From: an uncultured Acidimicrobiales bacterium
Lineage (GTDB): Bacteria; Actinomycetota; Acidimicrobiia; Acidimicrobiales; SZUA-35
Length of the DNA stretch: 64,000 bases
Assembly: GCA_963793385.1 (NCBI GenBank)
Contig: CAWCAF010000035.1
Location: 54,322-118,321 of the forward strand
Direction of reading: 5' to 3'
Part shown: one piece after another, positions 1-64,000 of the stretch
How the letters are laid out: every line of letters starts with the position of its first letter
How positions within the stretch are numbered: position 1 is the stretch's first letter
Notes under the pieces: model-generated
The model's input: only the letters and a program-made list of their open reading frames with translations
What the model was told of the DNA's origin: nothing
Databases searched by the model: none
Program-made: the position numbers and the translations under genes

Positions 1-3
1 CTC

Positions 4-1551
4 ATGGACAGCCAACGCTTCTCCCTCTACGGGAACACGATCACTGCCGCACAGGATCGTAAGGCGCTCGAGTGGCAGGCGATGTTCCGCAAGCAGTTCG
101 ACTACGACCCGAACGAGCGGTACGAACTGAGCGTGCACGACAACGCCCAGCTCGGCGACGTGCTCGGAATACGGGATATCCGGCGGGACTCCGAAGGGGA
201 TCCGATCGATCGTGACGCCGGTGTCGTGATCTCGACGATCCGCATGGGGTACGGCCACTACCGAATTGCGATGGCCGGAGCCTCCGCGGCGCGAGCGATG
301 GGACACACGCCCTACTGGCTCGATCTGCTCGCCATCCCTGGCATCACCCAGGATGCGATCAACTGGTGGAACACCAACTACAGCAAGTACTCCCGGGTAT
401 CACAGCGGAGCGCTCTCTTCGACAAGTACGTCTGGGAGTCGGTGACGTCGGGCGACAGGACACTCCCGGGGTTGAACTGGCTGCTGAACAATCAGGCGAT
501 GGGCTGGCCGTGGCGGTTCCTCAAGGCCAACGCCCGGGACTACCGCAAGAGCGAATTGTTCGCCAACCTGCATCGCGCCATGCCCTCCGACATGCCGATC
601 CTCACCGCCCACATGTGGAACTGCATGGGGGCCGTCGCCGGAGGCATGACGAACGTCGTCGACATGATGTTCGACAATTGGCCGATGGCGTTCCAGTTGA
701 CCGAGGGCGCAACCCACGCCGTCCAGTCGCCGTCGGGCTACTACGGCTTCCGGATCATGAATCAGTTCGACGAGGACGACCAGATCCTGAATCCGACACC
801 GGCTGATGCGATCGAGTACGTGGGCCATCACGTCGACCACGAGTTGGTGGAGAACATCGAGGTCGATTGTGCGGCTCGGATGGACCGGATGCGAAAGGGT
901 GAGCCGCGTCGTTTCGTGCTGACGATGGGCGGCGCTGGAGCCCAACGCGAGCTCTTCAAGGCGATCATCGACCACAGCCGGCCGATGATCGAGCGCAATG
1001 AGCTGACACTGTTCGTCAATCTCGGCGATCACGCTGACAACTGGGACTGGCTACGGGCCGAACTGGGATCGGCGGCGTCATCGGTGCATACCCATCTCAC
1101 CTGGGACGACGCTCGTGGATTCGCCGACAGCATCCGGGATGGGGAGGCTCGGGGCCTGCACGTCTTCCTGTTCGACAACACCTTCCACGGCGTCTACGCC
1201 ACCAACTACCTGATGCGCGTCAGTGACGTGTTGATCACCAAGCCGTCGGAGTTGGCGTTCTACCCGATCCCGAAGATCTTCAACGCGCGGGTGGGCGCAC
1301 ACGAGGCATGGGGTGCGATTCGCAGTGCCGAGCTCGGTGACGGAACGATCGAGACACGGACCATCCCACGCACGTTGCAAGCGATCGACCTGATGACCCG
1401 CGAGACGGATCTTCTCGAGCTGTTCTGTGATTCGATCGTGAAGAACAAACAGATCGGGATCTACGACGGCGCCTACAAGTGCGTTGCCCTCGCAACCGGC
1501 TCGACATGGGAACGCTCGCCCAACGGAAACATCGTCGACCGTGGCGCCTGA
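4..1551 (+). CDS. GT-B-like glycosyltransferase-family protein (MGDG-synthase/GT28-like C-terminal half); function unknown
   Basis: Intact 515-aa ORF. The C-terminal half (FVLTMGGAGAQRELFKAI ... VSDVLITKPSELAFYPIPKIF) resembles the nucleotide-sugar-binding half of GT28/MGDG-synthase-type enzymes. The N-terminal half was not recognised. Confidence 0.4.
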   Translation: MDSQRFSLYGNTITAAQDRKALEWQAMFRKQFDYDPNERYELSVHDNAQLGDVLGIRDIRRDSEGDPIDRDAGVVISTIRMGYGHYRIAMAGASAARAMGHTPYWLDLLAIPGITQDAINWWNTNYSKYSRVSQRSALFDKYVWESVTSGDRTLPGLNWLLNNQAMGWPWRFLKANARDYRKSELFANLHRAMPSDMPILTAHMWNCMGAVAGGMTNVVDMMFDNWPMAFQLTEGATHAVQSPSGYYGFRIMNQFDEDDQILNPTPADAIEYVGHHVDHELVENIEVDCAARMDRMRKGEPRRFVLTMGGAGAQRELFKAIIDHSRPMIERNELTLFVNLGDHADNWDWLRAELGSAASSVHTHLTWDDARGFADSIRDGEARGLHVFLFDNTFHGVYATNYLMRVSDVLITKPSELAFYPIPKIFNARVGAHEAWGAIRSAELGDGTIETRTIPRTLQAIDLMTRETDLLELFCDSIVKNKQIGIYDGAYKCVALATGSTWERSPNGNIVDRGA

Positions 1552-1611
1552 GGGTGCGGTCGAGTCACGCCCGATCCGTGAGCGCAAGCGACGGGCCCGA
1601 AGGAGGGTTTC

Positions 1612-2010
1612 ATGCTGCCCGTCCTCGGTGACACCGAACCTTGGACCGATCCCGCCCCGACCCAGATCAATCGCCTGCGTGTGCACGTTCCGCTGTCGGA
1701 ATTCTCTCGCCACCGGCTCGACGGAACATGGTCGCTCGAGAAGTTCGAACATCCCGGGAAGGTGCTTGCCTGAGCTCTGACCGGCGAGCGACCCGCGGCC
1801 GTGAGGGTCGACGTGCCCCGCAACCGGACGATGCAGCATCTCGACGGTTTCCACGACCTGCCCCACTACACCAACGTGCAGTACGAGATCGGACCCCTGC
1901 TGTCGCGGGCGGCAACGAGCTGGCGATCGTGGTGCTGCGATACAGCGCCCAGAGTTGTGTCGAAGACCAGGACCATTCTTTCGGAACGTTCACGGGCCTT
2001 CGTCGAGTGT
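1612..2010 (+). pseudogene. GH2 beta-galactosidase (LacZ-like) 5' fragment, frameshifted and truncated
   Basis: ATG at 1612 is preceded by AGGAGGG. Translations across three frames (PWTDPAPTQINRLRVHVPL..LDGTWSLEKFEHP; HYTNVQYE; GNELAIVVLRYSAQSCVEDQDH) parallel the LacZ N-terminus ([51 protein letters not shown]). The rest of the ~1000-aa enzyme is absent. Confidence 0.55.
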
Positions 2011-2060
2011 TGAGTCGCCGGACGGGCCCAGCGTGGTGCCATGTGCCTGCAACGATCGCA

Positions 2061-2719
2061 CTAGCGCTCGATTGCGTCATCGGCCAGCGACTCGGTGATG
2101 ATCGACGGTTCACCGAGGACAGCCGCCAGGTCTCCCAGGGCCTGACGCACGGAGATGAACTTGATCGTCGTCATTCCCATTGCCTTGCCGGCTTGAGGTT
2201 CACGCCGAGGTCGTCCAGGAAGACGGCCTCGGCCGGCTCGATCCCGAGATCGGCGAGCACGGCGGAGTAGAACGCGACTTCGGGTTTGCGAAAGCCGATC
2301 TTCGATGACTCGTAGACCCTTTCGAACAACGACATTGCAGATGCAATTTCGGCACTCGGACGATCCGAAACCGGCCACGTTGTTGGTCAGGCAGGCGATA
2401 TGGAAACCAAGCTGCGGCAGCAGCTCTAGGGCGTTTCTCATCGACTGACGGACCGGCCCGTGCAGGAGACCGAGAAGATCCGCTCCCTCGGATTCGATGA
2501 CCAAGCTTCTCCGATTCTTCCGCGAAGAGCTCGCTCGAACTGTTCGGGCGTGACATCATTGCGTTCGAGCATCGCCCATGCATTGTCGTTCGGATTGGTC
2601 GAGTTCACCAACCGCAGGAAGCCCACCGGGAGATCGTGTTCGTCCTCATATTTCGCAAATGCAACAAAAGGCGACTCGATCACGACGCCGCCGAAGTCGA
2701 ACAGCACCCAGGAGATCAT
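2061..2719 (-). CDS. HAD-superfamily hydrolase (frameshifted in this assembly)
   Basis: HAD motif I is present (MISWVLFDFGGVV). Later segments (ACLTNN; GMTTIKFISVRQALGDL) lie in other frames, so at least 2-3 frame changes are needed. Confidence 0.6.
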
Positions 2720-2791
2720 GCAAGAAAGGTTAGAAGTACTGCGTAGATGCCGACGCAATCAGCAGACTTCGGTGATTGACTGGTAAACCGC

Positions 2792-3810
2792 ATGCCCACA
2801 CAGCACAAACGCCACCTCGTGGTCGACGGCTCCAACATCGCAACGGAGGGTCGGACGACGCCCAGCCTCGCCCAACTGGAGGAGGCGGTTGCCGCTGTCG
2901 CGCAACAGGGATTCGATCCGATCACGGTGATCGTCGATGCGACGTTCCCTCGCAGGATCGATCAGTCGGAACTCGATGAGTTCGAGCAGAGGATCCTCGA
3001 TGGATCGCTCGTGACGCCACCGGCCGGGGTTGTCGGTAGAGGCGATGCGTTCATCCTCCAGGTTGCGGCTCAGGTGAATGCGATCGTCCTCTCCAACGAT
3101 TCGTTCCAGGAATTCCACGGCGAACACGAATGGTTGCTCGACGAGGACGGTCGGCTCCTCGGAGGAAAGCCGGTACCGAACGTCGGTTGGGTCTTCGCCA
3201 GGCGAGGACCGGTGCGCGGCCCCAAGAGCCGACAGTCGATTCGCGAGGCCAAGGACGCCAAGGAACCAGCCGGCAAGAAGCCACCTCAGAAGAAGGCTGC
3301 GGCATCCTCACCGTCAGACACGTCCAAGCGGGAAACGCAAGCGCGGCGGTCGAGACAAGAAGAAGGCGACCCAGACACCGACTGGCGAGCCCACGCTGCG
3401 CAGCTGAGCCCGACTCGGCACGACGGTCCACACCAAGATCCAAGGAATCCGCTCACCTCAACGACGTCGCCGAGTTCCTCACGTTCGTGAGAGAACACTC
3501 GATCGGCGACACCGTCGAAGGTGCGGTCGAGCGATTCTCCAGTCACGGTTGCTACTTACGGGTGGCGACCGCCCAGTGTTATCTGCCAATCAAGGCGATG
3601 GGGGATCCACCGCCGAACAAGGCCAGGGACCGAGTGTCCCGCGGCGACATTGTTCGGGCCAAGGTCGAGTCCCTCGACGCCCAACGACGAGGGATCAACG
3701 TTTCGCTGGTCAGCGTGACCTCTCGGGCAGATCGCAGCGACCAGAAACACAAGCCGCCGACGTCAAAGGACGCGGCGATCAGCAACACGCCCCGTAGGAG
3801 CGAATCAACC
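2792..3810 (+). CDS. NYN/Zc3h12a-like ribonuclease domain plus S1 RNA-binding domain protein (frameshifted linker)
   Basis: The N-terminus ([27 protein letters not shown]) is NYN/PIN-like. After a basic linker that changes frame, an S1-like domain follows ([43 protein letters not shown]). There is no stop before the K/A-rich ORF in the same frame. Confidence 0.55.
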
Positions 3811-4254
3811 ATGGCAACACCCAAGAAGGCTACGAAGAAGCGGACCACCAAGAAAGCACCGGCCAAGAAGGCGCCGGCCAAGAAGGCCGCCAAGAAAGCA
3901 CCGGCCAAGAAAGCTGCACCCAAGAAAGCAGCCAAGAAAGCACCGGCCAAGAAGGCTGCACCCAAGAAAGCCGCCAAGAAAGCACCGGCCAAGAAGGCTG
4001 CACCCAAGAAGGCCGCCAAGAAGCGGACCACCAAGAAAGCACCGGCCAAGAAGGCTGCACCCAAGAAGGCCAGCCAAGAAAGCACCGGCCAAGAAGGCTG
4101 CACCCAAGAAGGCCGCCAAGAAAGCACCGGCCAAGAAGGCTGCACCGAAGAAGGCCGCCAAGAAAGCACCGGCCAAGAAGGCTGCACCCAAGAAGGCCGC
4201 CAAGAAAGCACCGGCCAAGAAGGCCGCACCCAAGAAGGCCGCCAAGAAGCGCTA
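3811..4254 (+). CDS. Lys/Ala-rich histone H1/Hlp-tail-like protein, or a C-terminal tail of the preceding protein; built from 42-nt tandem repeats; one 1-nt indel
   Basis: AGGAG lies 10 nt before the ATG at 3811. The sequence is [20 protein letters not shown] followed by ([14 protein letters not shown])n. An extra A near 4070 shifts the frame; the restored frame ends AAKKR* at 4254. Confidence 0.55.
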
Positions 4255-4270
4255 GCGGTCGCGGACCTTC

Positions 4271-4307
4271 CCGATTGGTCCCCTGTGGCGGCAGGGGCAA
4301 CAATCGG
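4271..4307 (+). terminator. Stem-loop between the K/A-rich gene and ettA
   Basis: The structure reads ccgattg-gt-cccctg-tggcgg-cagggg-caa-caatcgg. Both arm pairs are exact reverse complements. There is no T-tract, which is common in high-G+C actinobacteria. Confidence 0.45.
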
Positions 4308-4325
4308 CCAATACGCTCGTGTGCC

Positions 4326-6015
4326 ATGTCGGCACAGTTCATCTACTCCATGCACAAGGTCGGGAGGTACTACCCCCCGGACCGTCAGGTGCTCGAGAAC
4401 ATCAGCCTCTCGTTCTTCCCCGGCGCGAAGATCGGTGTGCTCGGCTCCAACGGTGCCGGGAAGTCCTCGTTGCTGCGCATCATGGCTGGACTCGACGACG
4501 GTTACGTCGGGGAGGCCCGGCTGACGCCCGGCTTCACGGTGGGCTACCTCGAACAGGAACCGAGACTCGATCCGACCAAGGACGTTCGAGCAATGTGATG
4601 GACGGTGCGGGCGAGACGGTTCAGCTGTTGGCCGACTACGAGTCCTTGATGGAGCGATGGGCCGATCCGGAGGCTGATTACGAAAAGCTCGGTGCCAGCC
4701 AGGCCGATCTCGAGGCCCGGATCGAAGCGGCACAGGGGTGGGATCTCCAGCGGACGATCGAGATCGCGATGGACGCACTCCGACTCCCGCCACCCGCACC
4801 AGTCCGTGGAGCACCTCTCGGGTGGCGAGAAACGCCGAGTGGCCCTGTGCCGACTCCTGCTCAGCCAGCCCGACCTCCTGCTGCTCGACGAGCCCACGAA
4901 CCATCTCGATGCCGAGAGCGTGCATTGGCTCGAGAAGCGACTGGACTCGTATCCCGGGACGGTGGTGGCGATCACCCACGACAGGTACTTCCTCGACAAC
5001 GTCGCTCGATGGATACTCGAACTCGATCAGGGGAAAGGGGATCCCGTTCGAGGGCAACTACTCCTCCTGGTTGGAGCAGAAGCAGGCTCGCCTCGACTCC
5101 GAGCAACGTTCCCAGGCAGCCAAGCAACGAACCCTCGCACGCGAGACTGGAATGGGTTCGACTGGCTCCCAAGGCACGACAGGCCAAGGGGCGGGCTCGC
5201 CTGACGGCCTACGAGACGCTGCGAAAGGAAGCCGAGGCATACGACCCGTCCCAGGAGCGCGTCCAGATCCACATCCCGCCAGGTCCCCGACTCGGCGACC
5301 AGGTCGTCGAGGTCGACGAATCTCGCCAAGGGATTCGGCGACAAGCTCCTCATCGAGAACCTCTCCTTCCAGCTTCCCAAGGCCGGCATCGTCGGTGTGA
5401 TCGGCGGCAACGGCGCCGGAAAGACCACGCTGTTCAGGATGCTGATCGCCGCCGCGACCGGGGACGGCGAACGCCCTGACGCCGGTTCGATCACGATCGG
5501 TTCCACCGTCCGGTTGTCCTACGTCGATCAGAGTCGTGATGTGCTCGACGCCGGACAAGTCGGTCTACGAGGAGATCACCGACGGCAAGGAGGTGATCGA
5601 CCTGGGCGGTCGGGAGGTCAACGGCCGCGCCTATGTGGCCGGTTTCAACTTCCGCGGATCGGACCAGCAGAAGGAGGTTGGCGTTCTCTCCGGCGGTGAG
5701 CGGAACCGAGTCCACCTGGCCAAGGTGCTGAAGGACGGCGGCAACCTGCTGCTCCTGGACGAGCCGACGAATGACCTCGACGTCGACACCCTCCGAGCGC
5801 TCGAGGACGGACTCGAGCGCTTCGCCGGCTGTGCGGTGGTCATCAGTCACGATCGGTGGTTTCTCGATCGGGTCGCCACGCACATCCTCGCGTTCGAAGG
5901 CAACAGCCAGGTCCGCTGGTTCGAGGGCAACTTCAGCGAATACGAGGGATTCCGTGAGGCTGAACTCGGCGACGCAGCCCTCCCCCATCGAATGGAGTAC
6001 AAGACGACGGCGTGA
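4326..6015 (+). CDS. ettA: ABC-F translation factor EttA (six frame changes in this assembly)
   Basis: The N-terminus is [48 protein letters not shown]. Two Walker A motifs, two LSGGE signatures and the C-terminus ([11 protein letters not shown]) are recovered only by hopping frames in the order 0,2,0,1,2,0,1. Confidence 0.9.
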
Positions 6016-6226
6016 CTACGACGCAGCGGCGGGTGAACTTCACCGACCGGTGGAGCACATCGGTGCCCGACATAGCACACTCGAGTTATGGTCCAACGCC
6101 TCACGGCAAACTCGTCGCCGGCACCACTTCGTCCAGCCGGCCATCCGGCGACCGGGCGACCTGGCGTGGGGCGCCTTCAGTGACAGCCCTCCGTGGATCC
6201 TGACCGACAGGAACCCTGAATGGCGA

Positions 6227-7740
6227 ATGAGCGCCGACCGCCGCCGGCAGCTTCAGGCCCAGGATCTGCCGACGCTGTACCGAGCGCCCAGGTTGCCGCC
6301 GCTTCGACGGGCGCTCACCGTACTGCGCGTCATCGGCAGCGCACTTCTGATCTGGGCGATCCGTGAGCGCGGGACACCCAGGTCGAAAGCGGCGATCAGT
6401 CGGCGCATACGAGTGGCGGCCGAGAAACTCGGCCCGACCTACATCAAGCTGGCCCAGATCATCGCCGCCGGTGAGGGTGTGTTTCCGGCCGAACTGGTCA
6501 CCGAATGCAAGAGGTGTCGAGATCAGGTTCCAGCGGTCGACTACCAGCAGATGGTGAGGGTCGTCGAGCGAGATCTTGGACGACCGATGCACGACCTGTT
6601 CTCCTCGTTTTCTGCGACGCCCATGGCCGCTGCTTCGATCGCCCAGGTGCATCGGGCCACACTCCTCGATGGCACTCCGGTCGTCGTGAAGGTTCAGCGA
6701 CCCGGAATCGACGAGCTCGTCCGTCGAGACCTCAAAGTGCTGTCCTGGTTGGCTCCGTTCCTCGTCGGTCGGATACCGGTGTCGGCACTCGCCAATCCCC
6801 CGGCTCTGGTCGAACTGTTTGCCGAGACCATCGTGGAGGAACTCGACTTCCACCTCGAAGGCGACAACATGCTGGACGTCGCGGAGATCATGGTGAAGCT
6901 CAAGCAGGACGGTTTCGTGATTCCCCGTCCTCATCCCGAGTTGGTGAGCACGAGAGTTCTCGTCATGGAGGAGCTGTCCGGCTTCGGTTTCGACGACGTC
7001 GTCGGGATGAAGGGAGCGGGTGTCAACACCCACGATGTGATCCGGACCGGGATGATCGGCTTCCTCGAAGGTGCCTTCCTGCACGGCGTGTTCCACGGCG
7101 ACCTCCACGGCGGAAACCTCCTGGTTCTTCCCGACGGTCGAACCGGCCTGCTCGATTTCGGTATCACCGGCCGGCTCAGCGACACCGAGAAGCAGGCGTT
7201 CATGAAGATGATGATGACCGCCACGATGAACGACGTGCACCGGCCAGGTGAGTGCACTGAGGGATCTCGGCGCGTTGCCACCCGACGCCGACGTCGACGC
7301 GGTCGTCGCCGATCTCGGCCTCGACGGTCCCCCGCTCGACCCGACCAAGATGTCACCCGAGGAGCTGGTCGGCTGAACTGCAGCGAATCATCAAGTCACT
7401 GCTCGGCTACGGGGCCAGAATGCCCAAGCCGTTGATGCTCTACGTGAAGAATCTCATCTTCATCGACGAAGCGATCGCCACGCTCGCACCCGATCTCGAT
7501 CTGTTCGGCGAGGTGACCTACATCGCCACGCACTTCTTCACCGCACACGGACAAACGATCGCCGACGAACTCGGCGTGGCACAGACCGAATGGAAACTCG
7601 ACCTCGACGGGATCAAGGCCGGCTTCGGTGTGGATCCGAGCCAGATGGAACGCCTGAGCCACAACGAACTGCAGGAACGCCGCGCCCTCATCAACAAACG
7701 GCTGGCTAGCCAGTCGCCCCTCAAGCGACTGACCACCTGA
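6227..7740 (+). CDS. ABC1/UbiB-family atypical kinase (two frame changes near the 3' end)
   Basis: Diagnostic segments are KLGPTYIKLAQIIA, AAASIAQVHRATLLDGTPVVVKVQRPGI and HGDLHGGNLLV. The C-terminus continues in ORF 7420..7740. Confidence 0.8.
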
Positions 7741-7759
7741 GGTTCCCGGCCACAGCCGC

Positions 7760-8518
7760 TCAGCCTCGAAGGATTTCGAGACATCTGTCGGCCAGCTCGG
7801 GCCGGCAGATCAACAGATCAGGCAAGTAGGGATCGGGGTTGTTGTAGCGCATCGGCGAACCGTCCAAACGGGAGCAGTGGAGACCGGCCGCGGTGGCGAC
7901 GGCGACAGGCGCACAGTTGTCCCACTCGTATTGGCCCCCGGAGTGCGCATAGATGTCCGCATGACCCCGAACGACCGCCATCGCCTTGGCTCCGGCCGAG
8001 CCCAGCTCGAGGTAGTCCGCCCCGAGGGCGGCGGCCAGCATCTGTGCCGCCGGCGGGCGACGGGTCCGGCTCACGATCACGCGCAGGGTCTCGCTGGGCA
8101 TCGGCGGCACGACCGGCGGCGTATCGGTTCCGAACACCAGATTCTCGGCGGGCAGCGCAACCGCGCCGGCGATGGGACTGCCGTCACTGACCAGGGCGAT
8201 GTGGACCGCCCAGTCGATGCGAGGCGGTTCGGCGTATTCGCGGGTGCCGTCCAGCGGATCGACGATCCAGACCCGGTCGGCATCGAGGCGATCTCGCCGG
8301 TCGGCGCCCTCTTCGGAGAGAAGGGCGTCGCCGGGCCGTTCCCGGGCGATCGCGTCGGCGATGAAATCATGCGCAGCGGCGTCGCCGGCATCCTTCATGA
8401 CGAAGTGATGGGCGCCGTCGTCGACCATTCGTGAACGCAGCTCGGTCAGGATCCGTCCGGTGTCGGCAGCCAGCCGTGCGGCAAGGGAATGGTCATCCGG
8501 GGTTGCGTTCACCTGCAC
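7760..8518 (-). CDS. cysQ: 3'(2'),5'-bisphosphate nucleotidase / inositol-monophosphatase family
   Basis: Intact 252-aa ORF with the IMPase motifs LLSEEG, WIVDPLDGTREY and YEWDNCA. Confidence 0.75.
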   Translation of the reverse strand: MQVNATPDDHSLAARLAADTGRILTELRSRMVDDGAHHFVMKDAGDAAAHDFIADAIARERPGDALLSEEGADRRDRLDADRVWIVDPLDGTREYAEPPRIDWAVHIALVSDGSPIAGAVALPAENLVFGTDTPPVVPPMPSETLRVIVSRTRRPPAAQMLAAALGADYLELGSAGAKAMAVVRGHADIYAHSGGQYEWDNCAPVAVATAAGLHCSRLDGSPMRYNNPDPYLPDLLICRPELADRCLEILRG

Positions 8519-8573
8519 ACCCTAGGAGCCAGACCGAAGCCGGCCCACCGGCGAGCGAGGCCCGGTGGAGTGG

Positions 8574-8852
8574 TCAGTCCTCGGCGGGCCCGAACGGTTC
8601 GTCGGCCAGGACGTAGCAGTCCTCGTGATAGTGCTCCACCCGCTCCCAGACGCCTTTTGTGTAGACGTTGCAGATCACCTGAACGTCACGGTGACGGGCC
8701 CGGAACTTCACCCGATCTCCGCAATGCTCGCACTCGGTCATCGATCCGGCCTCGATCAGCCGTGTCACTGCTCGCGACTTCCACCTCTGCGTCTTGGGCT
8801 TGGCAGCGGCCTTCTTCTTGGTTCTGGACGTGGACGCCACCTTCGTAGCCAT
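8574..8852 (-). CDS. Small conserved Cys/His-containing protein, divergent from nucS
   Basis: A 92-aa segment starts at an internal ATG of a 334-aa ORF: a basic N-terminus, then CEHCGDRVKF..HYHEDC. The remainder of that long ORF is antisense to nucS. Confidence 0.5.
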   Translation of the reverse strand: MATKVASTSRTKKKAAAKPKTQRWKSRAVTRLIEAGSMTECEHCGDRVKFRARHRDVQVICNVYTKGVWERVEHYHEDCYVLADEPFGPAED

Positions 8853-8930
8853 GTGGTTCTCATCGGCACCGGACTCTCCTCCTTGAGAATCCACCCGGCG
8901 CCAGTCGCTCGCCACGGATAGAGTGCGCCG

Positions 8931-9590
8931 GTGCGATTGGTGGTTGCAGTGTGCACCGTGACCTACGACGGTCGACTCACCTCGCGGCTGGAGCGGGCCA
9001 GAAGGCTCCTGATGGTCAAGGCTGACGGCTGCGTCGCAGTACACGCCGACGGTGGTGCCTACAAGCCGCTGAACTGGATGAACGCCCCCAACACCATCAG
9101 CATGACCGATGAGGGTTGGCGGGTCGCCAACGACAAGGGCGAGGCGCTCGTGATAGAGCTCCACGCCGTCGAATCCGACATCACCATCGAACTCGGCGTG
9201 GACCCGGGGCTCCAGAAGGACGGGGTCGAGAACCATCTCCAGGAACTCCTCGCCGAACAACCGGAGGAGATCGAACACGGCCTGCAATTGATTCGCCGCG
9301 AACACCGGACCGAGATCGGTCCGGTCGATCTGCTCTGCCGGGACTCCGACGGGATGACCGTCGCGGTCGAGGTGAAACGTCGAGGTGAAATCGATGGTGT
9401 GGAACAGCTGTCCCGCTATCTGGAGTTCCTGAACGCCCAACCCGACCTGGCACCGGTGAGGGGTGTGTTCGCAGCTCAGTCGATCAAGCCGCAAGCAAAA
9501 GTGCTGGCCGGCTACCGAGACATCGGATGTGTCGAAGTCGACTACGACCAGCTCCGAGGGCTCGAAAAGCCACAACAAACACTCTTCTGA
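8931..9590 (+). CDS. nucS: Endonuclease NucS / EndoMS (mismatch-specific)
   Basis: Intact 219 aa and collinear with mycobacterial NucS ([51 protein letters not shown]). Confidence 0.9.
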
Positions 9591-9608
9591 CGTCCACCGT
9601 CACGATCC
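9381..9608 (+). repeat. Left copy of the perfect 228-bp direct repeat (last ~210 nt of nucS plus 18 nt downstream)
   Basis: Base-for-base identical to 18495..18722 by manual alignment. The sequences diverge immediately after ...cacgatcc. Confidence 0.9.
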
Positions 9609-9619
9609 CAGTATCCCGA

Positions 9620-9861
9620 GGCGCTGGCAGGCCACAACGCCGAGCTGACCCGATCGAACGCCTCGGTGGGAACGCACCGACGTCGTTCAGATCTTCCCCA
9701 ACACCGAAAGTGTGATCCGCCTCGTCGGCGCACTCCTGATCGAGATCAACGTCGAGAAGATCTCCTCCGACCGTCGCTACATCGCCGCCGGGAGCCCCGA
9801 ACCTCTCGTCGACCACAAAGGAGACCAGCTAACCTCACTACCCGCAGCACCAAGAACCTGA
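9620..9861 (+). mobile_element. IS256-family transposase 3' remnant (frameshifted; no N-terminal part)
   Basis: DPIERL.. / RTDVVQIFPNTESVIRLVGALLIEIN..RRYI matches the conserved IS256 transposase C-terminus (ERLN.E.KRRT.VVGIFPN..S..RLVGAVL.E..DEW...RRY). Confidence 0.6.
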
Positions 9862-10010
9862 GCAACAGAATCACACGCCACTCCTACACCCGCACAGCAC
9901 TCCATCGTCTACTTGATCCCCAGCCTCACCCCATTCAGTTCTCTAAGCTCATTTCTCCGACGTCACTGTTTCTCATTCTCCACACATAGTCTCCGCTGAA
10001 AGATCCCGAG

Positions 10011-10958
10011 ATGTTGATCCCTGAGCCATCCAATTCACAACCTCTGTCCGTCGCCCTTGTCGGCGGAGAAGCCGCCGGAACACAGACGCTGAAGCGTCTG
10101 GTCTCCCTCGAAGTGAAGGTTGCGTTCGTCTGCGCGTCCGCCTCTGATTCATCGTCGCTGGTCGAGGTTGCCAGATCACACAACGTGCCTGTGCTGGATT
10201 CTTCCGCTCTTCGGTCGGGCTTGGCGACCCAAAGCATCGCTGACCACGACGTTGATGTGCTCCTGAACATCCACTCGCTCCAGCTACTGCCGGAAGACCT
10301 TCTCGTTGGCCCCAAGATCGGCAGCTTCAATCTGCATCCTGGCCCTCTTCCTTCCTACGGCGGTCTCGGTGCACCGAGTTGGGCGATCTACAATGGCGAA
10401 TCGCGCCACGCAGTGACGCTGCACTGGATGACTGCAAAGCTCGATGCCGGCGATATCGCGTACGAACGCTGGTTCGAGTTAGACGACAAAGCGACCGGAT
10501 TTTCAGTGAGCACTCAATGCGCCAAGCTCGGACTCGAACTGGTCAGCGAGCTCATTCGACAAGCGGCAATCGACCCTGAGTCAATTCCGAGAACGCCCCA
10601 GGGTCTCGGCGAGCGCCGCCTGTACCGCCGCGATCAGATCCCTGGCGATGGGAAGATCGACTGGCGGCAATCGGCCCGGTTGATCAATCGACTGGTGAGA
10701 GCGTCGTCCTATCGACCCTTCCCGTCCCCCTGGGGTGATCCCCGGACCTTGCTCGGCGACCGTCCGATAGACCTTGTGGCAACCACGTTGACCGACGAAC
10801 ACGACAGCGGCCAGCGGGCCGGCACCGTCATCGCTTTGGCCGACGGCAACCTTGCCGTGGTGACCGGCGAAGGTGTCCTCCGAATTGACCGGGTGATTCT
10901 GGATGGTCGAGTGGTGGCCGCATCTGAGGTGCTTTCGTCTGGCGACATCCTCAGTTAG
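10011..10958 (+). CDS. Fmt/ArnA-N-like formyltransferase
   Basis: Intact 315 aa. The formyltransferase core (VDVLLNIHSLQLLPEDLL..FNLHPGPLPSYGGLGAPSWAI..LDAGDI) is followed by an Fmt-like C-terminal beta-barrel region. Confidence 0.75.
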   Translation: MLIPEPSNSQPLSVALVGGEAAGTQTLKRLVSLEVKVAFVCASASDSSSLVEVARSHNVPVLDSSALRSGLATQSIADHDVDVLLNIHSLQLLPEDLLVGPKIGSFNLHPGPLPSYGGLGAPSWAIYNGESRHAVTLHWMTAKLDAGDIAYERWFELDDKATGFSVSTQCAKLGLELVSELIRQAAIDPESIPRTPQGLGERRLYRRDQIPGDGKIDWRQSARLINRLVRASSYRPFPSPWGDPRTLLGDRPIDLVATTLTDEHDSGQRAGTVIALADGNLAVVTGEGVLRIDRVILDGRVVAASEVLSSGDILS

Positions 10959-11028
10959 TTCGCACGATCCAGTCGCGCCGTTCACTCGTCGCCAAACACG
11001 CCCATCCATGCTTCGCCGTCGAATCGAC

Positions 11029-12357
11029 TCAAAAGGACGTGCTACCTAGAAGAACCCGAAGCAGTTCGGGATCCGGAGAGTGCACAAGCGGGTGTGTGGA
11101 ATGTCGCCGAAGCAGAATGCCTCGACGGCCCACAACCTTGCTCAAATGGTGCTCCCAACGCCCGTCTACAAGCGCTGCGCCGTTGTCATACGCATCGTGG
11201 AGAAGATGCGAGAAGACGTCCTCGAGATAGGGATCCTTGCCACCAATCTGCAGGACCCGCGAGATGCTTCCACGTCCGAGCAGGTAGAGGTACCACCCGC
11301 AGATCACACCCTCGTCGTCTCGAAAGAGGGCGCCCCTCAGCTCTCCCTTCCCCACCCGGCCCAGCGCGTCGAACTCCCACTTGAGGAAGTCCTCGTCATA
11401 TGCCGGCTTCAGGACCGTGTCTCCCGAAAGCGTCGAGATCGCTTCAACAAGCGTACGTGGCACAAGCGTCTCGGCAACAAGTGTCGAGCGTGCAGGCAAC
11501 AACCAGCGCGACCCTTTGCTCAACACTCTGTCGGCCAGTATCGCCAGCCCTTTCGACCGTTCGCCCAAGGCACGTTTTTCGAGAGAATAGCTATGGGCGA
11601 AGGTCATCGGGCGCATGACGACGGTCCATCGCCGGGCCCGCTCGTCCACCCGTTGACCTCCCAACCCGGTCCACATCTCACGACCCAGATCGGTGGCGCC
11701 ATCGGTGATACTGAAATCCTGAGGACCAGCGAGGTAGCGCTCCATCAGAAAGGCTCCGATACCGAACTTCCGAGATTCAGGGTCGACAATCAGTGGACCC
11801 GAACAGCCCATGCGGACTTGTGATCCCTTGTACTCGAACAACCGCGTATTCGAACCGATGAAGCCGATCAGCCTTCCGGTCTGGTCACTTGCGATCAACG
11901 CTGGAATCCCGGGATCGGCCTGAGGATGATCAAAGAAGAGTTCGGAAAGGAAATCCGCCAAAACATCGGCGGAACCTGACCTCTTGGTCACCTTCACCAG
12001 CAGCGCCGCCACCTCAGGAAGGTCGTCACGCTTCATAGGCTTTATCTCACCACCACCGGGCAGCGGGAACGCGGCCAGCGGTTCAGTGGGCGAGTCCGGC
12101 TCGACCGACTCGTCACGCACCGACACGAGACGAGCCAAACTGACGGCCGTGCGCAGGTCATCGAACTCCAGCGAATGTAATGGGATCTCGACGCCGAACG
12201 CCGACTCCAGTTCTGCCATCACCTCGATCAATCCGAGCGAATCAAGGGTTCCCGAGTCGAGTAGATCGACATCTGCCGAGGAGATGTCCACGCCCAGCTT
12301 GGCCTCGAGGATACCGATGACCCGGCCGACGGTCTCGGAGTTCGCGGGATCAGACAT
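11029..12357 (-). CDS. Carrier protein (phosphopantetheine attachment) fused to a GNAT-like acyltransferase domain
   Basis: Intact 442 aa. The N-terminal ACP motif is LLDSGTLDSLGLIEVMAELE. The C-terminal ~330 aa have GNAT-like segments (RLIGFIGS..; GIGAFLMERYL). The start overlaps the stop of the adenylation gene by 8 nt. Confidence 0.65.
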   Translation of the reverse strand: MSDPANSETVGRVIGILEAKLGVDISSADVDLLDSGTLDSLGLIEVMAELESAFGVEIPLHSLEFDDLRTAVSLARLVSVRDESVEPDSPTEPLAAFPLPGGGEIKPMKRDDLPEVAALLVKVTKRSGSADVLADFLSELFFDHPQADPGIPALIASDQTGRLIGFIGSNTRLFEYKGSQVRMGCSGPLIVDPESRKFGIGAFLMERYLAGPQDFSITDGATDLGREMWTGLGGQRVDERARRWTVVMRPMTFAHSYSLEKRALGERSKGLAILADRVLSKGSRWLLPARSTLVAETLVPRTLVEAISTLSGDTVLKPAYDEDFLKWEFDALGRVGKGELRGALFRDDEGVICGWYLYLLGRGSISRVLQIGGKDPYLEDVFSHLLHDAYDNGAALVDGRWEHHLSKVVGRRGILLRRHSTHPLVHSPDPELLRVLLGSTSF

Positions 12358-13927
12358 CGGCTTCCTCGAAAGACTCGCGAATGGCCCGTCGGTCTATCTT
12401 GCCGTTCGCGTTCTTGGGGAGCGTCTCGTAGGACCGCCAACGGACCGGAATCATGTATCGCGGGAGCGTCGACGCCAGCTGTTTGCGAAGTGTCAGGACT
12501 GCTTCGTCGAACTCAAGAGCGACGCCGGTATAGGCACACGCCACTACCTTGCCAGCGTCGGAGTCGTCGACACCGACGACTGCACACTCCTTCACCATCT
12601 CGATCGCATCCATGGCGGCCTCGATTTCGCCCAGCTCGATCCGGTAGCCCCTGCTCTTGATTTGTGAGTCTGACCGACCGAGCAGATAGAGCTGACCGTC
12701 AGACCCGACGCGGGCGAGGTCACCGGTGCGGTACAACCGATTCCCCCCGCTGTCGAGAAAGAAGGCGGCGTTGGTCTTCTCTGTGTCCCGCCAGTAGCCG
12801 GCGGACAGGCCAACACCCCCGATGACGAGATTGCCAACGTCGCCGTCGGGCGTCTGAGCGTTGTCGTCGTCGAGGATCTGCAGGGTCTCACCGGGACAGG
12901 CGACGCCGATTGGAATGGGACTCGTCGGGCTGGCGGGCGGTTCGTCAAGTGTGTAGAAGCTTGATGCGATGGTGGCCTCGGTCGGGCCGTACAGATTGGT
13001 GAATCGGACTCGCGGCAGCCGCTCCATCAGGTATTGAAGAGTCGGCGTCGGCATCATCTCACCGCACCAGAGAAGGCGGGTGAGAGATGGAAACTCGGCT
13101 CGGTCCATGGCACCGGACCGCATCATGAGCGTGAGGATGGAGGGCACGCTGAACCATTGGTTGAGTTCGCTATTCCGTATGAAGTCGACCAGCTTGCCCG
13201 GCAGCAGGTTGAGAGTGGATGGCACAAGATGCAGTTCCGCACCAGCGCCGATCGTTGAGTAAATGTCGAACGTGGAGAGATCGAAATGGAGCGGCGGATG
13301 ACCTGAGACGCGCTCTCCTGGGCAGGTACCGAAATAGTTGGTCGCCCAGTCAACGAAGTGACAGACGTTTTCGTGACTGATGACCACACCTTTCGGATCG
13401 CCTGTTGACCCGGACGTGTAGAGCAGGTGCGCAGGATCGGAAGGGGCGGCGGGGCTTGTCACCTGATCCGGATCGCTTCGAACGACATCGTCGTGCTCGA
13501 ACTCGAGGGGTAGGCCGACGACACCGGGTTCAAGCGCCCCGATACGAAGCGACCCATCGACACCTGGTTGGTTGAGTACGTCAGCCAACAACCCGGCACC
13601 GGCCGAAGTGGTCAACACGAAGGCCGGATCGGAGGATGCGAAGATCCGGGCGAGCCTTGGCGCTGGAGCGGAGATGTCGACGGGAACGTAAACGGCCCCG
13701 GCCTTGAGTACCGCGAGAAACGCCGTGATCGCGCGAGGGCTCTTCGGTGAGAAGACCACTACTCGATCATTGGAGCGGCACCCAGCTGCAACCAACGTTC
13801 GAGCCAGGGAATTACTCTGCTGGTCGAGCTCCTCGTAGCTCAGCACAACATCGCCCGCCACGATCGCCCGAGCCGAAGGCTGCTGCTTGGCCGTATGAAG
13901 GAACCGGTCCTGGATGAGGCCTGTCAT
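12350..13927 (-). CDS. Stand-alone amino-acid adenylation enzyme (ANL superfamily, DltA-like size)
   Basis: Intact 525 aa with A-domain core motifs (LLYTSGSTGDPKGV, NLYGPTEAT, YRTGDLAR, GRSDSQIKSRGYRIELGEIE, LPKNANGKIDR). An ATGA overlap links it to the upstream LLM gene. Confidence 0.85.
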   Translation of the reverse strand: MTGLIQDRFLHTAKQQPSARAIVAGDVVLSYEELDQQSNSLARTLVAAGCRSNDRVVVFSPKSPRAITAFLAVLKAGAVYVPVDISAPAPRLARIFASSDPAFVLTTSAGAGLLADVLNQPGVDGSLRIGALEPGVVGLPLEFEHDDVVRSDPDQVTSPAAPSDPAHLLYTSGSTGDPKGVVISHENVCHFVDWATNYFGTCPGERVSGHPPLHFDLSTFDIYSTIGAGAELHLVPSTLNLLPGKLVDFIRNSELNQWFSVPSILTLMMRSGAMDRAEFPSLTRLLWCGEMMPTPTLQYLMERLPRVRFTNLYGPTEATIASSFYTLDEPPASPTSPIPIGVACPGETLQILDDDNAQTPDGDVGNLVIGGVGLSAGYWRDTEKTNAAFFLDSGGNRLYRTGDLARVGSDGQLYLLGRSDSQIKSRGYRIELGEIEAAMDAIEMVKECAVVGVDDSDAGKVVACAYTGVALEFDEAVLTLRKQLASTLPRYMIPVRWRSYETLPKNANGKIDRRAIRESFEEADV

Positions 13928-14997
13928 CGGGACTCCGAGGCAAATTCCGTCGAGGCGTCGGCGGCCATGTTTATGGCCCTGGTAGCGTGCTCAATGTCAT
14001 TCATGTCGACGGGAATATCCAGAATGAAAGTTCCGTAGCCGGCGGTGATATATCGGCCGATTTCGGGCACTACCTCGTCGAAGCTTCCGACGAGATACGG
14101 ACAAAAGGTGTTGTAGTTACGGAAGGGGTGGAGCCAATAGACACCCGCATCACCAGCTTCACTCAGTTGCTGGTGCCACTGGGAGTCGGATGTTTTCATG
14201 GCCATGGCGTGGGCCATTTGGCCCTTGCGATCCTCAGGGAATCGACCGAAAGCGATCTCCCACGCGTCTTCGGAACGATCACGTGCAATGATCCCGATTC
14301 TGATCCCGCAAGGGACCGCAGCGCCGTTCATATCGTCCTCGACACCTGGCGGACCGGGATATCGGATGGCCGTCGCGCCGATGCCCTCGGCGGCGTGCAT
14401 GCCAGCGTCTGACGAGCCTGAAATCAGGAACGTTGTCCGAATGCCGTCGGGCATCGGAGGCTTCAACGACAGTCCTTCGAGCTGAAAGAAGTGACCGTCC
14501 TGTGTGATGGATTCGCCGTCGAGCAGCCGCCTCATAATCGTTGCATACTCCTCGGCCCGGGCGTAGCGGTCGTCGTGCGGCGTGGTGTCGCCCAGCGCTT
14601 TCAGATCGTTTCGAAAACCTCCAGCCACGATGTTCACATCAGTGGCCCGACCGTGCATCAACGCCAAGCTGGCGATCTTCTTGGCCGCTGCGTAGGGGTG
14701 CATGTAGGCCGACTGAACGGCGACGAGGGGCCGTAGTTTCGAAGTGAAGCCCATCACCGAGTGAGCGATCAACCATGGATCGATGAGACTGTTATCGGTA
14801 TATATGAGGGTCCCGACGCACCCGGCTGCCTCACTCCAAGTCGCCGCCTCATGAACCATCGTGAGGTAGTCGGAACCTTCACTAGGTGCGTCCGACGACT
14901 TCGGACACGTCGAATAGATCTGTATTGTCAAGCCCGTTCCCACGCTTTCTGTAGAGGCCACCCTGTCGATTTTAGCATGGACCCCATCAACTACCAA
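13924..14997 (-). CDS. Luciferase-like (LLM-class) flavin-dependent monooxygenase
   Basis: Intact ORF with LLM-like segments (IYSTCP.., LRPLVAVQSAYMHPY, NIVAGGF). The true start is probably the internal TTG at 14931 (MTIQIYSTCP), by comparison with the paralogous fragment at 18256. Confidence 0.7.
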   Translation of the reverse strand: MVVDGVHAKIDRVASTESVGTGLTIQIYSTCPKSSDAPSEGSDYLTMVHEAATWSEAAGCVGTLIYTDNSLIDPWLIAHSVMGFTSKLRPLVAVQSAYMHPYAAAKKIASLALMHGRATDVNIVAGGFRNDLKALGDTTPHDDRYARAEEYATIMRRLLDGESITQDGHFFQLEGLSLKPPMPDGIRTTFLISGSSDAGMHAAEGIGATAIRYPGPPGVEDDMNGAAVPCGIRIGIIARDRSEDAWEIAFGRFPEDRKGQMAHAMAMKTSDSQWHQQLSEAGDAGVYWLHPFRNYNTFCPYLVGSFDEVVPEIGRYITAGYGTFILDIPVDMNDIEHATRAINMAADASTEFASESR

Positions 14998-15588
14998 GGT
15001 GCAGGGTCATCAGATAATGGGTTGCACGTAGGGCATCTTACCACCCGTTGAACAGGCGCGAATGGTTACAAAAGTCTCTCCAACCAAGTCGACCTTATGA
15101 CCGTGATTAAGGTCTGCGGTTGGAAGCACACGGACGTCTCGCTTCGTGGAGCCGGCGTTCGCACTCACAGCTCTTCGCCTGGCATACCTGACACTCAGCG
15201 ACGCCTGCCGACTGGTCATTTCGACCGGGTCACGTGCACACGGCCGCGCTCTCGATCAAAGCGGCAGTTCTCATCGGCTTGTGCCGAGTCGGCGCTCGAA
15301 ACACAGCTGCTGATGTCTTCCGACAGCATGCTCCGACGCAACCGCAGCTGCATTCGTCTTGATTGGGTGATCGTGTGGACCACGGGAACCTCTCCCCGGA
15401 TCAGAGGCCGGTGTCGCTTCGGGTCTTTACGCAAGCGTCCAGCACACTGGTCGGCCAAGACGCCCGGTGTGGCCGCTTTGTCGACAGCCATGCGTCGACA
15501 GAGTTGGCTGCAAGGGTCCACACCGACCCCTCCCAGTGCGCTCCGATGACGTTCCGAAGACCTCCGGAACGAGCGTGATGCGGGCCCG

Positions 15589-16605
15589 CTAGAAGTCTCT
15601 ACAAACAAGAAGTTGGTCATATTTGGCAGCCTTCACATTTGATTCAATCTCACGCCAACTCTCCGAAGGACTCTTTCCATCGGACCAAGCCAATAGCATT
15701 GCCGGTACATTTGCGCCTGCTACATGAGTGAACGGATACCCACCACCGAACCGTGGATTCATCTCCAGTACGTAGACACTCTCGTGAGTGACGAAGACAT
15801 CACAGTCGAGGTTGCCCACATGCGCAAGCTTCCGCCCAATCGTCTCGCCAAGCCTTTGAAGTCGATCATCTTCAACCGTCATCGCCTGACTTGTCTCTCC
15901 TGAACGCATGCCAATCTTACGTTTCGCAAAGGTCGACACGTAGCGACCGTTCAGATCATTGATGATGTCAAGACCATATTCTTGCCCGGGCAATTTCTCC
16001 TGTATGAGGACCGATCGTTGGTGATCAGTAGCGCTCACCTCTGAGAGGATTGTTCGTTTGAGCTTCTTCCTGAGGAGTCGATAGGCCAACTCCAGCTCCT
16101 CGCAGTCCTGTGGGAACTCGATGCCAATCGAGGCAGTCCCCCATCGGGGTTTGACCACCAACGGAAAAGCAACTTCCCCTTGGGACAACGCCCTACGCGC
16201 CTCTACCACACTCAGATACGTCTTGGGGAAGGGAAGTCTCAATTCCTTCAGAAACTCAACCGTCGCCAACTTGTCAAAGCTGGCCATAACCACATCTGGT
16301 GACGACACGACAGGTATCGTGCCAATTTCGAGGAATCGATCGCGCTCCCGGGCCAATGGCAGCAACTCCAGGTCGTTCAGCGGGATCAGCAAGCGAACCT
16401 GGTGCTCCTGACAAATGGCTATTAGGCGATCAATGTAGCTCGTATCGCCGATGGCAGGAACGATGAAGGCCCTGTCTGCGACCTGTAAAGCCGGCGCATC
16501 AGCGGAAACATCGGCGGCGTATACTTCTCCCTTTTCTGGCAATGCAGACCGAAAGTATTCCACAAGGTAATTGCGGCGACCTGCACAGGTTAGGAGTACG
16601 TTCAT
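15589..16605 (-). CDS. ATP-grasp ligase
   Basis: Intact 338 aa. The sequence MNVLLTCAGRRNYLVEYF.. then ..FPLVVKPRWGTASIGI..LIQEKLPGQEYGLDI..VYVLEMNPRFGGGYP is typical of the ATP-grasp fold. G+C is markedly low. Confidence 0.75.
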   Translation of the reverse strand: MNVLLTCAGRRNYLVEYFRSALPEKGEVYAADVSADAPALQVADRAFIVPAIGDTSYIDRLIAICQEHQVRLLIPLNDLELLPLARERDRFLEIGTIPVVSSPDVVMASFDKLATVEFLKELRLPFPKTYLSVVEARRALSQGEVAFPLVVKPRWGTASIGIEFPQDCEELELAYRLLRKKLKRTILSEVSATDHQRSVLIQEKLPGQEYGLDIINDLNGRYVSTFAKRKIGMRSGETSQAMTVEDDRLQRLGETIGRKLAHVGNLDCDVFVTHESVYVLEMNPRFGGGYPFTHVAGANVPAMLLAWSDGKSPSESWREIESNVKAAKYDQLLVCRDF

Positions 16606-16674
16606 AATGAGAGAAAACTGCTCTTAGCTTCTTGCAACTGGCTTCCCGATGGCTCTCATGCGGTAGAGGCGGCG

Positions 16675-17917
16675 CTAAATAAGATACGTCGCGAACACGT
16701 CCGCAAGTTCTTCCTGTCGCTTGACGACTTCGAATTCGTCTAGTGTTGATCTATAGGCGAGTATAGGTGGGCACGGATGAATGAACGGCGGCTTCATGAC
16801 CGTGTTATAGGCACCAACATTATCAAAGATCAAGTAGTCATTCAATGTTAGAGGACCGGAGTAGCCGCTGTGAAGACAGTCATGCTCCATGCAGGTAGTG
16901 CCGACAATATCAATGAGGTCACCGGATCCGGTCGCTCCCGATCCGGCGTGTGACGAAACCACCCTCATTGGGAGGTTCCGTTTGTGTAGCGTTGGCTTCA
17001 CGTTGTGAATGCTGCCCGAGGAAAGAGCTATTGTTCGCGAACGTACGGTCTTTATATCAACTATTTTGGCTACGAATTTCATCGTATTTGCTGTAATAGC
17101 TGTACCAGGTTCGAGGATCAGCTCAGGTGCCAATTGATCAGGAAACTGGTCACGAAACAAATGAGCAATGGTTGTCGCATAGTCTTGAAAAGTCGGTATT
17201 GGTTGAGTGAATTGCTCTCGCAACGCAAATGGCACGTCGCTGAAAAATCCTCCACCCAGATTGATGAATTGAGGTAGCGTATCCGCAAAGTGATCAGAGG
17301 CCAGAGCTAACATCTTGTTCGCCCTCAAAGCATACGAATCGAGGCTCTTGTGCGAGGTTGAGAAATGGCAATGCAACCCACCGACGGTGCAGTTGTCCAG
17401 ACGACGGAGTCGGTCAAGCGCATCCTGAAAGTCGTCTCCATCGACGTCAAATCCAAATCGAGAAATATCATCGGAGGCAAGCTCAAAGTTGCAACGGACG
17501 CCAACTGTCATCTGATGCTCAGGTGATCGTTTGGCTATTGCCTCGACAATCGCTACTTCAGAGCATGAGTCCAGGTTGACTATCGAGCCAGCCAGGAGCG
17601 CCTTTTCAATATCTGGCTCGCGCTTGTAGGGACCATTGAAGATGATTCGGGATGGTATGACCCCAATACGCAGGGCCAGATCATATTCCATGACGGAGAC
17701 AACTTCAGCATAGCCACCCATAGCATTGACAGATTTGCAGAGTCTTGGCGTATAGTTCGTCTTATACGAGTACCGCGATGTTGCTCTTGGGGTATATTGA
17801 TTTGAAGGCCCCTAAGAACTCTTGATAGTTGGACTCAAACAGGTCGAGGTCGAGTAGATAGAATGCATCCCCATACGACTCTTCCAGCCCATGAAGTGAA
17901 TGCCAGGAAATACTCAT
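16675..17917 (-). CDS. PLP-dependent decarboxylase, Orn/DAP/Arg decarboxylase family (fold type III); one frameshift near 17775
   Basis: The 348-aa ORF has HCHFSTSHKS, NLGGGF and EPGTAITA. The missing N-terminus (MSISWHSL..DAFYLLDL ... YSYKTNYTPRL) lies upstream in two frames. Confidence 0.7.
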
Positions 17918-18025
17918 GCCAAGGCTTCTTTCGTGGTCGGCGATCTCATCGTGCTCGGTGGTAGTGCGCAGCTCTGAGGTCGTCCCGCAAATCCGCTGAC
18001 ACGATCTTCAAGTCTGGTGGACCGC

Positions 18026-18256
18026 CTATTCATCAGAGCCGGACTGTGCCACGAGCGGTCGCAGACCTGACCCAAAGCCCATCACCCACTCAGGACCCAG
18101 CAGCGGATCGGTAAGGCTGTTGCCGGCATCGGCGAGGGTGACGCAGCCGACTGTGTCGCGCCGGATCGCCGGATCGCGCACCGCCGAGAGGTAGCCGCTG
18201 CCTCCGATCACTGCGTCCGAGGGCGTCGGGCACGTCGAACAGATCTGCACCTTCAC
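18026..18256 (-). pseudogene. N-terminal fragment of a second LLM-class monooxygenase
   Basis: The 76-aa ORF MKVQICSTCP..GYLSAV..GCV..NSLTDP..VMGF.S.LRPLVA aligns with residues ~24-100 of the LLM at 13924..14997, then stops. Its G+C is higher than that of the neighbouring genes. Confidence 0.6.
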
Positions 18257-18365
18257 ATCGATACACCCTCTCTGGGGACCTTCGGGGACAACACTCTCAC
18301 CGGTTCCAAATCGTCGCTTCTGGCAACCTCAGCTCGATTCGCCACTTTACGTGGTCGTCCCAGAC

Positions 18366-18397
18366 TCACAATAGGTACTTGTCACAATAGGCACTTG
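18366..18397 (+). repeat. 16-bp tandem duplication (tcacaataggtacttg / tcacaataggcacttg)
   Basis: Read directly from the sequence; there is one mismatch. It lies ~100 nt inside the right island boundary. Confidence 0.8.
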
Positions 18398-18467
18398 GCA
18401 CCAGGACGTCGAGATCAGCTGTCGGCCTTCGAAGGCCTTCGTCCGCCTCGAACGGGCAACCGACGCA

Positions 18468-18704
18468 ATGACCACCGCGTTCGAGGTGAAACGGCGAGGT
18501 GAAATCGATGGTGTGGAACAGCTGTCCCGCTATCTGGAGTTCCTGAACGCCCAACCCGACCTGGCACCGGTGAGGGGTGTGTTCGCAGCTCAGTCGATCA
18601 AGCCGCAAGCAAAAGTGCTGGCCGGCTACCGAGACATCGGATGTGTCGAAGTCGACTACGACCAGCTCCGAGGGCTCGAAAAGCCACAACAAACACTCTT
18701 CTGA
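18468..18704 (+). pseudogene. Duplicated 3' part of nucS (78 codons)
   Basis: [27 protein letters not shown]...QQTLF is identical to the NucS C-terminus from RRGE onward. Confidence 0.9.
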
Positions 18705-18722
18705 CGTCCACCGTCACGATCC
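18495..18722 (+). repeat. Right copy of the perfect 228-bp direct repeat
   Basis: Identical to 9381..9608. Confidence 0.9.
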
Positions 18723-18767
18723 GGGTGCGACACTTTGATGATGCACAGCAGCGGCGAGGGTGCACGC

Positions 18768-20721
18768 ATGACGCGCCAGAGGTTGACGATTTCGCTGACC
18801 ATCGTCGTCGGTTTCGTCGCATTGGTTTGCCTGGCATGGGCCATCGATTCGGCACTGGGCGCCAACACGGTCGCTCGAAACGTGAGCGTCCACGGCGTGG
18901 ACCTCAGCGGCATGACCTCCGAAGAGGTTCGCGGGGTGGCGACGGATTTCACCACCACCTTGGCCCAGGACCCGGTCACGATCTCGGTCGAGAACACGAC
19001 CGTGGCTACCGACCTCGTTCGGCTCGGGGCCCGGGTCGATCACAAGGCGCTGGTCGGGGCGGCGTTCGAGGCCCGCACGGACGGATCGTTGCTCGGTGGT
19101 CCTTTCCGCTGGCTCACGTCGTTTCGCACCCCCGTCGAGCTCGACCTCCCCTATCTGGTCGAGGCCGACACGGTCCAGGCGGCGGTCGAGAGCTTCATCT
19201 CCCCACAGCTCGACGGCCCGCAGCAACCGTCCGTGGCGATGAGGCAGACCCGGTTCGTGACCGAACCCGGCGTCGAAGGCGTCGTCGTCGATCCGGCTCA
19301 GCTCCTCGATCGGATCGTGGGTGCAACCGGCACGCCGGGACCGCATCGATTCAGCCTCACCCCATACCCGCAACGACCTGAGCTATCACTGGACTCGGTG
19401 GGACGGGTCGCCGTCGAGTTGAACAAAGCGACCGGCGATCCTCTAGAGGTCACTGTCCTCGACCAGAAGACCCTTCTCGAGCCTGCCGATTTGCGGGACC
19501 TCATCGAGGTCGACAACACCGATGACGGCGTGTTCTGGCACGTCGACCAGAACCGAGCCGTGGAGCTACTGGGCGATCGCTTCGAACGCCTCGGCGACGA
19601 GTCGCAGCAGGCCCGCTTCATCGTCGTCCAGGATCGGCCCGAAATCGTCCCCGCCGACGAGACGGTGATCTGTTGCGACGACAAGACGGCAGCTCTGCTA
19701 CGAGCGGCGCTGCTCTCCCGTCCGGCCGCCCCGACGACCGACGACGAGAACGCCGACACCGAGGCCCCGGAGGCTATTCGTTCAGTCGAACTGATCCCGA
19801 TCGTGACCGACGGCGACAAGGGGGTTGCCGAACTGGAGGAGCTGGGGATCGTCGAGTTGGTGTCGACGTTCACCACGAGTCACCCGTGCTGTGCGAACCG
19901 GGTCGTGAACATTCAACTGTTCGCCGACACGATCCGTGGTGCGATCATCGAGCCGGGAGAGACGTTGAGTCTCAACGGCTACGTGGGCCAACGCACGAAG
20001 GAGAAGGGATATCTCCAGGCGGGAGCGATCTCGCGGGGGAATCTCGAGCCACAATACGGTGGCGGGGTCTCCCAGGTCGCCACCACTACGTTCAATACGG
20101 CGTTCTTCGCCGGTCTCGACATCGTCGAGTACCAGGCCCACTCGCTCTACTTCAGCCGATACCCGGAGGGTCGGGAGGCCACGATCTCCTACCCCCGCCC
20201 CGATCTCAAGATCGCCAACAACACCCCGTACGGAGTGTTGCTGTGGACCGAATACACCCCGACGTCGATCACGGTGTCCATGTACTCGACCAAGAACGTC
20301 GAGGTCGAGGACCTCGGAGTCTCGAGACGGGCACAGAACAAATGCCGGCGGGTCACGACGACCCGACAGCGGACATTCTCCGACGGAACCGTCACGACCG
20401 ACACCTTCTTCGCGGTGTATCGACCTGGCGAGGGGCTGGACTGCAACGGCGATCCGACCGTGCCACCCGAAACCGACGGCGAGGACCCCGTCCCCGCTGA
20501 GCCACCCGAGCAACAGCCGCCGACCACCGAACCGCCCGCCGCCGAACCCCCCACCCCCGAACCCCGACCCGAACGAACCCGAACCCCCCGCTCCCGAACC
20601 GACGCCGGAGGAACCAGCACCGCAACCACCGGCCGATCCCCAGCCCCAGGATCCAGCCGATGGGGCATCAGACCCTGCTCTCGAGGTACAACCGGGTGAT
20701 GGCTCCGACGCTGCGGGGTGA
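18768..20721 (+). CDS. VanW-domain protein with an N-terminal membrane anchor and a Pro-rich C-terminal tail (one frame change in the tail)
   Basis: The TM segment is LTISLTIVVGFVALVCLAWAI. The VanW core is YGGGVSQVATTTFNTAFFAGLDIVEYQAHSLYFSRYPEGREATI. The PEPxP-type tail continues in ORF 20059..20721 after C-rich runs near 20550. Confidence 0.75.
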
Positions 20722-22000
20722 TCGGCAAGCCCCGGATCCGATGACCGTGCCCGACACCAAACCAGTCCACGAGGAAGCGACGCCAACCGACGCGGACACG
20801 CTGATCGTGGGCGGCGGCCCGGCCGGTGCTGCCGCTGGTATCACGCTCGCCCGAAACGGGCATCGCGTCGTGATCATCGACAAAGCCTCCTTTCCCCGGG
20901 ACAAGTGTTGCGGCGACGGCCTGACGACCGGTGCCCTGCGGCTACTCGACGGCCTCGGGCTCGACCCCGTCGACGTGCCGAGTTGGAAGCCGATCCGAAC
21001 CGTCCAGGTCGCCGGGCCCCGCGGCGACGCGATCCAATTCGATCTGCCCACCGGTCCGGGTCACTTCGCCGCCATCGCCCGCCGCTCCGAACTCGACCAT
21101 GCGTTGCTCCTGCGGGCCAGAACCGCAGGTGTGGAGGTCAGAGAAGGCGTCACGATCACCGGAATCACCACGACAGAAGACTCGGTACTCGCTCGACACC
21201 AGCGCCGGGGACTACCGGCGCACGCCATCTGATCGCCGCCGACGGGATGTGGTCGACCACCCGCAAACTGCTCGACCTCGGATCCCCGGGCTATCGCGGT
21301 GAGTGGCATGCCTTCAGGCAGTACTTCACCAATGTGTCGCCGAGGGCCAAGGACGAGCTGTTCGTATGGTTCGAACGCGATCTCCTTCCGGGCTACGTCT
21401 GGGCGTTTCCTCTCGCCGACGGGACCGCCAACGTCGGATTCGGCATCCGACGAGGTCACGGCATCGGCGTGCAGGAGATGAAGGCGCTGTGGACCGACCT
21501 GCTGGCAGCGCCCCCGCATCGCCGAGGTGCTCGGGTCCCGATGCGGTCGCTCTGGATCGCCACACTCGCCTGGCCGATCCCGGCACGACTGGGTCGGTTG
21601 CCGGTCCGGAACGGTCGGGTGATGTTCGTCGGCGACGCCGCAGCCGCCACCGATCCGATGACGGGCGAAGGTATCGGCCAGGCCATCGAAACAGGCATCT
21701 GGGCAGCCGAGGCGATCCACGCCCATGGTGAGGACGTCGACGCAGTCGGCAGGTCCTACGACGAGAGGTTGCGACGGAACATGCAGAAGGACCATCGACT
21801 GGCCGGGCGACTCAGCTGGCCTCCTGGCCCATCCTCGCCTGGCCGAAGCGGCGCTCCGTATCGCCGGAGCATCGAACTGGACACGCCGCAACTTCGTGCG
21901 GTGGCTCTTCGAGGACTACCCGAGGGCGGTGCTCCTCACCCCCAGCGTTGGCACACGAGGCTCTTCTCCCAGCCGGGGGCCTTACATCGGCACCGACGAG
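20699..22000 (+). CDS. Geranylgeranyl-reductase-family FAD-dependent oxidoreductase (at least three frame changes; 3' end approximate)
   Basis: Diagnostic segments are LIVGGGPAGAAAGITLARNGHRVVIIDK..FPRDKCCGDGL, LIAADGMWS, GYVWAFPL and VGDAAAATDPMTGEGIGQA. Confidence 0.7.
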
Positions 22001-22139
22001 GGCGGGACACCCCGCAGGCGTGTGCGGATCCACGACGAGAACGCATCCAGGACCTGGCCGGACGACGTAGGAATAGCACGTGGCCACAATGACCGCTCCC
22101 GTCCGCTCGAGGGTTCAACCAACGATCATCGAGCTGTAT

Positions 22140-22743
22140 CGTCCTTTTGTGCTGTCTCCGTCACCGAGGATCCCGAGCTCGATCTTCGTTCGAGATTCAT
22201 CGCCGGCGATCGCGACGCGCTCAAGACCCTGTACGACCTGCACGGCGACGCCATCTTCACGTTGCCAAGAAAGCGCTCGGTCCCGAACACGCCCAGGACC
22301 TCACCCAGGAGGTCTTTCTCTCCGCATGGCGGGCACGTGGATCGTTCGATGCCGTCGAAGGGAAGCCTCGGTGGATGGCTGATGGGCATCACCAAGAACC
22401 GTCTCATCGACTCCTACCGCCGAACCGGCCGCCGCGTCGACGAGGCCGAACTGAGCGAACCGGTCGAGCAGCGATCGGCCAACGAGGACCACCTTCGCTT
22501 CGGCGTTCTCGCCGACCGGTTGGTGCTCACCGCAGCACTCAACTGCGCTTCCCGACCGGCAGCGCCAGGTACTGACGCTGGCGTTCTGGGGAGACCGGAC
22601 CCAGCAGCAGATCGCCGACGAGTTCGGACTCGCCCTCGGCACGGTGAAGAGCGACATGCGTAGAGGTCTGCTGCGACTTCGAGCAGAGCTCGAGAGAGAA
22701 GATATCAATGGTGTCTCGACGACCGGCAGGGAGGCGTCGATGA
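22140..22743 (+). CDS. ECF sigma factor, SigK-like (frameshifted; both ends approximate)
   Basis: Region 2 (DLTQEVFLSAWR; GWLMGITKNRLIDSYRR) and region 4 (QRQVLTLAFWGDRTQQQIADEFGLALGTVKSDMRRGL) are found in three frames. Confidence 0.7.
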
Positions 22744-23384
22744 ACGACAGAGAGCTTGACGAGCTCCTCACCGAAATGCGGATGCGCATCGGTGATCGTC
22801 AGGAGGATCTCGAATCACCGCCACCAGAGGTATGGGCTGGGATCGAGTCGCACCTCGACGACGCCGGACCCTCGATCGACGACTCACCGGTCGACGAGGC
22901 GCCTCCCGAGGAATCGAGGACCGACCACTCGAACGTGACCTCGCTGGCCCATCACCGCCGCCGGCGCCGGCCCGCCGGCCTGCTTCTCGCAGCGGTGGCG
23001 GCATCGGTTGCCGTTGCGGTCGCCATCGGCACGATGTCGATCGCGACGCCACCACGATCGGCGAGGTCGAGCTGGCGGTCCTCGACAACGGCGAAGCGTT
23101 CGGTGTCGCAACCGTGCTCGACAGCGACGACGGGGTGCAACTCGAAGTCGATCTCGACGAAACTCTGCAACCGGAACAGGGCGAGTTCTACGAGCTGTGG
23201 ATCATCGATACCGACGTCGATCGAGATGTTTTCGCTGGGACGCATCGATGCCGGGGGCACATTCGCTGTTCCCGCCGGGGTCGATGTGGCCGACTTCCCC
23301 ATCGTCGACATCTCCGTCGAGCGCGACGACGGCGATCCGACCCACAGCGGCAACTCGGTCTACCGGGGCCAACTGTCTATCTGA
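22740..23384 (+). CDS. Anti-sigma-K factor RskA-like (two frame changes)
   Basis: A TM segment (LLLAAVAASVAVAVAI) is followed by an RskA-type C-terminal domain (FYELWIID....GGTFAVPAGVDVADFPIVDISVE). The ATG at 22740 forms an ATGA with a possible sigma stop in another frame. Confidence 0.6.
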   Translation: MNDRELDELLTEMRMRIGDRQEDLESPPPEVWAGIESHLDDAGPSIDDSPVDEAPPEESRTDHSNVTSLAHHRRRRRPAGLLLAAVAASVAVAVAIGTMSIATPPRSARSSWRSSTTAKRSVSQPCSTATTGCNSKSISTKLCNRNRASSTSCGSSIPTSIEMFSLGRIDAGGTFAVPAGVDVADFPIVDISVERDDGDPTHSGNSVYRGQLSI

Positions 23385-23432
23385 GCCTTCACCTCAGCGG
23401 CGCAGCCGAAGCGGTGCGTACACTACCCGACT

Positions 23433-25088
23433 GTGAACGGTTGGGATTTTGCCACGGTCTGGGAGTCGGTGGCGGCGGTCCAACCCGATGCACCCGCCCT
23501 CGATCCACGGTGACTTCGTGCGGACCTGGACGGAGACTTGGACCGCAGAGCCAACGGACTCGCACGCTTCCTACTGTCGCCGTGGCTGTGCCCATCAGGC
23601 CTCGATCGGGTTCTACCTCTACAACGGGCCGGAGTACACCGAGCTCTTCCTGGCCTGCTCCAAGGCGTCGCTCGTGCACGTCAACACGAACTATCGCTAC
23701 GGGGTCGCCGAGCTCACGTATCTATGGGACAACGCCGACGCCGAGGTGATCGTGTTCCACGGTTCGTTCAGCGAGACGGCGGCCGAGGTCAGACCCGAGA
23801 TCCCGGCATCCACACCTGGCTCTGGATCGACGACGGCTCAGGTCCCTGTCCCGGGTGGGCGACACCGTACGAGGAGGCCGTCGCCACGCCCACGACCGAG
23901 CACCGTCGTGCTCGCCCGAGGGACGTTCGGGCGATGATCTGGTCCTGCTCTACACGGGCGGCACGACCGGAATGCCCAAAGGGGTGATGTGGCGTCAGGA
24001 TGACCTCCTGATCGTCACCGACGCCAAGAACAAGGTGCCACTGCCGGTCGAACCCGATGTCGGTGCCGACGGACACTCCGAGGCCGCCGCCGAACGCGTG
24101 GCACAGCGGCTCCTGGACCGCGCAGCATTCCGGCGTGCCCGTTGATGCACGGCACCGGGCTCTTCAATGCGCTGAACACCATGAGTCTCGGCGGGACCAC
24201 TCATCACGCTGACCGCTCACCGGCTCGACATCGCAGAGCTGTTCGACACCGTCGAACGTCACCGGGTCGAAGAGCATCTTCATCGTCGGTGACGCCTTCG
24301 CACGGCCGATGCTCGACGGCGCTCGACGCCGAACCCGATCGCTGGGACATCAGCTCGCTCCGGGTCCTCATCTCCTCGGGTGTGATGTGGTCAGCGGACT
24401 CCAAGGCGGGTCTGATGCATCACAACGACAGGATGGTGTGCGTCGACACTTACGGAAGCTCCGAGGCGATCGGTATCGGCTCATCGGTGACCTCCAAGGA
24501 TGCATCGGCAGGACCGCGTCGTTCTCGTTGAGCAAGAGGTCAGCGGTGATCACCGACGACGGCCGCCTGGTCGAAGCCGGCAGCGGAGAGGTCGGTCGTG
24601 TCGGCATCGCCGGCCGCGTCCCGCTCGGATACCACAAGGACCCCGAGAAGACCGCCACCACCTTTCCCACCGTCGACGGGATTCGGTACTCGGTTCCCGG
24701 CGACTTCGCCACGGTTGAGGCCGACGGTTCGATCACGCTGCTCGGCCGGGGTTCGGTCTGCATCAACACCGGCGGCGAGAAGGTGTTTCCCGAGGAGGTC
24801 GAAGAGTCGCTCAAGGGCTGTTGTCGGGGTGCGGGATGCGATCGTGGTCGGTGTGCCCGACGATGCGCTTCGGCCAGCGGGTGGCCGCGGTCGTGGCCGG
24901 TGAGCCGGCGTCGGTGTCGGAGGCGGATGCGATCGCCCACGTCAAGGACCAGCTCGCCGACTACAAAGCCCCCCGGCACGTCATCACCGTTCCTTCGTCT
25001 GGAACGAGCGGCCAACGGCAAGGTCGACTACAGCCGTTGGACCGCCTTCGCCGAGCGTGCGGTTTCGAACGAACCGAACGAGACCTAG
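23433..25088 (+). CDS. Acyl-CoA synthetase / fatty-acid-CoA ligase (FadD-like); at least nine frame changes
   Basis: ANL motifs (LLYTGGTTGMPKGVMW, YGSSE, GDFATVEADGSITLLGRGSVCINTGGEKVFPEEVE, ANGKVDY) are scattered over all three frames. Confidence 0.75.
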
Positions 25089-25991
25089 CCTCCAGCGCCC
25101 CACTGCTCGAGCAGCTTGACGAATTCTTCGGCGGGATTGGCCGGAACCACATAGCCCTCTTCGTAGTTGATTGCGTCCCAGTCGTCTCGAACGGTTTCGG
25201 CGGTGATGCTCGCCCCGCGAGATGTGCCCTGGGTGAGTCCGACGAAGAAGCGGGCGACCGTCCCACCAGCTACGGAATAGACGTTGCCGCTCGTCGGGCA
25301 GGAGTCGTGGGCGAGGTACATGACCAGCGGGCTGACGAATCTCGGATCGAGCTGTTCTGCCATGCCGCCCAGCAGGTCCTCGGTCATCCGGGTCTTGGCG
25401 ACCGGGGCGATGGCGTTGGCCCGGATTCCGTACTTGGCCCCTTCGGCAGCGAGGACGCCGGGTGAGTCCGACCAGGCCCATCTTGGCGGCCGCATAGTTG
25501 GCCTGGCCGAAGTTGCCGAGGAGGCCCGAGTTCGACGATGTGTTGATGACTACGCCGCTCTTCTGCTCCCGGAAGTGGATCCACGCCGGGCGGGTGACGT
25601 AGAACGCACCCTTGAGGTGCACGTCGATCACCGGCGTGAGGAGGTCGTCGTCGAGGTTGTGGAACGTCTTGTCCCTCAGGATCCCCGCGTTGTTCACGAC
25701 GATGTCGACCTGGCCGAACGCGTCGATGGCGGAGGCGACGATGGCCTCACCCCCCTGAGGGGTGGCGACCGACTCACCGTTGGCAACCGCTTCTCCTCCC
25801 AGGGCCTCGATCTCGTTGACCACCGACTGGGCGGGTGAGTCCGAACCTCCGGTTCCGTCGAGTGAACCCCCGAGGTCATTGACCACGATGCGTGCGCCGC
25901 GTCGGGCGAATTCGAGCGCATGTTCACGTCCGAGTCCTCCACCTGCGCCGGTGACTATCGCAACCTTGCCGTCGAATCCCAATTCAGCCAT
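25085..25991 (-). CDS. SDR-family oxidoreductase (MFE-2/Hsd4-like dehydrogenase domain); one frame change near 25475
   Basis: Diagnostic segments are KVAIVTGAGGGLGREHAL, NNAGILRD, the YAAAKMGLVGL catalytic region, and IRANAIAP in the adjoining frame. Confidence 0.75.
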
Positions 25992-26060
25992 ATCGTTCCT
26001 ACTCCTCGGTAACATCTTCGCGGTTGGATGGTATCGAGGGAGCAGCGCAGGCCCTATGCC

Positions 26061-26240
26061 TCAGCTCTCGACCGTGTCGAGTTGCGATTCGGGTTTGGTG
26101 CTCAGAATGGCGCGCACATCGAGCAGTAGGTCGGTGACCTCATCGGAGGAGACCAGCTTGCGGGTGGTCAGACCGCCGAGACCCGCGTCGATGATCGCTA
26201 GGGCTTCGGCGATTTCAATGGGCTCGAGTACGTTGGTCAC
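26061..26240 (-). CDS. Small hypothetical protein (59 aa from a GTG start)
   Basis: The sequence VTNVLEPIEIAEALAIIDAGLGGLTTRKLVSSDEVTDLLLDVRAIL has protein-like composition. No family was recognised. Confidence 0.3.
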   Translation of the reverse strand: MTNVLEPIEIAEALAIIDAGLGGLTTRKLVSSDEVTDLLLDVRAILSTKPESQLDTVES

Positions 26241-26440
26241 TGCGCCTCCAAGTCGATCAGGGGCAGGAAACCCGGGCTGTCGTGCTCGCCCGTCCTGCAC
26301 CGCCTCAGTCTACTCGGCATCACGGCGTAGACGAGACCGGGAGGTGACGTAGTTGAACCGATCCCAAGCTGGCTGCGGACACTCAAGGTCCGGTTCTGGC
26401 GTGTCGAATCCTGTGGTGAGTCAACCGCTCACTGGGCCCC

Positions 26441-27139
26441 ATGTCTGCACCATCCCTCACACCCGAGCCAAGCTGGACAGCCGAGGACGAACGCGCCCTG
26501 GAAAGCCGCCAGAAACACCATGTGACCGCAGTGCGATTCTCGTCGGTACTGTCGGCCGTGGCAACCGTCCTGGCTGCGTGCCTGGCGGTGCTCGGCCTCT
26601 TTCAGAATTCCAGTGCCGGCGAGGTCGCCTCGGGACCCGTCGACCCGCTCCCGCTCGACGGTTCCCCGCTCGCCTACGAAACCACCGCAATCGAGTCGGT
26701 CGCCGAATCAGGGTTGGAGCTGATCCGCTACCCATGGCGGTCCGAACTCGAGGGCTGGACGATCACATTCCTGGAACCGCGAGGCCGGGCCTCGGGCTAC
26801 ACCTGGAGCGGCGACAAGCGAATCGAGGTGTTCGTCAAGGACACCGACAACGGTGCCAGGGTGGCCCGAGTACTGGCCCACGAACTCGGACATGCGGTCG
26901 ATGTGTCACTCAATACCGGCGACGAACGACGCGCCTGGCTTGAGGAGAGAGAAGCTCCCGAGGCCACACCGTGGTGGCCCGGCAGTGGGCTGCCGGACTT
27001 CGAAAGCGGTGCCGGTGACTTCGCCGAGGTCTTCGCGGCATGGCAGGTCGGCTCCGCCGACTTCAAGTCGGAGGTCAATCCGACCATCGACGGAGGAGAC
27101 TACGACCTGCTGGCCGAGCTGTCACTGCGAGGGGGCTGA
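26441..27139 (+). CDS. Membrane-anchored putative zinc metallopeptidase (HExxH)
   Basis: Intact 232 aa with a TM segment (VLSAVATVLAACLAVLGL) and ARVLAHELGHAVD. Confidence 0.5.
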   Translation: MSAPSLTPEPSWTAEDERALESRQKHHVTAVRFSSVLSAVATVLAACLAVLGLFQNSSAGEVASGPVDPLPLDGSPLAYETTAIESVAESGLELIRYPWRSELEGWTITFLEPRGRASGYTWSGDKRIEVFVKDTDNGARVARVLAHELGHAVDVSLNTGDERRAWLEEREAPEATPWWPGSGLPDFESGAGDFAEVFAAWQVGSADFKSEVNPTIDGGDYDLLAELSLRGG

Positions 27140-27204
27140 CCTAGGCCGAACTCGGCGCGGCTCCATGCCCTCGAGGTGAGGGAGCGGGATCCTGGAGCCG
27201 GGAC

Positions 27205-27444
27205 TCAGCCGGCTGGGTCGGGGTCGGCCTCGGCCGTTTCGGCTTCACCCTCAGGGCTGCCATCGATCTTGTCGGCGAGTTCCTTGACCTTTTCCAGCGG
27301 TCCTTCAAACCTGCCACCGGTCGCCGAGTTCACGGCGTCAGCAACTTTGTCGATACCCTCTTCCAGCTTGCCGCCCACGGTCTTGCGCACGTCGCCGGCC
27401 TTGTCGGTGACGCCGTGAAGCGTGTCTTTGGCCTTGTCGGTCAT
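27205..27444 (-). CDS. MT0933/Rv0909-like small protein ('antitoxin-like', PF14013-type)
   Basis: DKAKDTLHGVTDKAGD...GIDKVADAVNSATGGRFEGPLEKVKELADK matches the repeated DKAKD/IDKA..TGGK pattern of that family. Confidence 0.6.
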   Translation of the reverse strand: MTDKAKDTLHGVTDKAGDVRKTVGGKLEEGIDKVADAVNSATGGRFEGPLEKVKELADKIDGSPEGEAETAEADPDPAG

Positions 27445-27520
27445 CTTTGTCGGTCATGCCTTTGTCGGTCATGCCTTTGTCGGTCATGCCTTCATCAGTC
27501 ATCCCTTCATCAGTCGTTCC
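27431..27520 (-). repeat. 15-nt tandem repeats encoding (G/E)MTD(K/E) units at or upstream of the 5' end of the MT0933-like gene
   Basis: The + strand reads gccttgtcggtcat|ctttgtcggtcat|gcctttgtcggtcat x2|gccttcatcagtcat|cccttcatcagtcgt. One unit is 13 nt rather than 15, which separates the upstream ATG (27523) from the main frame. Confidence 0.8.
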
Positions 27521-27611
27521 CATGTAGTCAGTCCTTTCGAGACGGGTGAACGGCCATTCTGCCCGATTTTTGTGGACATATCTGCGAACGGGTCAATCCT
27601 CGTAACACAAT

Positions 27612-30040
27612 GTGGTCATGGCGACACAGAAACGTACCGGAGAACTGCACGTCGGCGAGGAGGTGGATCCGGCATCGGGCGATCGCAACGGACAGCCGAC
27701 CCTGCTCGACAGTGCCGATTTCACCACCCACGGCGTGATCGTGGGCATGACCGGTTCGGGCAAGACCGGCCTTGGCATCGTGCTGCTGGAGGAGGCGCTC
27801 CTCTCCGGGGTGCCCGTGCTGGCCATCGATCCGAAAGGCGATCTGGGCAATCTGGCTCTGACCTTTCCGGACCTCGACGGACCCTGCGTTCGAACCGTGG
27901 ATGGACGATGGCACGGCCCGGGTGAAGAACACCTCGGTTTCCGATCTCGCCGCATCCACCGCCGAGATGTGGAAGACGGGTCTGTCGGGATGGGGTCTGG
28001 ACGGCTCGGACATCCAGCGGCTGCGGACGGCGGCCGACCCGGTGATCTACACGCCTGGCGCCGACTCGGGCATTCCCCTCGACGTCCTCGGACGCCTCGA
28101 TCCCCCGGCCACCGATGATCCGGGAGCTCGCCAGGACGAAGCCGACGCAACCGTGAGCGGTCTGCTCGGACTCGTCGGCGTGTCGAGCGATCCGCTGTCG
28201 GGCCGCGAACACATCCTTCTCGCCAACCTGATCAACCGATCGTGGGACTCAGGTGTTGTGCTGGACCTCCCATCCCTTCTCGGCCAACTGCTCGATCCGC
28301 CGATCCGCAAGCTCGGCGTGCTCGATCTGGACACCTTCTTTCCCGCTGCTGATCGTCAAGCGTTGGTCATGAAGCTCAATGGGCTTCTGGCTTCGCCCAG
28401 CTTCGCCGCCTGGGCCACCGGTGCCCCGTTGGATCCCCAGACGATGCTGTGGGATGGCGAGGGCAAGGCTCGGGCTGCGGTCGTGTCGCTGCGCCACCTC
28501 GACGAGACCGAGCGTCAGTTCGCTATCACGATGATCTTGAGCCGGCTGATCTCCTGGATGAGAACACAGTCCGGCACGGGTCAGCTGCGGTGCCTGGTCT
28601 ATATCGACGAGGTCATGGGATTGGCGCCTCCGGTCGGCAACCCATCGACCAAGAAGCCGATCCTGACACTGCTCAAACAGGCTCGTGCATTCGGCGTCGG
28701 TCTGGTCCTCTCCACCCAGAACCCGGTGGACCTGGACTACAAGGCGATCTCGAACGCCGGGACATGGATGATCGGTCGACTGCAAACCGAGCAGGACAGG
28801 AACCGTCTCGTCGATGGCCTGCGATCCGCCGACGGTGCGGTCGATGTCAAGGAGATCGAGGCGACGATCGGCAGCCTCGACAAGCGCCAATTCGTTCTCC
28901 GGACAACCAGGTCGTCGGAGACGCCGCTGTTCACGACCCGCTGGGCCATGAGCTATCTCGCCGGGCCCCTGTCACGCGATCAGATCACCGAGCTGATGGC
29001 CCCCGAACGCGAAGCTCTGTTGGAGAGCCAGGGCGCAGCAGCGTCGGGGGGCCAGGCAGTTTTCTCGTCCTCTGCTGCGGACTCACCCGCACCCCTTGGC
29101 GAGGACGAGTCCAGCGTCGCTCCGGGCGTCCCGGACCACACCCCGGTTCGCTACGCCGTTGCCGCAGCCCCGTGGCTGCCCACCGTCGGGGGCACACCCG
29201 GCGGGCTGCGGCTCGTGCCGGTGATCGCGGCTCGGGTTCAACTCCTGTTCGACGACACCAAAGCCGATCTCCGCCACGTCGAGGAATGGGAGGCGATCGT
29301 TCCCGATCGTCGGCGAAGGATTCGACGCCGATGCGCTGGTCGAAGTGGACTTCGACGACCGCGACTTCACCACCGATCCTCCCGATGGAGCCCGCTATGT
29401 GGTCCCCGAGCGCAACATCACCAAGACCGCCCTGTCGGCGATCGAGCGAGACCTCAAGAATCGGCTGTATACCGACGAGCAGATTCAGTTGGTGCAGAAT
29501 CGTGAACTCAAGCTGTTCAGTCGACCGGGTGAGACCTCCGGAGGACTTCGCCCGTCGATGTCGGGCTGCGGCCGACGAAATGAGCGATCAGGCAGCCGAC
29601 AAGCTGCGCCAGAAGCTCGAATCACAACTCGACCGGATCCGGGATCAGATCGCCGTGGCCGAAGACCGCGTGCGACAGGCCGAGATAGACGCCGGTGGAC
29701 GTAAACAACAGCAGGTGGTGGACATTCGGAGCGTCGCTGTTGGGCGGGCTGCTGGGAGGCAGACGCCGTTCTCGTTCCCTGGCGTCTGCCGCCCGACGAA
29801 TGAGCAGCGGAAGCAGGCAGGCTGCATCGTCCAAGAAGCGGCTCGACACCGCGCTCAACCGGTTGGATGGAAAAGAGCGATGACCTCGAGGAGTTGGAGG
29901 CCAAGCTGGCCGACAGCCTCATCGAGATCGACGATGAGTGGAACGACAGGGCTGAGATGATCGAAGAACTCGCCGTCGGTTTGGAGAAGACGGACATCAC
30001 CGTCGACGACCTGATGATCGTCTGGATCCCGACGTCATGA
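27612..30040 (+). CDS. HerA/FtsK-superfamily P-loop ATPase (DUF87-like), ~800 aa, with a coiled-coil C-terminus; at least five frame changes
   Basis: Walker A is VIVGMTGSGKTGLG, Walker B is LRCLVYIDEVMG, and LVLSTQNPVDLDYKAISNAGTWMIGRLQTEQD follows. The C-terminal segments are found in ORFs 29345, 28449 and 29695 and end at TGA 30038-30040. Confidence 0.65.
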
Positions 30041-30074
30041 TCCCGGGACCGCGAGCGCGCCGGCTCGATCGAAC

Positions 30075-31086
30075 CTAGACCCGACTTGTTCGAACCCACG
30101 CCTGGTGATTGGAACCGGCGAGGATACGGGCCGATGGTGTGCGCCCGGTCCACGCCCCGATGAGCAGGGCCGGTCCGCCGCTGCCGATCCGAAGGCGCAC
30201 AACGTCGGAGGGGCGCCCCAACCCTACTTCGGGATCGATTCAGATCGAGGCCACGTTCGGCCGCCAGGTAGGCGAGGACCGGCCGACGGGACTCTTCACC
30301 GATGCCGTGCGGGTACACCGCGACCGCTCTTGTCGACGGTCCTGCGAAGGCCGCGTAGCGCCATCCGTGCGCTCGAGGCGTCGCTGCGACAGCCACCGAC
30401 CGATCGAACGCACCAGGTCGAAAAGCGAACTCCGGACTGCCCATCGCCTCTCGGACCAGGCCCGTCACTTGCTCGATGGTGGCGCCTTCGATGAGCAACC
30501 CGAGTCTCAGGCGTTCCGCTCCCAGGGCCGGGCCGATACGAAGCCGGCGCGTCTCCAGGACGACCCAGCAATCAGGATCCAATGCGTGTTCGATCCGAAA
30601 CAGGGCCGTTTCGTGACCGATCAGCCCCAGCGACCAACCCCGCAGCTCGCCGGCACCGATCCATGTTCTGATCGGTGAGTCCGGAGCCGGTTCGGGACGG
30701 ATGTCGTTCCATCGCCGTTGCGCATCGAGAAGCCGGACTCGGCGCTGGTCCTTTCTGTTTCGCAGCTCGTCGATTTCCTGCGATGCCGGTTCGGTCAGCG
30801 GCGTCGTGCCGGCGCTGCTCGTGGCGTTGGCCTGGCCAGCGCCTGTTCGTAGGCCTGCACCGATCGCGTGAAGGCGGACCGGGCGTTGATCACGGCCCGG
30901 TAGGCGATCTGCTGGCGCCGGCGCCGGCGTGACGTGCGCCATGGTGCGACGTCGACGTCGGGCTACGCGCTGGCTGAAGAAGGCGAACACCAGGATCGGA
31001 ACGGCCAGTCCCGCCACCAATGCGAGACCGATCCACGGGAGCACGATCGAGATCGTACTGTGGGACCTCGATCCGCTGGAGGACAC
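30075..31086 (-). CDS. Hypothetical membrane-anchored protein (one frame change near 30235)
   Basis: This is the upper part of the 533-aa ORF. It has a TM segment (IVLPWIGLALVAGLAVPILVFAFF). A protein-like C-terminus (IDPEVGLGRPSDVVRLRIGSGGPALLIGAW..) lies in a second frame and ends at 30075. Confidence 0.35.
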
Positions 31087-31120
31087 TCGTCAGGGAACCG
31101 AGCGAACGACCATTAGACGA

Positions 31121-32114
31121 TCAGAAGACTCGTAGTTCCCCGAGCCCGGCAGCGTTGAACGGCAAGCGATCGTCGTCTCGGAGGACCTCGATGACCACCA
31201 CGCCCTTCGGTGCCCGAAGGTCCCCACCCTCACCCATCACCGGTGGCACCTCGGCCAGTTCGAGCGCGCTACCGACCTCGAGCAGATCATCCAGGACCTG
31301 CGAGAGCGCTGGGGGTCTCGGTGGCGATGCCGAGGAGACGACCGACGGCGGCGGAGGAGTCGATGACGGCGTTCGCACCGCTCTGCCGCAGGAGGTGGAG
31401 ATTCTCCTTGACCCGGCCGGCCGCAACGATCTGGGCATCGGGATTCAGTTCTCGTGCGGTCAGGGTGACGAGCACGGCGGTGTCGTCTCGGTTGGGCGTG
31501 ACGATCACCGCCTTCGAGCGGTCGATCGCTGCCTGGTGCAGAACGGTGACCCTCGACGCATCCCCACGAACGGAGGTGAAACCGTCCTCCTGGGCTTTGG
31601 CGCAGACGGCACCATCGGAGTCGACGACGACGATCGACGTTGATGGCACACCCTGTGCCACCAGCGCGCTCGTTGCGCTCTGGCCCGTCGAACCGAACCC
31701 GCACACGATGTAATGATCCTTCACGCGTTGCCTCCAACGTTGGGTGAGAATGAGCTGGCGCGACCGTTCGGTCAGCACCTCGACCGTCGTCCCCACCACC
31801 AGGATGAGGAAGAGGATCCTGGCCGGCGTGATGAGCAGGAGAGCCGCCAGCCGGGTGGGCGTCGTCACCGCCGATATGTCGCCGTAGCCGGTCGTGGTGA
31901 CGGTGACCGAGGCGTAGTAGAGGGCATCGACGATGCCGATCTCTCCGCCGGCGGTGTCGACGTAGCCGTTGCGCCCGATGTACACGACGACGGCGATGAA
32001 CACGAGCAGCGACGCGGCGTAGGCGATTCGAGCGCCGATCGCCGAAAGCGGCGGTCTCGGGCGAAGCGGCAGTCGGATTCGATCGACTGCGAGCTTGGGC
32101 TGAGCCACTCGCAC
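31121..32114 (-). CDS. Potassium channel with RCK/TrkA-N and TrkA-C domains (one frame change near 31300)
   Basis: The selectivity filter is TVTTTGYGD. The Rossmann segment YIVCGFGSTGQS follows, and the C-terminus continues in ORF 31121..31438. Confidence 0.8.
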
Positions 32115-32583
32115 ACACTACCGGTCGATCCCGCGGCAATCGATGGTGTCGCAAATGGCCGTCGGGCGGCCCAACGCGCCGAGCTGGCCACGACGCTGCC
32201 GGCGGTCGGTGATGCGATTCGAAACGGGTCCGCCGCGATCGAGAGCTTCGACGCTATGGCCGCCGCCCGCCGCCGGTTGCGCCACCACGACGATTGGATC
32301 TTGCGGTTCGACGGCCCCTGTCGCACCAATCCAGTCCAAACCTATGCATGTGGGTCTGCGAAGTGCGACGAACAGCGTTCTGACAACCGCCATCTCGGGA
32401 CCGGATCGGGCGGCCGGACTCTGCCGCCGAAACCCGGGTCTTTCGACCCTTGGGAAATGGTCGTGCAGCGCGCACAGTTCAACTGTGCACACCGTGAGTT
32501 GGGTCGATTGCGGGGCCATCCGCCGGGCCCCCACGGCTCAAACACGGGTGCACATCGTGGGCGACAAGGCGACGGGGATCAAC

Positions 32584-32617
32584 GGCATGGCACGCTTAGC
32601 GGTAAGCGTGTCATGCC
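32584..32617. other. 15-bp-stem hairpin with a GCGG loop in an unassigned region
   Basis: The structure reads ggcatg-g-cacgctta-gcgg-taagcgtg-t-catgcc. The arms are exact complements apart from one G/T pair. Confidence 0.6.
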
Positions 32618-32931
32618 GACCCCGATGACGGCGCAAGCCCTCGGCCTCCACGAACCTGGGTCATCGCCGCGTTTCTGGCGCTGAACACGGTGATGAATCT
32701 GCTGTCGAACAGCCTGGTCGAGCGGTGGGGGTTCGGCGTCGCCACGGTGATCGCGCTCGATCGTGTGCATGATCGTCGCCGGCAGCTCCGTAGAGCCAAC
32801 CGATCGGTAGGCCCGGGCTCGGGAGGCCAGCAATGCGGCCGTGGCCCTGCGGAGACCCGGTGCCGTTCTCGGCGAGCTCATCGTAATCGTCGACGACGAC
32901 ACCGGCACTTCGACACACGACCGGGCAGAGC

Positions 32932-33661
32932 TCAGGGGCAGATCTCGATCCAGTCGATCTCGAGCTGAAACGGTCCGTCGCGTCCGTCGCTGATCATGAT
33001 GCCCATGCGGGTGGCGAGTTTCTTGTCGAACGGGAGATCGTCGATCCGCTGTCCGAAGATCGCCGGGAAGAGCTCCGAGAACGCAACCGAAACCGTCTGC
33101 CATTCGCCAGAGTTGCCGAACTCGAGAGGGGCCCGGTGCGACACTCGTCTGTCACGGGCCGGGACGCTGTCGTCAAAGGTGACCATGTAGCCGCGATCGT
33201 CGGGTCGAGCTCGAAACCTGACCTGTCCGAACCCGGAGAGAGCCCCCGGATCCAGCGGCAACCGCAGCGACGAGAACCCACCGCCGTCGGTGTTGATCTC
33301 ACCGGCAAACACCAACCGCCCGTCGATGAAGGTGGGGCCACCCAGCCGATCGGCCGCCCATGACGTTGTCGTTGACCGTCTGCCACGCCTGCTGTTCGGC
33401 GTCGGTGGCGAACTCGGTGAGTCGGATGCAATCGGAGCGTTCGTCATCAGGATTCGCTTCTCTCTCATCCATGGCGGTGGTCTCGTTCCTCGTCGTTGGT
33501 GGCGTCGTCGAAGGAACGGCGGTTTCCTCATCGCCGGTCTGCGGCGACTCCGGAGAGGGGCCAGAGGTCGGCAGCGAAGGCGAGCAGCCTGCAAGGAAGA
33601 GACCGACCCCCACAGCGCCCATGTGGCCGGCGAGCACACCAAGACCTCTGCCCGTCACCAT
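32932..33661 (-). CDS. CIA30-family (complex I intermediate-associated protein 30-like) lipoprotein (one frame change near 33350)
   Basis: The lipobox is LFLAGCS. WQTVNDNVMGGRS and GGGFSSLRL..GYMVTFDD.. are typical of CIA30 domains. Confidence 0.65.
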
Positions 33662-33885
33662 CGCCGTAGGCTATCGAATGATGGTGGGCGGGTGTCTGAC
33701 GCAACGCCGGTGAAGCTGGCTCAGGAAGGCTCAACCACGATCTTGGCTCCGGTATGGCCGGTGCCGATTTCGGCGAGGCCGACGGGCGACTCCACAAGGC
33801 TATGTCAATAGCTATTGTCGCATGGCTCGTGGGCACAACGGTCATCAGGACAGCCCTAGGGGCATCGTTGTTTCGCCATGCACCA

Positions 33886-34545
33886 TCAGCGCCTCGCATC
33901 CCGATCTGTGGTGAGCCCCGCCCGGCGGGCGGCGACTATCGCCTCGGCCCGATCGGCCAGTTGCAGCTTGGTCAGGATGTTGGACACGTGGTTGGCCACG
34001 GTCTTGGGGGCCAGGTGGAGGCTGCGGGCGATCATCGGGTTGTTCTGGCCCTCGGCCACCAGCTTCAGCACGTCGCGCTCGCGATCGGTGAGCTCGGGGA
34101 ACAGCGGCTGGGTGCGCCCGTCGGTGGCGAAGGCCGCCATCACCCGCTCGGCGGCACCCGGACCGAGGGTGACGTGGCCGGCAGCCACCGCAACGATCGA
34201 TCGGACGACGTCGTTCTGGTCGGCGCCTTTCAGGAGATAGCCGCGGGCCCCGGCCCGAAGCGCAGCGAAGACGGTGTCGTCGTCGTCGTACATGGTGAGG
34301 ACCAGGACGGCGACGCTCGGGTGGCGAGAGGTGATCGTGCGGGTGGCTTCGATACCGTCGCCGTCTGGCATCTGGATGTCCATGAGAACGACATCGGGGA
34401 GAAGATGATCGACCAGAGCGACGGCCTCGGCACCGGTGGCCGCTTCACCGACGAGGTCGATGTCGTCGACCGAGGCGAGTAGCACTCGCAGCCCGGAGCG
34501 GACCACACCGTGGTCGTCGGCGATGACGACGGTGAGTGCGGTCAT
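33886..34545 (-). CDS. NarL/LuxR-family response regulator
   Basis: Intact 219 aa with a receiver domain (VVIADDH..VLMDIQMPDGDG) and a LuxR HTH (LTDRERDVLKLVAEGQNNPMIARSL.LAPKTVANHVSNIL). A 4-nt overlap links it to the upstream kinase gene. Confidence 0.9.
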   Translation of the reverse strand: MTALTVVIADDHGVVRSGLRVLLASVDDIDLVGEAATGAEAVALVDHLLPDVVLMDIQMPDGDGIEATRTITSRHPSVAVLVLTMYDDDDTVFAALRAGARGYLLKGADQNDVVRSIVAVAAGHVTLGPGAAERVMAAFATDGRTQPLFPELTDRERDVLKLVAEGQNNPMIARSLHLAPKTVANHVSNILTKLQLADRAEAIVAARRAGLTTDRDARR

Positions 34546-36638
34546 GAATCGACCGGGAGAAGAGCCAGAACCTGGCCACCGTGAGCGCCGGGTCCTGCGG
34601 TGATCGTGCCGCCGATCTCCCCGGCCCGCTCGCCCATCGAGGTGAGGCCGACGCCCGGAGACCAGGGTTCGGTGTATCGCCCGTCGTCGGTGATCTCGAG
34701 TTCGAGGTTGCCGTTGAGGTGGAGCCTCACGGTCGCTTGGTGAGCGTCGGCGTGACGGGCCACGTTGGCAAGGGCTTCGGTCGTGATCCGGTAGGCCGCC
34801 ACCTCGACCGCAGCCTGCAGCGCAGGGAGGTCGCCGTCCTGGTGAACTCGAATCATGAGCTCGGGAAAGCGATCGGCATGCTGACGGATCGCCCCGACCA
34901 GTCCGAGCTCGTCGAGCGAGGGCGGGCGAAGGTCCTCCACCAGGCGTCGGATCTCGCCGATGGCCCCGGTCAGTTCGGTCCTCGCCGCAAGCAGCAACGC
35001 CGATGCACCTTCGGGATCGCGTCGAATCGTATTGACGGCGGCATCGGTCGTCAGTGCAACACCGGTGAGCACCGGCCCGAGGCCGTCGTGGAGATCCCGG
35101 CGAAGGCGGCGGCGTTCTTCTTCACGAACGTGCACCAGCCGGTCGCGGCTCTCCTGCAGTTTCATCGTGACGAATGCAGCATCGACCATCGCCGCCAGGT
35201 GCGCCGACAATCCCTGGAGCACCACCCGGTCGGTGGCATCGAGATGATCCTCACCCGGACGGGGTTCGGCATTGAGCACGCCGACGAGGCGCCCCCGGTG
35301 AACGAGGTCGAACGCCTCGGCCTGGTCGATCCGTGGCGGCTCCGATCTGCACCATTACCGCTCCGTCGGGTGCGCAGACCGCGAGACGATCGAACCGCAG
35401 ACCGGTTGCGATCTCGCCGAGAACGTCGTGCACCATGTCGTGGGGCCCAGCCGCCAAGCCGGAACGGCGGATGACCGAGTCGACGATCCGCTGGGGTTGA
35501 TCGCGATCGCCGTACATGAACCTCGCCACCAGCCGAGCAAGGAAGTCCCGAGCCGGGAGAGCGGCCATCGCCACGGCCACCGCAGCAAAGGGGCCGACGG
35601 ACCCCTCGAACACCAGATCGCCGGCGGCGACCAGCCCGACGTACACCGCCAGCAGCAGGCCGGTCAACATCGAGTAGAGCACCGCCCGTTCCAGCACGGT
35701 GTCGACCCCGAACAAGCGATGCCGCAACACGACGGCCACCAACGCCAGTACCTGAAGGGCCCCGACCACCTGAGCCACACCCACCGCCACCTCGGGCCGG
35801 GCCAGGAACAGCGACGGGATCACGAGGCCGAGGACCGAGATCACCACGATCCGCCGCATCGCCAGGCGTACATCGCCGACCGAGGCACGCCATCTGACCC
35901 ACACCATCACCAGCACGATCAACGCGGTAGGCGCGAGTAGTAGGACAGGAAGGGTCTGGGGAAGATCGAGGCCGCCACCGATCGGATGCGTTGCCTGGGC
36001 GAAATCGGTGTCACTCAGGTCGAGACGAGACGCAGCGGCGGCGGTCAGCCCGGCTACGGTGATGAGGGCGGTCGCAATCGTGAGCCAACGCCACCGCCGG
36101 TCGGCAACAATCCGTCAGGCAACGTCATCGCCATCCAGTTGAGGGCCAGCACCTCGAACGGGAGCATCGCCACCGTGAGCCAGACCGCCACATCGCCACC
36201 GGAGGTTGCCGTCCCTTCCACGAACACGCAGACCGCCCAGCCGTAGCCGACGGCAGCCCCGGCGTGGCTCAGCCCGGTCAGCGCGCACAGGATCGACCAA
36301 CCGATCTCCGGACGGCGCAGGAGAATAACCGCAGCGACGCTCCACACGATCGCGGAGATGAGCTGCACCCAGACGAACGCCCCCACCGGCTCCGGTACCG
36401 GGGCGTCGGCCGCCACGTTCCGATTGAGCACAGCCAGCCACAACCCGAACACGATCAGGACGACCGTCAGCCCACTCACCACCAGCGTGGAGGAGCGAAC
36501 CAGCGGTGATTTCACGACTAACCCGGTTTCGAGCGCAGGCTCATCACCGAAACGTACACCTTGCGATGTTGCATCGAAGCGTCGCCGCCAGGCAACCGGC
36601 CACGATCTCGTTTCCGGGCGCCCAACCAACCAGGCCAT
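34542..36638 (-). CDS. Sensor histidine kinase (HisKA_3/HATPase_c) with a multi-TM N-terminal domain (2-3 frame changes; start approximate)
   Basis: The H-box is ERRRLRRDLHDGLGP and the ATPase region is ALANVARHA..GVGLTSMGERA. The membrane-spanning N-terminal parts are in ORFs 35251..35922 and 36054..36638. Confidence 0.75.
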
Positions 36639-36794
36639 GAGGCCAGTCTGAACCCGTCGGGTTCCCGTTGGCTAGGGACAGTATCCCGAGCGGGCCGGGA
36701 AACCGGAGCACCGAGCGGGATCTCGACCCCATGACAGCGGGACCGCCGATGGCGCTCACTTGCTTTCACACCTCAAGCAAGAAGGAGTCCGTCA

Positions 36795-37178
36795 ATGACT
36801 ACCACAACCACCCGCCCCGCCGCCCGCTCGCATATGGACCTGCTGCACTGGGCCATCGCAGGATCGGTGCTCACCAACATCGGTGGCATGGTCGGCTTCC
36901 TGCTCCCCGGCCAGGACGGAATTCCCGCCGGCGCCAAGGTAGCCGGCGTCGTCTTCGCTCTACTCGCCGCCGTCGGCGCATGGGGTCTGACATATCATCA
37001 CCGTTGGGCTTCTCGACTTACGATCGCAGTGACCGCTCTCAACACACTGTCGGCCTTGCCGGGTTTGATCGATCCACCCAGCGCCTCCATCGCGGTCCTT
37101 ATCGCCGCCAGCGTCCCCATCGGTATCGCCATCATCGTCGCCCTCACCCGCCCCTCGGTCCGCCGGCAGCTGAGCTGA
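36795..37178 (+). CDS. Small integral membrane protein
   Basis: Intact 127 aa with about four hydrophobic segments. Confidence 0.5.
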   Translation: MTTTTTRPAARSHMDLLHWAIAGSVLTNIGGMVGFLLPGQDGIPAGAKVAGVVFALLAAVGAWGLTYHHRWASRLTIAVTALNTLSALPGLIDPPSASIAVLIAASVPIGIAIIVALTRPSVRRQLS

Positions 37179-37223
37179 CCAGCACCGCTCCGTGACCGAC
37201 TCATCCAACGAAGGGAACACCTC

Positions 37224-37652
37224 ATGAAGATCCACTACATCGCCGGCGTCGCCGCCCTCATACTCGGCATGGCCGGCTGCGGTAGCGACAGCACCCTCTC
37301 GGCCAGCGAGTACCGAACCCGGGCGGGCGCCATCTGTGAGCGCATCGACCCCGACATCACCGCACTCTTCATCAGCCTGGACAGCAAGGGCGACGACGCC
37401 ACCCCCGAGGACCTCCAGGCCACCGTCGACGGACTCCTCCAACTCGTCAACGACGAGATCGACGAGATCGCCGCCCTCACGCCTCCCGATGAGCTCGCCT
37501 CCGATGCTCGGGCGATGATCGCTGCCGCCAGGACCGCCGCCGATGCCACCGAGGCCCAAGGCATCGGGTTCTTCGAGGACGAGACGAACCCGTTCGCCGA
37601 AGCCGATCGCATGGCGACCGAACTCGGGATCACGGCCTGCGCCGGCGACTAG
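37224..37652 (+). CDS. Lipoprotein of unknown function
   Basis: Intact 142 aa with signal peptide and lipobox (ALILGMAGCGS). Confidence 0.6.
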   Translation: MKIHYIAGVAALILGMAGCGSDSTLSASEYRTRAGAICERIDPDITALFISLDSKGDDATPEDLQATVDGLLQLVNDEIDEIAALTPPDELASDARAMIAAARTAADATEAQGIGFFEDETNPFAEADRMATELGITACAGD

Positions 37653-38053
37653 CCCGTCCGGCAACGTAAAGGTTGTCGTACAGCACCGCCGTACCGATGC
37701 CGATGACCTCTCCGTGGAGCAGCCGGGCGAAGCGGATCGATGCAACCGGAGGTCGTAGACGCAGCACCTGGAACCAGGTGGACGCCGGTCGCCATCGCTG
37801 CGATGGGCGTCGGTGCTGTGCTCGGCAGCCTGGGCCGGGGTCTACCTCTGATCGTCGCCGATCTCCTCTACCGGGGAGAACCGCTGCCGGAGTGCGGGGA
37901 TGGGGGTCCGGTCGGCTGCGATCTTCTGGAGGTGATCATCCGCCGACGGTGCGGCTCCTCAGACGTGCTCGCATTCGGCCAAGCCGGTCATTGACAGCAT
38001 CTCGCAAGAGGAACAGAGTCGATCAACGCCAATTCGAGCACTCCTGACGAAAG

Positions 38054-38322
38054 ATGGGGTCCATGACCACAGTGATGATCAGCCACCAAGTCGACGACGT
38101 TCAGCACTGGCTCACGTCCCCGGTTCGCGAGCAGATCATGGCGCCGCTGGCATCACGCTACGGACCTTCGTGGATCCGAACGGCACCAGTCAGGTCGGCT
38201 TCGTGGCGGAGATACCCGACATGGACGCCTTCGGTGAACTTCTCCGCAGCGAGGCCGGGGCCGAGGCCATGAAGCACGACGGTGTGCACCCCGACACGAT
38301 CATGATGCTCGTCGCCTCCTGA
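38054..38322 (+). CDS. Small hypothetical protein (one frame change near 38150)
   Basis: MTTVMISHQVDDVQHWLTSPVREQIMAPL continues as ..GITLRTFVDPNGTSQVGFVAEIPDMDAFGELLRSEAGAEAMKHDGVHPDTIMMLVAS* in a second frame. Confidence 0.35.
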
Positions 38323-38330
38323 ACAGTCTC

Positions 38331-39107
38331 TCACGATCCAACGGCCGTACCGCCGGCTCGTGTCTTCCCGGCCCGGAGCAGCAGCCACAGCCCGAACCAT
38401 CCTTCGCCGATGACCGAGGGCACCGCCACCACCGTGGTGAGAAGCGTCTCGTAGTCGGCGTAGCTGGACAGGAGCGAGTGGGCGACGGTATCGATCACGT
38501 AGGCGACGCCGGCGACCATCATCACCCATCCGAGCACCCTCGGCCCCTGACCTGATCGGATCAACAGGTAGCCGAGGAACACGAGATGGATCCCGAACAC
38601 GGCCAGCCCCACCAGCCAGGTGGAGTTGAACATCTCCAATGCAACGAGCGCCTGGGCGTTGAGTTGCCCGCTGGGAATCACGCCGAGGAAGTCGGCCCCG
38701 CTGAGCAGCTGCAGGGCCTGGAAGAAGAAGACCAGGGCTACGCCGAGCAGCACGGTGTAGACCAACCGGAACCAGGCGGTGAGCAGCGACAGGTCCCGGT
38801 TGGTGTCCCGGAAGAAGACGTACAGCGCCCAGGACACCACGATGTCGATGGCGAAGATAGCCAGGAAGCTGACCAGGCCCAGCCGGAACAGGCCTTCCGA
38901 TTCGGCAATGTTGGCCGCCGTCGCCTCGGCGTCGCCCGATTCGATCAGGCCCTCCCGCACCATGAAGTTGGCGAAGATGGCGAGAACGAAGAGCAGGACG
39001 TAGCTGATGCCGGCGATCTTGGCGGCACGCCGGCGTGCGACATCGCCGGCTTGGGCAACGGGCGTGTCGATGATGGTGGGTTCGCGAGTTGAGAGTGTGG
39101 TGGTCAT
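38331..39107 (-). CDS. DUF4386-like integral membrane protein
   Basis: Intact from the ATG at 39107. AAKIAGISYVLLFVLAIFANFMVREGLIESGDAEATAANI..LFRLG matches the DUF4386 pattern as remembered. An ATGA overlap links it to the upstream oxidoreductase gene. Confidence 0.6.
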   Translation of the reverse strand: MTTTLSTREPTIIDTPVAQAGDVARRRAAKIAGISYVLLFVLAIFANFMVREGLIESGDAEATAANIAESEGLFRLGLVSFLAIFAIDIVVSWALYVFFRDTNRDLSLLTAWFRLVYTVLLGVALVFFFQALQLLSGADFLGVIPSGQLNAQALVALEMFNSTWLVGLAVFGIHLVFLGYLLIRSGQGPRVLGWVMMVAGVAYVIDTVAHSLLSSYADYETLLTTVVAVPSVIGEGWFGLWLLLRAGKTRAGGTAVGS

Positions 39108-40179
39108 CGGTGGGCTCCGTTCTCCCGCACGACGATCACCGTCTTGCCGGCAAGGGTGCCGGCCTCCATCTGGCGGATTGCCTCGGCGGTGTCGGCCAGG
39201 CTGAATCGCTGCCCGATCGCCGGCACCACCTCGCCGGAGTCGATGTACGCCGCCGAGCCGCTCGATGAGCGAGTGGCTCTCCGTGCTGATGAACATGGTG
39301 AGGCGCTGTGCGACGAACGGTGACAGCAGCAGCGCCCGGAGCTGGCGACCGATGCCACCGGTCAGCCGGTCGCCGTCCTCGCCACCGACGATCACGAGCG
39401 TGCCCGTCGGGCGTCAGCGCCCGGCGGAGGCGGGAGATGCTGTTGCGGCCGCCGATGTCGAGGATCAGGTCGTACCGGCGATCGCTGTCGACGAAGTCGT
39501 CGCGGGTGTAGTCGATCACGTGGTCGGCGCCGAGCGAGCGGACCAGGTCGAGCTTGGCGGTGCTGGCGACGCCGGTGACCTCGGCGCCGAGCGCCTTGGC
39601 CAGCTGCACGGCGTAGGTGCCGACACCGCCGGAGGCGCCGATGACCAGCACGTGTCTGTCCGGCCTCGAGCCTGCCGACGTCGGTCAGGGCCTGGAGGGC
39701 GGTGATGCCCGAGACGGCGACGACGGCGGCCTGCTCGAAGGTGACGTTGGCCGGCTTGTGGGCCAGCTTGTCCTCGTTGGCGGCGGCGTACTCGGCGAAG
39801 GATCCCTTGGCGATGCCGAACACCTCGTCGCCGGGGGCGAAGCGGGTGACGCCGGGCCGACGGCGACCACCCGGCCGGCGACGTCGAGGCCCGGGATCGG
39901 CTGCTTCGGCTTGGTGAGCCCGAAGCCGGCGAGGCGGATCAGGTAGGGCGTGCCGGTCATGAGGTGCCAGGTGCCGCGGTCGACGACCGGCGGCGTGCAC
40001 CTCGATCAGCACCTCGTCGGCGCCGATCGTCGGCCGGTCGACGGTGCGCCAACTCGAGGCTGTCGGCCGAACCGTAGCGACCGCTGCACGATCGCCCGCA
40101 TCGTCGATGCCTCGTGGCCGCCGTCGATCGGCCGCGGCTGCGGCGTTGTCGGTTCGATTCGGTGCGTTGTCGTGGTCAT
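39104..40179 (-). CDS. MDR-family NAD(P)H quinone oxidoreductase / zinc-type alcohol dehydrogenase-like (about five frame changes)
   Basis: Segments found across frames are MRAIVQRS.., PGLDVAGRVVAVGPGVTRF.PGDEVFG, VLVIGASGGVGTYAVQLAKALGAEVTGV and AEAIRQMEAGTLAGKTVIVV. GAGGAG precedes the ATG at 40179. Confidence 0.7.
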
Positions 40180-40214
40180 GGTGTGCTCCTCATCGTGGAT
40201 GCTCTTCTCGCTGT

Positions 40215-40265
40215 GATCGTACTTAGTACGATCAGGTTGACGAACCGTACTCGTACTTAGTACGA
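40215..40265. promoter_or_regulatory. Two copies of a palindromic operator (tcgtac-tta-gtacga) in the divergent TetR/oxidoreductase intergenic region
   Basis: gatcgtacTTAgtacgatc lies at 40215-40233 (8-bp arms) and tcgtacTTAgtacga at 40251-40265 (6-bp arms). They sit between divergent start codons at 40179 and 40296. Confidence 0.6.
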
Positions 40266-40295
40266 TTGTCAACCAGGAAACGGAGAAGACGTCCG

Positions 40296-41075
40296 ATGGC
40301 ACCGCACCGCACCACGACGACCAAGAAGCCCAGGCGAGCGGCTCGCGTCCGCACTCACCGCGAGCGGGTGATCGAGGGGCGGTCGCCCTGGCCGACGCGA
40401 TCGGGGTCGACGCGCTGACCATCCGCAAGCTGGCCGCCGAGCTCGACGTGAAGCCGATGACGATCTACCACCACGTCCCCAACAAGGAGGCGATCATCGA
40501 CGGCATGGTCGACCTGGTCTTCAGCGAGATCGACCTCCCCCCGACCGACACCGACTGGAAGACAGCGATGCGTCAGCGGTGCGGCGTCGGCCCGGGCGGT
40601 GCTGGCCCGCCACCCGTGGGCGGCACCGCTGATGGAGTCGCGAACGATCGCCGGGACCGGCCACGCTGCGCCATCACGACGCGGTGCTCGGCTGCCTGCG
40701 CAGCGGCGGGCTTCTCGGTCGAGATGACCGCCCACGCCTACGCCCTGATCGACGCCTTCGTCTACGGCTTCGCCCTGCAGGAAGCCAGCCTGCCCGCCAC
40801 GGCGGGCGAGGACATGGCCGATCTGGCCCAGTCGATGGCCGGCCGCCATGCCCGCCGGCGAGTACCCGCACCTCGTGGAGTTCACCACCGAGCACGTGCT
40901 CCAACCGGGCTACGACTTCGGCCGCGAGTTCGACTTCGGCCTCGACCTCATCCTCGACGGACTCGAGGCGGCCGCGAAACGAACCCTGGTTAGCCCGACC
41001 TCAGCCGAGCTCGTTCGCTGGCGCGCATCGCTCTCATTGCGTCGGCGGTCCCCCGTGATCCGCGGATGTGCATAG
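40296..41075 (+). CDS. TetR/AcrR-family transcriptional regulator (frameshifted; 3' end is either 40993 or 41075)
   Basis: The HTH region is [31 protein letters not shown]. The C-terminal ligand domain ([22 protein letters not shown]; [25 protein letters not shown]) lies in other frames. Confidence 0.75.
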
Positions 41076-41202
41076 CGACGATCTTGCGCTTTCGCTGGCC
41101 GCTCGGGCCGGGTAGGTTCGACGGAGGTGTACCCCGACCGAACTCTCGGAACTGGCGGAGTTCGAAAGACCCCGACCGGTAGGCGAACCTAGGCTCGATC
41201 GC

Positions 41203-42119
41203 GTGGAGAACGCCCTGATCGTCGACGGGTTGCGCAAGCGCTACGGCCACACCACCGCCGTCGACGGCGTGTCGTTCGAGGTCGCGACCGGCGAGATCTT
41301 CGGGATCCTCGGCGCGAACGGTTCGGGCAAGACCACCACCGTCGAGTGCGTCCAGGCCCTGCGCCAAGCCGATTCGGGATCGGTGCGGGTCTTCGGCATC
41401 GACCCCCAGACCGACCGGGCGTCGCTGCGCAGCGTGGTCGGCAGTCAGCTCCAGGAATCGGAACTGCCGGACCGGTTGCGGGTGTGGGAGGCGCTCGACC
41501 TGTTCGCATCGCATCTCGCCGGCTTCGGCCGACTGGCGGGAGCTGCTCGCCGACTGGGGTCTGGCCGACAAGCGGGACACCGCGTTCGCCAACCTGTCGG
41601 GCGGCCAGCGTCAGCGGCTGCTCGTCGCCCTCGCCCTCGTCAACCGGCCCCGGCTGGTGTTTCTCGACGAGATGACCACCGGCCTCGATCCCGGGGCCCG
41701 TCGTGTGGCGTGGGACCTGATCGATCAGATCCGGGACCGCGGGACCACCGTGGTGCTGGTGACCCACTTCATGGACGAGGCCGAGCGGCTCTGCGACCGC
41801 CTCGCCGTCTTCAGCCACGGCCGGATCATCGCCGAGGGCACGCCGACCGAACTCGTCGACGCCCACGCCGGCGACGCCACGGTGCACTTCACCACCGACG
41901 CCAGCCGATCTGTCGTGGCTGGCCGACGTTCCGGGCGTCGAGCGGATCGAACGGGCCGGCTCGCACGTGAGCGTGCACGGCACCGGCCCGCTGCTGGCCT
42001 ACACCGCGGCCGCGCTGGTGGACCACGGCATCGCGCCGACTCGATCTGCGGACCGAACGCAAGTCGCTCGAGGACGCGTTCCTGGCGCTCACCGCCGACA
42101 GCGAGGCGACGCCGCATGA
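41203..42119 (+). CDS. ABC transporter ATP-binding protein (ABC-2/DrrA-like; about three frame changes)
   Basis: GTG start. Walker A is GILGANGSGKTTT, the signature is LSGGQRQRL, Walker B is LVFLDEMTTGLDP, and the H-loop is VLVTHFMDEAE. Confidence 0.8.
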
Positions 42120-42871
42120 AGGCGCTGCGCAAGCTCACCTGGGTCGAGCTCAAGCTGTTCACCCGCGATCCGCTCAGCCTGGTGTTCACGCTGGCACTGC
42201 CGTTCTTCTTCCTGATCGTGCTCAACGGCGTGTTCGGCAACGAGCCCGAGATCGACCCCGTCGAGGACGTCTGGCGGGGCGTCGGTCCAGCCGACTACTA
42301 CGTGCCCGGCCTACCTCGGTCTGGTCATGGCGGCGATCGGCGTGCTGAGCATGCCCGTGCGGCTGGCCAGCTACCGCGAGCAGCGGCGTTCTGCGACGCT
42401 TCCGCGCCTCGGCCATGCCGCTGTGGGCGGTGCTCGGCTCCCAGATCATCATCGCGCTTGCTGACCGCGGTCGTCGGCGCCGTGTCGATCACGATCGCCA
42501 GCTCACTGATCTACGGCACCGACTTCCCGAGCGACGTCCTGCTGCTCATCCCGGCCTTCGTGCTGGCGGCGTTGAGTTTCGCCGCTCTCGGTGTGGTGCT
42601 GGGATCGGTGCTGCCCACCTCGCGATCCGCCCAGGGCGCCGGGATCATGCTGTTCTTCGTGATGTTCCTGCTGTCGGGCTCCGGGCCGCCCCGCGGCGTG
42701 CTGAGCGACGCGATGCGACAGGTCGGGCAACGTCCTTCCGCTCACCCACGTCGTCACGCTCCTCCAGGATCCGTGGCTCGGCTTCGGCTGGGCCACCAAC
42801 GCGTCGCTGATCGTTGGCGGCATCCTCGTCGGCTCGGTGGCGCTGTCGTTCCGCTTCTTCCGTGGGAATGA
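42116..42871 (+). CDS. ABC-2-type transporter permease (about three frame changes)
   Basis: MKALRKLTWVELKLFTRDPLSLVFTLALPFFF.. has multiple TM segments. An ATGA-type overlap links it to the ATPase gene. Confidence 0.7.
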   Translation: MKALRKLTWVELKLFTRDPLSLVFTLALPFFFLIVLNGVFGNEPEIDPVEDVWRGVGPADYYVPGLPRSGHGGDRRAEHARAAGQLPRAAAFCDASAPRPCRCGRCSAPRSSSRLLTAVVGAVSITIASSLIYGTDFPSDVLLLIPAFVLAALSFAALGVVLGSVLPTSRSAQGAGIMLFFVMFLLSGSGPPRGVLSDAMRQVGQRPSAHPRRHAPPGSVARLRLGHQRVADRWRHPRRLGGAVVPLLPWE

Positions 42872-42875
42872 GCCC

Positions 42876-43354
42876 TCAGAAGTCCACGTCGACGTCGTCG
42901 GGAACCATCGGGTCCGCACCGGGAGGCCCTCCACCGGTGGGGCGGTAGAGGGCCTCGGTCAACCACTCCTTCACCTCGTCGTCGATCGTCGGCCGGGTCG
43001 TCGACGTTGATCACGTGGAAGAACTTGCCCTGATAGTCGATGACCTTGCGGGACAGCCGCGACGAGCTGAGCCTGCGGTCCAGGACGAATCCGAGCGCCA
43101 CCCATTTCTTCATGCTCCGCAGCTCACAGACCATCGGGCCGTGTTTGAACATGATCCCCATCGTGATCGGATCGATGATGAGATCGTCACCGGCCAGAGC
43201 CGAGAGGTGCTGTTCCACCACCTCGAAGATGGGTTCCTCCCACGGCTGGGCCTGGGCGAAGTACTCCTCCAGCGTCATGCCCGGCGCACACATGTGGCCC
43301 TGCCGTCACCTTGCCGAAATCGCGCCCACACTCACCGCAGGTCCAGCGCACCAT
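42876..43354 (-). CDS. DUF5655/DUF4287-like small protein (two frame changes)
   Basis: The N-terminus is MVRWTCGECGRDFGKVTAGPHVC.., followed by ..IIDPITMGIMFKHGPMVCELRSMKKWVALGFVLDRRL. The acidic C-terminus (..PDDVDVDF*) is in a second frame. Confidence 0.45.
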
Positions 43355-43581
43355 CGACCGATCGTACGACCTCTGCGCCTCACACATCCGCTGGACGGTG
43401 ATAGCCGATGCGGGTCGTGACGAGAACGGCGATGGCCGTCAGGAACGACACCGTGATGTTGATGGCGAGCGTGCCCTGGGCCACGAACTCGCCGACGATG
43501 TCGACCAGGGCCAGCAGCGTGAGCAGCCAGGCCACTCGTCTCGAGTCAGAAGCCAGTAGGTCCACCGAGTGGTGGCAGGCG

Positions 43582-44436
43582 TCATGGGCGCCTCGCCCTT
43601 TTCCTGCGTCGTAGTTCTTTGGCGATCCGGCGCCGCACTCTCGCATAGGAGGGCGGAGCGCCCCGCTGCAACGGCCGGCCGCCCACCAGGACCTCATCGG
43701 ATCGGCCGCATCGGATCATCGTGTCACGGTCCGAGGTGTCGATCGTGGTGAGATGGACCTCGGTGCCCAACTCCTCGGCCGCCCGGCGGGCCCGTTCGTA
43801 GACCAGGTTGGCGGCCGGGCACCACCCGTTCTTGAAAGCGATCACCTCGATGCCATCGGCCTCGATCGCCGGCGGGGGCTGCTGGTCGATCCAATGGGGT
43901 TCGGGAGCGTCAGGGACGAAGGGTTTCCACACCAGCTGACGCATCCCGGTCCGGTCGACGCGGCGATAGCCGTGTTTCTTGAACCACGACGCCTTCATCC
44001 ACACCGGGATCGAGAGCCCCCAGGCCGCCATCCCGGTCGCCCCCAGGGCGCGGGCATCTTCCTCGGCGGCGGCCAGCAGCGCCGATCCGATCCCCCGGCC
44101 CTGAGCGTCGCCGACGCCTTCTTCATATCCATGGACCCAGACGCATAGGACCATGTAGACCCCCTCACCCTGGGCCGGCGACAGCTCGACGGGAGCGTAC
44201 TGGATCATGCCAAGGGGGCGATCTCGGTGATCGAGGGCCAGTTTGACACGCAGGCCCTGGTCTTGCGCCTTCTCGTACCAGCGGGCCTTGTGATCACCGG
44301 CCTCGTCCATCTCCGAGGACCAGTCCTCCAGGCACACGAGGTACGAGCCCAGGTGGCGATCGGGAAGATCGACGACCTGCACCGGACCCGAAGGATGGTG
44401 TTGATGTTGTGGCACGAACATGCTCGTAGCGTCCAC
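43582..44436 (-). CDS. GNAT N-acetyltransferase fused to a thioredoxin/glutaredoxin-like C-terminal domain
   Basis: Intact 284 aa. The GNAT core is QGRGIGSALLAAAEEDARALG. The C-terminal domain (IEVIAFKNGWCPAANLVYERARRAAEELGTEV..) resembles a Trx fold with WCPA in place of CxxC. Confidence 0.55.
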   Translation of the reverse strand: MDATSMFVPQHQHHPSGPVQVVDLPDRHLGSYLVCLEDWSSEMDEAGDHKARWYEKAQDQGLRVKLALDHRDRPLGMIQYAPVELSPAQGEGVYMVLCVWVHGYEEGVGDAQGRGIGSALLAAAEEDARALGATGMAAWGLSIPVWMKASWFKKHGYRRVDRTGMRQLVWKPFVPDAPEPHWIDQQPPPAIEADGIEVIAFKNGWCPAANLVYERARRAAEELGTEVHLTTIDTSDRDTMIRCGRSDEVLVGGRPLQRGAPPSYARVRRRIAKELRRRKRARRP

Positions 44437-44757
44437 CCCGCCGGCGAACCTGGCCAGAGCACTAGGGCAGCTTCTTCAGCGATACGTTGAGGATCGATCC
44501 CCGTGACTCCATACCGGATGCAGCAACAGCCATGTCGATCAAAGAGCGCCTGACCGGGGGTGATCCTCGGACCCTCCACAACGTCGACACCGTTGTCGAC
44601 CTGGTGCTGGCCGAGTTCGGGTAGGCCAGGGGTGGGATTTCATCACCCATCGCCACGCAACATCTCCGTCGGTGTCGCCCGCAACGCAGATCGAGAACGG
44701 CCGAGCTCGGGACCCACGACCCTTCCCGCGGTTCGCCTGGTCTCATAGCTTCGACCC

Positions 44758-45534
44758 ATGAGGTCGATCATCGCGACGCTCAGGCCGAAACGCACCACGT
44801 CCGGACCACCGGACCCCGCGATCACATCCCCATCACCTGGCGACATCGCCTCAGCCGACGTCGGGCCGTACCTTCTCACGGGCCTGGCCGCCCTCGCTGC
44901 TGCGAGCCTGTTGCGCTGGGCGGGCGACGACTCCTTCGGACGGTACTTCGGGCCGGTCCCACCCGAACCGGTAATCCTTGCGACAGCCGGCGCAGGCGTG
45001 GTCTCGCTGCGCGTGTTGGCCCGTCACGGCTGGCCACGAACTGCCGAAACACCCGGACTCGGCACTGGTGCACGCCGGTCCGTCGGCGCCGCGTTCGTGT
45101 TCGCCGCAATCGTGATCCCGTTCGATCTGACACTCCGGTTTCCCGAGGGCATCAACGCTCCCTGGCCGCAGTCCGTGCTGTTCTACCCGGCCATCGCCTT
45201 CGTGGCCGAGACCGTGTTCCACCTCGTGCCCCTGGCCGTGTTGGTCGGGCTCGGCGACCGCAGAGGTCGTCCCATCAAGAGAGGGAGGCGTCGCCGGTGG
45301 CCGGTCGTGGCCGCGATCGCATCGATCGAGGCGGTTTTCCAGGTCGTCGCCGCCATCTCGGGATCCAGCGCCGGACTGCTGGTCTTCCTGGCCTTCCATC
45401 TCTTTGCGTTCGGCGTCGTCGCACTCGTGACCTTCCGGCGGTACGGGTTCGTCCCGATGTACGCCCTTCGCCTCTGCTACTACGCGCTGTGGCACGTCGC
45501 CTGGGGTCATGCCCGACTCGGGCTTCTGTTCTGA
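44758..45534 (+). CDS. Polytopic membrane protein, possibly a CPBP-family intramembrane protease
   Basis: Intact 258 aa with 6-7 hydrophobic segments. E..xH-like (AETVFH) and FH..xF motifs are weakly reminiscent of CPBP. Confidence 0.4.
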   Translation: MRSIIATLRPKRTTSGPPDPAITSPSPGDIASADVGPYLLTGLAALAAASLLRWAGDDSFGRYFGPVPPEPVILATAGAGVVSLRVLARHGWPRTAETPGLGTGARRSVGAAFVFAAIVIPFDLTLRFPEGINAPWPQSVLFYPAIAFVAETVFHLVPLAVLVGLGDRRGRPIKRGRRRRWPVVAAIASIEAVFQVVAAISGSSAGLLVFLAFHLFAFGVVALVTFRRYGFVPMYALRLCYYALWHVAWGHARLGLLF

Positions 45535-45601
45535 TCCACACCTTCGGTGTGATGACCTTGGCCCCTTGCCAGCAGCCAACGCACGGATCGAGGGTCGTTC
45601 C

Positions 45602-46069
45602 ATGGCCACCATCACCCCCCAAATCGTCGAAATCGAAGAACAGGAAGCGCTCGCGTTCCGCGGCGAAGTGATGATCCCGGAAATGCCGGACTTCTTCGGC
45701 AAGGCCTTCACGGCGGTGTGGGCTGCGGCCGGACAGGCCGGAGTCGAGATCATCGGTCCGCCGTTCGCCTTCTACCCCGCCATGCCCACCGACACCGTCA
45801 TCATTGAGGCCGGCGCACCGGTGGCGTCGGCGCCGGAGGACATCCCCGGCGAGGTCCACCGGCTCGTCCTACCGGGCGGCCGGGCCGTCGTGGCCATCCA
45901 CATCGGCCCGTACGAAACGATGGAGAAGACCTACGCCGCGCTGCAGGCTTGGATGGCCCAGAACGGTGTGGTCCCGGCGGCCGGAATGTGGGAGATCTAC
46001 CTGACCGACCCCGAGACCGAGCCCGACTCCTCGAAGTGGCAGACGAAGATCGTGTGGCCGATCGCCTGA
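45602..46069 (+). CDS. GyrI-like / AraC effector-binding-domain small-molecule-binding protein
   Basis: Intact 155 aa. The layout ..ALAFRGEV....FFGKAF..VW......G..IIGPPFAFY....IEAG.PV....VLPGGRAVV.IHIGPYE.M..TY.AL..WM is typical of GyrI-like domains. Confidence 0.6.
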   Translation: MATITPQIVEIEEQEALAFRGEVMIPEMPDFFGKAFTAVWAAAGQAGVEIIGPPFAFYPAMPTDTVIIEAGAPVASAPEDIPGEVHRLVLPGGRAVVAIHIGPYETMEKTYAALQAWMAQNGVVPAAGMWEIYLTDPETEPDSSKWQTKIVWPIA

Positions 46070-46181
46070 CCGTTCCCAACGGGCGGGCCGGCACCTGGTT
46101 GAGAGGCATCAGCTACTTCGCCGTTCGGATGCTGGAGGAGTTCGCTCCGGTCATAGACGCTAACGCGTGACCGGACGGCGA

Positions 46182-46677
46182 TCAGTCAGATTTCCGGTGG
46201 GCGTCGATCTCGGCCCGAAGTTGGGGCGGGATGTCCACCTGGGTCATGGCGTCGCGATGTATCGACAACCGATCGGTGACCGTTTCTGGATCAGGCAGCG
46301 ACAGCACCGACAACACCAGCGCGGCCGAGCCGGTTTCCACCCGTCCGGCCACCGTGTTCAGGACGGCATCCAGATCCTCGGCGGCCTTCTCCACCGCCTT
46401 CTTCGCAGCTACGCCACCGATGGCCAGAGCGCCGAGCACGGGCAGACCGACGATCGCTCCGGCAGCCAGGCCGATCACGGCGCCGACGGCCGGCTTGGTC
46501 GTCACCTCGCTGGTCCCCATCGGCGTCACGCTCACCTCGCCGCCCTCGGCCCGGGTGATGAGGGCAGCGTCTTCGAAGTTCGATGAATCCCTCGGCTTCG
46601 AGCGATCCGATGGTCGACATCGTGGCCTCGGCGGCATCAGCGGTGTCGAAATGGAGGACAACCAGTTGGTTCTGCAT
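46182..46677 (-). CDS. DUF1269-like membrane protein (one frame change near 46580)
   Basis: MQNQLVVLHFDTADAAEATMSTIGSLEAEGFIE is followed by FEDAALITRAEGGEVSV and a Gly-rich TM segment (GAVIGLAAGAIVGLPVLGALAIGG). Confidence 0.55.
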
Positions 46678-46790
46678 GCCACACGCTCCGTTCGGTCGCC
46701 CCGATCCTCGCACAGCCGGTCGACCAAACCAACTCGGCGTCAGCGGCTTGCCTACCGCCTCCCCCGAAGGTCCTGGTGATGTGACCGGGT

Positions 46791-48826
46791 TCAGCGGGCG
46801 GGGGTGCCGATGAGCAGCTGGATCGAATCGGGTTCGGCGTCTTCGAATTCGCCCGGTTGCCAGGTCATGCGGCCGATGATCACCGCGTCTTCGCCGACCG
46901 CCAGCTGCTGATCCGAACCCTGGGCGTCGACCGGGACCGGTGTGGTCTCGAACCAGGTCTCGCTCGGGAGTCTTCAGGAACAGCACCTTGCGGACCTGCT
47001 GGTCGATCGCCTGGGTCTGGGCGTCGTAGGCGGCGTACACGTCGTCGTCGGGGATCATCACCACCAGCCGGCCGTCGGCATCGTAGAACGACGGTGGCAC
47101 CGTCGCGGTAGATCACCGGTGGGGCGCCGGCGGGGTTCTCGATCTGATCCCAGGTGAGCGCCAGCACCACCTCACCGGTGCCGGCCTCGATGATCTCGAC
47201 CGCCCATTCGGGGCCGAAGCGGGCCGTCCTCCCGCCGACGGTGACGGCCAGCCATGGGGTCGTGTTGGCCGGGTAGATCGTCCCCGACACCGCCGTGCCC
47301 AGAGGACCGGCGCCGATCAGCTCGAGCCAGGCCTCCCGACCGTCACTCTGGACACCGATCGACAGCTCCTCCCGCCACGTCAAACCGTCGGTCGACGACA
47401 CCGCACCGCGACCCCCGACCCCGTCGGCCAGCGCGGCCAGCGTGTCGGGCAGGGCGACGATCTGGCTCAGGCCCTCGGGTCCGATCGTGCCGACGTTCTC
47501 CCACGATCGACCGTCGTCGGACACCCAGGCCATCCGGTTACTTCCGCTCCCGTAGTGCTCGACGACCGTGATGACGAAACGCCCGTCGACCGCGGTCACC
47601 GCTTCGAGATGGCTGTTGGGTGCGAGGTTGAGCGTCCGGACCTCCCACGTGACCGAGTCGGCGCTGAAGAACACCACGGTCTCGGTTTCGTGGGGCTCAT
47701 GGCCCTCGACATTCTCCTCCCATGAACGGCTCATCATCTCGTCCCACTCGCCCCAGGTCAGCGCGAGAATGACCTCGCCGGTCTGGTCGTCGAGGAACCT
47801 TGGGCCGACGCCCCGGTAGAGGTCCTCGAGGCTGCCTCCGATCACCTCACCCGATTCGAGCCGGACGATCTCGAAGACACCATTCACGTCGTCGATGGTG
47901 ATTCTGAGCCCGTCGTACTCGAGTGAGGGTGGCTCGGCCGAGGGGTCGACCGGCACCGCGATGGGCAGTGGGCTCGAACCCGGGTAGAGCTCGCTCCAGC
48001 GCTCCCACGGCACTTCGGCGAGCACATCGCCGGTGCCGGGGTCGTAGAGGATCTGGCCGGTTTCGCTCCAGCGGTAGATGTCCGACGTCGGCCCTGAACT
48101 GCGCATCCGGCCGGTGGCCTCCTCGGTCACGACATAGGTGCCGGTGTTGTCATCGATCTCGATGCGGAAGCCAAGTGTCGACAGGATCGTCGGCTCGATC
48201 GGAATGTAGGGTTGGCGGTCACCGGCCAGGACCAGTCCGGCGTCGGTGGCGGCTGCCCCGTAGAAGTACAGCGAGGAGTCGGGGTCGGTGGGCAATCCGA
48301 GCTCCCTGACCTCCCACCCCGAACCGTCGTCGATCCAGAGGCGGGGCTCTCCAGGACCGGTGGGGTCGGCGCTCGAGCCCAGCGCGATGAGTCGGTCACC
48401 AACCGAGAGCACCTGGTGAATCCAGGCGTCGGTGAACACGGTCTCGATTCGTTCCCAGGAGACGGTGTCGGCCGACCGCCACTGCAGCACGGTCTGGGAA
48501 TCACCTTCGGGGTCCCAGGCGATGGCGGTGGCGACGAACTCTCCGTCGACGGCCACCAGCGACATGAGCCACGCGTTGGTGGTGTCCTGTTCGAGCTCGA
48601 CGGTCCGCCAGTCCATGGGCAGGAGGGGGAGGTGGGAGATTACCTGGACCTCGGTCTGGCCCACGGCGGCGCTGGGGGCGGCCGCCAGCGAGGTCAGGAC
48701 CGGTTCAGCAATGGTGGTCGTGGTGGCGGCATCGTCGGGCACCGGGTCGTCGGCGACGCAGCCCGCGGCAGCCAAAACGAGGGCGAACGCAACGGCGACC
48801 GTGCGGACGACTCGTGAACTCCTCAT
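46791..48826 (-). CDS. Large lipoprotein with internal repeats (two frame changes near the 3' end)
   Basis: The lipobox is LVLAAAGC. A module TG[ED]V[IVL]LA..W occurs three times. The C-terminus continues in ORF 46291..47100 and a third frame, and ends at 46791. Confidence 0.55.
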
Positions 48827-48892
48827 GAGATGATCGTGCGCCCGGCGGGTGCACTCGATAGAGCAAAAGGTCAGATCGCAAATGCGGGGATC

Positions 48893-49693
48893 TCAGACCT
48901 TGTGAGCAACCAGCTGGTGTGAACAGAACGGGAGCACGTGAGAACCCCCGCTGCGACGAAATGCGGCCAGGTTCTGGACGAAATACTCAGCCAGACGCTT
49001 CTGTTCGCCGTCGCCCAGGCGTGCGATCGCAGGAGCCCACGGCGTCGTTGCCGTCTGGGCCAGAAAGAACGAAGCCAGGTCGGCGATCTCGACCTGGTGT
49101 TCGAGGAGCGACACGGTGAAGGCGGCGAACCCGGCCTGCTTTGCAATCGATTCCAGTCGTTGGCGTGCATCGGGTGGGGTGGCTGCCTGGACCGATGCCG
49201 CCAGCGTCGGATCGAGTTGTGCCAGCAGCTCGAGCTGTGTCTCGATGTACGGATTCCGGCCCGGTGTTGCCCACACGGTTGCGGCCAGGACGCCGCCATC
49301 GTGCAGTGCCCGCAGAGCTTCGGCGGCGGCGGCCACCGGATCGGCGAAGAACTGGAAACCCTGCTGGCACAGCACATGGGTGAACGATGCGTCCTCGAAG
49401 GGCATGCTTTCTGCCGGGGACTCGAACCATTCCATCCCCGGCCCACCGAGTGAACGGGCGACGGCGAGCATGGTGGGGTTGACATCGATGCCGACAACGC
49501 GCCCGCCGGGTGAGACACGGCGCAACGCGGCGCGTGCCACCAGCCCGGTTCCACACGCCACGTCGAGCACGGCGTCACCGGCGATCACCCCGGCGCCAGC
49601 CACGATCAGCTCAGCGGACGGCCCCATGAACGCTGCGGTGTGAGCTTGGTAGCCCCCGGCTTGACCTCCGGCGAGCTGAAACCCCGAAGCCAT
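48893..49693 (-). CDS. Class I SAM-dependent methyltransferase
   Basis: Intact from the ATG at 49693. Motif I is VLDVACGTGLV and the post-I motif is VVGIDVN. Confidence 0.75.
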   Translation of the reverse strand: MASGFQLAGGQAGGYQAHTAAFMGPSAELIVAGAGVIAGDAVLDVACGTGLVARAALRRVSPGGRVVGIDVNPTMLAVARSLGGPGMEWFESPAESMPFEDASFTHVLCQQGFQFFADPVAAAAEALRALHDGGVLAATVWATPGRNPYIETQLELLAQLDPTLAASVQAATPPDARQRLESIAKQAGFAAFTVSLLEHQVEIADLASFFLAQTATTPWAPAIARLGDGEQKRLAEYFVQNLAAFRRSGGSHVLPFCSHQLVAHKV

Positions 49694-49954
49694 CGATTGC
49701 CTCCATTCTCGTTGTGAAGAGCCGAAAGCTACACCCGTCTTGACCGGGCCGCTGGTCAGGCGCATGCCTACGTCGCCAACAATCCCCACGACCGGTTTTC
49801 ACCATCGCAACAGCGCTCATCCTGCGTTCTATCTCCTGCAATTGCGGGGTCTCCGCCGGACCGTCACGCCCGGGCCGGGTCCTCGATCAGCGATCTTCTG
49901 AGCCGAGGACCTAGGCACCTACCCCTGCGGCAGCACGCTGCCCAACATAGAGGT

Positions 49955-50311
49955 ATGAATGCTCCCAACCGGGTGAAGAATACGGACAGGACGACGAACC
50001 TCGAGGTAGCGGTAACCGATGACCTCTCCGTCGACGAGATGGAGGCGATGCTCGAAGAGGTGGCAGCGGACATGGGCCTGTACTTCTCCCACATCACGAC
50101 CCTGGGCACGAAGCGGTACCCCGGCAATCGCCATTGGCATCTGAAGCAGAACCCGAAGACGTCGGGTTGTCTCGACGTCACCTACTGGCCTCGGGGAGCG
50201 TTGATGTGGATCTCGATGCGCAAATACGAACCCGCCTGGGTGCACGAGGCCGGGCGAGCGCTCGGGCCTGCTCTCGAGGGCCAGCTCGCTGAAAGAACGG
50301 CTGCCACGTAG
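49955..50311 (+). CDS. Hypothetical protein
   Basis: Intact 118 aa with protein-like composition (KRYPGNRHWHLK..). No family was recognised. Confidence 0.4.
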   Translation: MNAPNRVKNTDRTTNLEVAVTDDLSVDEMEAMLEEVAADMGLYFSHITTLGTKRYPGNRHWHLKQNPKTSGCLDVTYWPRGALMWISMRKYEPAWVHEAGRALGPALEGQLAERTAAT

Positions 50312-50401
50312 CCGTGACGAATGCCGGTGGGCGTTCGGTCGACTCGATGAGCATCGGGTCTGCCTAGGCTGCACGCCGGAGCCGATCAAGAAGGGTGATC
50401 C

Positions 50402-51019
50402 ATGGGCGTCTACCGCGAGCACGTGCTCCCCCGTCTGGTGGACAGAGCGTGTGGCACCGGCGAGCTGCGACGCTGGCGTAGGCAGGTGACCGCCGGCCTG
50501 TCGGGCACGGTCGTGGAGATCGGGTTCGGGTCGGGCCTCAACATGCCGGCCTACCCGCCCGAGGTGGAGCTCGTCTACGCCGTCGAGCCGGCGGCGACCG
50601 CCCGGAGGCTGGCCGAGGAACGGATCGCCGAGTCCCACGTACATGTCGAGCACGTCGCCCTTCGGGGTGAATCGATCCCCCTCGACGACGCCAGCTGTGA
50701 CGGCGCACTGTCAACCTTCACCCTATGCACGATCCCAGAAGTCGAGGTGGCGCTGGCCGAGGTCTGGCGGGTGCTCCGCCCGGGCGGTCGGTTCCACTTT
50801 CTCGAACACGGCCTGTCGCCGGACGCGCCGATCGCCGGCTGGCAACGCCGTCTGGAACCGTTCCAGAAGCGACTGGCCGACGGTTGCCATCTCACCCGTG
50901 ACCCGGCCGAACTCGTCGGTGTGGCTGGGTTCGAGATCGAACGTGTCGAATCGCGCTATGCGACCGGCCCCAAACCGTGGACATGGTTCACCGAGGGCGC
51001 CGCGATCAAGCCCGGGTGA
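50402..51019 (+). CDS. Class I SAM-dependent methyltransferase (Methyltransf_11-like)
   Basis: Intact 205 aa with VVEIGFGSGLN and LRPGGRFHFLEH. Confidence 0.75.
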   Translation: MGVYREHVLPRLVDRACGTGELRRWRRQVTAGLSGTVVEIGFGSGLNMPAYPPEVELVYAVEPAATARRLAEERIAESHVHVEHVALRGESIPLDDASCDGALSTFTLCTIPEVEVALAEVWRVLRPGGRFHFLEHGLSPDAPIAGWQRRLEPFQKRLADGCHLTRDPAELVGVAGFEIERVESRYATGPKPWTWFTEGAAIKPG

Positions 51020-51252
51020 TGGGCACCTCCCGATCACCGAGCAAGCACATGGGCCAGGCCGATCTGCTCCCCGAACGAGGCGATCGCTGTCTGGGTCAGA
51101 TGATTTCCATCGACGATACAGAGTCAATAGGTATTGCTTCTTCCTACTTGGCGGCCGGATTCGTCATTGTTGTTGAACATTGAAATACTTTGGGCCGACT
51201 TGGAGTTCAATTTCACGAACAGTGCTCGTGGAACTCGGGCATGCCAAGGTCA

Positions 51253-51266
51253 CCCCCCCCCCCCCC
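51253..51266 (+). repeat. C14 homopolymer 19 nt upstream of the FMN-reductase start codon
   Basis: Counted directly: cac(c)14gaaaggacacagaaaacgATG. Confidence 0.9.
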
Positions 51267-51284
51267 GAAAGGACACAGAAAACG

Positions 51285-51845
51285 ATGAAGATCCTCGCTT
51301 TCGCCGCCACCAGCAGTAAGAACTCGATCAACAAGAAACTGATCGGCTACGCCAGTCGACTGCTCGAAGAGGACCTCGGCCTCGACGCCATCGTGGAGAC
51401 CATCGATCTCAACGACTACGAGATGCCCATCTACAGCGTCGATCGCCAGGAGGAAGGTGGCATTCCCGAGGCGGCCCAACACTTCTTCGACAGGATCTCG
51501 GCCGCCGACGCGGTGCTGATCTCCTTCGCCGAGCACAACGGCCACTACACCGCCGCCTACAAGAACCTCTTCGACTGGACCTCGCGTATCGACATGAGGG
51601 TCTACCAGGACAAGCCGACGGTCATGCTCTCCACATCCCCGGGCGGGGGCGGCGGGGTTCGGGCCCTCGACGCAGCGCTCGCATCGGCACCGTTCTTCGG
51701 CAACGACGTCAAGGCCAGCATGTCGATCCCCGGCTTCACGGACAACTTCGACTCGGCCTCTGGCCGGCTGATCGACCCCGAACTCGACGCCCGCCTTCGG
51801 GCAACGCTCAGCGCCCTCGACCGCCAACCGTCGCCCGTAAGCTGA
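51285..51845 (+). CDS. NAD(P)H-dependent FMN reductase-family flavoprotein
   Basis: Intact 186 aa. MKILAFAATSSKNSINKKL...ISFAEHNGHYTAAYKNLFDW is typical of the NADPH-dependent FMN reductase fold. Confidence 0.75.
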   Translation: MKILAFAATSSKNSINKKLIGYASRLLEEDLGLDAIVETIDLNDYEMPIYSVDRQEEGGIPEAAQHFFDRISAADAVLISFAEHNGHYTAAYKNLFDWTSRIDMRVYQDKPTVMLSTSPGGGGGVRALDAALASAPFFGNDVKASMSIPGFTDNFDSASGRLIDPELDARLRATLSALDRQPSPVS

Positions 51846-51955
51846 CCTTCGGACGCATGCGTCGGAGGTCTACTCACCGCCCAGATCTGCTTCTCCCGAT
51901 GAAACCCGGCGTTCCGAACGGCGCCTGATACACGTCCCCTGGTGGCCAGGAGTGC

Positions 51956-52270
51956 CTATGCGGGAGGCCCACCCATCAGCTGTTCCATCATCGCCGCCCG
52001 GTCCATGACGCCCCAGTGGGCGATGGCCTTGTCGTCACGAAACTGCAGGATGTCGATGGCGTCGATGGCGAACTGATTCCCCGTGGCCGGCATGCCCATG
52101 AACTCTCCCCGGTGCGTTCCGGCCATCGTGATGCGGGCCACGACCTTGTCGCCCTCCTGCAGCATCTCGTGAACGTCCACGCGGAAGTCCGGAAAGGCGG
52201 CGTGCATCATCTTGAACAGCTTCCCGAAAATCGTGTCCAGCCCACCTTCCCGGTGGATTCAGCACGACAG
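51956..52270 (-). pseudogene. SnoaL-like ester cyclase, 5'-degenerate (in-frame TGA at 52259-52261; no start codon upstream)
   Basis: AFPDFRVDVHEMLQEGDKVVARITMAGTHRGEFMGMPATGNQFAIDAIDILQFRDDKAIAHWGVMD matches the ester-cyclase family. The upstream homology runs through a TGA, and no ATG/GTG/TTG is in frame above it. Confidence 0.6.
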
Positions 52271-52307
52271 AACGGGGTTGATGTGGACTGACGACGACAG
52301 AAGACCC
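52227..52307 (+). repeat. Copy A of an ~80-bp imperfect direct repeat
   Basis: Manual alignment with 54858..54937 gives about 82% identity. Identical blocks are ggtggattcagcacg, atgtggact and cgacgacagaa. Confidence 0.8.
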
Positions 52308-52358
52308 AGCGGATCGGTACGAGAATCCAGGACAACGCGGTCATCGGCCCGTGTCCCG

Positions 52359-53366
52359 CTAGGAACCGTCCTCGATCAGTCGTGCGATCTCGTCACGTTC
52401 GGGCATGGGCAGCAACCGGCCTCGGGGATCGCGCACGCCCTCTCCTTCTTCGATCATGCCGATGACCGACACGGGCCGTTTCGGCGCGCTGAGACCGGCC
52501 AGCGCAGCGGGGGCGTCGTCGGGATCGAAGGTGGCCAGGAGTGCGCCCGAGGCCAGGGTGGCCCAGGGGTCGATGCCGAGCTGCTCGGCAGAGGGCGACG
52601 CCGGGTTCGAACCAGATCACAGCCTCGGGATCGATCCGTAGGGCGACGCCGGAGGCCAGGGCAAGCTCGTTCAGGGCGCTCTGGAGACCGCCTTCGGTGG
52701 GGTCGTGCATCGCGGTCGCTCCGAGTGCGGCCGCTGCCAGGGCGGCGTCCACGACGCTGATGCCGGGGTCGTCGCGTGCGGCGGTGGCCCTCTCGATGAT
52801 CGGCGAGCTGACAGCGATCGGGTCGAGAAGCGTCGTTCGCGGCCAGCACGGCCGCTCCCTCGATGGGTACACCCCCGATCTGCACCACCAGGTCGCCGGG
52901 TCGGGCGCCACCTGTCGTGACCACCTTCACCATCGAGGGCGAGGCCGAGCATCGTCCCGACGATGACGGGTTGGATCACTGCGGCGGTGACCTCGGTGTG
53001 ACCCCCGACGAGAATCGCTCCCACTTGGCCGACGGCACGGTGGAGGTCACCGAAGAGCGTACGAACCTGCTCCTCGGTAGTGCCCAGGGGTAGAAGCACC
53101 GTGGCCAGGAACCATGCGGGTCTGACGCCCATGACGGCAACGTCGTTGGCGTTGACGATCACCGCGAAACGGGCGATGTCGGTCCCGGTGAGGGTGATCG
53201 GATCCGACGCCGCCACGAGGGCACCGGCATCGACATCGATGACACATGCATCCTCGCCGACCCCGGGACCGACCCGAACCTCGGCGGGCTGTGGCCCCAG
53301 TTGCCCGAGGACCTCGCTCAAGAGGCGGGCGGGCAGCTTTCCTTGCGCGAGACGACCAGCTGCCAT
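52359..53366 (-). CDS. AIR-synthase-related (PurM/HypE/ThiL-fold) protein (3-4 frame changes)
   Basis: VGPGVGEDACVIDV..LVAASDPITL..ARFAVIVNANDVAVMGVRP and VGGHTEV are followed by C-terminal-domain segments in other frames. The N-terminal Cys/Sec-Gly-x-Lys motif of SelD is absent. Confidence 0.6.
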
Positions 53367-53533
53367 GGGGATAGAGCCGATCAGTCGAGGACCATCGGCG
53401 GTAGAGCCCAAGGTCCTCGGTCGCACGCCGATCCCGCAGGACTCTCGCCCGAACAGCCAGACTGGGCCCGTGGCGCTCAGCGTGAGACACCGAGGGAGCG
53501 AACGGCTCGGGCAGCCGGCGGCGGGTCGTCATC

Positions 53534-54840
53534 ATGGGCGCCGGCGGTCGCGATTTCCACGACTTCAACACCGTGTTCCGCGACGACGCCGACCACGAGG
53601 TCGTCGCCTTCACCGCCGCCCAGATCCCGGGCATCGACGACCGCCGCTACCCCGCCTCTCTCGCCGGACCGCTCTACCCCGACGGCATCCCGATCGTGCC
53701 CGAAGTCGCAACTCGCCGACCTCGTGCACGACGCCGCCATCGACGAGGTCGTGTTCTCCTACAGCGACCTACCCCACGACGAGGTGATGCACCGGGCGTC
53801 CATCGCCATCGCCGCCGGCGCCGACTTCCGCCTGCTCGGCTCCCGGTCGACGCTGCTGGACAGCACGGCAAGGGTCATCGCCGTGTGCGCCACCCGCACC
53901 GGTTGCGGCAAGTCGCAGACGAGTCGGGCCATCGCCCGGATGCTGCGCGAATCCGGGCCTGCAGGTGGTGATGGTGCGCCACCCCATGCCCTACGGCGAC
54001 CTGGAATCGATGGCGGTGCAGAGGTTCACCACCCTCGCCGACATCGACGCCACCAATCCGACCGTCGAGGAACGGGAGGAATACGAGGCGGTCGTCGCCA
54101 TGGGTGTGGTCATGTTCGCGGGGGTGGACTATCACGCCATCCTTCGAGCCGCCGAACGCGAGGCCGACGTCGTGATCTGGGACGGCGGCAACAACGACCT
54201 CCCGTTCTTTCGGCCCGATCTCATGGTCACCGTCACCGACGCCCTCCGTCCCAGCGATGGCCGCAGCTACCATCCGGGCGAGATCAACCTGCGCCTGGCT
54301 GACATCGTGGTCGTCAACAAGGTGGACGCTGCCGCCGACGAGAGTGTCGAGCTGGCGATCGCCGACGCCCGCTGCGTGAATCCGTCCGCCGAGATCGTGC
54401 GCACGGCGTCACCGGTGCAGCTCGACCGGGGCCCGCCGGTCGAGGGTCGGCGGGTACTCGTGGTGGAGGACGGTCCTACGATCACCCACGGCGGTATGCC
54501 CTACGGTGCTGGCACGGTCGCAGCCCGCGCCGCTGGCGCCGGCGGGCTCATCGACCCCCGCCCGGTGGCGGTCGGCTCGATTGCGGCGACCTTCGAGCGC
54601 TATGCCCACATCGGCCCTGTCCTCCCGGCGATGGGCTATGGCGCAGAGCAGCTCGCCGAGCTGGCCGCCACAATCGCCGCCGTCGACTGCGATGTGGTGG
54701 TGATCGGCACCCCGATCGACCTGTCGCGGCTGATCGACATTCCGCACCCTGTCCGCCGCGCAATCTACGGTTCGGCCGACGCCGGCTCACCCACGTTGAC
54801 CGAGGCGATCATGGCCCGCACCCGCAACTGGACAGACTGA
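53534..54840 (+). CDS. Cyclic 2,3-diphosphoglycerate-synthetase-like P-loop protein (two frame changes)
   Basis: Segments GAGGRDFHDFNTVFRDD..EVVAFTAAQIPGI, RTGCGKSQTSR, RHPMPYGDL, TVEEREEYE and WDGGNNDLPFF match the cPGS-like family as remembered. Confidence 0.6.
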
Positions 54841-54857
54841 TCCCGTCCCCCAACCCA

Positions 54858-54937
54858 AAAATCGTCTCCTGCCCACCTCCTGGGTGGATTCAGCACGCCA
54901 GAAGGGGATCAATGTGGACTAGCGACGACAGAAACCC
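54858..54937 (+). repeat. Copy B of the ~80-bp imperfect direct repeat
   Basis: See copy A. Copy B lies between the convergent cPGS-like and histidine-kinase genes. Confidence 0.8.
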
Positions 54938-54968
54938 TCACTTGGTCACGACCGAGCAGGCCGGCGCC

Positions 54969-56298
54969 TCAGGCCACCGGTAGGTGAAAGCCGACCCGGG
55001 CGCCGCCGAGGGCCGATTGGGACACGCTGACCTCGCCCCCGTGCTGCTCAACGATCCCGGCAACGATCGAGAGCCCCAATCCTGATCCCGGTTTGGACCG
55101 ATCCTGATCTCGTCGGTAGAAGCGTTCGAAGACCAAGTTGTACTCGCTCTCGGGAATGCCCGGCCCGGCGTCGTCGACGAACACACCGGCTGGGCCGAAC
55201 TGGAGAAGGATCGGCGAGTCTGCCGGGCTGTATTTGTCGGCGTTGCTCAACAGATTGGTGATCGCGCGGGCCAGCGAATCAGCGTCGCCCATAACCGCGG
55301 CCGGCTCGGCCTGCACGACTACCTCCCGACCCGACAGACGTCGGAACCGGTCCACGGTGTCCTCGACCATCGGCGCGAGATCCGTCGGCACCAGGCGGGG
55401 TGGCCGGTGTGAATCCGTGGCCAGCTCGATGATCTCCGCCATCACATCGTTCAGCTCGCCCAGCTCACGACGAACCCCCGCCAACGTCTCGCTCCGAGTC
55501 GCTGGATCCACGTCGGGCGCTCGCATCAGCCACTCGACATTGGCCGTGAGACTGGTCAGCGGTGTCCGCAGCTCGTGCGCAGCGTCTTGCACCAAGCGGC
55601 GCTGCTGCTCCTGCGACAACTGGAGCGCTCCCAACATGCGGTTGAACCCGCGGGCCAACCGCCCCACCTCGTCACGCCCCGAGGCCGGGACCGGCACGGA
55701 GAAGTCACGCGTCTCGGCCACCTCGTCGACCGCATCGGTGAGCGCCCGCAAAGGGCGTGTGGTTCGTTGTGCAACGATCCAGCCAACTCCGGCTGACAGC
55801 AATGCCACCGCGCCGGCGATGGCGACGATCCGTGTCTGCAGCACGGTCGAGCAGGTCGGCCGACTCTTCGAGGGACCGAGCTACCTGAACCGCGCCGCCG
55901 TCCTTGAGGTGATCGGTGATCATCCGATACTCGATGCCATCGATGGAGACCGTCCGCAGCACGGCACGTCCCTCCGCGATGCGAGCTCGCGGTCGATGTC
56001 GTCCACGGGCAACGCCAGGCCGGTGTTGGACACGATCGCTCCGGCACGATCCAGAACCTGCACCTCGGAGTCGGGACCGACCGCCACGACAACCCGCTCG
56101 TTCGGCCTGCCATCGCGGCGGTCACCAGGCTGTTGTCGCTGCCCCCCGGTGATCTCGTTTGCTCGTCTCCTTCAAGAATCTGTCGACCTCAGCGGTGACC
56201 TGGCGATCGGTGGTCACATAGGAGGCACCGCCCACGAGCAGTGCCGTCGCGGCGGCCACGCCGGCGAAGACGATCGCCAACCGTGCGCCCAAGCCCAT
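54969..56298 (-). CDS. Sensor histidine kinase (HAMP-HisKA-HATPase_c; MprB/TcrY-like; about three frame changes in the N-terminal half)
   Basis: The 3' 291 aa are intact, with the H-box AAHELRTPLTSL and the segments NLLSNADKY and GSGLGLSIV. The N-terminal TM and sensor part is found in other frames up to the ATG at 56298. Confidence 0.8.
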
Positions 56299-56299
56299 C

Positions 56300-56997
56300 T
56301 CAGTCCTCCACCCGCAACACGAATCCGACGCCCCGAACCGTCTCGATCACCCGAGGCGTACCGTCGGCTTCGAGCTTGCGGCGCAGATAGCCGACGTGGA
56401 CGTCGAGCGACCTCGACGAGTCGCCGAAGTCGTAGCCCCAGATCCGGTCGTACATCACCGATCGTTCCAGGACGATGCCGGCGTTGCGCATCAGCAGTTC
56501 CAGAATGGCGAACTCGGTGCGGGTCAGATCGATCTCGCCGCTGGGTCCGGTCACCTGTCGGCGAGGAACGTCCATGGTGAATGGGCCGGCGGTCAGCTTG
56601 TCGCCGCCCTCGTCGTCGACTCGACGCAACAGCGCACGCACTCGGGCGAGTAGCTCGTCGAGTTCGAAGGGTTTGGTGACGTAGTCGTCTGCTCCGGCGT
56701 CGAGCCCGGCCACCCGATCGCTCACCTCGTGTCGGGCGGTCAGCATCAGAACCGGCGTGCGGTCGCCCCGTTCCCGCAGGCGCCGGCAGACCGCCAGACC
56801 GTCGACGAAGGGCATCATCACGTCGAGCACGATCGCCTCGGGCTGGTGTTCCCGGCTATCGCTTCGAGTGCTGCCGCGCCGTCGTTGACGGTGATCACGT
56901 CGTAGCCCTCGTAGGTGAGGATGCGGTCGAGCGCCTGTCGGATCTCGGCGTCGTCCTCGGCGACGAGCAGGCGGTGGGTTCGTTGGACAGAAGTCAC
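56300..56997 (-). CDS. OmpR/PhoB-family response regulator (one frame change near 56850)
   Basis: GTG start. The receiver is LLVAEDD....DVMMPFVDGL..PVLMLTAR and the winged helix is LTRTEFAILELLMRN.G.V..R......IWGYDF......LDVHVGYLR.KLE. Confidence 0.85.
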
Positions 56998-57063
56998 GAG
57001 TGGCTCCGGAGAGGTCGATGGGCGGGTGTGAATCGCTCACGTTGAGTCTTGCGCAAGAACGAG

Positions 57064-57144
57064 GCTGCTCCGGACCACCAGCGATGGTCCGGAGCAGCAA
57101 ATCCTGCGCTCATTGGGGAGAGGGTGGCGGGATGAGCGCAGGAT
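57064..57144 (-). terminator. Two consecutive perfect 13-bp-stem hairpins downstream of the secreted-protein gene
   Basis: The first is gctgctccggacc-(9 nt)-ggtccggagcagc at 57064-57098. The second is atcctgcgctcat-(18 nt)-atgagcgcaggat at 57101-57144. Both arm pairs are exact reverse complements. Confidence 0.55.
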
Positions 57145-57150
57145 GATCAC

Positions 57151-57687
57151 TCAGGCCCGAACGGCGGCGACGCCGTTGACCCGATCGGTGATGCGGCCCT
57201 CGAGCTCGGCCAGCTTCTCGTCGGCCTCGTCCTGAGTGATGCGACCCTCGGCGACCTTCTCGGCGATGCGGTCGGCCTTGGCCTCGACCATCGCGTCGAC
57301 CACGACGTCCACCTCGACGCCGTTGGCTTCGGCTACATCGGCGATGCTCTGCCCGTCCTGCACTGCAGAGCGGAGGTCTGCTTCGTCGACGCCGATCGCC
57401 TCAGCGGCTGCCTCGAGGTTGCAGCCGCCACGGTGACCGCGTCGCCCGCGCCGCTCACCGTCGACGTCGCCTTCGGTGTCGGATTCCTCGGTGTCGGTCT
57501 CCTGCACCTGAACGGTGAGATCGTCGATAGCACCGCCGTCCTCCACCGTGTTGTCGGTGGAGGTTTCGGACTGGGGAGCGGTTTGATCGCTTCCGTAGCT
57601 CTGCGCCGAGGCGACCGAGGCAGCCGATAGGCCACCGACGGTGAGCCCGGCGATCGCTGCCATGATTGCGAACTTCTTGTTCTTCAT
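57151..57687 (-). CDS. Secreted acidic protein of unknown function
   Basis: Intact 178 aa with a signal peptide (MKNKKFAIMAAIAGLTVGGLSAASVASA). An acidic region is followed by an RRGRRGHRGGC segment and a helical C-terminus. Confidence 0.5.
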   Translation of the reverse strand: MKNKKFAIMAAIAGLTVGGLSAASVASAQSYGSDQTAPQSETSTDNTVEDGGAIDDLTVQVQETDTEESDTEGDVDGERRGRRGHRGGCNLEAAAEAIGVDEADLRSAVQDGQSIADVAEANGVEVDVVVDAMVEAKADRIAEKVAEGRITQDEADEKLAELEGRITDRVNGVAAVRA

Positions 57688-57994
57688 TTCTTTGTTCTCC
57701 TTTGGGAGGGGTTGGTTGGTGTTGAAGAGCAGTTTCCGGCACCGCCGGCAACCGGCCGGCAGGCCAGTGACAAGACCCTGACAAGTTCCGACTCAGCCGA
57801 TGCGCGCCGGTCTCGGGCTTCCGTCGTGGACTGCGTGCAGGCCAGACCTGTCGGCGAAGCGCCGAAACATGGACCGGATGATCCGGATGGGTGTCCGGAT
57901 GACCCAGGCTGAGACCGGCTAGGAAATCGCGAGATCCGGGCGGGTTCGCACGAGGTGTTGCCAAGAGGCCTCGGCACAGATTTGCTCAGCGACC

Positions 57995-60233
57995 TCACCG
58001 GCCTCGGCGGCTACGCGCTTCCACTGGGAAGGGGCCCCTTCGCCGGTCTCGATCCACTTCCGCCGCCGGAGGCTCCTGTGTGGATTCGGTCGTGGGAGGC
58101 CTGGTGGCGCCGCCGGGCTCGATGGGGACGTCGCCCTCGGAGGAGCTGGCCGACACCGACGGTGCCTCGGACGCGGACGAGGCGAAGAACACGTTCGCCG
58201 GAAGGTCGGCGGCATCGACGTCGGTGTTGTCGGCGATGACCGATGCGAGCGTGCGCCGATAGTCGACCCCGTACTCATCGAGGATGGACTCGAGGATCGG
58301 GTCGTTTCCGTAGAAGAAGCGATCGCCGTCTCGGAGTGCTTCGAACTGGGTCTCCCACATCGCGAGTTGGAGTTCGCCGAATTCGGTGCCGGCCACGTGT
58401 GGCTCGCTGACCATCCCGGTGAAGGCGTCGACCTCGTCGACGGAGCCGAACAACGCCTTCAGACGAGCGGCGACCGTCGTTCTGCGCTCGGTCATGACGG
58501 TTTCGGTGTCGGCTTCGATCGTGCCGGGCTCGAGCTCGTTTCCGGTGAGATCGGCGAGCCGGATCACGTCGAGGATGTCGGGATCGTCGATCGGATCGCT
58601 GGAGTCGATCAGGGGATCCTCGGGAAATTCCTCGGTCGCTTCGCCGGTGAGGTCGGCGAACGAGGTCACCGGTTCCAATCCGTAGGCGACCCGCAGCTCG
58701 TTGTAGGTGGCCATGCCATGGTCGTAGCCCCGCGCCACGTCGAGAGCGCCCAGATCGTTGACCCCCGTGAAGCAGTTCTCAATGCCGTCGCCGTCCAGGC
58801 AGTCGAGAGGGTTCTCGGTGTCGGGGCCGGGTATTTGAAACAACACGCTGCGAAGTTGGTTGTCGATCTGCTCGTCGTTGGCGTAGGCCGATTCCGAAGC
58901 GAGGCCGGCGAGAAGGTTTCCGAGACCGATCTGGCTGAGCAGCCCCGGGCTACCGAAGGCGACATTGAGCGGCACCGCGACCTCGGCGACGTCGCCGACG
59001 ACCTCGACCTCGACGCCTTGTGCCTCCAACGCATCGAGCCCGTCGACACCGAGGTCGCTGACGGGGACTTCGGCTTCGAACTCACCGTGGATCTGCGAGT
59101 GGGCCCGGTAGCCGACGGTGGCGAACTCGTTGGTGATCGTCGGGTCGACGCTCGGGTCATAGCCCGCATAGGGATCGAGATCCACTCCCATCGCCGGCAG
59201 GAACTCGTTGTAGGTGACGTACTGCTGGGTGGCGGTGAGGACCCGTCGAGCGATCTGGAACTTCGTCTCCTCGTCGAGATCGTGCAGGAAGCGCGTCGAC
59301 GATCCGGTTGTGCTCCCGCAACATGAGGGTGTGGATGGCGGTGAGGCCGATGTTCTCGTTGACACGAACATCGCCGGCGATGACGGCCGATTCGGGGTCT
59401 CCGAACAGCCTGCCGACGAGATCGGTCTCGGGTGCTTCGGTGCCGGCCCTGGCCGACGCAGTCGGAAGATAGCCGTCGACATCCAACAGGGTCGCGTCGT
59501 TGTTGATCGGATCGCCGTCGACAAGGCCGTCTCGCAGCCAGTCGAGGCGTTCGTCGGTGCCGCCATAGATCGCCCACCCGTCAATGTAGGAACTCACCGT
59601 GTTGAGCTGCTCGCGGGTGGTATCGACCCCGGTGCCGTCGGCGGCGGCCGACCGGGTGGTGGCGATGCCACCGAGGTCATTGGTGAACGATTCGAGAGGA
59701 TCGGTCGGGTCGAACGCGATCGTCATGTCCTCATCGGAGGTTTCACGGTTTCCGATCGTGTGGTCGATGAACTGTCCCCAGACGAATCCCCAGTGGGTCA
59801 CCTCGTTCTCGGAGAAGATGTTCTGGTTCGTGTCGTTGAAGATCCGATTGCTGAGATATCGCTCTGGGGGGCCCGTTTCCGGCTCACCGATCCCGTCGGC
59901 GTAGTTGGCCGGGACAAGGCGCCGGTAGATCGAGCCGGCAGCACCCAGCGTGGAAACGGCAACGTTGTTTCCCGACCCGTCGAGACTTCTCACCTCACCC
60001 AGTTCGAAGGAGACCGCTGCCCCGTCCTGGTCGGTCTGACCCTGCGTGGCGACGCCCCGAGTGCTGTCGGTCTGGGTTCTGGCCGACAACTCCACGGCGC
60101 CGAATCCGATGGCGCCACCGGCGAGGAACGGCAGCGTCAGAACGGTGACCAGGTGAAATCGTTCTCTCCATGGCCGGTCGGGGCGGGACGCAGCGCGCGG
60201 ATTGTCGCTCTCGCGATGTGGGTGGGCTTTCAT
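57995..60233 (-). CDS. Animal-type heme peroxidase family protein (An_peroxidase-like), with membrane anchor or signal (one frame change near 59300)
   Basis: GAGGAG precedes the ATG at 60233. Diagnostic segments are WGQFIDHTI (distal His region), RVNENIGLTAIHTLMLREHNRI, TNEFATVGYRAHS and LRDGDRFFY. Confidence 0.75.
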
Positions 60234-60508
60234 GGGATGCTCCTCGGTTCGGGAAGCCACATCGAATACCCATCGGGTCAAGACGGTTGGAGCGCGGTGG
60301 CAAGGAATCGGCAAGATCCTTCAGGGCGGGCCGGAAAGAACCCGATGGGCGGCGTGTCGCCGGGCGCAGGGTGGACGCCGTCGCCGTCGTCGATGATGTG
60401 GTCGACAAACCTGTCGCTTTGGCCGGCCGCCGCGTTGCTAGGGTCCCTCGGTGCAAGTCGGCGGCGACCTGTCACAATGGTCCCGCAACAACCTGTGAGG
60501 GGGCTTGG

Positions 60509-63053
60509 TTGATCTATCGGTTCCACGAGTGCGAACTCGATGTGACTCGGCTCGTCCTTCGCCGGGACGGACTCGAGGTCCACGTCGAGCCTCAGGTCTT
60601 CGACCTGCTCGTTTGCCTCGTGGAACACCGCGGCCAGGTCGTCCTGAAAGAGGTACTGCTCGACAGCGTCTGGGGCGATCGATTCGTCAGCGACTCGGCG
60701 CTCACGACTCGCATCAAATCCGCCCGTCACGCGGTCGGCGACGACGGAACCCAACAGTCGATCATTCGGACAGCACACGGCCGCGGCTACGAGTTCGTCG
60801 CCGAGGTGACCCCGATCGAAGGCCCGGGGCCACAGGTACCATCGCCCCTCGCCGACCGGGATCACCGCCCGAACGGTCGTCGCTTCCGGCGGCGGTTCAG
60901 CCCCTCATCGGCCGCCGGGAGTTGCTCAGGCGACTCGTTCGAAGAAATCGGATCCAACCGTCTCATCACCTTGGTCGGCCCCAGCGGCGTCGGGAAAACC
61001 TCGGTCGCCTATGAGCTCGCCAGGACGGTCGAGCGCGACTTCCCCGACGGTATCCATCTGGTCGAGTTGGTGAGCGTCGTCGACGAGGAGAGTGCCTTCG
61101 AGGCCTTCGCAACCTCGCTGGATGTGAACACTCGCCAACAAACGTCGATCGACGATTCGATCATCGAGACACTCCGTTCACGGCATGGCCTCCTGCTCCT
61201 CGACAACTGCGAGCACCTGATCGAACCGGTGGCATCGCTGGCCAGCCGAATCATGCGCGCCGCACCCGGTGTGTCGATCCTTGCCACGAGCCGCGAAGCA
61301 CTCGCCATCGCCGGCGAACACGTCTGGAAGGTCGAGCCGCTTCCCACCGTCAGCTCCGGTTCGCTCACCCCTGAGGAACTGGCATCGGTTCCCGCCATCG
61401 CCCTGTTCGTCGAACGGGCAAAGGCGGCTGACCCGGGATTCGAGATGACCGCAACGAACGCGGCGTCGGTGGTCGAGATCTGTCATCGGCTCGACGGCAT
61501 TCCTCTCGCCATCGAACTCGCCGCCTCCCGCGCGAGATCCATCGACGTCGAGGAGATCGCCCGACGGCTCGATGAACGATTTCGCCTTCTCAAGGCCGTG
61601 AGGCGAGGTTCGGATCCTCGCCATCAAACACTGCACGATGCGATCAGCTGGTCCTACGACCTCCTCGCGGGCGACGAGCAACGGGTATTCGAGACCCTGG
61701 CCGTGTTCGCCGGACAGTTCGACCTGGCCGACGCTGAGGCGGTGTGCAAGGACACCTACGTACTCGATCACCTCACCCGTCTCGCCGAACGTTCGATGCT
61801 GGCCGTTCGACGGCCAACCGCCGGCGGGACACGCTATGAGCTCCTCGAAACACTTCGTGAGTACGGCCGCAACAAACTCGATGAAACCGAACGAGTCGAG
61901 CTGTTGTCGACGCATGCCGACCGTCTTCGTCTCACTGGCCAGACAGGTGCGAGTTGACCAGCAAACCGCCGATGAGGGTCGTGCCGTCGCCCGTGCTGAC
62001 GCATCGTTCTCCGATCTGCGTTCGGCCCAGCGCTTCGCTTCGCAGATCGGCGATTTCGATTCGGCCTTCGAGCTCGATCGGGGCACTGCGCGAGTACGCC
62101 ATGCGGAGGCTGCGGTACGAGGTCTTCGGCTGGGCGGATGCCGCGTCGCTCTCGGCCGACGACGCCGGCCGAGCAGATCGACCCGATCGTCACCGCCGTC
62201 CGATCCTACGGGGCATGGGTCCGCGGCGAATTCGATCAAGCGCTCGCACTCGCCGTGCAGCGCCCGCAAGGCCGAGGAAGCGACGGGCCTGGCGCCGTCG
62301 GGACTCGTCGAACGCGTGTCGCCAACGTCCTGTACACCTCGGGCGAAATCGAGGCCGGCCTCGCTGAGACGGCGCGGATGATGGATGCTCGCTCTCGATT
62401 CGGGAAACCACTCTCGAGTCGCTCACGCCTTCTACATGGGGTCGGTCGCCGTGAGCTCGATCGGCGACTACGACGAGGCCAGGCGACGGATCGAGGTGGT
62501 CCAGGACAGCGCACAACGCACCGGCAATCCGACCGACATGGCCTCGGCCTGGGTTGCGGTGGGTTTTGCCGCCGAGCACGACAACGATGCAGCCCTCGAG
62601 GCCTTCGACAACGCCGATCGACTGGCTCGATCCGCAGGTAATCGTTGGATGAGTGGCTTTGCCCGAACCGAGGCCTGCGGGCTCCTCGTCCATCGCGGCG
62701 ACATCGAAGAGGGCGGCCGGGGACTGGCCGAGCTCGTCGACATGTGGTTCCGGGCCGGTGAGTGGTCGCATCAGTGGACGACGCTGTCGCGGTGTGTCAT
62801 CGCCCTCGACCGGCTTGGTCAGCCCGAACTCGCAGCCCAGGCGGTCGGTGCGATCGAGGCACACACCACGATGGGTTGTCCTCCGGTCACGCCGGCGATC
62901 CGGGATGTGGTCTTCGAAACCCGCGACTCCCTCACGGCTCAGCTCGGCGAAGAACTAGCGATTCGCGAACGCATGATCGGCGCCAACTCGCCCCTGGCCG
63001 ACCTCGTCAACAGGACGAGAAGCGCCCTCCTCGGCCGACAGGGCCACTTCTAG
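60509..63053 (+). CDS. Large regulator: OmpR/PhoB-type winged-helix DNA-binding domain plus NB-ARC-like P-loop ATPase plus TPR-like C-terminus (about four frame changes between 61930 and 62390)
   Basis: A TTG start at 60509 follows GAGGGGG. The wHTH is VFDLLVCLVEHRGQVVLKEVLLDSVWG..RGYEF, the P-loop is LVGPSGVGKTS, then LLLLDNCEH and GIPLAIELAA. The helical-repeat C-terminus lies in several frames and ends at 63053. Confidence 0.7.
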
Positions 63054-64000
63054 AAAGCACGGACGCGACCTCCCGCTTTGCTGGCGAGTTGGTCGAGGTG
63101 TTGATGAAGCGAGACGACGAGTTCGGCAGCATCCGGTCCGACACCGTCGATGAAGCTCGACTTGCGCCGCCGCATGAATGGCTCGCCGAGCAGGTAGAGG
63201 CCGGGAAGATCGCACACTCCACCGTCATGGGCGATTCGGCCACGCTGGTCGAAGGCGGTGGGATCGAGCCACGAGTAGTTCGGCCGGTAGCCGGTAGCCC
63301 AGACGACCGACGCGAAACGGTTGAGGGGGAGCTCGGTCGGGACCGTGCCGAGACGGGTCCTTTCCGGCCTTGTCGGCTCGGGCAGCTCATCGGCGAATCC
63401 TTGTTCGACCACATATTCGTCGATGCGGTCGAGGAGACGGTTCTGCTTGAGATCGGCGTTGGCGATGAGGTGCGCCGGCGTGCCGGAGAATTGCGCCCTC
63501 GTACCTGCGACCTGCATGAACTTGCCGACGACGCCGACCCCCGCCGACATGAGGGCATTGAGATCGAGGGTCCGCTGTTCAGGAGTCCCGATGAGCTGGA
63601 GCGACGGGAGTCGTCTGGCCCTCGTCAGATTCTCCACCTCGTCGTAGCGCTCGTCGAGCTGTCCGATGGCATCCATCCACCAGTGGATGTCACGCCCCCG
63701 ATACCGGCGCGGCAATCGGACATGGTCACCGACCGCGACCGTCACCTGCCTGCCGGTGCGCTGCAGCTCATCGGCGATCTGGGCGCCGGAAGCCGAGGCC
63801 CCGACAACCAACACCTCGCCCTGTGGGATCTGACCGGGGTTTCGATATTGGAGGGCGTTGAGCTGGCAGATCTCGGAAGGCACGTGCGCCGCAGACCGCC
63901 GGGATTCTCGGCTCGCTCGACGCACCCGTGGCAATGACGACGCAGGCGCAGGACCACCGCCCTCGATCGGTCACGCACGTCGAATCCGTTGCCCGGTTGC
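63050..64000 (-). CDS. FAD/NAD(P)-binding flavin monooxygenase-like oxidoreductase (5' end runs off the window; frame change near 63900)
   Basis: VLVVGASASGAQIADEL is the second Rossmann motif, ATGYRPNYSWL follows, and VVIATGASSEPRIP is in an adjacent frame upstream. Confidence 0.65.

Follow-up and report, generated by a model that had tools for sequence, protein, structure and literature searches.

A mosaic island of biosynthetic genes between direct repeats of the nucS 3' end in an uncultured Acidimicrobiales bacterium

The window analyzed here, a 64-kb stretch of DNA from an uncultured Acidimicrobiales bacterium, contains an intact nucS gene, a second copy of its 3' end ahead of a VanW-family gene, and an island of foreign composition between the two copies. 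The features, with window coordinates, strand and supporting matches, are as follows:

8931–9590, plus strand: intact nucS, encoding the mismatch endonuclease EndoMS/NucS (219 aa); target gene of the insertion (Pfam NucS_N and NucS_C)
9333–9608, plus strand: left repeat copy (attL-like); 9381–9608 perfect, 9333–9380 only 75% matched in the right copy
9609–9861, plus strand: remains of the C-terminal part of a Mutator/IS256-family transposase gene, degenerate and scattered over three reading frames (six-frame translation)
10011–10958, plus strand: formyltransferase, similar to ArnA and sugar N-formyltransferases (Pfam Formyl_trans_N and Formyl_trans_C)
11029–12357, minus strand: DltC-like carrier protein fused to a domain of ~350 aa (Pfam PP-binding; D-alanyl carrier protein matches)
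12350–13927, minus strand: stand-alone amino-acid adenylation enzyme (NRPS A-domain/DltA-like; Pfam AMP-binding and AMP-binding_C; solved-structure matches)
13924–14997, minus strand: luciferase-like flavin monooxygenase, LLM (Pfam Bac_luciferase)
15589–16605, minus strand: ATP-grasp ligase (carbamoyl-phosphate-synthase-like/PylC-like), low-G+C module (Pfam PylC-like_N and ATP-grasp_3)
16675–17917, minus strand: PLP-dependent Orn/DAP-type decarboxylase, low-G+C module (Pfam Orn_Arg_deC_N and Orn_DAP_Arg_deC for 16675–17721)
18029–18256, minus strand: 76-aa N-terminal piece of a paralogous second LLM gene (tblastn against the island LLM)
18366–18397, plus strand: two tandem 16-nt units, TCACAATAGG(T/C)ACTTG, ~100–130 bp left of the perfect block
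18447–18722, plus strand: right repeat copy (attR-like), a partial nucS'; 18447–18494 degenerate, 18495–18722 identical to 9381–9608
18768–20699, plus strand: VanW-family gene, the native downstream neighbor of nucS (Pfam VanW)

The insertion point lies 18 bp past the nucS stop codon, within the 63-bp spacer between nucS and the VanW gene, and both genes are intact despite the insertion. The encoded NucS is 83–93% identical to NucS of Acidimicrobiales, and its C-terminal tail, which in this family carries a sliding-clamp-binding motif (PMC6159521), is preserved. The VanW gene start was set from a 643-aa database entry (P0126) to which the VanW protein of the window is 100% identical at 643 aa; a longer open reading frame starts at 18735. 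Conserved flanking genes show frequent frameshifts, which suggests a long-read consensus.

Alignment of the two copies gives a perfect 228-bp direct repeat at 9381–9608 and 18495–18722, exactly the block that a preliminary description of this DNA had reported to recur base for base; that description took it to be the last ~210 nt of nucS plus 18 nt, and the coordinates agree, the block spanning the final 210 nt of the gene and 18 nt past its stop. A repeat finder called a 270-nt direct repeat (9339–9608 and 18453–18722, 97% identity, spacing 9114 bp), the only long dispersed direct repeat in a scan of the whole window, and a 45-mer from the repeat end occurs at two sites only, both of them repeat copies (0 expected in shuffled sequence). 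Leftwards of the perfect block the homology continues in register to about 9333/18447, with 36 of 48 bases matching, beyond which identity between the left flanks drops to 18–30%. Mismatches are thus concentrated in the extension, 12 of 48 positions as against 0 of 228 in the perfect block (Fisher p = 2e-10), and in the right copy they change LCRD to LERA and A[VI]E to AFE, destroying residues that are invariant in 120 NucS homologues. With the NucS of a relative as query, tblastn matches residues 135–219 to the right copy at 18447–18701, and the identical part of that copy (18495–18722) runs on continuously into native intergenic DNA. Because of these mismatches and lost invariant residues, the partial copy is a mosaic of a degenerate piece, old or element-borne, and a host-identical piece. 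The repeated block belongs to the host lineage: it matches L085, the closest relative, as well (91.4% identity) as the rest of nucS does (87.8% for the 5' part), and the 18 nt past the stop are conserved there too. Any element-borne copy would therefore have had to equal the host's or be homogenized later. The preliminary description read the perfect identity as a recent event or ongoing gene conversion; the degenerate left edge of the partial copy, with 12 of 48 bases mismatched right beside the perfect block, weakens the case for recency and means that perfect identity cannot date the insertion.

The island between the copies is lower in G+C than the DNA outside (57.6% vs 65.5%), as had been proposed, and its 1-kb windows lie 1.6 to 7.9 SD under the outside mean. 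All 15 of the lowest-G+C 1-kb windows in the 64 kb fall inside it, the tetranucleotide distance rises to z = 8.2 at 16–18 kb, and the G+C contents first noted for single 60-nt lines (0.35–0.50 at 16981–17160, 0.75 at 8041) are reproduced. The reduction is not uniform, however: about 5.5 kb of the island has a GC3 of 0.68–0.72, slightly under the host's 0.75–0.80, and strongly deviant values (0.51–0.57) are confined to the ATP-grasp and decarboxylase pair. Unique island DNA amounts to ~8.8 kb.

In its gene content the island is a mosaic of a transposase tail, a carrier/adenylation/monooxygenase/formyltransferase cassette, the lower-G+C ATP-grasp and decarboxylase pair, and the fragment of a second monooxygenase. 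The six biosynthetic genes counted in the preliminary description are all there, each with biosynthetic Pfam domains. The formyltransferase has its best solved-structure matches in ArnA and GDP-perosamine formyltransferase, with NCBIfam matches under their cut-offs. The carrier fusion is rare (only 5 homologues at E <= 1e-5 in a search of 5.8 billion proteins), and its domain of ~350 aa has weak GNAT similarity (E about 0.01), which is also seen in two homologues. The adenylation enzyme matches TIGR01733 at 369 bits (cut-off 317) and is 75% identical to the product of a gene on L081, and the same cassette of LLM, adenylation enzyme, carrier, X-domain and formyltransferase is present on JGI contigs L082–L084. 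Within the low-G+C pair, the ATP-grasp ligase (GC3 0.57) matches NF009404 at 443 bits (cut-off 316) and has a 40% homologue in a sugar cluster of O-antigen type carried by an E. coli plasmid, and the decarboxylase (GC3 0.51) is split by a +1 frameshift near 17765–17770, its N-terminus lying in the other frame at 17762–17917; this frameshift may be a consensus error. The LLM fragment, which shares 52% identity with the island LLM in a 71-aa tblastn alignment (E = 3e-16), has a host-like GC3 of 0.76.

The two ends of the island differ in structure. On the left, the transposase remnant of ~250 bp abuts the repeat with no spacer. The preliminary description called it an IS256-family remnant; that assignment is weakly supported, since the Pfam Transposase_mut match (E = 4.6e-4) covers profile positions 348–373 of 379 only and, at 19.6 bits, falls under the 21-bit cut-off. 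On the right, the tandem 16-nt units are unique in the 64 kb (0.05 expected by chance) and may be arm-type sites of a recombinase or an operator of the LLM fragment; a palindrome, GGCCTTCGAAGGCC, lies at 18424–18437. No terminal inverted repeats bracketing the island were found, and the window contains no second copy of the transposase remnant and no tRNA gene. Pfam searches, together with six-frame pieces of the unannotated ends, revealed no integrase or recombinase in the island, as had been noted, and no excisionase, replication or transfer gene, and motif and homologue searches detected no tyrosine or serine recombinase anywhere in the 64 kb.

Relatives show the same locus without the island. 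In L001 and L086–L090, the closest relatives in which both genes are readable (NucS 83–84% identical), the VanW gene follows nucS uninterrupted at a distance of 59–86 bp, and several more distant relatives also have it immediately behind nucS; this is the empty site that the preliminary description had proposed to look for. Among 80 related loci scanned, none has island genes near nucS, none has a second nucS tail, and none holds a nucS-targeting element; where the gap between nucS and the VanW gene is wider, it is filled with genes of native composition, not mobile DNA. A literature search found no paper naming nucS as an integration target. The direct succession of the two genes in relatives and the absence of the island from all 80 loci mark this as a lineage-specific insertion. 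In L085 (90.3% nucleotide identity), the 1523-bp contig stops 4 nt short of the position that corresponds to the junction. This may reflect a structural branch there in another population, although a contig that happened to break at this point in a low-coverage assembly would also account for it (roughly 1% chance).

The composition and the anatomy of the repeats support the original proposal of a foreign insertion that reconstituted its target gene and left a partial copy behind. As to how this happened, we tentatively favor a degenerate integrative island that entered when one reciprocal crossover took place at the nucS 3' end and whose integrase is now lost or acts in trans. The crossover would have joined the last ~230–276 bp of nucS to a nucS-like stretch carried by the element in circular form, and such a single exchange would duplicate the shared segment, leaving a complete nucS on the left, a 5'-truncated nucS' on the right, and the VanW gene with its native upstream DNA. 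Its catalyst would most likely have been a site-specific integrase of the tyrosine type, since lost, probably when a deletion brought the transposase stub directly up to the left repeat, or else supplied from elsewhere in the genome. In keeping with this scenario, the perfect repeats have a partly similar 48-bp extension on the element side only, and their geometry is attP-like: an identity block running from the gene interior to just past its end, a gradual decay of similarity along the element arm, and two unique tandem 16-mers ~100–130 bp from the edge of that block. Both ends also bear rearrangement scars, at one a transposase tail joined to the repeat and at the other a second, truncated LLM gene, which fit a later loss of the mobility module. 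Against the scenario, the transposase fragment right beside the left repeat leaves no space for a P' arm, the repeat is of host lineage, no recombinase is found in the island or the window and no nucS-targeting element in the 80 relatives, and the repeat is much longer than usual att sites: att identity usually covers 15–110 bp, and a perfect stretch of 228 bp is as long as one would expect from RecA-mediated recombination.

The main rival is a RecA-driven, Campbell-type integration, in which a circle carrying a nucS fragment of ~276 bp inserted by one crossover without any site-specific recombinase ever being involved; a reversal of this exchange between the repeats could later remove the island again. 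We consider this possible, if unlikely. A perfect repeat of 228 bp is ample for RecA, the repeated block comes from the host lineage, no recombinase is found in the island or the window, and the lack of duplicated nucS tails in the 80 loci, with native genes in the wider gaps, fits a one-off event better than a dedicated attB. A single crossover conserves the differences between its partners, however, and here these are clustered and not spread over the repeats, which implies a prior mosaic or later conversion; the switch from 25% divergence over 48 bp to none over 228 bp would need a donor that was already mosaic. A non-replicating 9-kb circle without transfer genes yet with a fragment of a host gene also needs an explanation of its own, and the unique tandem 16-mers beside the site would go unexplained. 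That divergence sets in abruptly at a single point, and only on the island side, is accounted for if linear foreign DNA was inserted duplicatively by homology-facilitated illegitimate recombination or template switching. At the right end, an old, degenerate nucS' remnant would have undergone homologous recombination with the tail of nucS near 18495; at the left end, a dead transposase gene would have been joined illegitimately 18 bp past the nucS stop on a sister chromosome or replication fork. Both 228-bp copies would then be the recipient's own sequence, identical and of host lineage without extra assumptions, and a left junction through a transposase gene without att-like features would be expected. 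Published cases of homology-facilitated illegitimate recombination are usually deletions or replacements, though, and not duplications; two chromosome copies or a fork are required, and left of 18495 the homology available as an anchor is short, with an identity of only 75%. We regard this route as improbable.

Two further explanations appear much weaker. The contig is metagenome-assembled, and if reads fail to span the repeat, an integrated element gives an assembly graph identical to that of an empty site accompanied by a free circle; another molecule, circular or foreign, with the 228 bp in common might then have been threaded into the chromosome path, or the contig might be chimeric. The flanking frameshifts suggest long reads, however, which would normally span 228 bp and probably 9 kb, the degenerate 48-bp nucS extension of the right copy indicates that the element truly contains nucS-derived DNA, and an island without replication genes would not persist as a free plasmid, so we think an artefact very improbable. 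The preliminary description also offered capture by an insertion sequence; the island would then have moved as part of a composite transposon or through the action of an IS256-family element. A Mutator/IS256-family tail does lie directly against the left repeat, but it comprises only the degenerate last ~250 bp of a transposase gene, broken across frames and with no second copy in the 64 kb; no terminal inverted repeats bracket the island, and the duplication of 228–276 bp contrasts with the 8–9 bp made by this family. This anatomy largely refutes the idea, and we give it hardly any weight.

Several known systems resemble the nucS island in part. SGI1 at trmE, ICESt1/ICESt3 at fda and SCC elements at rlmH insert in the 3' ends of housekeeping genes and restore them, and the island shares with them a target site at the very 3' end of a conserved protein-coding gene, which stays intact with a leftover partial copy at the far end, direct repeats around cargo of foreign composition, and an empty site in relatives. 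Unlike them, it has no integrase or recombinase and no transfer or mobilization genes, measures only 9 kb, and has a perfect 228-bp repeat instead of roughly 15–30 bp. Actinobacterial AICEs such as pSAM2 and SLP1 target tRNA genes, carry int, xis, rep and FtsK-like tra genes, and have att identities of up to ~110 bp; an actinobacterial host, long att identity and integration at a gene 3' end are common to both, whereas the nucS island lacks all of those genes and its target is not a tRNA. Insertion-duplication of the Campbell type by suicide plasmids and episomes likewise leaves a complete gene, the insert and a truncated copy, with repeats as long as the shared fragment, but the nucS island has no replicon or vector-like backbone, and its degenerate left edge is not predicted by a simple recent crossover with host-identical DNA. 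The microcin H47 island of E. coli lacks an integrase, has long direct repeats and is mobilized in trans, its excision and integration having been shown experimentally to be independent of homologous recombination (PMC3191183). It too is a small biosynthetic island (13 kb vs 9 kb here) with extensive direct repeats and no recombinase of its own, and this precedent counts in favor of mobilization in trans for the nucS island. Its repeats, however, are imperfect throughout, whereas those at nucS are perfect over 228 bp with one degenerate edge.

As a trace of earlier gene acquisition the locus is fairly ordinary, with no mobility gene left, and the mosaic island would have been acquired horizontally and would no longer be self-mobile. 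The cargo of foreign sugar- and amino-acid-modifying genes would encode a carrier-protein-dependent pathway of aminoacyl, formyl and ATP-grasp decoration, which would most likely modify a cell-surface glycan.

A repeat finder returned a direct repeat at 9339-9608 and 18453-18722 (97% identity, 9114 bp apart), the sole long dispersed direct repeat of the 64-kb window, and pairwise alignment delimited a perfect block of exactly 228 bp within it, at 9381-9608 and 18495-18722. A 45-mer from the end of this block occurs at two sites only in the window, both in the repeat, and in none of 100 shuffles. Since nucS runs from 8931 to 9590 on the forward strand, intact and with both NucS Pfam domains, the repeat consists of the last 210 nt of nucS and the next 18 nt, as the preliminary description had it. 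In Actinobacteria NucS acts as the clamp-dependent mismatch endonuclease, with a C-terminal clamp-binding motif that is important to its function (PMC6159521); the insertion leaves this tail intact. The features from the left junction to the end of the right repeat copy are as follows.

Features of the island and its right-hand repeat copy (positions in the window)
9609-9861: C-terminal tail of a Mutator/IS256-family transposase gene, adjoining the repeat directly and broken over three frames
10011-10958: formyltransferase, ArnA / sugar N-formyltransferase-like
11029-12357: DltC-like carrier protein fused to a domain of ~350 aa with weak GNAT similarity
12350-13927: stand-alone amino-acid adenylation enzyme
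13924-14997: luciferase-like monooxygenase (LLM)
15589-16605: ATP-grasp ligase
16675-17917: PLP-dependent decarboxylase, split by a +1 frameshift
18029-18256: 76-codon fragment of a paralogous LLM gene
18366-18397: two tandem 16-mers, unique in the window
18447-18722: partial nucS copy (nucS')

Homology between the two copies continues in register for 48 bp to the left of the perfect block (9333-9380 and 18447-18494) with 12 mismatches, and beyond this extension identity falls to 18-30%. The contrast between edge and block (12/48 versus 0/228 mismatches) is highly significant (Fisher p = 2e-10), and we take the 12 differences as real because they are substitutions rather than indels. The block is 91.4% identical to L085, the closest relative found, compared with 87.8% for the 5' part of nucS, and is of the host's own lineage. 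In the edge of the right copy, LCRD, which includes the nuclease Asp, has become LERA, and A[VI]E has become AFE, changes present in none of 120 NucS homologues. The edge is not a functional foreign nucS allele: it alters residues invariant in those homologues, and in alignment it is no closer to L085 or to the related loci L001 and L086 than to the window's own nucS. With a degenerate edge and a host-identical block, the partial copy is thus a mosaic. A simple reciprocal crossover, whether site-specific or homologous, keeps every difference between the partners, and therefore the mosaic either pre-existed in the incoming DNA, arose by later conversion, or reflects a one-sided homologous join. 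Homogenisation or a complex origin is accordingly involved, and the earlier suggestion that perfect identity marks a recent event does not hold; perfect repeats alone do not imply recency. The partial copy also contains an ATG-started ORF of 78 codons (18468-18704) that retains E-x-K from the nuclease motif as well as the clamp-binding C-terminal tail, but not the catalytic Asp. More speculatively, its putative product, if expressed, might compete with NucS and modulate mismatch repair.

The DNA between the copies departs from its surroundings both in G+C content, as expected from the first reading of the sequence, and in tetranucleotide usage. Its G+C is 57.6% versus 65.5% outside; against 1-kb windows outside the island (mean 65.5%, SD 2.0), those within it lie 1.6 to 7.9 SD below the mean, and all 15 of the 15 lowest-G+C 1-kb windows of the 64 kb fall inside. 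Tetranucleotide distance reaches its maximum (z = 5-8) at 15-18 kb. Composition is uneven across the island: GC3 is 0.68-0.72 in the formyltransferase, carrier-fusion, adenylation and LLM genes, 0.57 in the ATP-grasp gene, 0.51 in the decarboxylase gene, and 0.76 in the second-LLM fragment at the right end, with most host genes at 0.75-0.80. The best matches to the low-G+C module are only 45-48% identical and identify no donor, and no plasmid relatives of the island DNA were found beyond generic adenylation-domain motifs.

All annotated island genes carry biosynthetic domains in Pfam. The carrier-fusion protein is rarely encountered: a search of 5.8 billion proteins gave five homologues at E <= 1e-5. 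A cassette comprising LLM, adenylation enzyme, carrier, X domain, and formyltransferase is also present on unrelated metagenome contigs; on one homologue-bearing contig (L081), an adenylation gene 75% identical to the island's lies beside a 54% identical carrier-fusion gene. An E. coli plasmid encodes a 40% identical homologue of the ATP-grasp enzyme within a sugar cluster of O-antigen type. From these similarities of the cassette and the ATP-grasp enzyme we infer that the cargo may add a formylated or aminoacyl group to a cell-surface glycan or to a related small molecule.

Comparison with relatives identifies the unoccupied site that the preliminary description had asked for, with nucS followed directly by the VanW-family gene. 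A NucS query against species-representative genomes matched assemblies of Acidimicrobiales and Acidimicrobiia only. In the best match (L001, 83% identical) the order is inositol monophosphatase, nucS, VanW, and the next conserved gene, nucS and VanW being 86 bp apart; in five more contigs (NucS 84% identical) VanW follows nucS after 59 bp, and the adjacency is common to many other relatives. In the window, 63 bp separate the stop codon of the right copy from the VanW start at 18768 (placed from P0126, a 643-aa database VanW entry). Across 80 related loci, no island gene has a homologue beside nucS and no nucS tail is duplicated. Given these empty sites and the absence of island genes in relatives, the island is a lineage-specific insertion 18 bp past the nucS stop codon that left both neighbours intact. 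The nucS-VanW spacer is not a general hotspot: relatives with wider gaps hold MaoC/SDR-type genes of native composition rather than mobile DNA, and the lack of duplicated tails across the 80 loci also contradicts it.

L085 (NucS 93% identical; 90.3% nucleotide identity over 1.5 kb) conserves the 18 nt that follow the nucS stop. Its contig (JGI 3300045962, Ga0484979_0309502; 1523 bp) ends 14 nt past the stop, at the equivalent of 9604 and 4 nt before the equivalent of the island junction, a proximity with a chance of roughly 1% if ends fall at random in a 1.5-kb contig. The contig end may mark an assembly-graph branch, where another population has an insertion or polymorphism at this site. Two further observations concern gene content near nucS. 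A Rieske/VanA_C oxygenase gene (5957-6967 in L086) sits between ABC-F and ABC1 in the relatives with 84% identical NucS; it has no tblastn match anywhere in the window, where the equivalent position is ~6010-6150, and its absence is a second gene-content difference near nucS. In L016 (CBDHCN010000002.1; Ca. Aldehydirespiratoraceae), four long ORFs bearing box II motifs of tyrosine recombinases (HxLRH...) cluster at ~516-7990, just upstream of nucS at 10001, and no inositol monophosphatase homologue was detected at this locus; the cluster resembles a mobile element with multiple recombinases, close to nucS but on the 5' side of the gene.

Domain, motif, and tblastn searches (the last with four Acidimicrobiales tyrosine recombinases) found no integrase or recombinase in the island, in agreement with the preliminary description, or elsewhere in the 64 kb. 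Unannotated island stretches gave nothing at E <= 1 except the transposase tail, itself below the Pfam cut-off (E = 4.6e-4, 19.6 bits; profile positions 348-373 of 379 only). The window has no tRNA gene and no Rfam family of note, and nothing usable came from scanning the junctions for Rfam families, tRNAs, promoters, and terminators. Neither the 45-mer from the repeat end nor a 38-mer spanning the tandem 16-mers matched viral contigs; a 28-mer common to the window and L085 had no match in a metagenome contig collection that did not return L085 either. The tandem 16-mer unit is TCACAATAGGYACTTG, the two units being written TCACAATAGG(T/C)ACTTG, and a perfect 14-bp palindrome, GGCCTTCGAAGGCC, lies at 18424-18437, just left of the partial nucS copy. 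Together these may be putative recombinase arm sites or an operator.

The island is very probably horizontally acquired, a real insertion at the 3' end of nucS with the repeats as its recombination footprint. In anatomy it matches integrative islands that use the 3' end of a housekeeping gene as target and restore it, but it differs from them in repeat length and in lacking the recombinase that is their defining feature; our literature search found no paper naming nucS as an integration target. The closest documented behaviour is that of the microcin H47 island (13 kb), which carries biosynthetic genes, has extensive direct repeats, lacks a recombinase, and is mobilised in trans, independently of homologous recombination (PMC3191183). 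We tentatively read the nucS island as a degenerate site-specific integrative island whose integrase was lost or is supplied in trans. An att-type site is favoured by an identity block that starts inside the gene and ends just past it, by the gradual loss of similarity along the element arm, by tandem 16-mers ~100-130 bp away from the boundary of identity, and by the end of the L085 contig next to the equivalent junction; against one stand a repeat that is both long and perfect, a block that comes from the host's own lineage, the absence of any recombinase, and a transposase stub fused to the left repeat where the P' arm would be expected.

RecA-mediated Campbell integration is a rather unlikely alternative and, as a reciprocal crossover, would need the mosaic to have arrived with the incoming DNA or to have formed by later conversion. 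Duplicative insertion, one-sided homologous and otherwise illegitimate, is among the accounts of the mosaic and is improbable. Capture by an IS256 element, among the mechanisms raised earlier, is barely credible, the sub-threshold tail that abuts the left repeat having no second copy in the window; of the preliminary interpretation, the insertion and the missing integrase thus stand, and recency and a role for IS256 do not. Going beyond the degenerate integrative island we prefer, the nucS 3' end (stop +18) could be a genuine, recurrently used attachment site in this lineage, with small integrase-less islands moved by a recombinase encoded elsewhere; this is a long shot that would fit the break of the L085 contig, at 90% nucleotide identity, within 4 nt of the junction.

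An assembly artefact is very improbable. Several L086 proteins each match the window in several frames (ABC-F, ABC1 (twice), a 417-aa protein, a sigma-70 factor, an SDR, a HAD hydrolase, and an RNase_Zc3h12a-domain protein), and frameshifts in conserved genes occur about once per 2 kb across 2100-26000 (for example, at ~5554-5558, 7236, 7348-7370, ~21190, ~22300-22550, and ~25457). Indel errors in a long-read consensus explain this more simply than real pseudogenes would; reads therefore probably spanned the large-scale structure, and a chimera is correspondingly less likely. Pseudogenes were rejected as an unreliable sign of age: frameshifts are about as frequent in the conserved genes on either side, and the one in the decarboxylase gene may accordingly be a consensus error and is poor evidence of decay. 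Elsewhere in the window, a dense direct-repeat array at 3764-4293 (start-to-start spacings of 12, 15, 27, and 42-43 nt; 16 overlapping 178-nt copies) has a strong A-over-T skew and lies just downstream of a stretch, to ~3816, aligning to a relative's RNase_Zc3h12a (NYN)-domain protein. An 84% identical 80-nt direct repeat (52223-52302 and 54854-54933, 2.6 kb apart) flanks a short segment, and 14 consecutive C at 51253-51266 may be an assembly artefact or a phase-variable tract.

The practical significance of the island is limited, as it carries no mobility gene and the event is apparently unique among the relatives examined. If our reading is right, nucS, whose product is the central enzyme in the non-canonical mismatch repair of Actinobacteria, joins the protein-coding genes whose 3' ends receive genomic islands, and the locus would be a clean, datable case in which biosynthetic genes of cell-surface type entered the genome of an uncultured Acidimicrobiales bacterium and left both neighbours undisturbed.

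Follow-up and report, generated by a model that had tools for sequence, protein, structure and literature searches.

The window, by which we mean the whole 64-kb stretch of DNA analysed, carries a low-GC island with six genes whose products include an ACP, an ATP-grasp ligase, a PLP decarboxylase and a luciferase-like monooxygenase (LLM). A preliminary description read this cargo as the enzyme set that builds the butirosin (Btr) side chain, in a variant with non-canonical partners. The question raised by this locus is whether the six genes act as a single carrier-protein pathway or belong to distinct systems brought together by one insertion.

The nucS insertion and its cargo

The 3' end of nucS is the site of an 8.9-kb low-GC insertion with a direct repeat of 270 nt on both sides. 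The intact gene (8931-9590, 219 aa, NucS_N and NucS_C in Pfam) lies on the left and a duplicated fragment (18468-18704, 78 aa, Pfam NucS_C profile positions 47-122) on the right. A repeat search gives the two copies 97% identity and a spacing of 9114, and about 243 nt are identical in the alignment. The GC content is 0.577 in the island against 0.654 in the flanks. Together, the nucS 3' direct repeat and the low GC mark the island as one insertion, and the island recognized in the preliminary description is therefore real. Its features are the following:

9339-9608, plus strand: left repeat copy (270 nt), 3' end of intact nucS, left island border
10011-10958, plus strand: Fmt/ArnA-like N10-formyl-THF formyltransferase, 315 aa, Formyl_trans_N+C (Pfam), unit 1
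11029-12357, minus strand: ACP-X fusion, 442 aa, DltC-like carrier plus putative X acyltransferase, unit 1
12350-13927, minus strand: stand-alone DltA/PltF-like amino-acid adenylation enzyme (A domain), 525 aa, TIGR01733, unit 1
13924-14997, minus strand: SsuD-like LLM, at most 357 aa, Bac_luciferase 89 bits (Pfam), unit 1
14998-15588, no strand: spacer between unit 1 and unit 2, 591 nt, without recognisable gene
15589-16605, minus strand: ATP-grasp ligase, 338 aa, NF009404 / PylC-like_N family, unit 2
16675-17917, minus strand: fold-III (Orn/DAP-type) PLP decarboxylase, Orn_Arg_deC_N (Pfam), frameshifted, unit 2
18453-18722, plus strand: right repeat copy (270 nt), duplicated nucS 3' fragment, right island border

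All six genes lie at the coordinates given earlier, and their proteins carry the predicted domains (Pfam, NCBIfam), the decarboxylase frameshift having gone unreported. They fall into two units: unit 1 (10011-14997) comprises the Fmt-like enzyme, the LLM, the DltA-like A domain and the ACP fused to X, and unit 2 (15589-17917) is a separate two-gene unit of ATP-grasp and decarboxylase. The composition is mosaic, with a GC of about 0.60 on the unit 1 side stepping down to about 0.50 in unit 2. Within the one insertion, five genes out of six run in the same direction, an arrangement likewise compatible with co-function. The ORFs of the spacer (15097-15549, 15216-15620 and 15010-15219) have zero Pfam matches, tblastx of the spacer against all loci returned nothing beyond short, fragmentary, near-threshold matches, and a search of it for a flavin-reductase remnant found none. 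No integrase or transporter gene is present in the island, and no NRPS condensation domain, PKS or siderophore gene lies near it. The 64-kb window as a whole lacks any glycosyltransferase, Wzx/Wzy, DegT or deacetylase gene, so that the acceptor pathway for this copy is not visible.

Unit 1, a recurring carrier-protein module

The LLM, A and ACP-X genes overlap exactly as first described, an ATGA serving as LLM stop and A start and the 8-nt ATGTCTGA as A stop and ACP-X start; the Fmt-like gene is convergent with this operon. The adenylation enzyme scores 369 bits against TIGR01733 (cutoff 317) and, in the PDB, is closest to the PltF-type 6o6e (285 bits) and DltA 3e7w (260 bits). Its specificity code, derived by hand, is DLFF[LIVM]CLIAK and is kept in 12 of 13 orthologues, the exception (locus L027) having Y at the third position; it differs from the DltA code. 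The LLM, whose true start is probably at 14943-14931, finds its best matches in SsuD/SfnG with scores far under the cutoffs, and we presume it to be FMNH2-dependent. The window has a single flavin reductase gene, which belongs to the FMN_red family and is located outside the island.

The carrier domain of the fusion (PP-binding, aa 12-78, 40.8 bits in Pfam) has Ser40 within LDSLG, and its best NCBIfam match is DltC, under cutoff. X occupies aa ~100-442, where Pfam has no match. Its AF2 model has a pLDDT of 94.3, and Foldseek places N-myristoyltransferases (NMT) on top (E 5e-17, TM 0.53-0.59); against the PDB, the X profile finds NMT at 2e-5 and AAC(2') at 5e-3. By inspection, RKFGIG is compatible with GNAT motif A, an R-x-x-G-x-G pantetheine-binding motif in the N-terminal half as in tandem-GNAT acyltransferases. 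N-myristoyltransferase and the tandem-GNAT enzymes (MshD, FemX-type) have two GNAT halves per chain, as X does, and on the strength of the model and of the Foldseek and profile matches we confidently assign X as an N-myristoyltransferase-like tandem-GNAT acyltransferase, in agreement with the 'GNAT-like' label first given to this partner of the ACP. At about 11% identity and a TM of about 0.55, N-myristoyltransferase is only a fold relative, and the X family is bacterial, unlike it. The donor would also differ, being acyl-S-ACP (fused or adjacent) for X and acyl-CoA or aminoacyl-tRNA for its tandem-GNAT relatives. A search with the X profile gathered 2,333 representative clusters at E<=1e-3, largely unannotated and labelled 'hypothetical protein' or occasionally GNAT in their sources.

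The N107/H109/D145 triad of the Fmt-like protein is intact. The enzyme shares Formyl_trans_N+C and this N/H/D triad with sugar N-formyltransferases (the ArnA domain, GDP-perosamine) and with Met-tRNA formyltransferase, and is equidistant from them in the PDB (ArnA 71 bits, GDP-perosamine N-formyltransferase 70, Met-tRNA FMT 64). It falls under all NCBIfam equivalog cutoffs (ArnA-FT 98.6, fmt 82.5), and either a sugar amine or an aminoacyl amine may be its target.

The LLM-A-ACP-X set, frequently accompanied by Fmt, is found again in the same order and at 45-55% identity across Actinomycetota MAGs, all neighbourhood evidence used here coming from MAG or metagenome contigs. Among the first 38 X-family loci, an orthologous A occurs in 21, an LLM in 17 (44-56% identity, immediately 5' of A), an adjoining Fmt in 14 (36-48% identity) and all three in 11; the 39th, L047, has the LLM and A in that same arrangement and forms a compact LLM-A-ACP-X-deacetylase set. 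An ACP ORF lies immediately 5' of X in the module loci, and gene fusions of A with ACP (L006 and L028) and of ACP with X (the window and L001, as well as P0058, P0061, P0090 and P0092 in the representative library) link A, ACP and X as one set. In L002 the LLM is preceded by a flavin reductase gene (Flavin_Reduct), and in the closest relative, L001, a 2OG oxygenase stands where the LLM would be.

Polysaccharide or sugar-modification genes of Wzx/Wzy-type loci accompany X in 17 of the 27 loci of its family that span 10 kb or more, as judged by Wzy_C, Wzx, Bac_transf, CpsB, tyrosine-kinase-like, GT2, DegT, epimerase and CE4 deacetylase markers; the other 10 show no polysaccharide gene among annotated clusters. 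The commonest partner is the CE4 deacetylase (12 of 39 loci). Of the carrier pathway proposed in the preliminary description, synteny and fusions thus support carrier-tethered amino-acid loading, putative LLM tailoring, GNAT transfer and Fmt membership for unit 1 only; the part assigned to the ATP-grasp and decarboxylase is not supported, since neither occurs in any of the 40 X-family loci within the locus DNA examined.

Unit 2, an ATP-grasp and decarboxylase pair

The ATP-grasp ligase scores 443 bits against NF009404 (cutoff 316), has a PylC-like N domain as in PylC-type ligases, and is encoded at a GC of 0.527. It has more than 5,264 homologues at E<=1e-20 and shares about 60% identity with cyanobacterial and Pseudonocardia proteins. 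Its family adjoins DegT sugar aminotransferases (in L039, L041, L042 and the P0165 contig, without ACP), Bac_transf, Wzy and a PglF-like dehydratase, and none of eight ATP-grasp loci has the ACP, X, the LLM or this A domain. None of the 47 other loci examined holds both units. The pairing with the decarboxylase recurs in two independent places at 55-62% identity: in L039/L040, a Pseudonocardia polysaccharide locus, and in L043, where the pair stands by itself next to genes for an ABC transporter and a MerR regulator.

The decarboxylase gene (GC 0.488) is broken by a +1 frameshift at 17773-17776, with one surplus nucleotide between 17777 and 17772. The frame of 17917 encodes residues 1-47 and that of 17772 residues 49-410, the alignment with the L039 decarboxylase (57% identity) being split at the same point, and a stop codon follows three codons past the frameshift. 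The Orn_Arg_deC_N match (Pfam) starts only at profile position 44, and the PLP-lysine motif YSYKTNY, upstream of the first in-frame ATG (17721), is severed. Barring a sequencing error, the gene is probably a pseudogene as sequenced. Its best solved relative is FslC (115 bits), the N-citrylornithine decarboxylase of the rhizoferrin pathway, and the FslA/FslC precedent, in which an amide is formed first and the attached amino acid is then decarboxylated, suggests by analogy that the pair would 'ligate, then decarboxylate'. Unit 2 differs from it in having an ATP-grasp in place of the NIS synthetase that is the rhizoferrin ligase, and a context of amino-sugar or polysaccharide genes.

Known systems and competing explanations

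The island and Btr share the superfamilies ACP, ATP-grasp, fold-III PLP decarboxylase and LLM, and these classes fit the logic that PMC11350588 describes for the butirosin AHBA pathway (BtrI/J/K/O/V/H/G), with CtaD/E/F and FlvN/L/O as related systems. Unit 1 would further share with Btr a carrier-tethered amino acid, tailoring of the LLM class and a move onto the amine of a sugar-type acceptor. The departures noted earlier are borne out: the A domain stands alone, the ACP is fused to the transferase and a formyltransferase is present, whereas gamma-glutamyl protection and 2-deoxystreptamine genes are missing. No BtrG- or BtrH-type, aminoglycoside or glycan gene occurs in the 64-kb window, and the island lacks a BtrV-type reductase. 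The differences extend further: a DltA-like A domain and not an ATP-grasp serves the island ACP, the transfer enzyme is of the tandem-GNAT and not the BtrH type, and the family of the ATP-grasp and decarboxylase is one of amino-sugar loci without ACP, the very association with sugar enzymes that the preliminary description had named as incompatible with its proposal. The frameshifted decarboxylase is no nearer BtrK (76 bits) than LysA or other ordinary DAP decarboxylases (76-84). The separation of the units, the BtrK score and the amino-sugar context of the ATP-grasp speak against a relative of the butirosin pathway; the resemblance is limited to the superfamily level, and Btr homology is not supported.

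DltABCD, which D-alanylates teichoic acids, combines like unit 1 a stand-alone A domain with a small carrier, DltA and DltC being the nearest relatives, and decorates a cell-envelope polymer with an amino acid, as we suppose for unit 1. Unit 1 scores well under the DltA/DltC equivalog cutoffs, lacks DltB (MBOAT) and DltD and has an LLM and a formyltransferase in addition; transfer by a soluble tandem GNAT would make it cytoplasmic, unlike DltABCD. In the O-antigen locus of Vibrio cholerae O1, the tetronate set (rfbK-O), with ACP, AMP-ligase and oxidoreductases, builds the N-acyl group of perosamine. This is ACP-based N-acylation of an amino sugar as for unit 1, from a hydroxy acid and not an alpha-amino acid, and we know of no X-family GNAT or Fmt in it. 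Mycothiol synthesis (MshB/C/D) proceeds by deacetylation, amino-acid ligation and then N-capping by a tandem GNAT.

An altered form of the earlier idea would join all six genes: A loads the ACP, the LLM hydroxylates, X transfers the residue to an acceptor, the ATP-grasp attaches a further amino acid or acid through an amide bond, the decarboxylase trims the alpha-carboxylate of the latter and Fmt caps the amine, giving an N-formyl, hydroxylated, peptide-like substituent. The single repeat-bounded insertion with five co-directional genes and the fit to Btr-type logic (PMC11350588) favour it, as does the physical fusion A - ACP - X::ATP-grasp of L046, from which ATP-grasp ligases are able to be partners of A-ACP-X. 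However, the L046 ligase is of a different type, 25% identical to that of the island and without counterpart in the other X loci, and the mutual exclusion of the two enzyme sets over 40 X-family and eight ATP-grasp loci, the 591 nt and GC step between the units and the frameshift make such a pathway unlikely.

Somewhat less probable still is a small non-polymeric product, such as a mycothiol-like aminoacyl-glucosamine glycoside, an N-acyl amino acid or a hydroxamate-type metabolite, instead of a surface polysaccharide. The window copy, L001 and L047 do lie outside polysaccharide loci, the L043 pair stands apart near its transporter and regulator, and deacetylase, ligation and tandem-GNAT capping recall MshB/C/D; yet the long X-family loci are mostly classic Wzx/Wzy-type clusters, and the island has neither a transporter nor NRPS, PKS or siderophore genes nearby. 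We give least credence to a cargo that is non-functional in this host, a decaying remnant of foreign polysaccharide-locus pieces recombined in at nucS. The broken decarboxylase, the missing acceptor-pathway genes and integrase, the featureless spacer and the mosaic GC would fit, but Fmt, ACP-X, A, LLM and ATP-grasp are full length relative to their orthologues and have kept their catalytic motifs and translational coupling, and two other assemblies carry A-domain proteins of the same 90%-identity cluster.

Our preferred explanation, to which as a whole we assign a probability of about 0.55, is that the island consists of two independent sugar- or glycan-tailoring units acquired horizontally as a single nucS insertion. 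Unit 1 would be a carrier-protein-dependent aminoacyl-transfer system. From the fusions, the synteny and the retained Asp235/Lys517, the DltA-like A domain is predicted to adenylate one conserved small alpha-amino acid and load it onto ACP Ser40, where the SsuD-like two-component LLM would oxidise the tethered residue, most likely by hydroxylation. The fused X would then take the acyl group off the pantetheine arm and attach it to the amine of a cytoplasmic sugar acceptor, suggested by the gene neighbourhoods and most likely a de-N-acetylated hexosamine or DegT-made amino sugar, and the Fmt-like enzyme may N-formylate the new alpha-amine or a sugar amine. Unit 2 would form a carboxylate-amine amide in an amino-sugar pathway and remove the alpha-carboxylate, a function presumably inactivated here by the frameshift. 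The likeness to Btr AHBA synthesis would reflect convergent logic in unit 1 and its chance juxtaposition with unit 2, not homology. Under this explanation, both enzyme sets belong elsewhere to cell-surface polysaccharide clusters and were joined here by a small insertion, and unit 1 is probably an uncharacterised system attaching a modified amino acid to a sugar.

The nucS insertion and its gene content

The island was inserted at the 3' end of nucS, the mismatch endonuclease gene, and lies between two copies of a direct repeat corresponding to this gene end. The 8.9 kb between the repeats have a GC content of 0.577 versus 0.654 in the flanks, and a second step occurs inside the island, from about 0.60 in the genes for Fmt, ACP-X, A and LLM to 0.527 in the ATP-grasp gene and 0.488 in the decarboxylase gene.

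Features of the island and its boundaries (positions of the window)
8931-9590 (+): nucS, intact mismatch endonuclease gene
9339-9608 and 18453-18722: direct repeat of 270 nt, the nucS 3' end; copies 97% identical overall, about 243 nt identical
10011-10958 (+): Fmt-like formyltransferase (Fmt), 315 aa; Formyl_trans_N and Formyl_trans_C
11029-12357 (-): acyl carrier protein (ACP; PP-binding, aa 12-78) fused to an unannotated domain of about 340 aa (X), 442 aa
12350-13927 (-): adenylation enzyme (A), 525 aa; TIGR01733, 369 bits versus a cutoff of 317
13924-14997 (-): luciferase-like monooxygenase (LLM), up to 357 aa; Bac_luciferase, 89 bits
15589-16605 (-): ATP-grasp ligase, 338 aa; NF009404, 443.4 bits versus a cutoff of 316
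16675-17917 (-): Orn/DAP-type PLP decarboxylase, 413 aa if repaired; Orn_Arg_deC_N and Orn_DAP_Arg_deC
18468-18704: C-terminal nucS fragment of 78 aa left over at the right repeat

The ORF listing and domain scans recovered all six island proteins of the preliminary description, and its translational coupling of LLM, A and ACP-X by an ATGA overlap and an 8-nt overlap is exact at both junctions; the decarboxylase, however, is not intact. Its gene carries a +1 frameshift, with codons 1-47 in the frame starting at 17917 and the remainder in another frame, owing to one extra nucleotide between 17777 and 17772 that is followed by a stop three codons further on. The first in-frame ATG (17721) comes only after the PLP-lysine motif YSYKTNY; the frameshift parts this lysine and the remainder of the protein from the N-terminus. 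As sequenced, the gene would be a pseudogene, unless the extra nucleotide is a sequencing error.

Neither an integrase nor a tRNA was found in the island, the gap at 14998-15588 held no degraded flavin reductase or other gene, and a promoter and terminator scan and an Rfam search gave no signal above chance. An ORF of 334 aa with high GC3 at 8574-9578 (-) was rejected as a gene, being antisense to nucS and a high-GC artefact. The flanks encode an ABC1 kinase, an inositol monophosphatase, a VanW protein and a sigma/anti-sigma pair, while methyltransferases, regulators, an FMN reductase and a haem peroxidase occur elsewhere; no polysaccharide or aminoglycoside genes were found in the flanks or the rest of the window. 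Upstream of the island region are genes for a DUF6937+DUF6938 protein (4-1551, +) and an NYN-domain (Zc3h12a-like) RNase (2792-3490, +). A 162-aa ORF at 23449-23937 (+), beyond the island, matches positions 32-112 only of the AMP-binding profile and is possibly a piece of an acyl-CoA/AMP ligase gene. The Pfam summary of 40 ORFs between 29 and 64 kb includes animal-haem-peroxidase-family, NB-ARC/AAA_22 and DUF4386 proteins and an NADPH-dependent FMN reductase; the latter, far outside the island, could supply FMNH2 to the island LLM.

A recurrent module around the tandem-GNAT family

The domain fused to the ACP belongs to a large family for which Pfam and NCBIfam hold no model. In a set of 5.8 billion proteins, full-length ACP-X has just five word-sharing homologues, whereas a profile built on X alone is much more sensitive and matches 2,333 representative clusters (at 50% identity) at E<=1e-3, of which 1,231 pass E<=1e-30. 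Stand-alone proteins of 355-390 aa predominate, besides a few ACP-X fusions; their source labels are 'hypothetical protein' or, rarely, 'GNAT superfamily'. An AlphaFold model built from a 54-sequence alignment reached a pLDDT of 94.3 and a pTM of 0.90, superseding one from four sequences (pLDDT 57.5). X is predicted to be a tandem-GNAT acyltransferase because N-myristoyltransferases (NMT) come first in Foldseek (probability 1.0, E 5e-17, TM 0.53-0.59) and because the sequence profile reaches NMT at 2e-5 and AAC(2') GNATs at 5e-3. The model has the NMT-like arrangement of two GNAT folds in one chain, the sequence RKFGIG agrees with GNAT motif A (R/Q-x-x-G-x-G/A), and some family members match Acetyltransf_9. 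The earlier guess of a GNAT-like partner for the ACP was therefore right.

A scan of one genome per species with a 9-sequence alignment returned 33 X-family loci, nearly all from Actinomycetota MAGs (Gaiellales, Solirubrobacterales, Egibacteraceae, Pseudonocardia, Acidimicrobiales), with two from Pseudomonadales. When the window proteins were compared by tblastn with the first 38 X-family loci, an orthologous A domain (44-75% identity) was present in 21, LLM in 17, Fmt in 14 and all three in 11 of the 38. The usual order is (Fmt)-LLM-A-ACP-X, with an ACP ORF directly before X in module loci; LLM, A and ACP also adjoin X in L047, a locus beyond these 38. L006 and L028 encode an ACP joined to A, and ACP-X fusions are found in the window and in L001, whose A/ACP-X pair is the closest relative of that of the window (75% and 54% identity). 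Our literature search, which extended to BtrI/J/K/O and the V. cholerae tetronate system, found no description of an LLM-A-ACP-X module.

The hand-derived specificity code of the A domain, read from its core motifs, is DLFFLCLIAK. Although only about 50% identical overall, 12 of 13 A orthologues fit DLFF[LIVM]CLIAK, the one in locus L027 having Y at the third position. Since Asp235 and Lys517 (positions hand-derived) are retained, the substrate is probably one conserved alpha-amino acid; with its TIGR01733 score above the cutoff as well, the enzyme counts as an NRPS-type amino-acid adenylation domain. In a comparison with Stachelhaus codes, at best 6 of 10 positions agreed (Cys-type), too weak for an assignment. 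The enzyme is nearest to stand-alone type-II ligases (PltF-type, 285 bits; DltA, 260 bits). The unit nevertheless differs from DltABCD: A scores 346 bits against TIGR01734 (cutoff 560) and the ACP 35 bits against NF003464 (cutoff 68), both below equivalog level, and the island has no MBOAT protein (DltB) or DltD.

LLM is kept beside A-ACP. Its membership is confined to Pfam Bac_luciferase; against the SsuD-type FMNH2-dependent alkanesulfonate monooxygenase model it scores 98.8 bits versus an equivalog cutoff of 518. No flavin reductase was found in the island; in L002, the sole adjacent case seen, a flavin reductase gene lies directly upstream of LLM, a pairing that fits a two-component FMNH2 monooxygenase. 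In L001, a 2OG-Fe(II) oxygenase (3890-4942; NCBI GCA_037968895.1) is encoded beside A/ACP-X and LLM is missing, which suggests a conserved requirement for oxygenating the carrier-bound residue. Fmt keeps the catalytic N/H/D triad and stands at equal distance from sugar N-formyltransferases and Met-tRNA FMT, with equivalog scores of 82.5 for fmt (cutoff 201.5) and 98.6 for ArnA (cutoff 777). The products of unit 1 (Fmt, LLM, A and ACP-X) would load an amino acid, oxidise it on the carrier, transfer it by the GNAT and formylate it.

The neighbours of X-family loci were clustered and annotated with Pfam. They comprise Wzy_C, Wzx, Bac_transf, CpsB, a tyrosine-kinase-like ATPase, GT2/GT4, DegT aminotransferases, NDP-sugar epimerases, AsnB-like enzymes and a carbamoyltransferase, the commonest being a CE4 polysaccharide deacetylase (12 of 39 X-family loci). 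At least one such gene occurs in 17 of the 27 loci of at least 10 kb, and L047 carries a compact LLM-A-ACP-X-deacetylase group alone among haem and UvrD genes. From these neighbours we infer that the acceptor of X is a sugar amine, that of a de-N-acetylated hexosamine or of an amino sugar made by DegT.

X also occurs in a second recurrent context with an ACP and a different AMP-ligase of about 30% identity (L007, L013, L016, L022; also L011 and L015), accompanied by a class I/II aminotransferase (Aminotran_1_2) in L007, L013, L016 and L022 and by a small asparagine-synthase-like protein in L007, L011, L013 and L015. X may accordingly serve several carrier-based modules as a general exit transferase. 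Two X paralogues stand side by side in L002, L013, L015, L016, L018, L020 and L030, often with an Acetyltransf_6 (FemAB-like) gene, hinting at sequential or alternative transfers.

The ATP-grasp/decarboxylase pair and the butirosin pathway

The island ATP-grasp belongs to NF009404 (PRK12767.1-3, 'CPS-like protein') and matches PDB 2pn1 with 171 bits. Its family is large and well conserved, with over 5,264 homologues at E<=1e-20, and its identity to cyanobacterial and Pseudonocardia proteins is about 60%. A scan of metagenome contigs with this protein returned two loci.

Gene order around ATP-grasp homologues
L039/L040 (Pseudonocardia MAG): PAP2, decarboxylase, ATP-grasp, Wzc-like, PglF-like dehydratase, DegT, GT4, Wzy, Bac_transf
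L041 (Nostoc): Bac_transf, PALP enzyme, ATP-grasp, one unannotated gene, DegT, Wzc
L042: GT4, Bac_transf, GNAT, ATP-grasp, DegT, UDP-Glc dehydrogenase, PglF-like
Contig of the representative protein P0165: ATP-grasp overlapping DegT
L043: decarboxylase and ATP-grasp alone, with a 4-nt overlap

ACP, X, LLM and the module A domain occur in none of the eight ATP-grasp loci; conversely, none of 40 X-family loci contains a window-type ATP-grasp or decarboxylase. Our literature search did not find the NF009404 ATP-grasp/decarboxylase pair described; gene neighbourhoods with ATP-grasp and ACP genes in glycan loci have been noted (PMC4000134).

The preliminary description had compared the island with the pathway building the butirosin side chain. 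It is partly supported: its variant carrier pathway survives in the logic of unit 1, but not in the Btr-like role given to the ATP-grasp and the decarboxylase. In the later steps of the Btr pathway, BtrO and BtrV hydroxylate, BtrH transfers and BtrG deprotects. Before them, the ATP-grasp BtrJ loads Glu on the carrier BtrI and BtrK decarboxylates it there (PMC11350588). Acylation of the island ACP by a BtrJ-like ATP-grasp is contradicted by the overlap of the ACP gene with the A gene, by the two A-ACP fusions and by the ACP-free ATP-grasp loci; the carrier loader here would be the A domain. A BtrK-clade decarboxylase acting on Glu-S-ACP fares no better: against solved structures the protein scores 115 bits with FslC (N-citrylornithine decarboxylase), 76-84 with DAP decarboxylases and 76 with BtrK (2j66/7ru7), its closest homologues (55-57% identity) are paired with ATP-grasp in ACP-less loci, and the gene is frameshifted. 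The two proteins thus form an ACP-independent pair from sugar loci, that is, among sugar-nucleotide and cell-wall modification enzymes, the very placement that the earlier proposal had named as speaking against itself. The transferase also differs, a predicted tandem GNAT of another fold, and the sole flavin reductase of the window lies outside the island. Pfam scans of the island ORFs and 40 further window ORFs found no BtrH acyltransferase and bore out the noted absence of a BtrG cyclotransferase and of aminoglycoside (2-deoxystreptamine) core genes. The combination of ACP, ATP-grasp, PLP decarboxylase and LLM is therefore not diagnostic of a Btr-like pathway, a caution for annotation.

Two units or one pathway

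The best explanation is that two independent sugar-tailoring units reside on the nucS-3' insertion, the first of them, unit 1, being a recurrent carrier-protein/tandem-GNAT module for aminoacylation that has so far gone uncharacterised. That all six genes form a single composite pathway instead appears improbable to us. It could draw on the representative protein P0080, an X::ATP-grasp fusion which in L046 follows an orthologous A domain and ACP; yet the ATP-grasp part of P0080 is only 25% identical to that of the window and is absent from other X loci, and for these reasons we take the fusion as a weak hint. The L046 segment itself (313-2991; NCBI GCA_030841465.1) encodes an A C-terminus, an ACP, the 801-aa fusion of X to an ATPgrasp_Ter-type ATP-grasp and a metallophosphoesterase.

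A bolder proposal can be formulated, which we put forward as speculative and rather doubtful. X would be the founder of a new class of bacterial transferases with an NMT-like tandem GNAT, which accept aminoacyl groups from carrier proteins. Acting with a ligase of DltA type, a monooxygenase of SsuD type, a formyltransferase and, in most lineages, a CE4 deacetylase, it would place an oxidised, N-formylated amino acid on hexosamines, an undescribed cell-surface glycan aminoacylation or mycothiol-like glycoside in Actinomycetota. In this island the module might also couple to the ATP-grasp and decarboxylase, as in the L046 fusion, in a Btr-like manner of building on the carrier and then trimming.

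What takes the place of the Btr-like surprise is a transferase family of considerable size that lacks annotation and whose mechanism can be tested. Should unit 1 function as proposed, it defines this protein family and a recurrent five-gene, carrier-protein-dependent sugar aminoacylation module that could serve as a tool for joining amino acids to amino sugars. In the poorly studied Actinomycetota that carry it (Thermoleophilia, Acidimicrobiia, Pseudonocardia), such a module would alter the surface charge and recognition of cell-envelope glycans.
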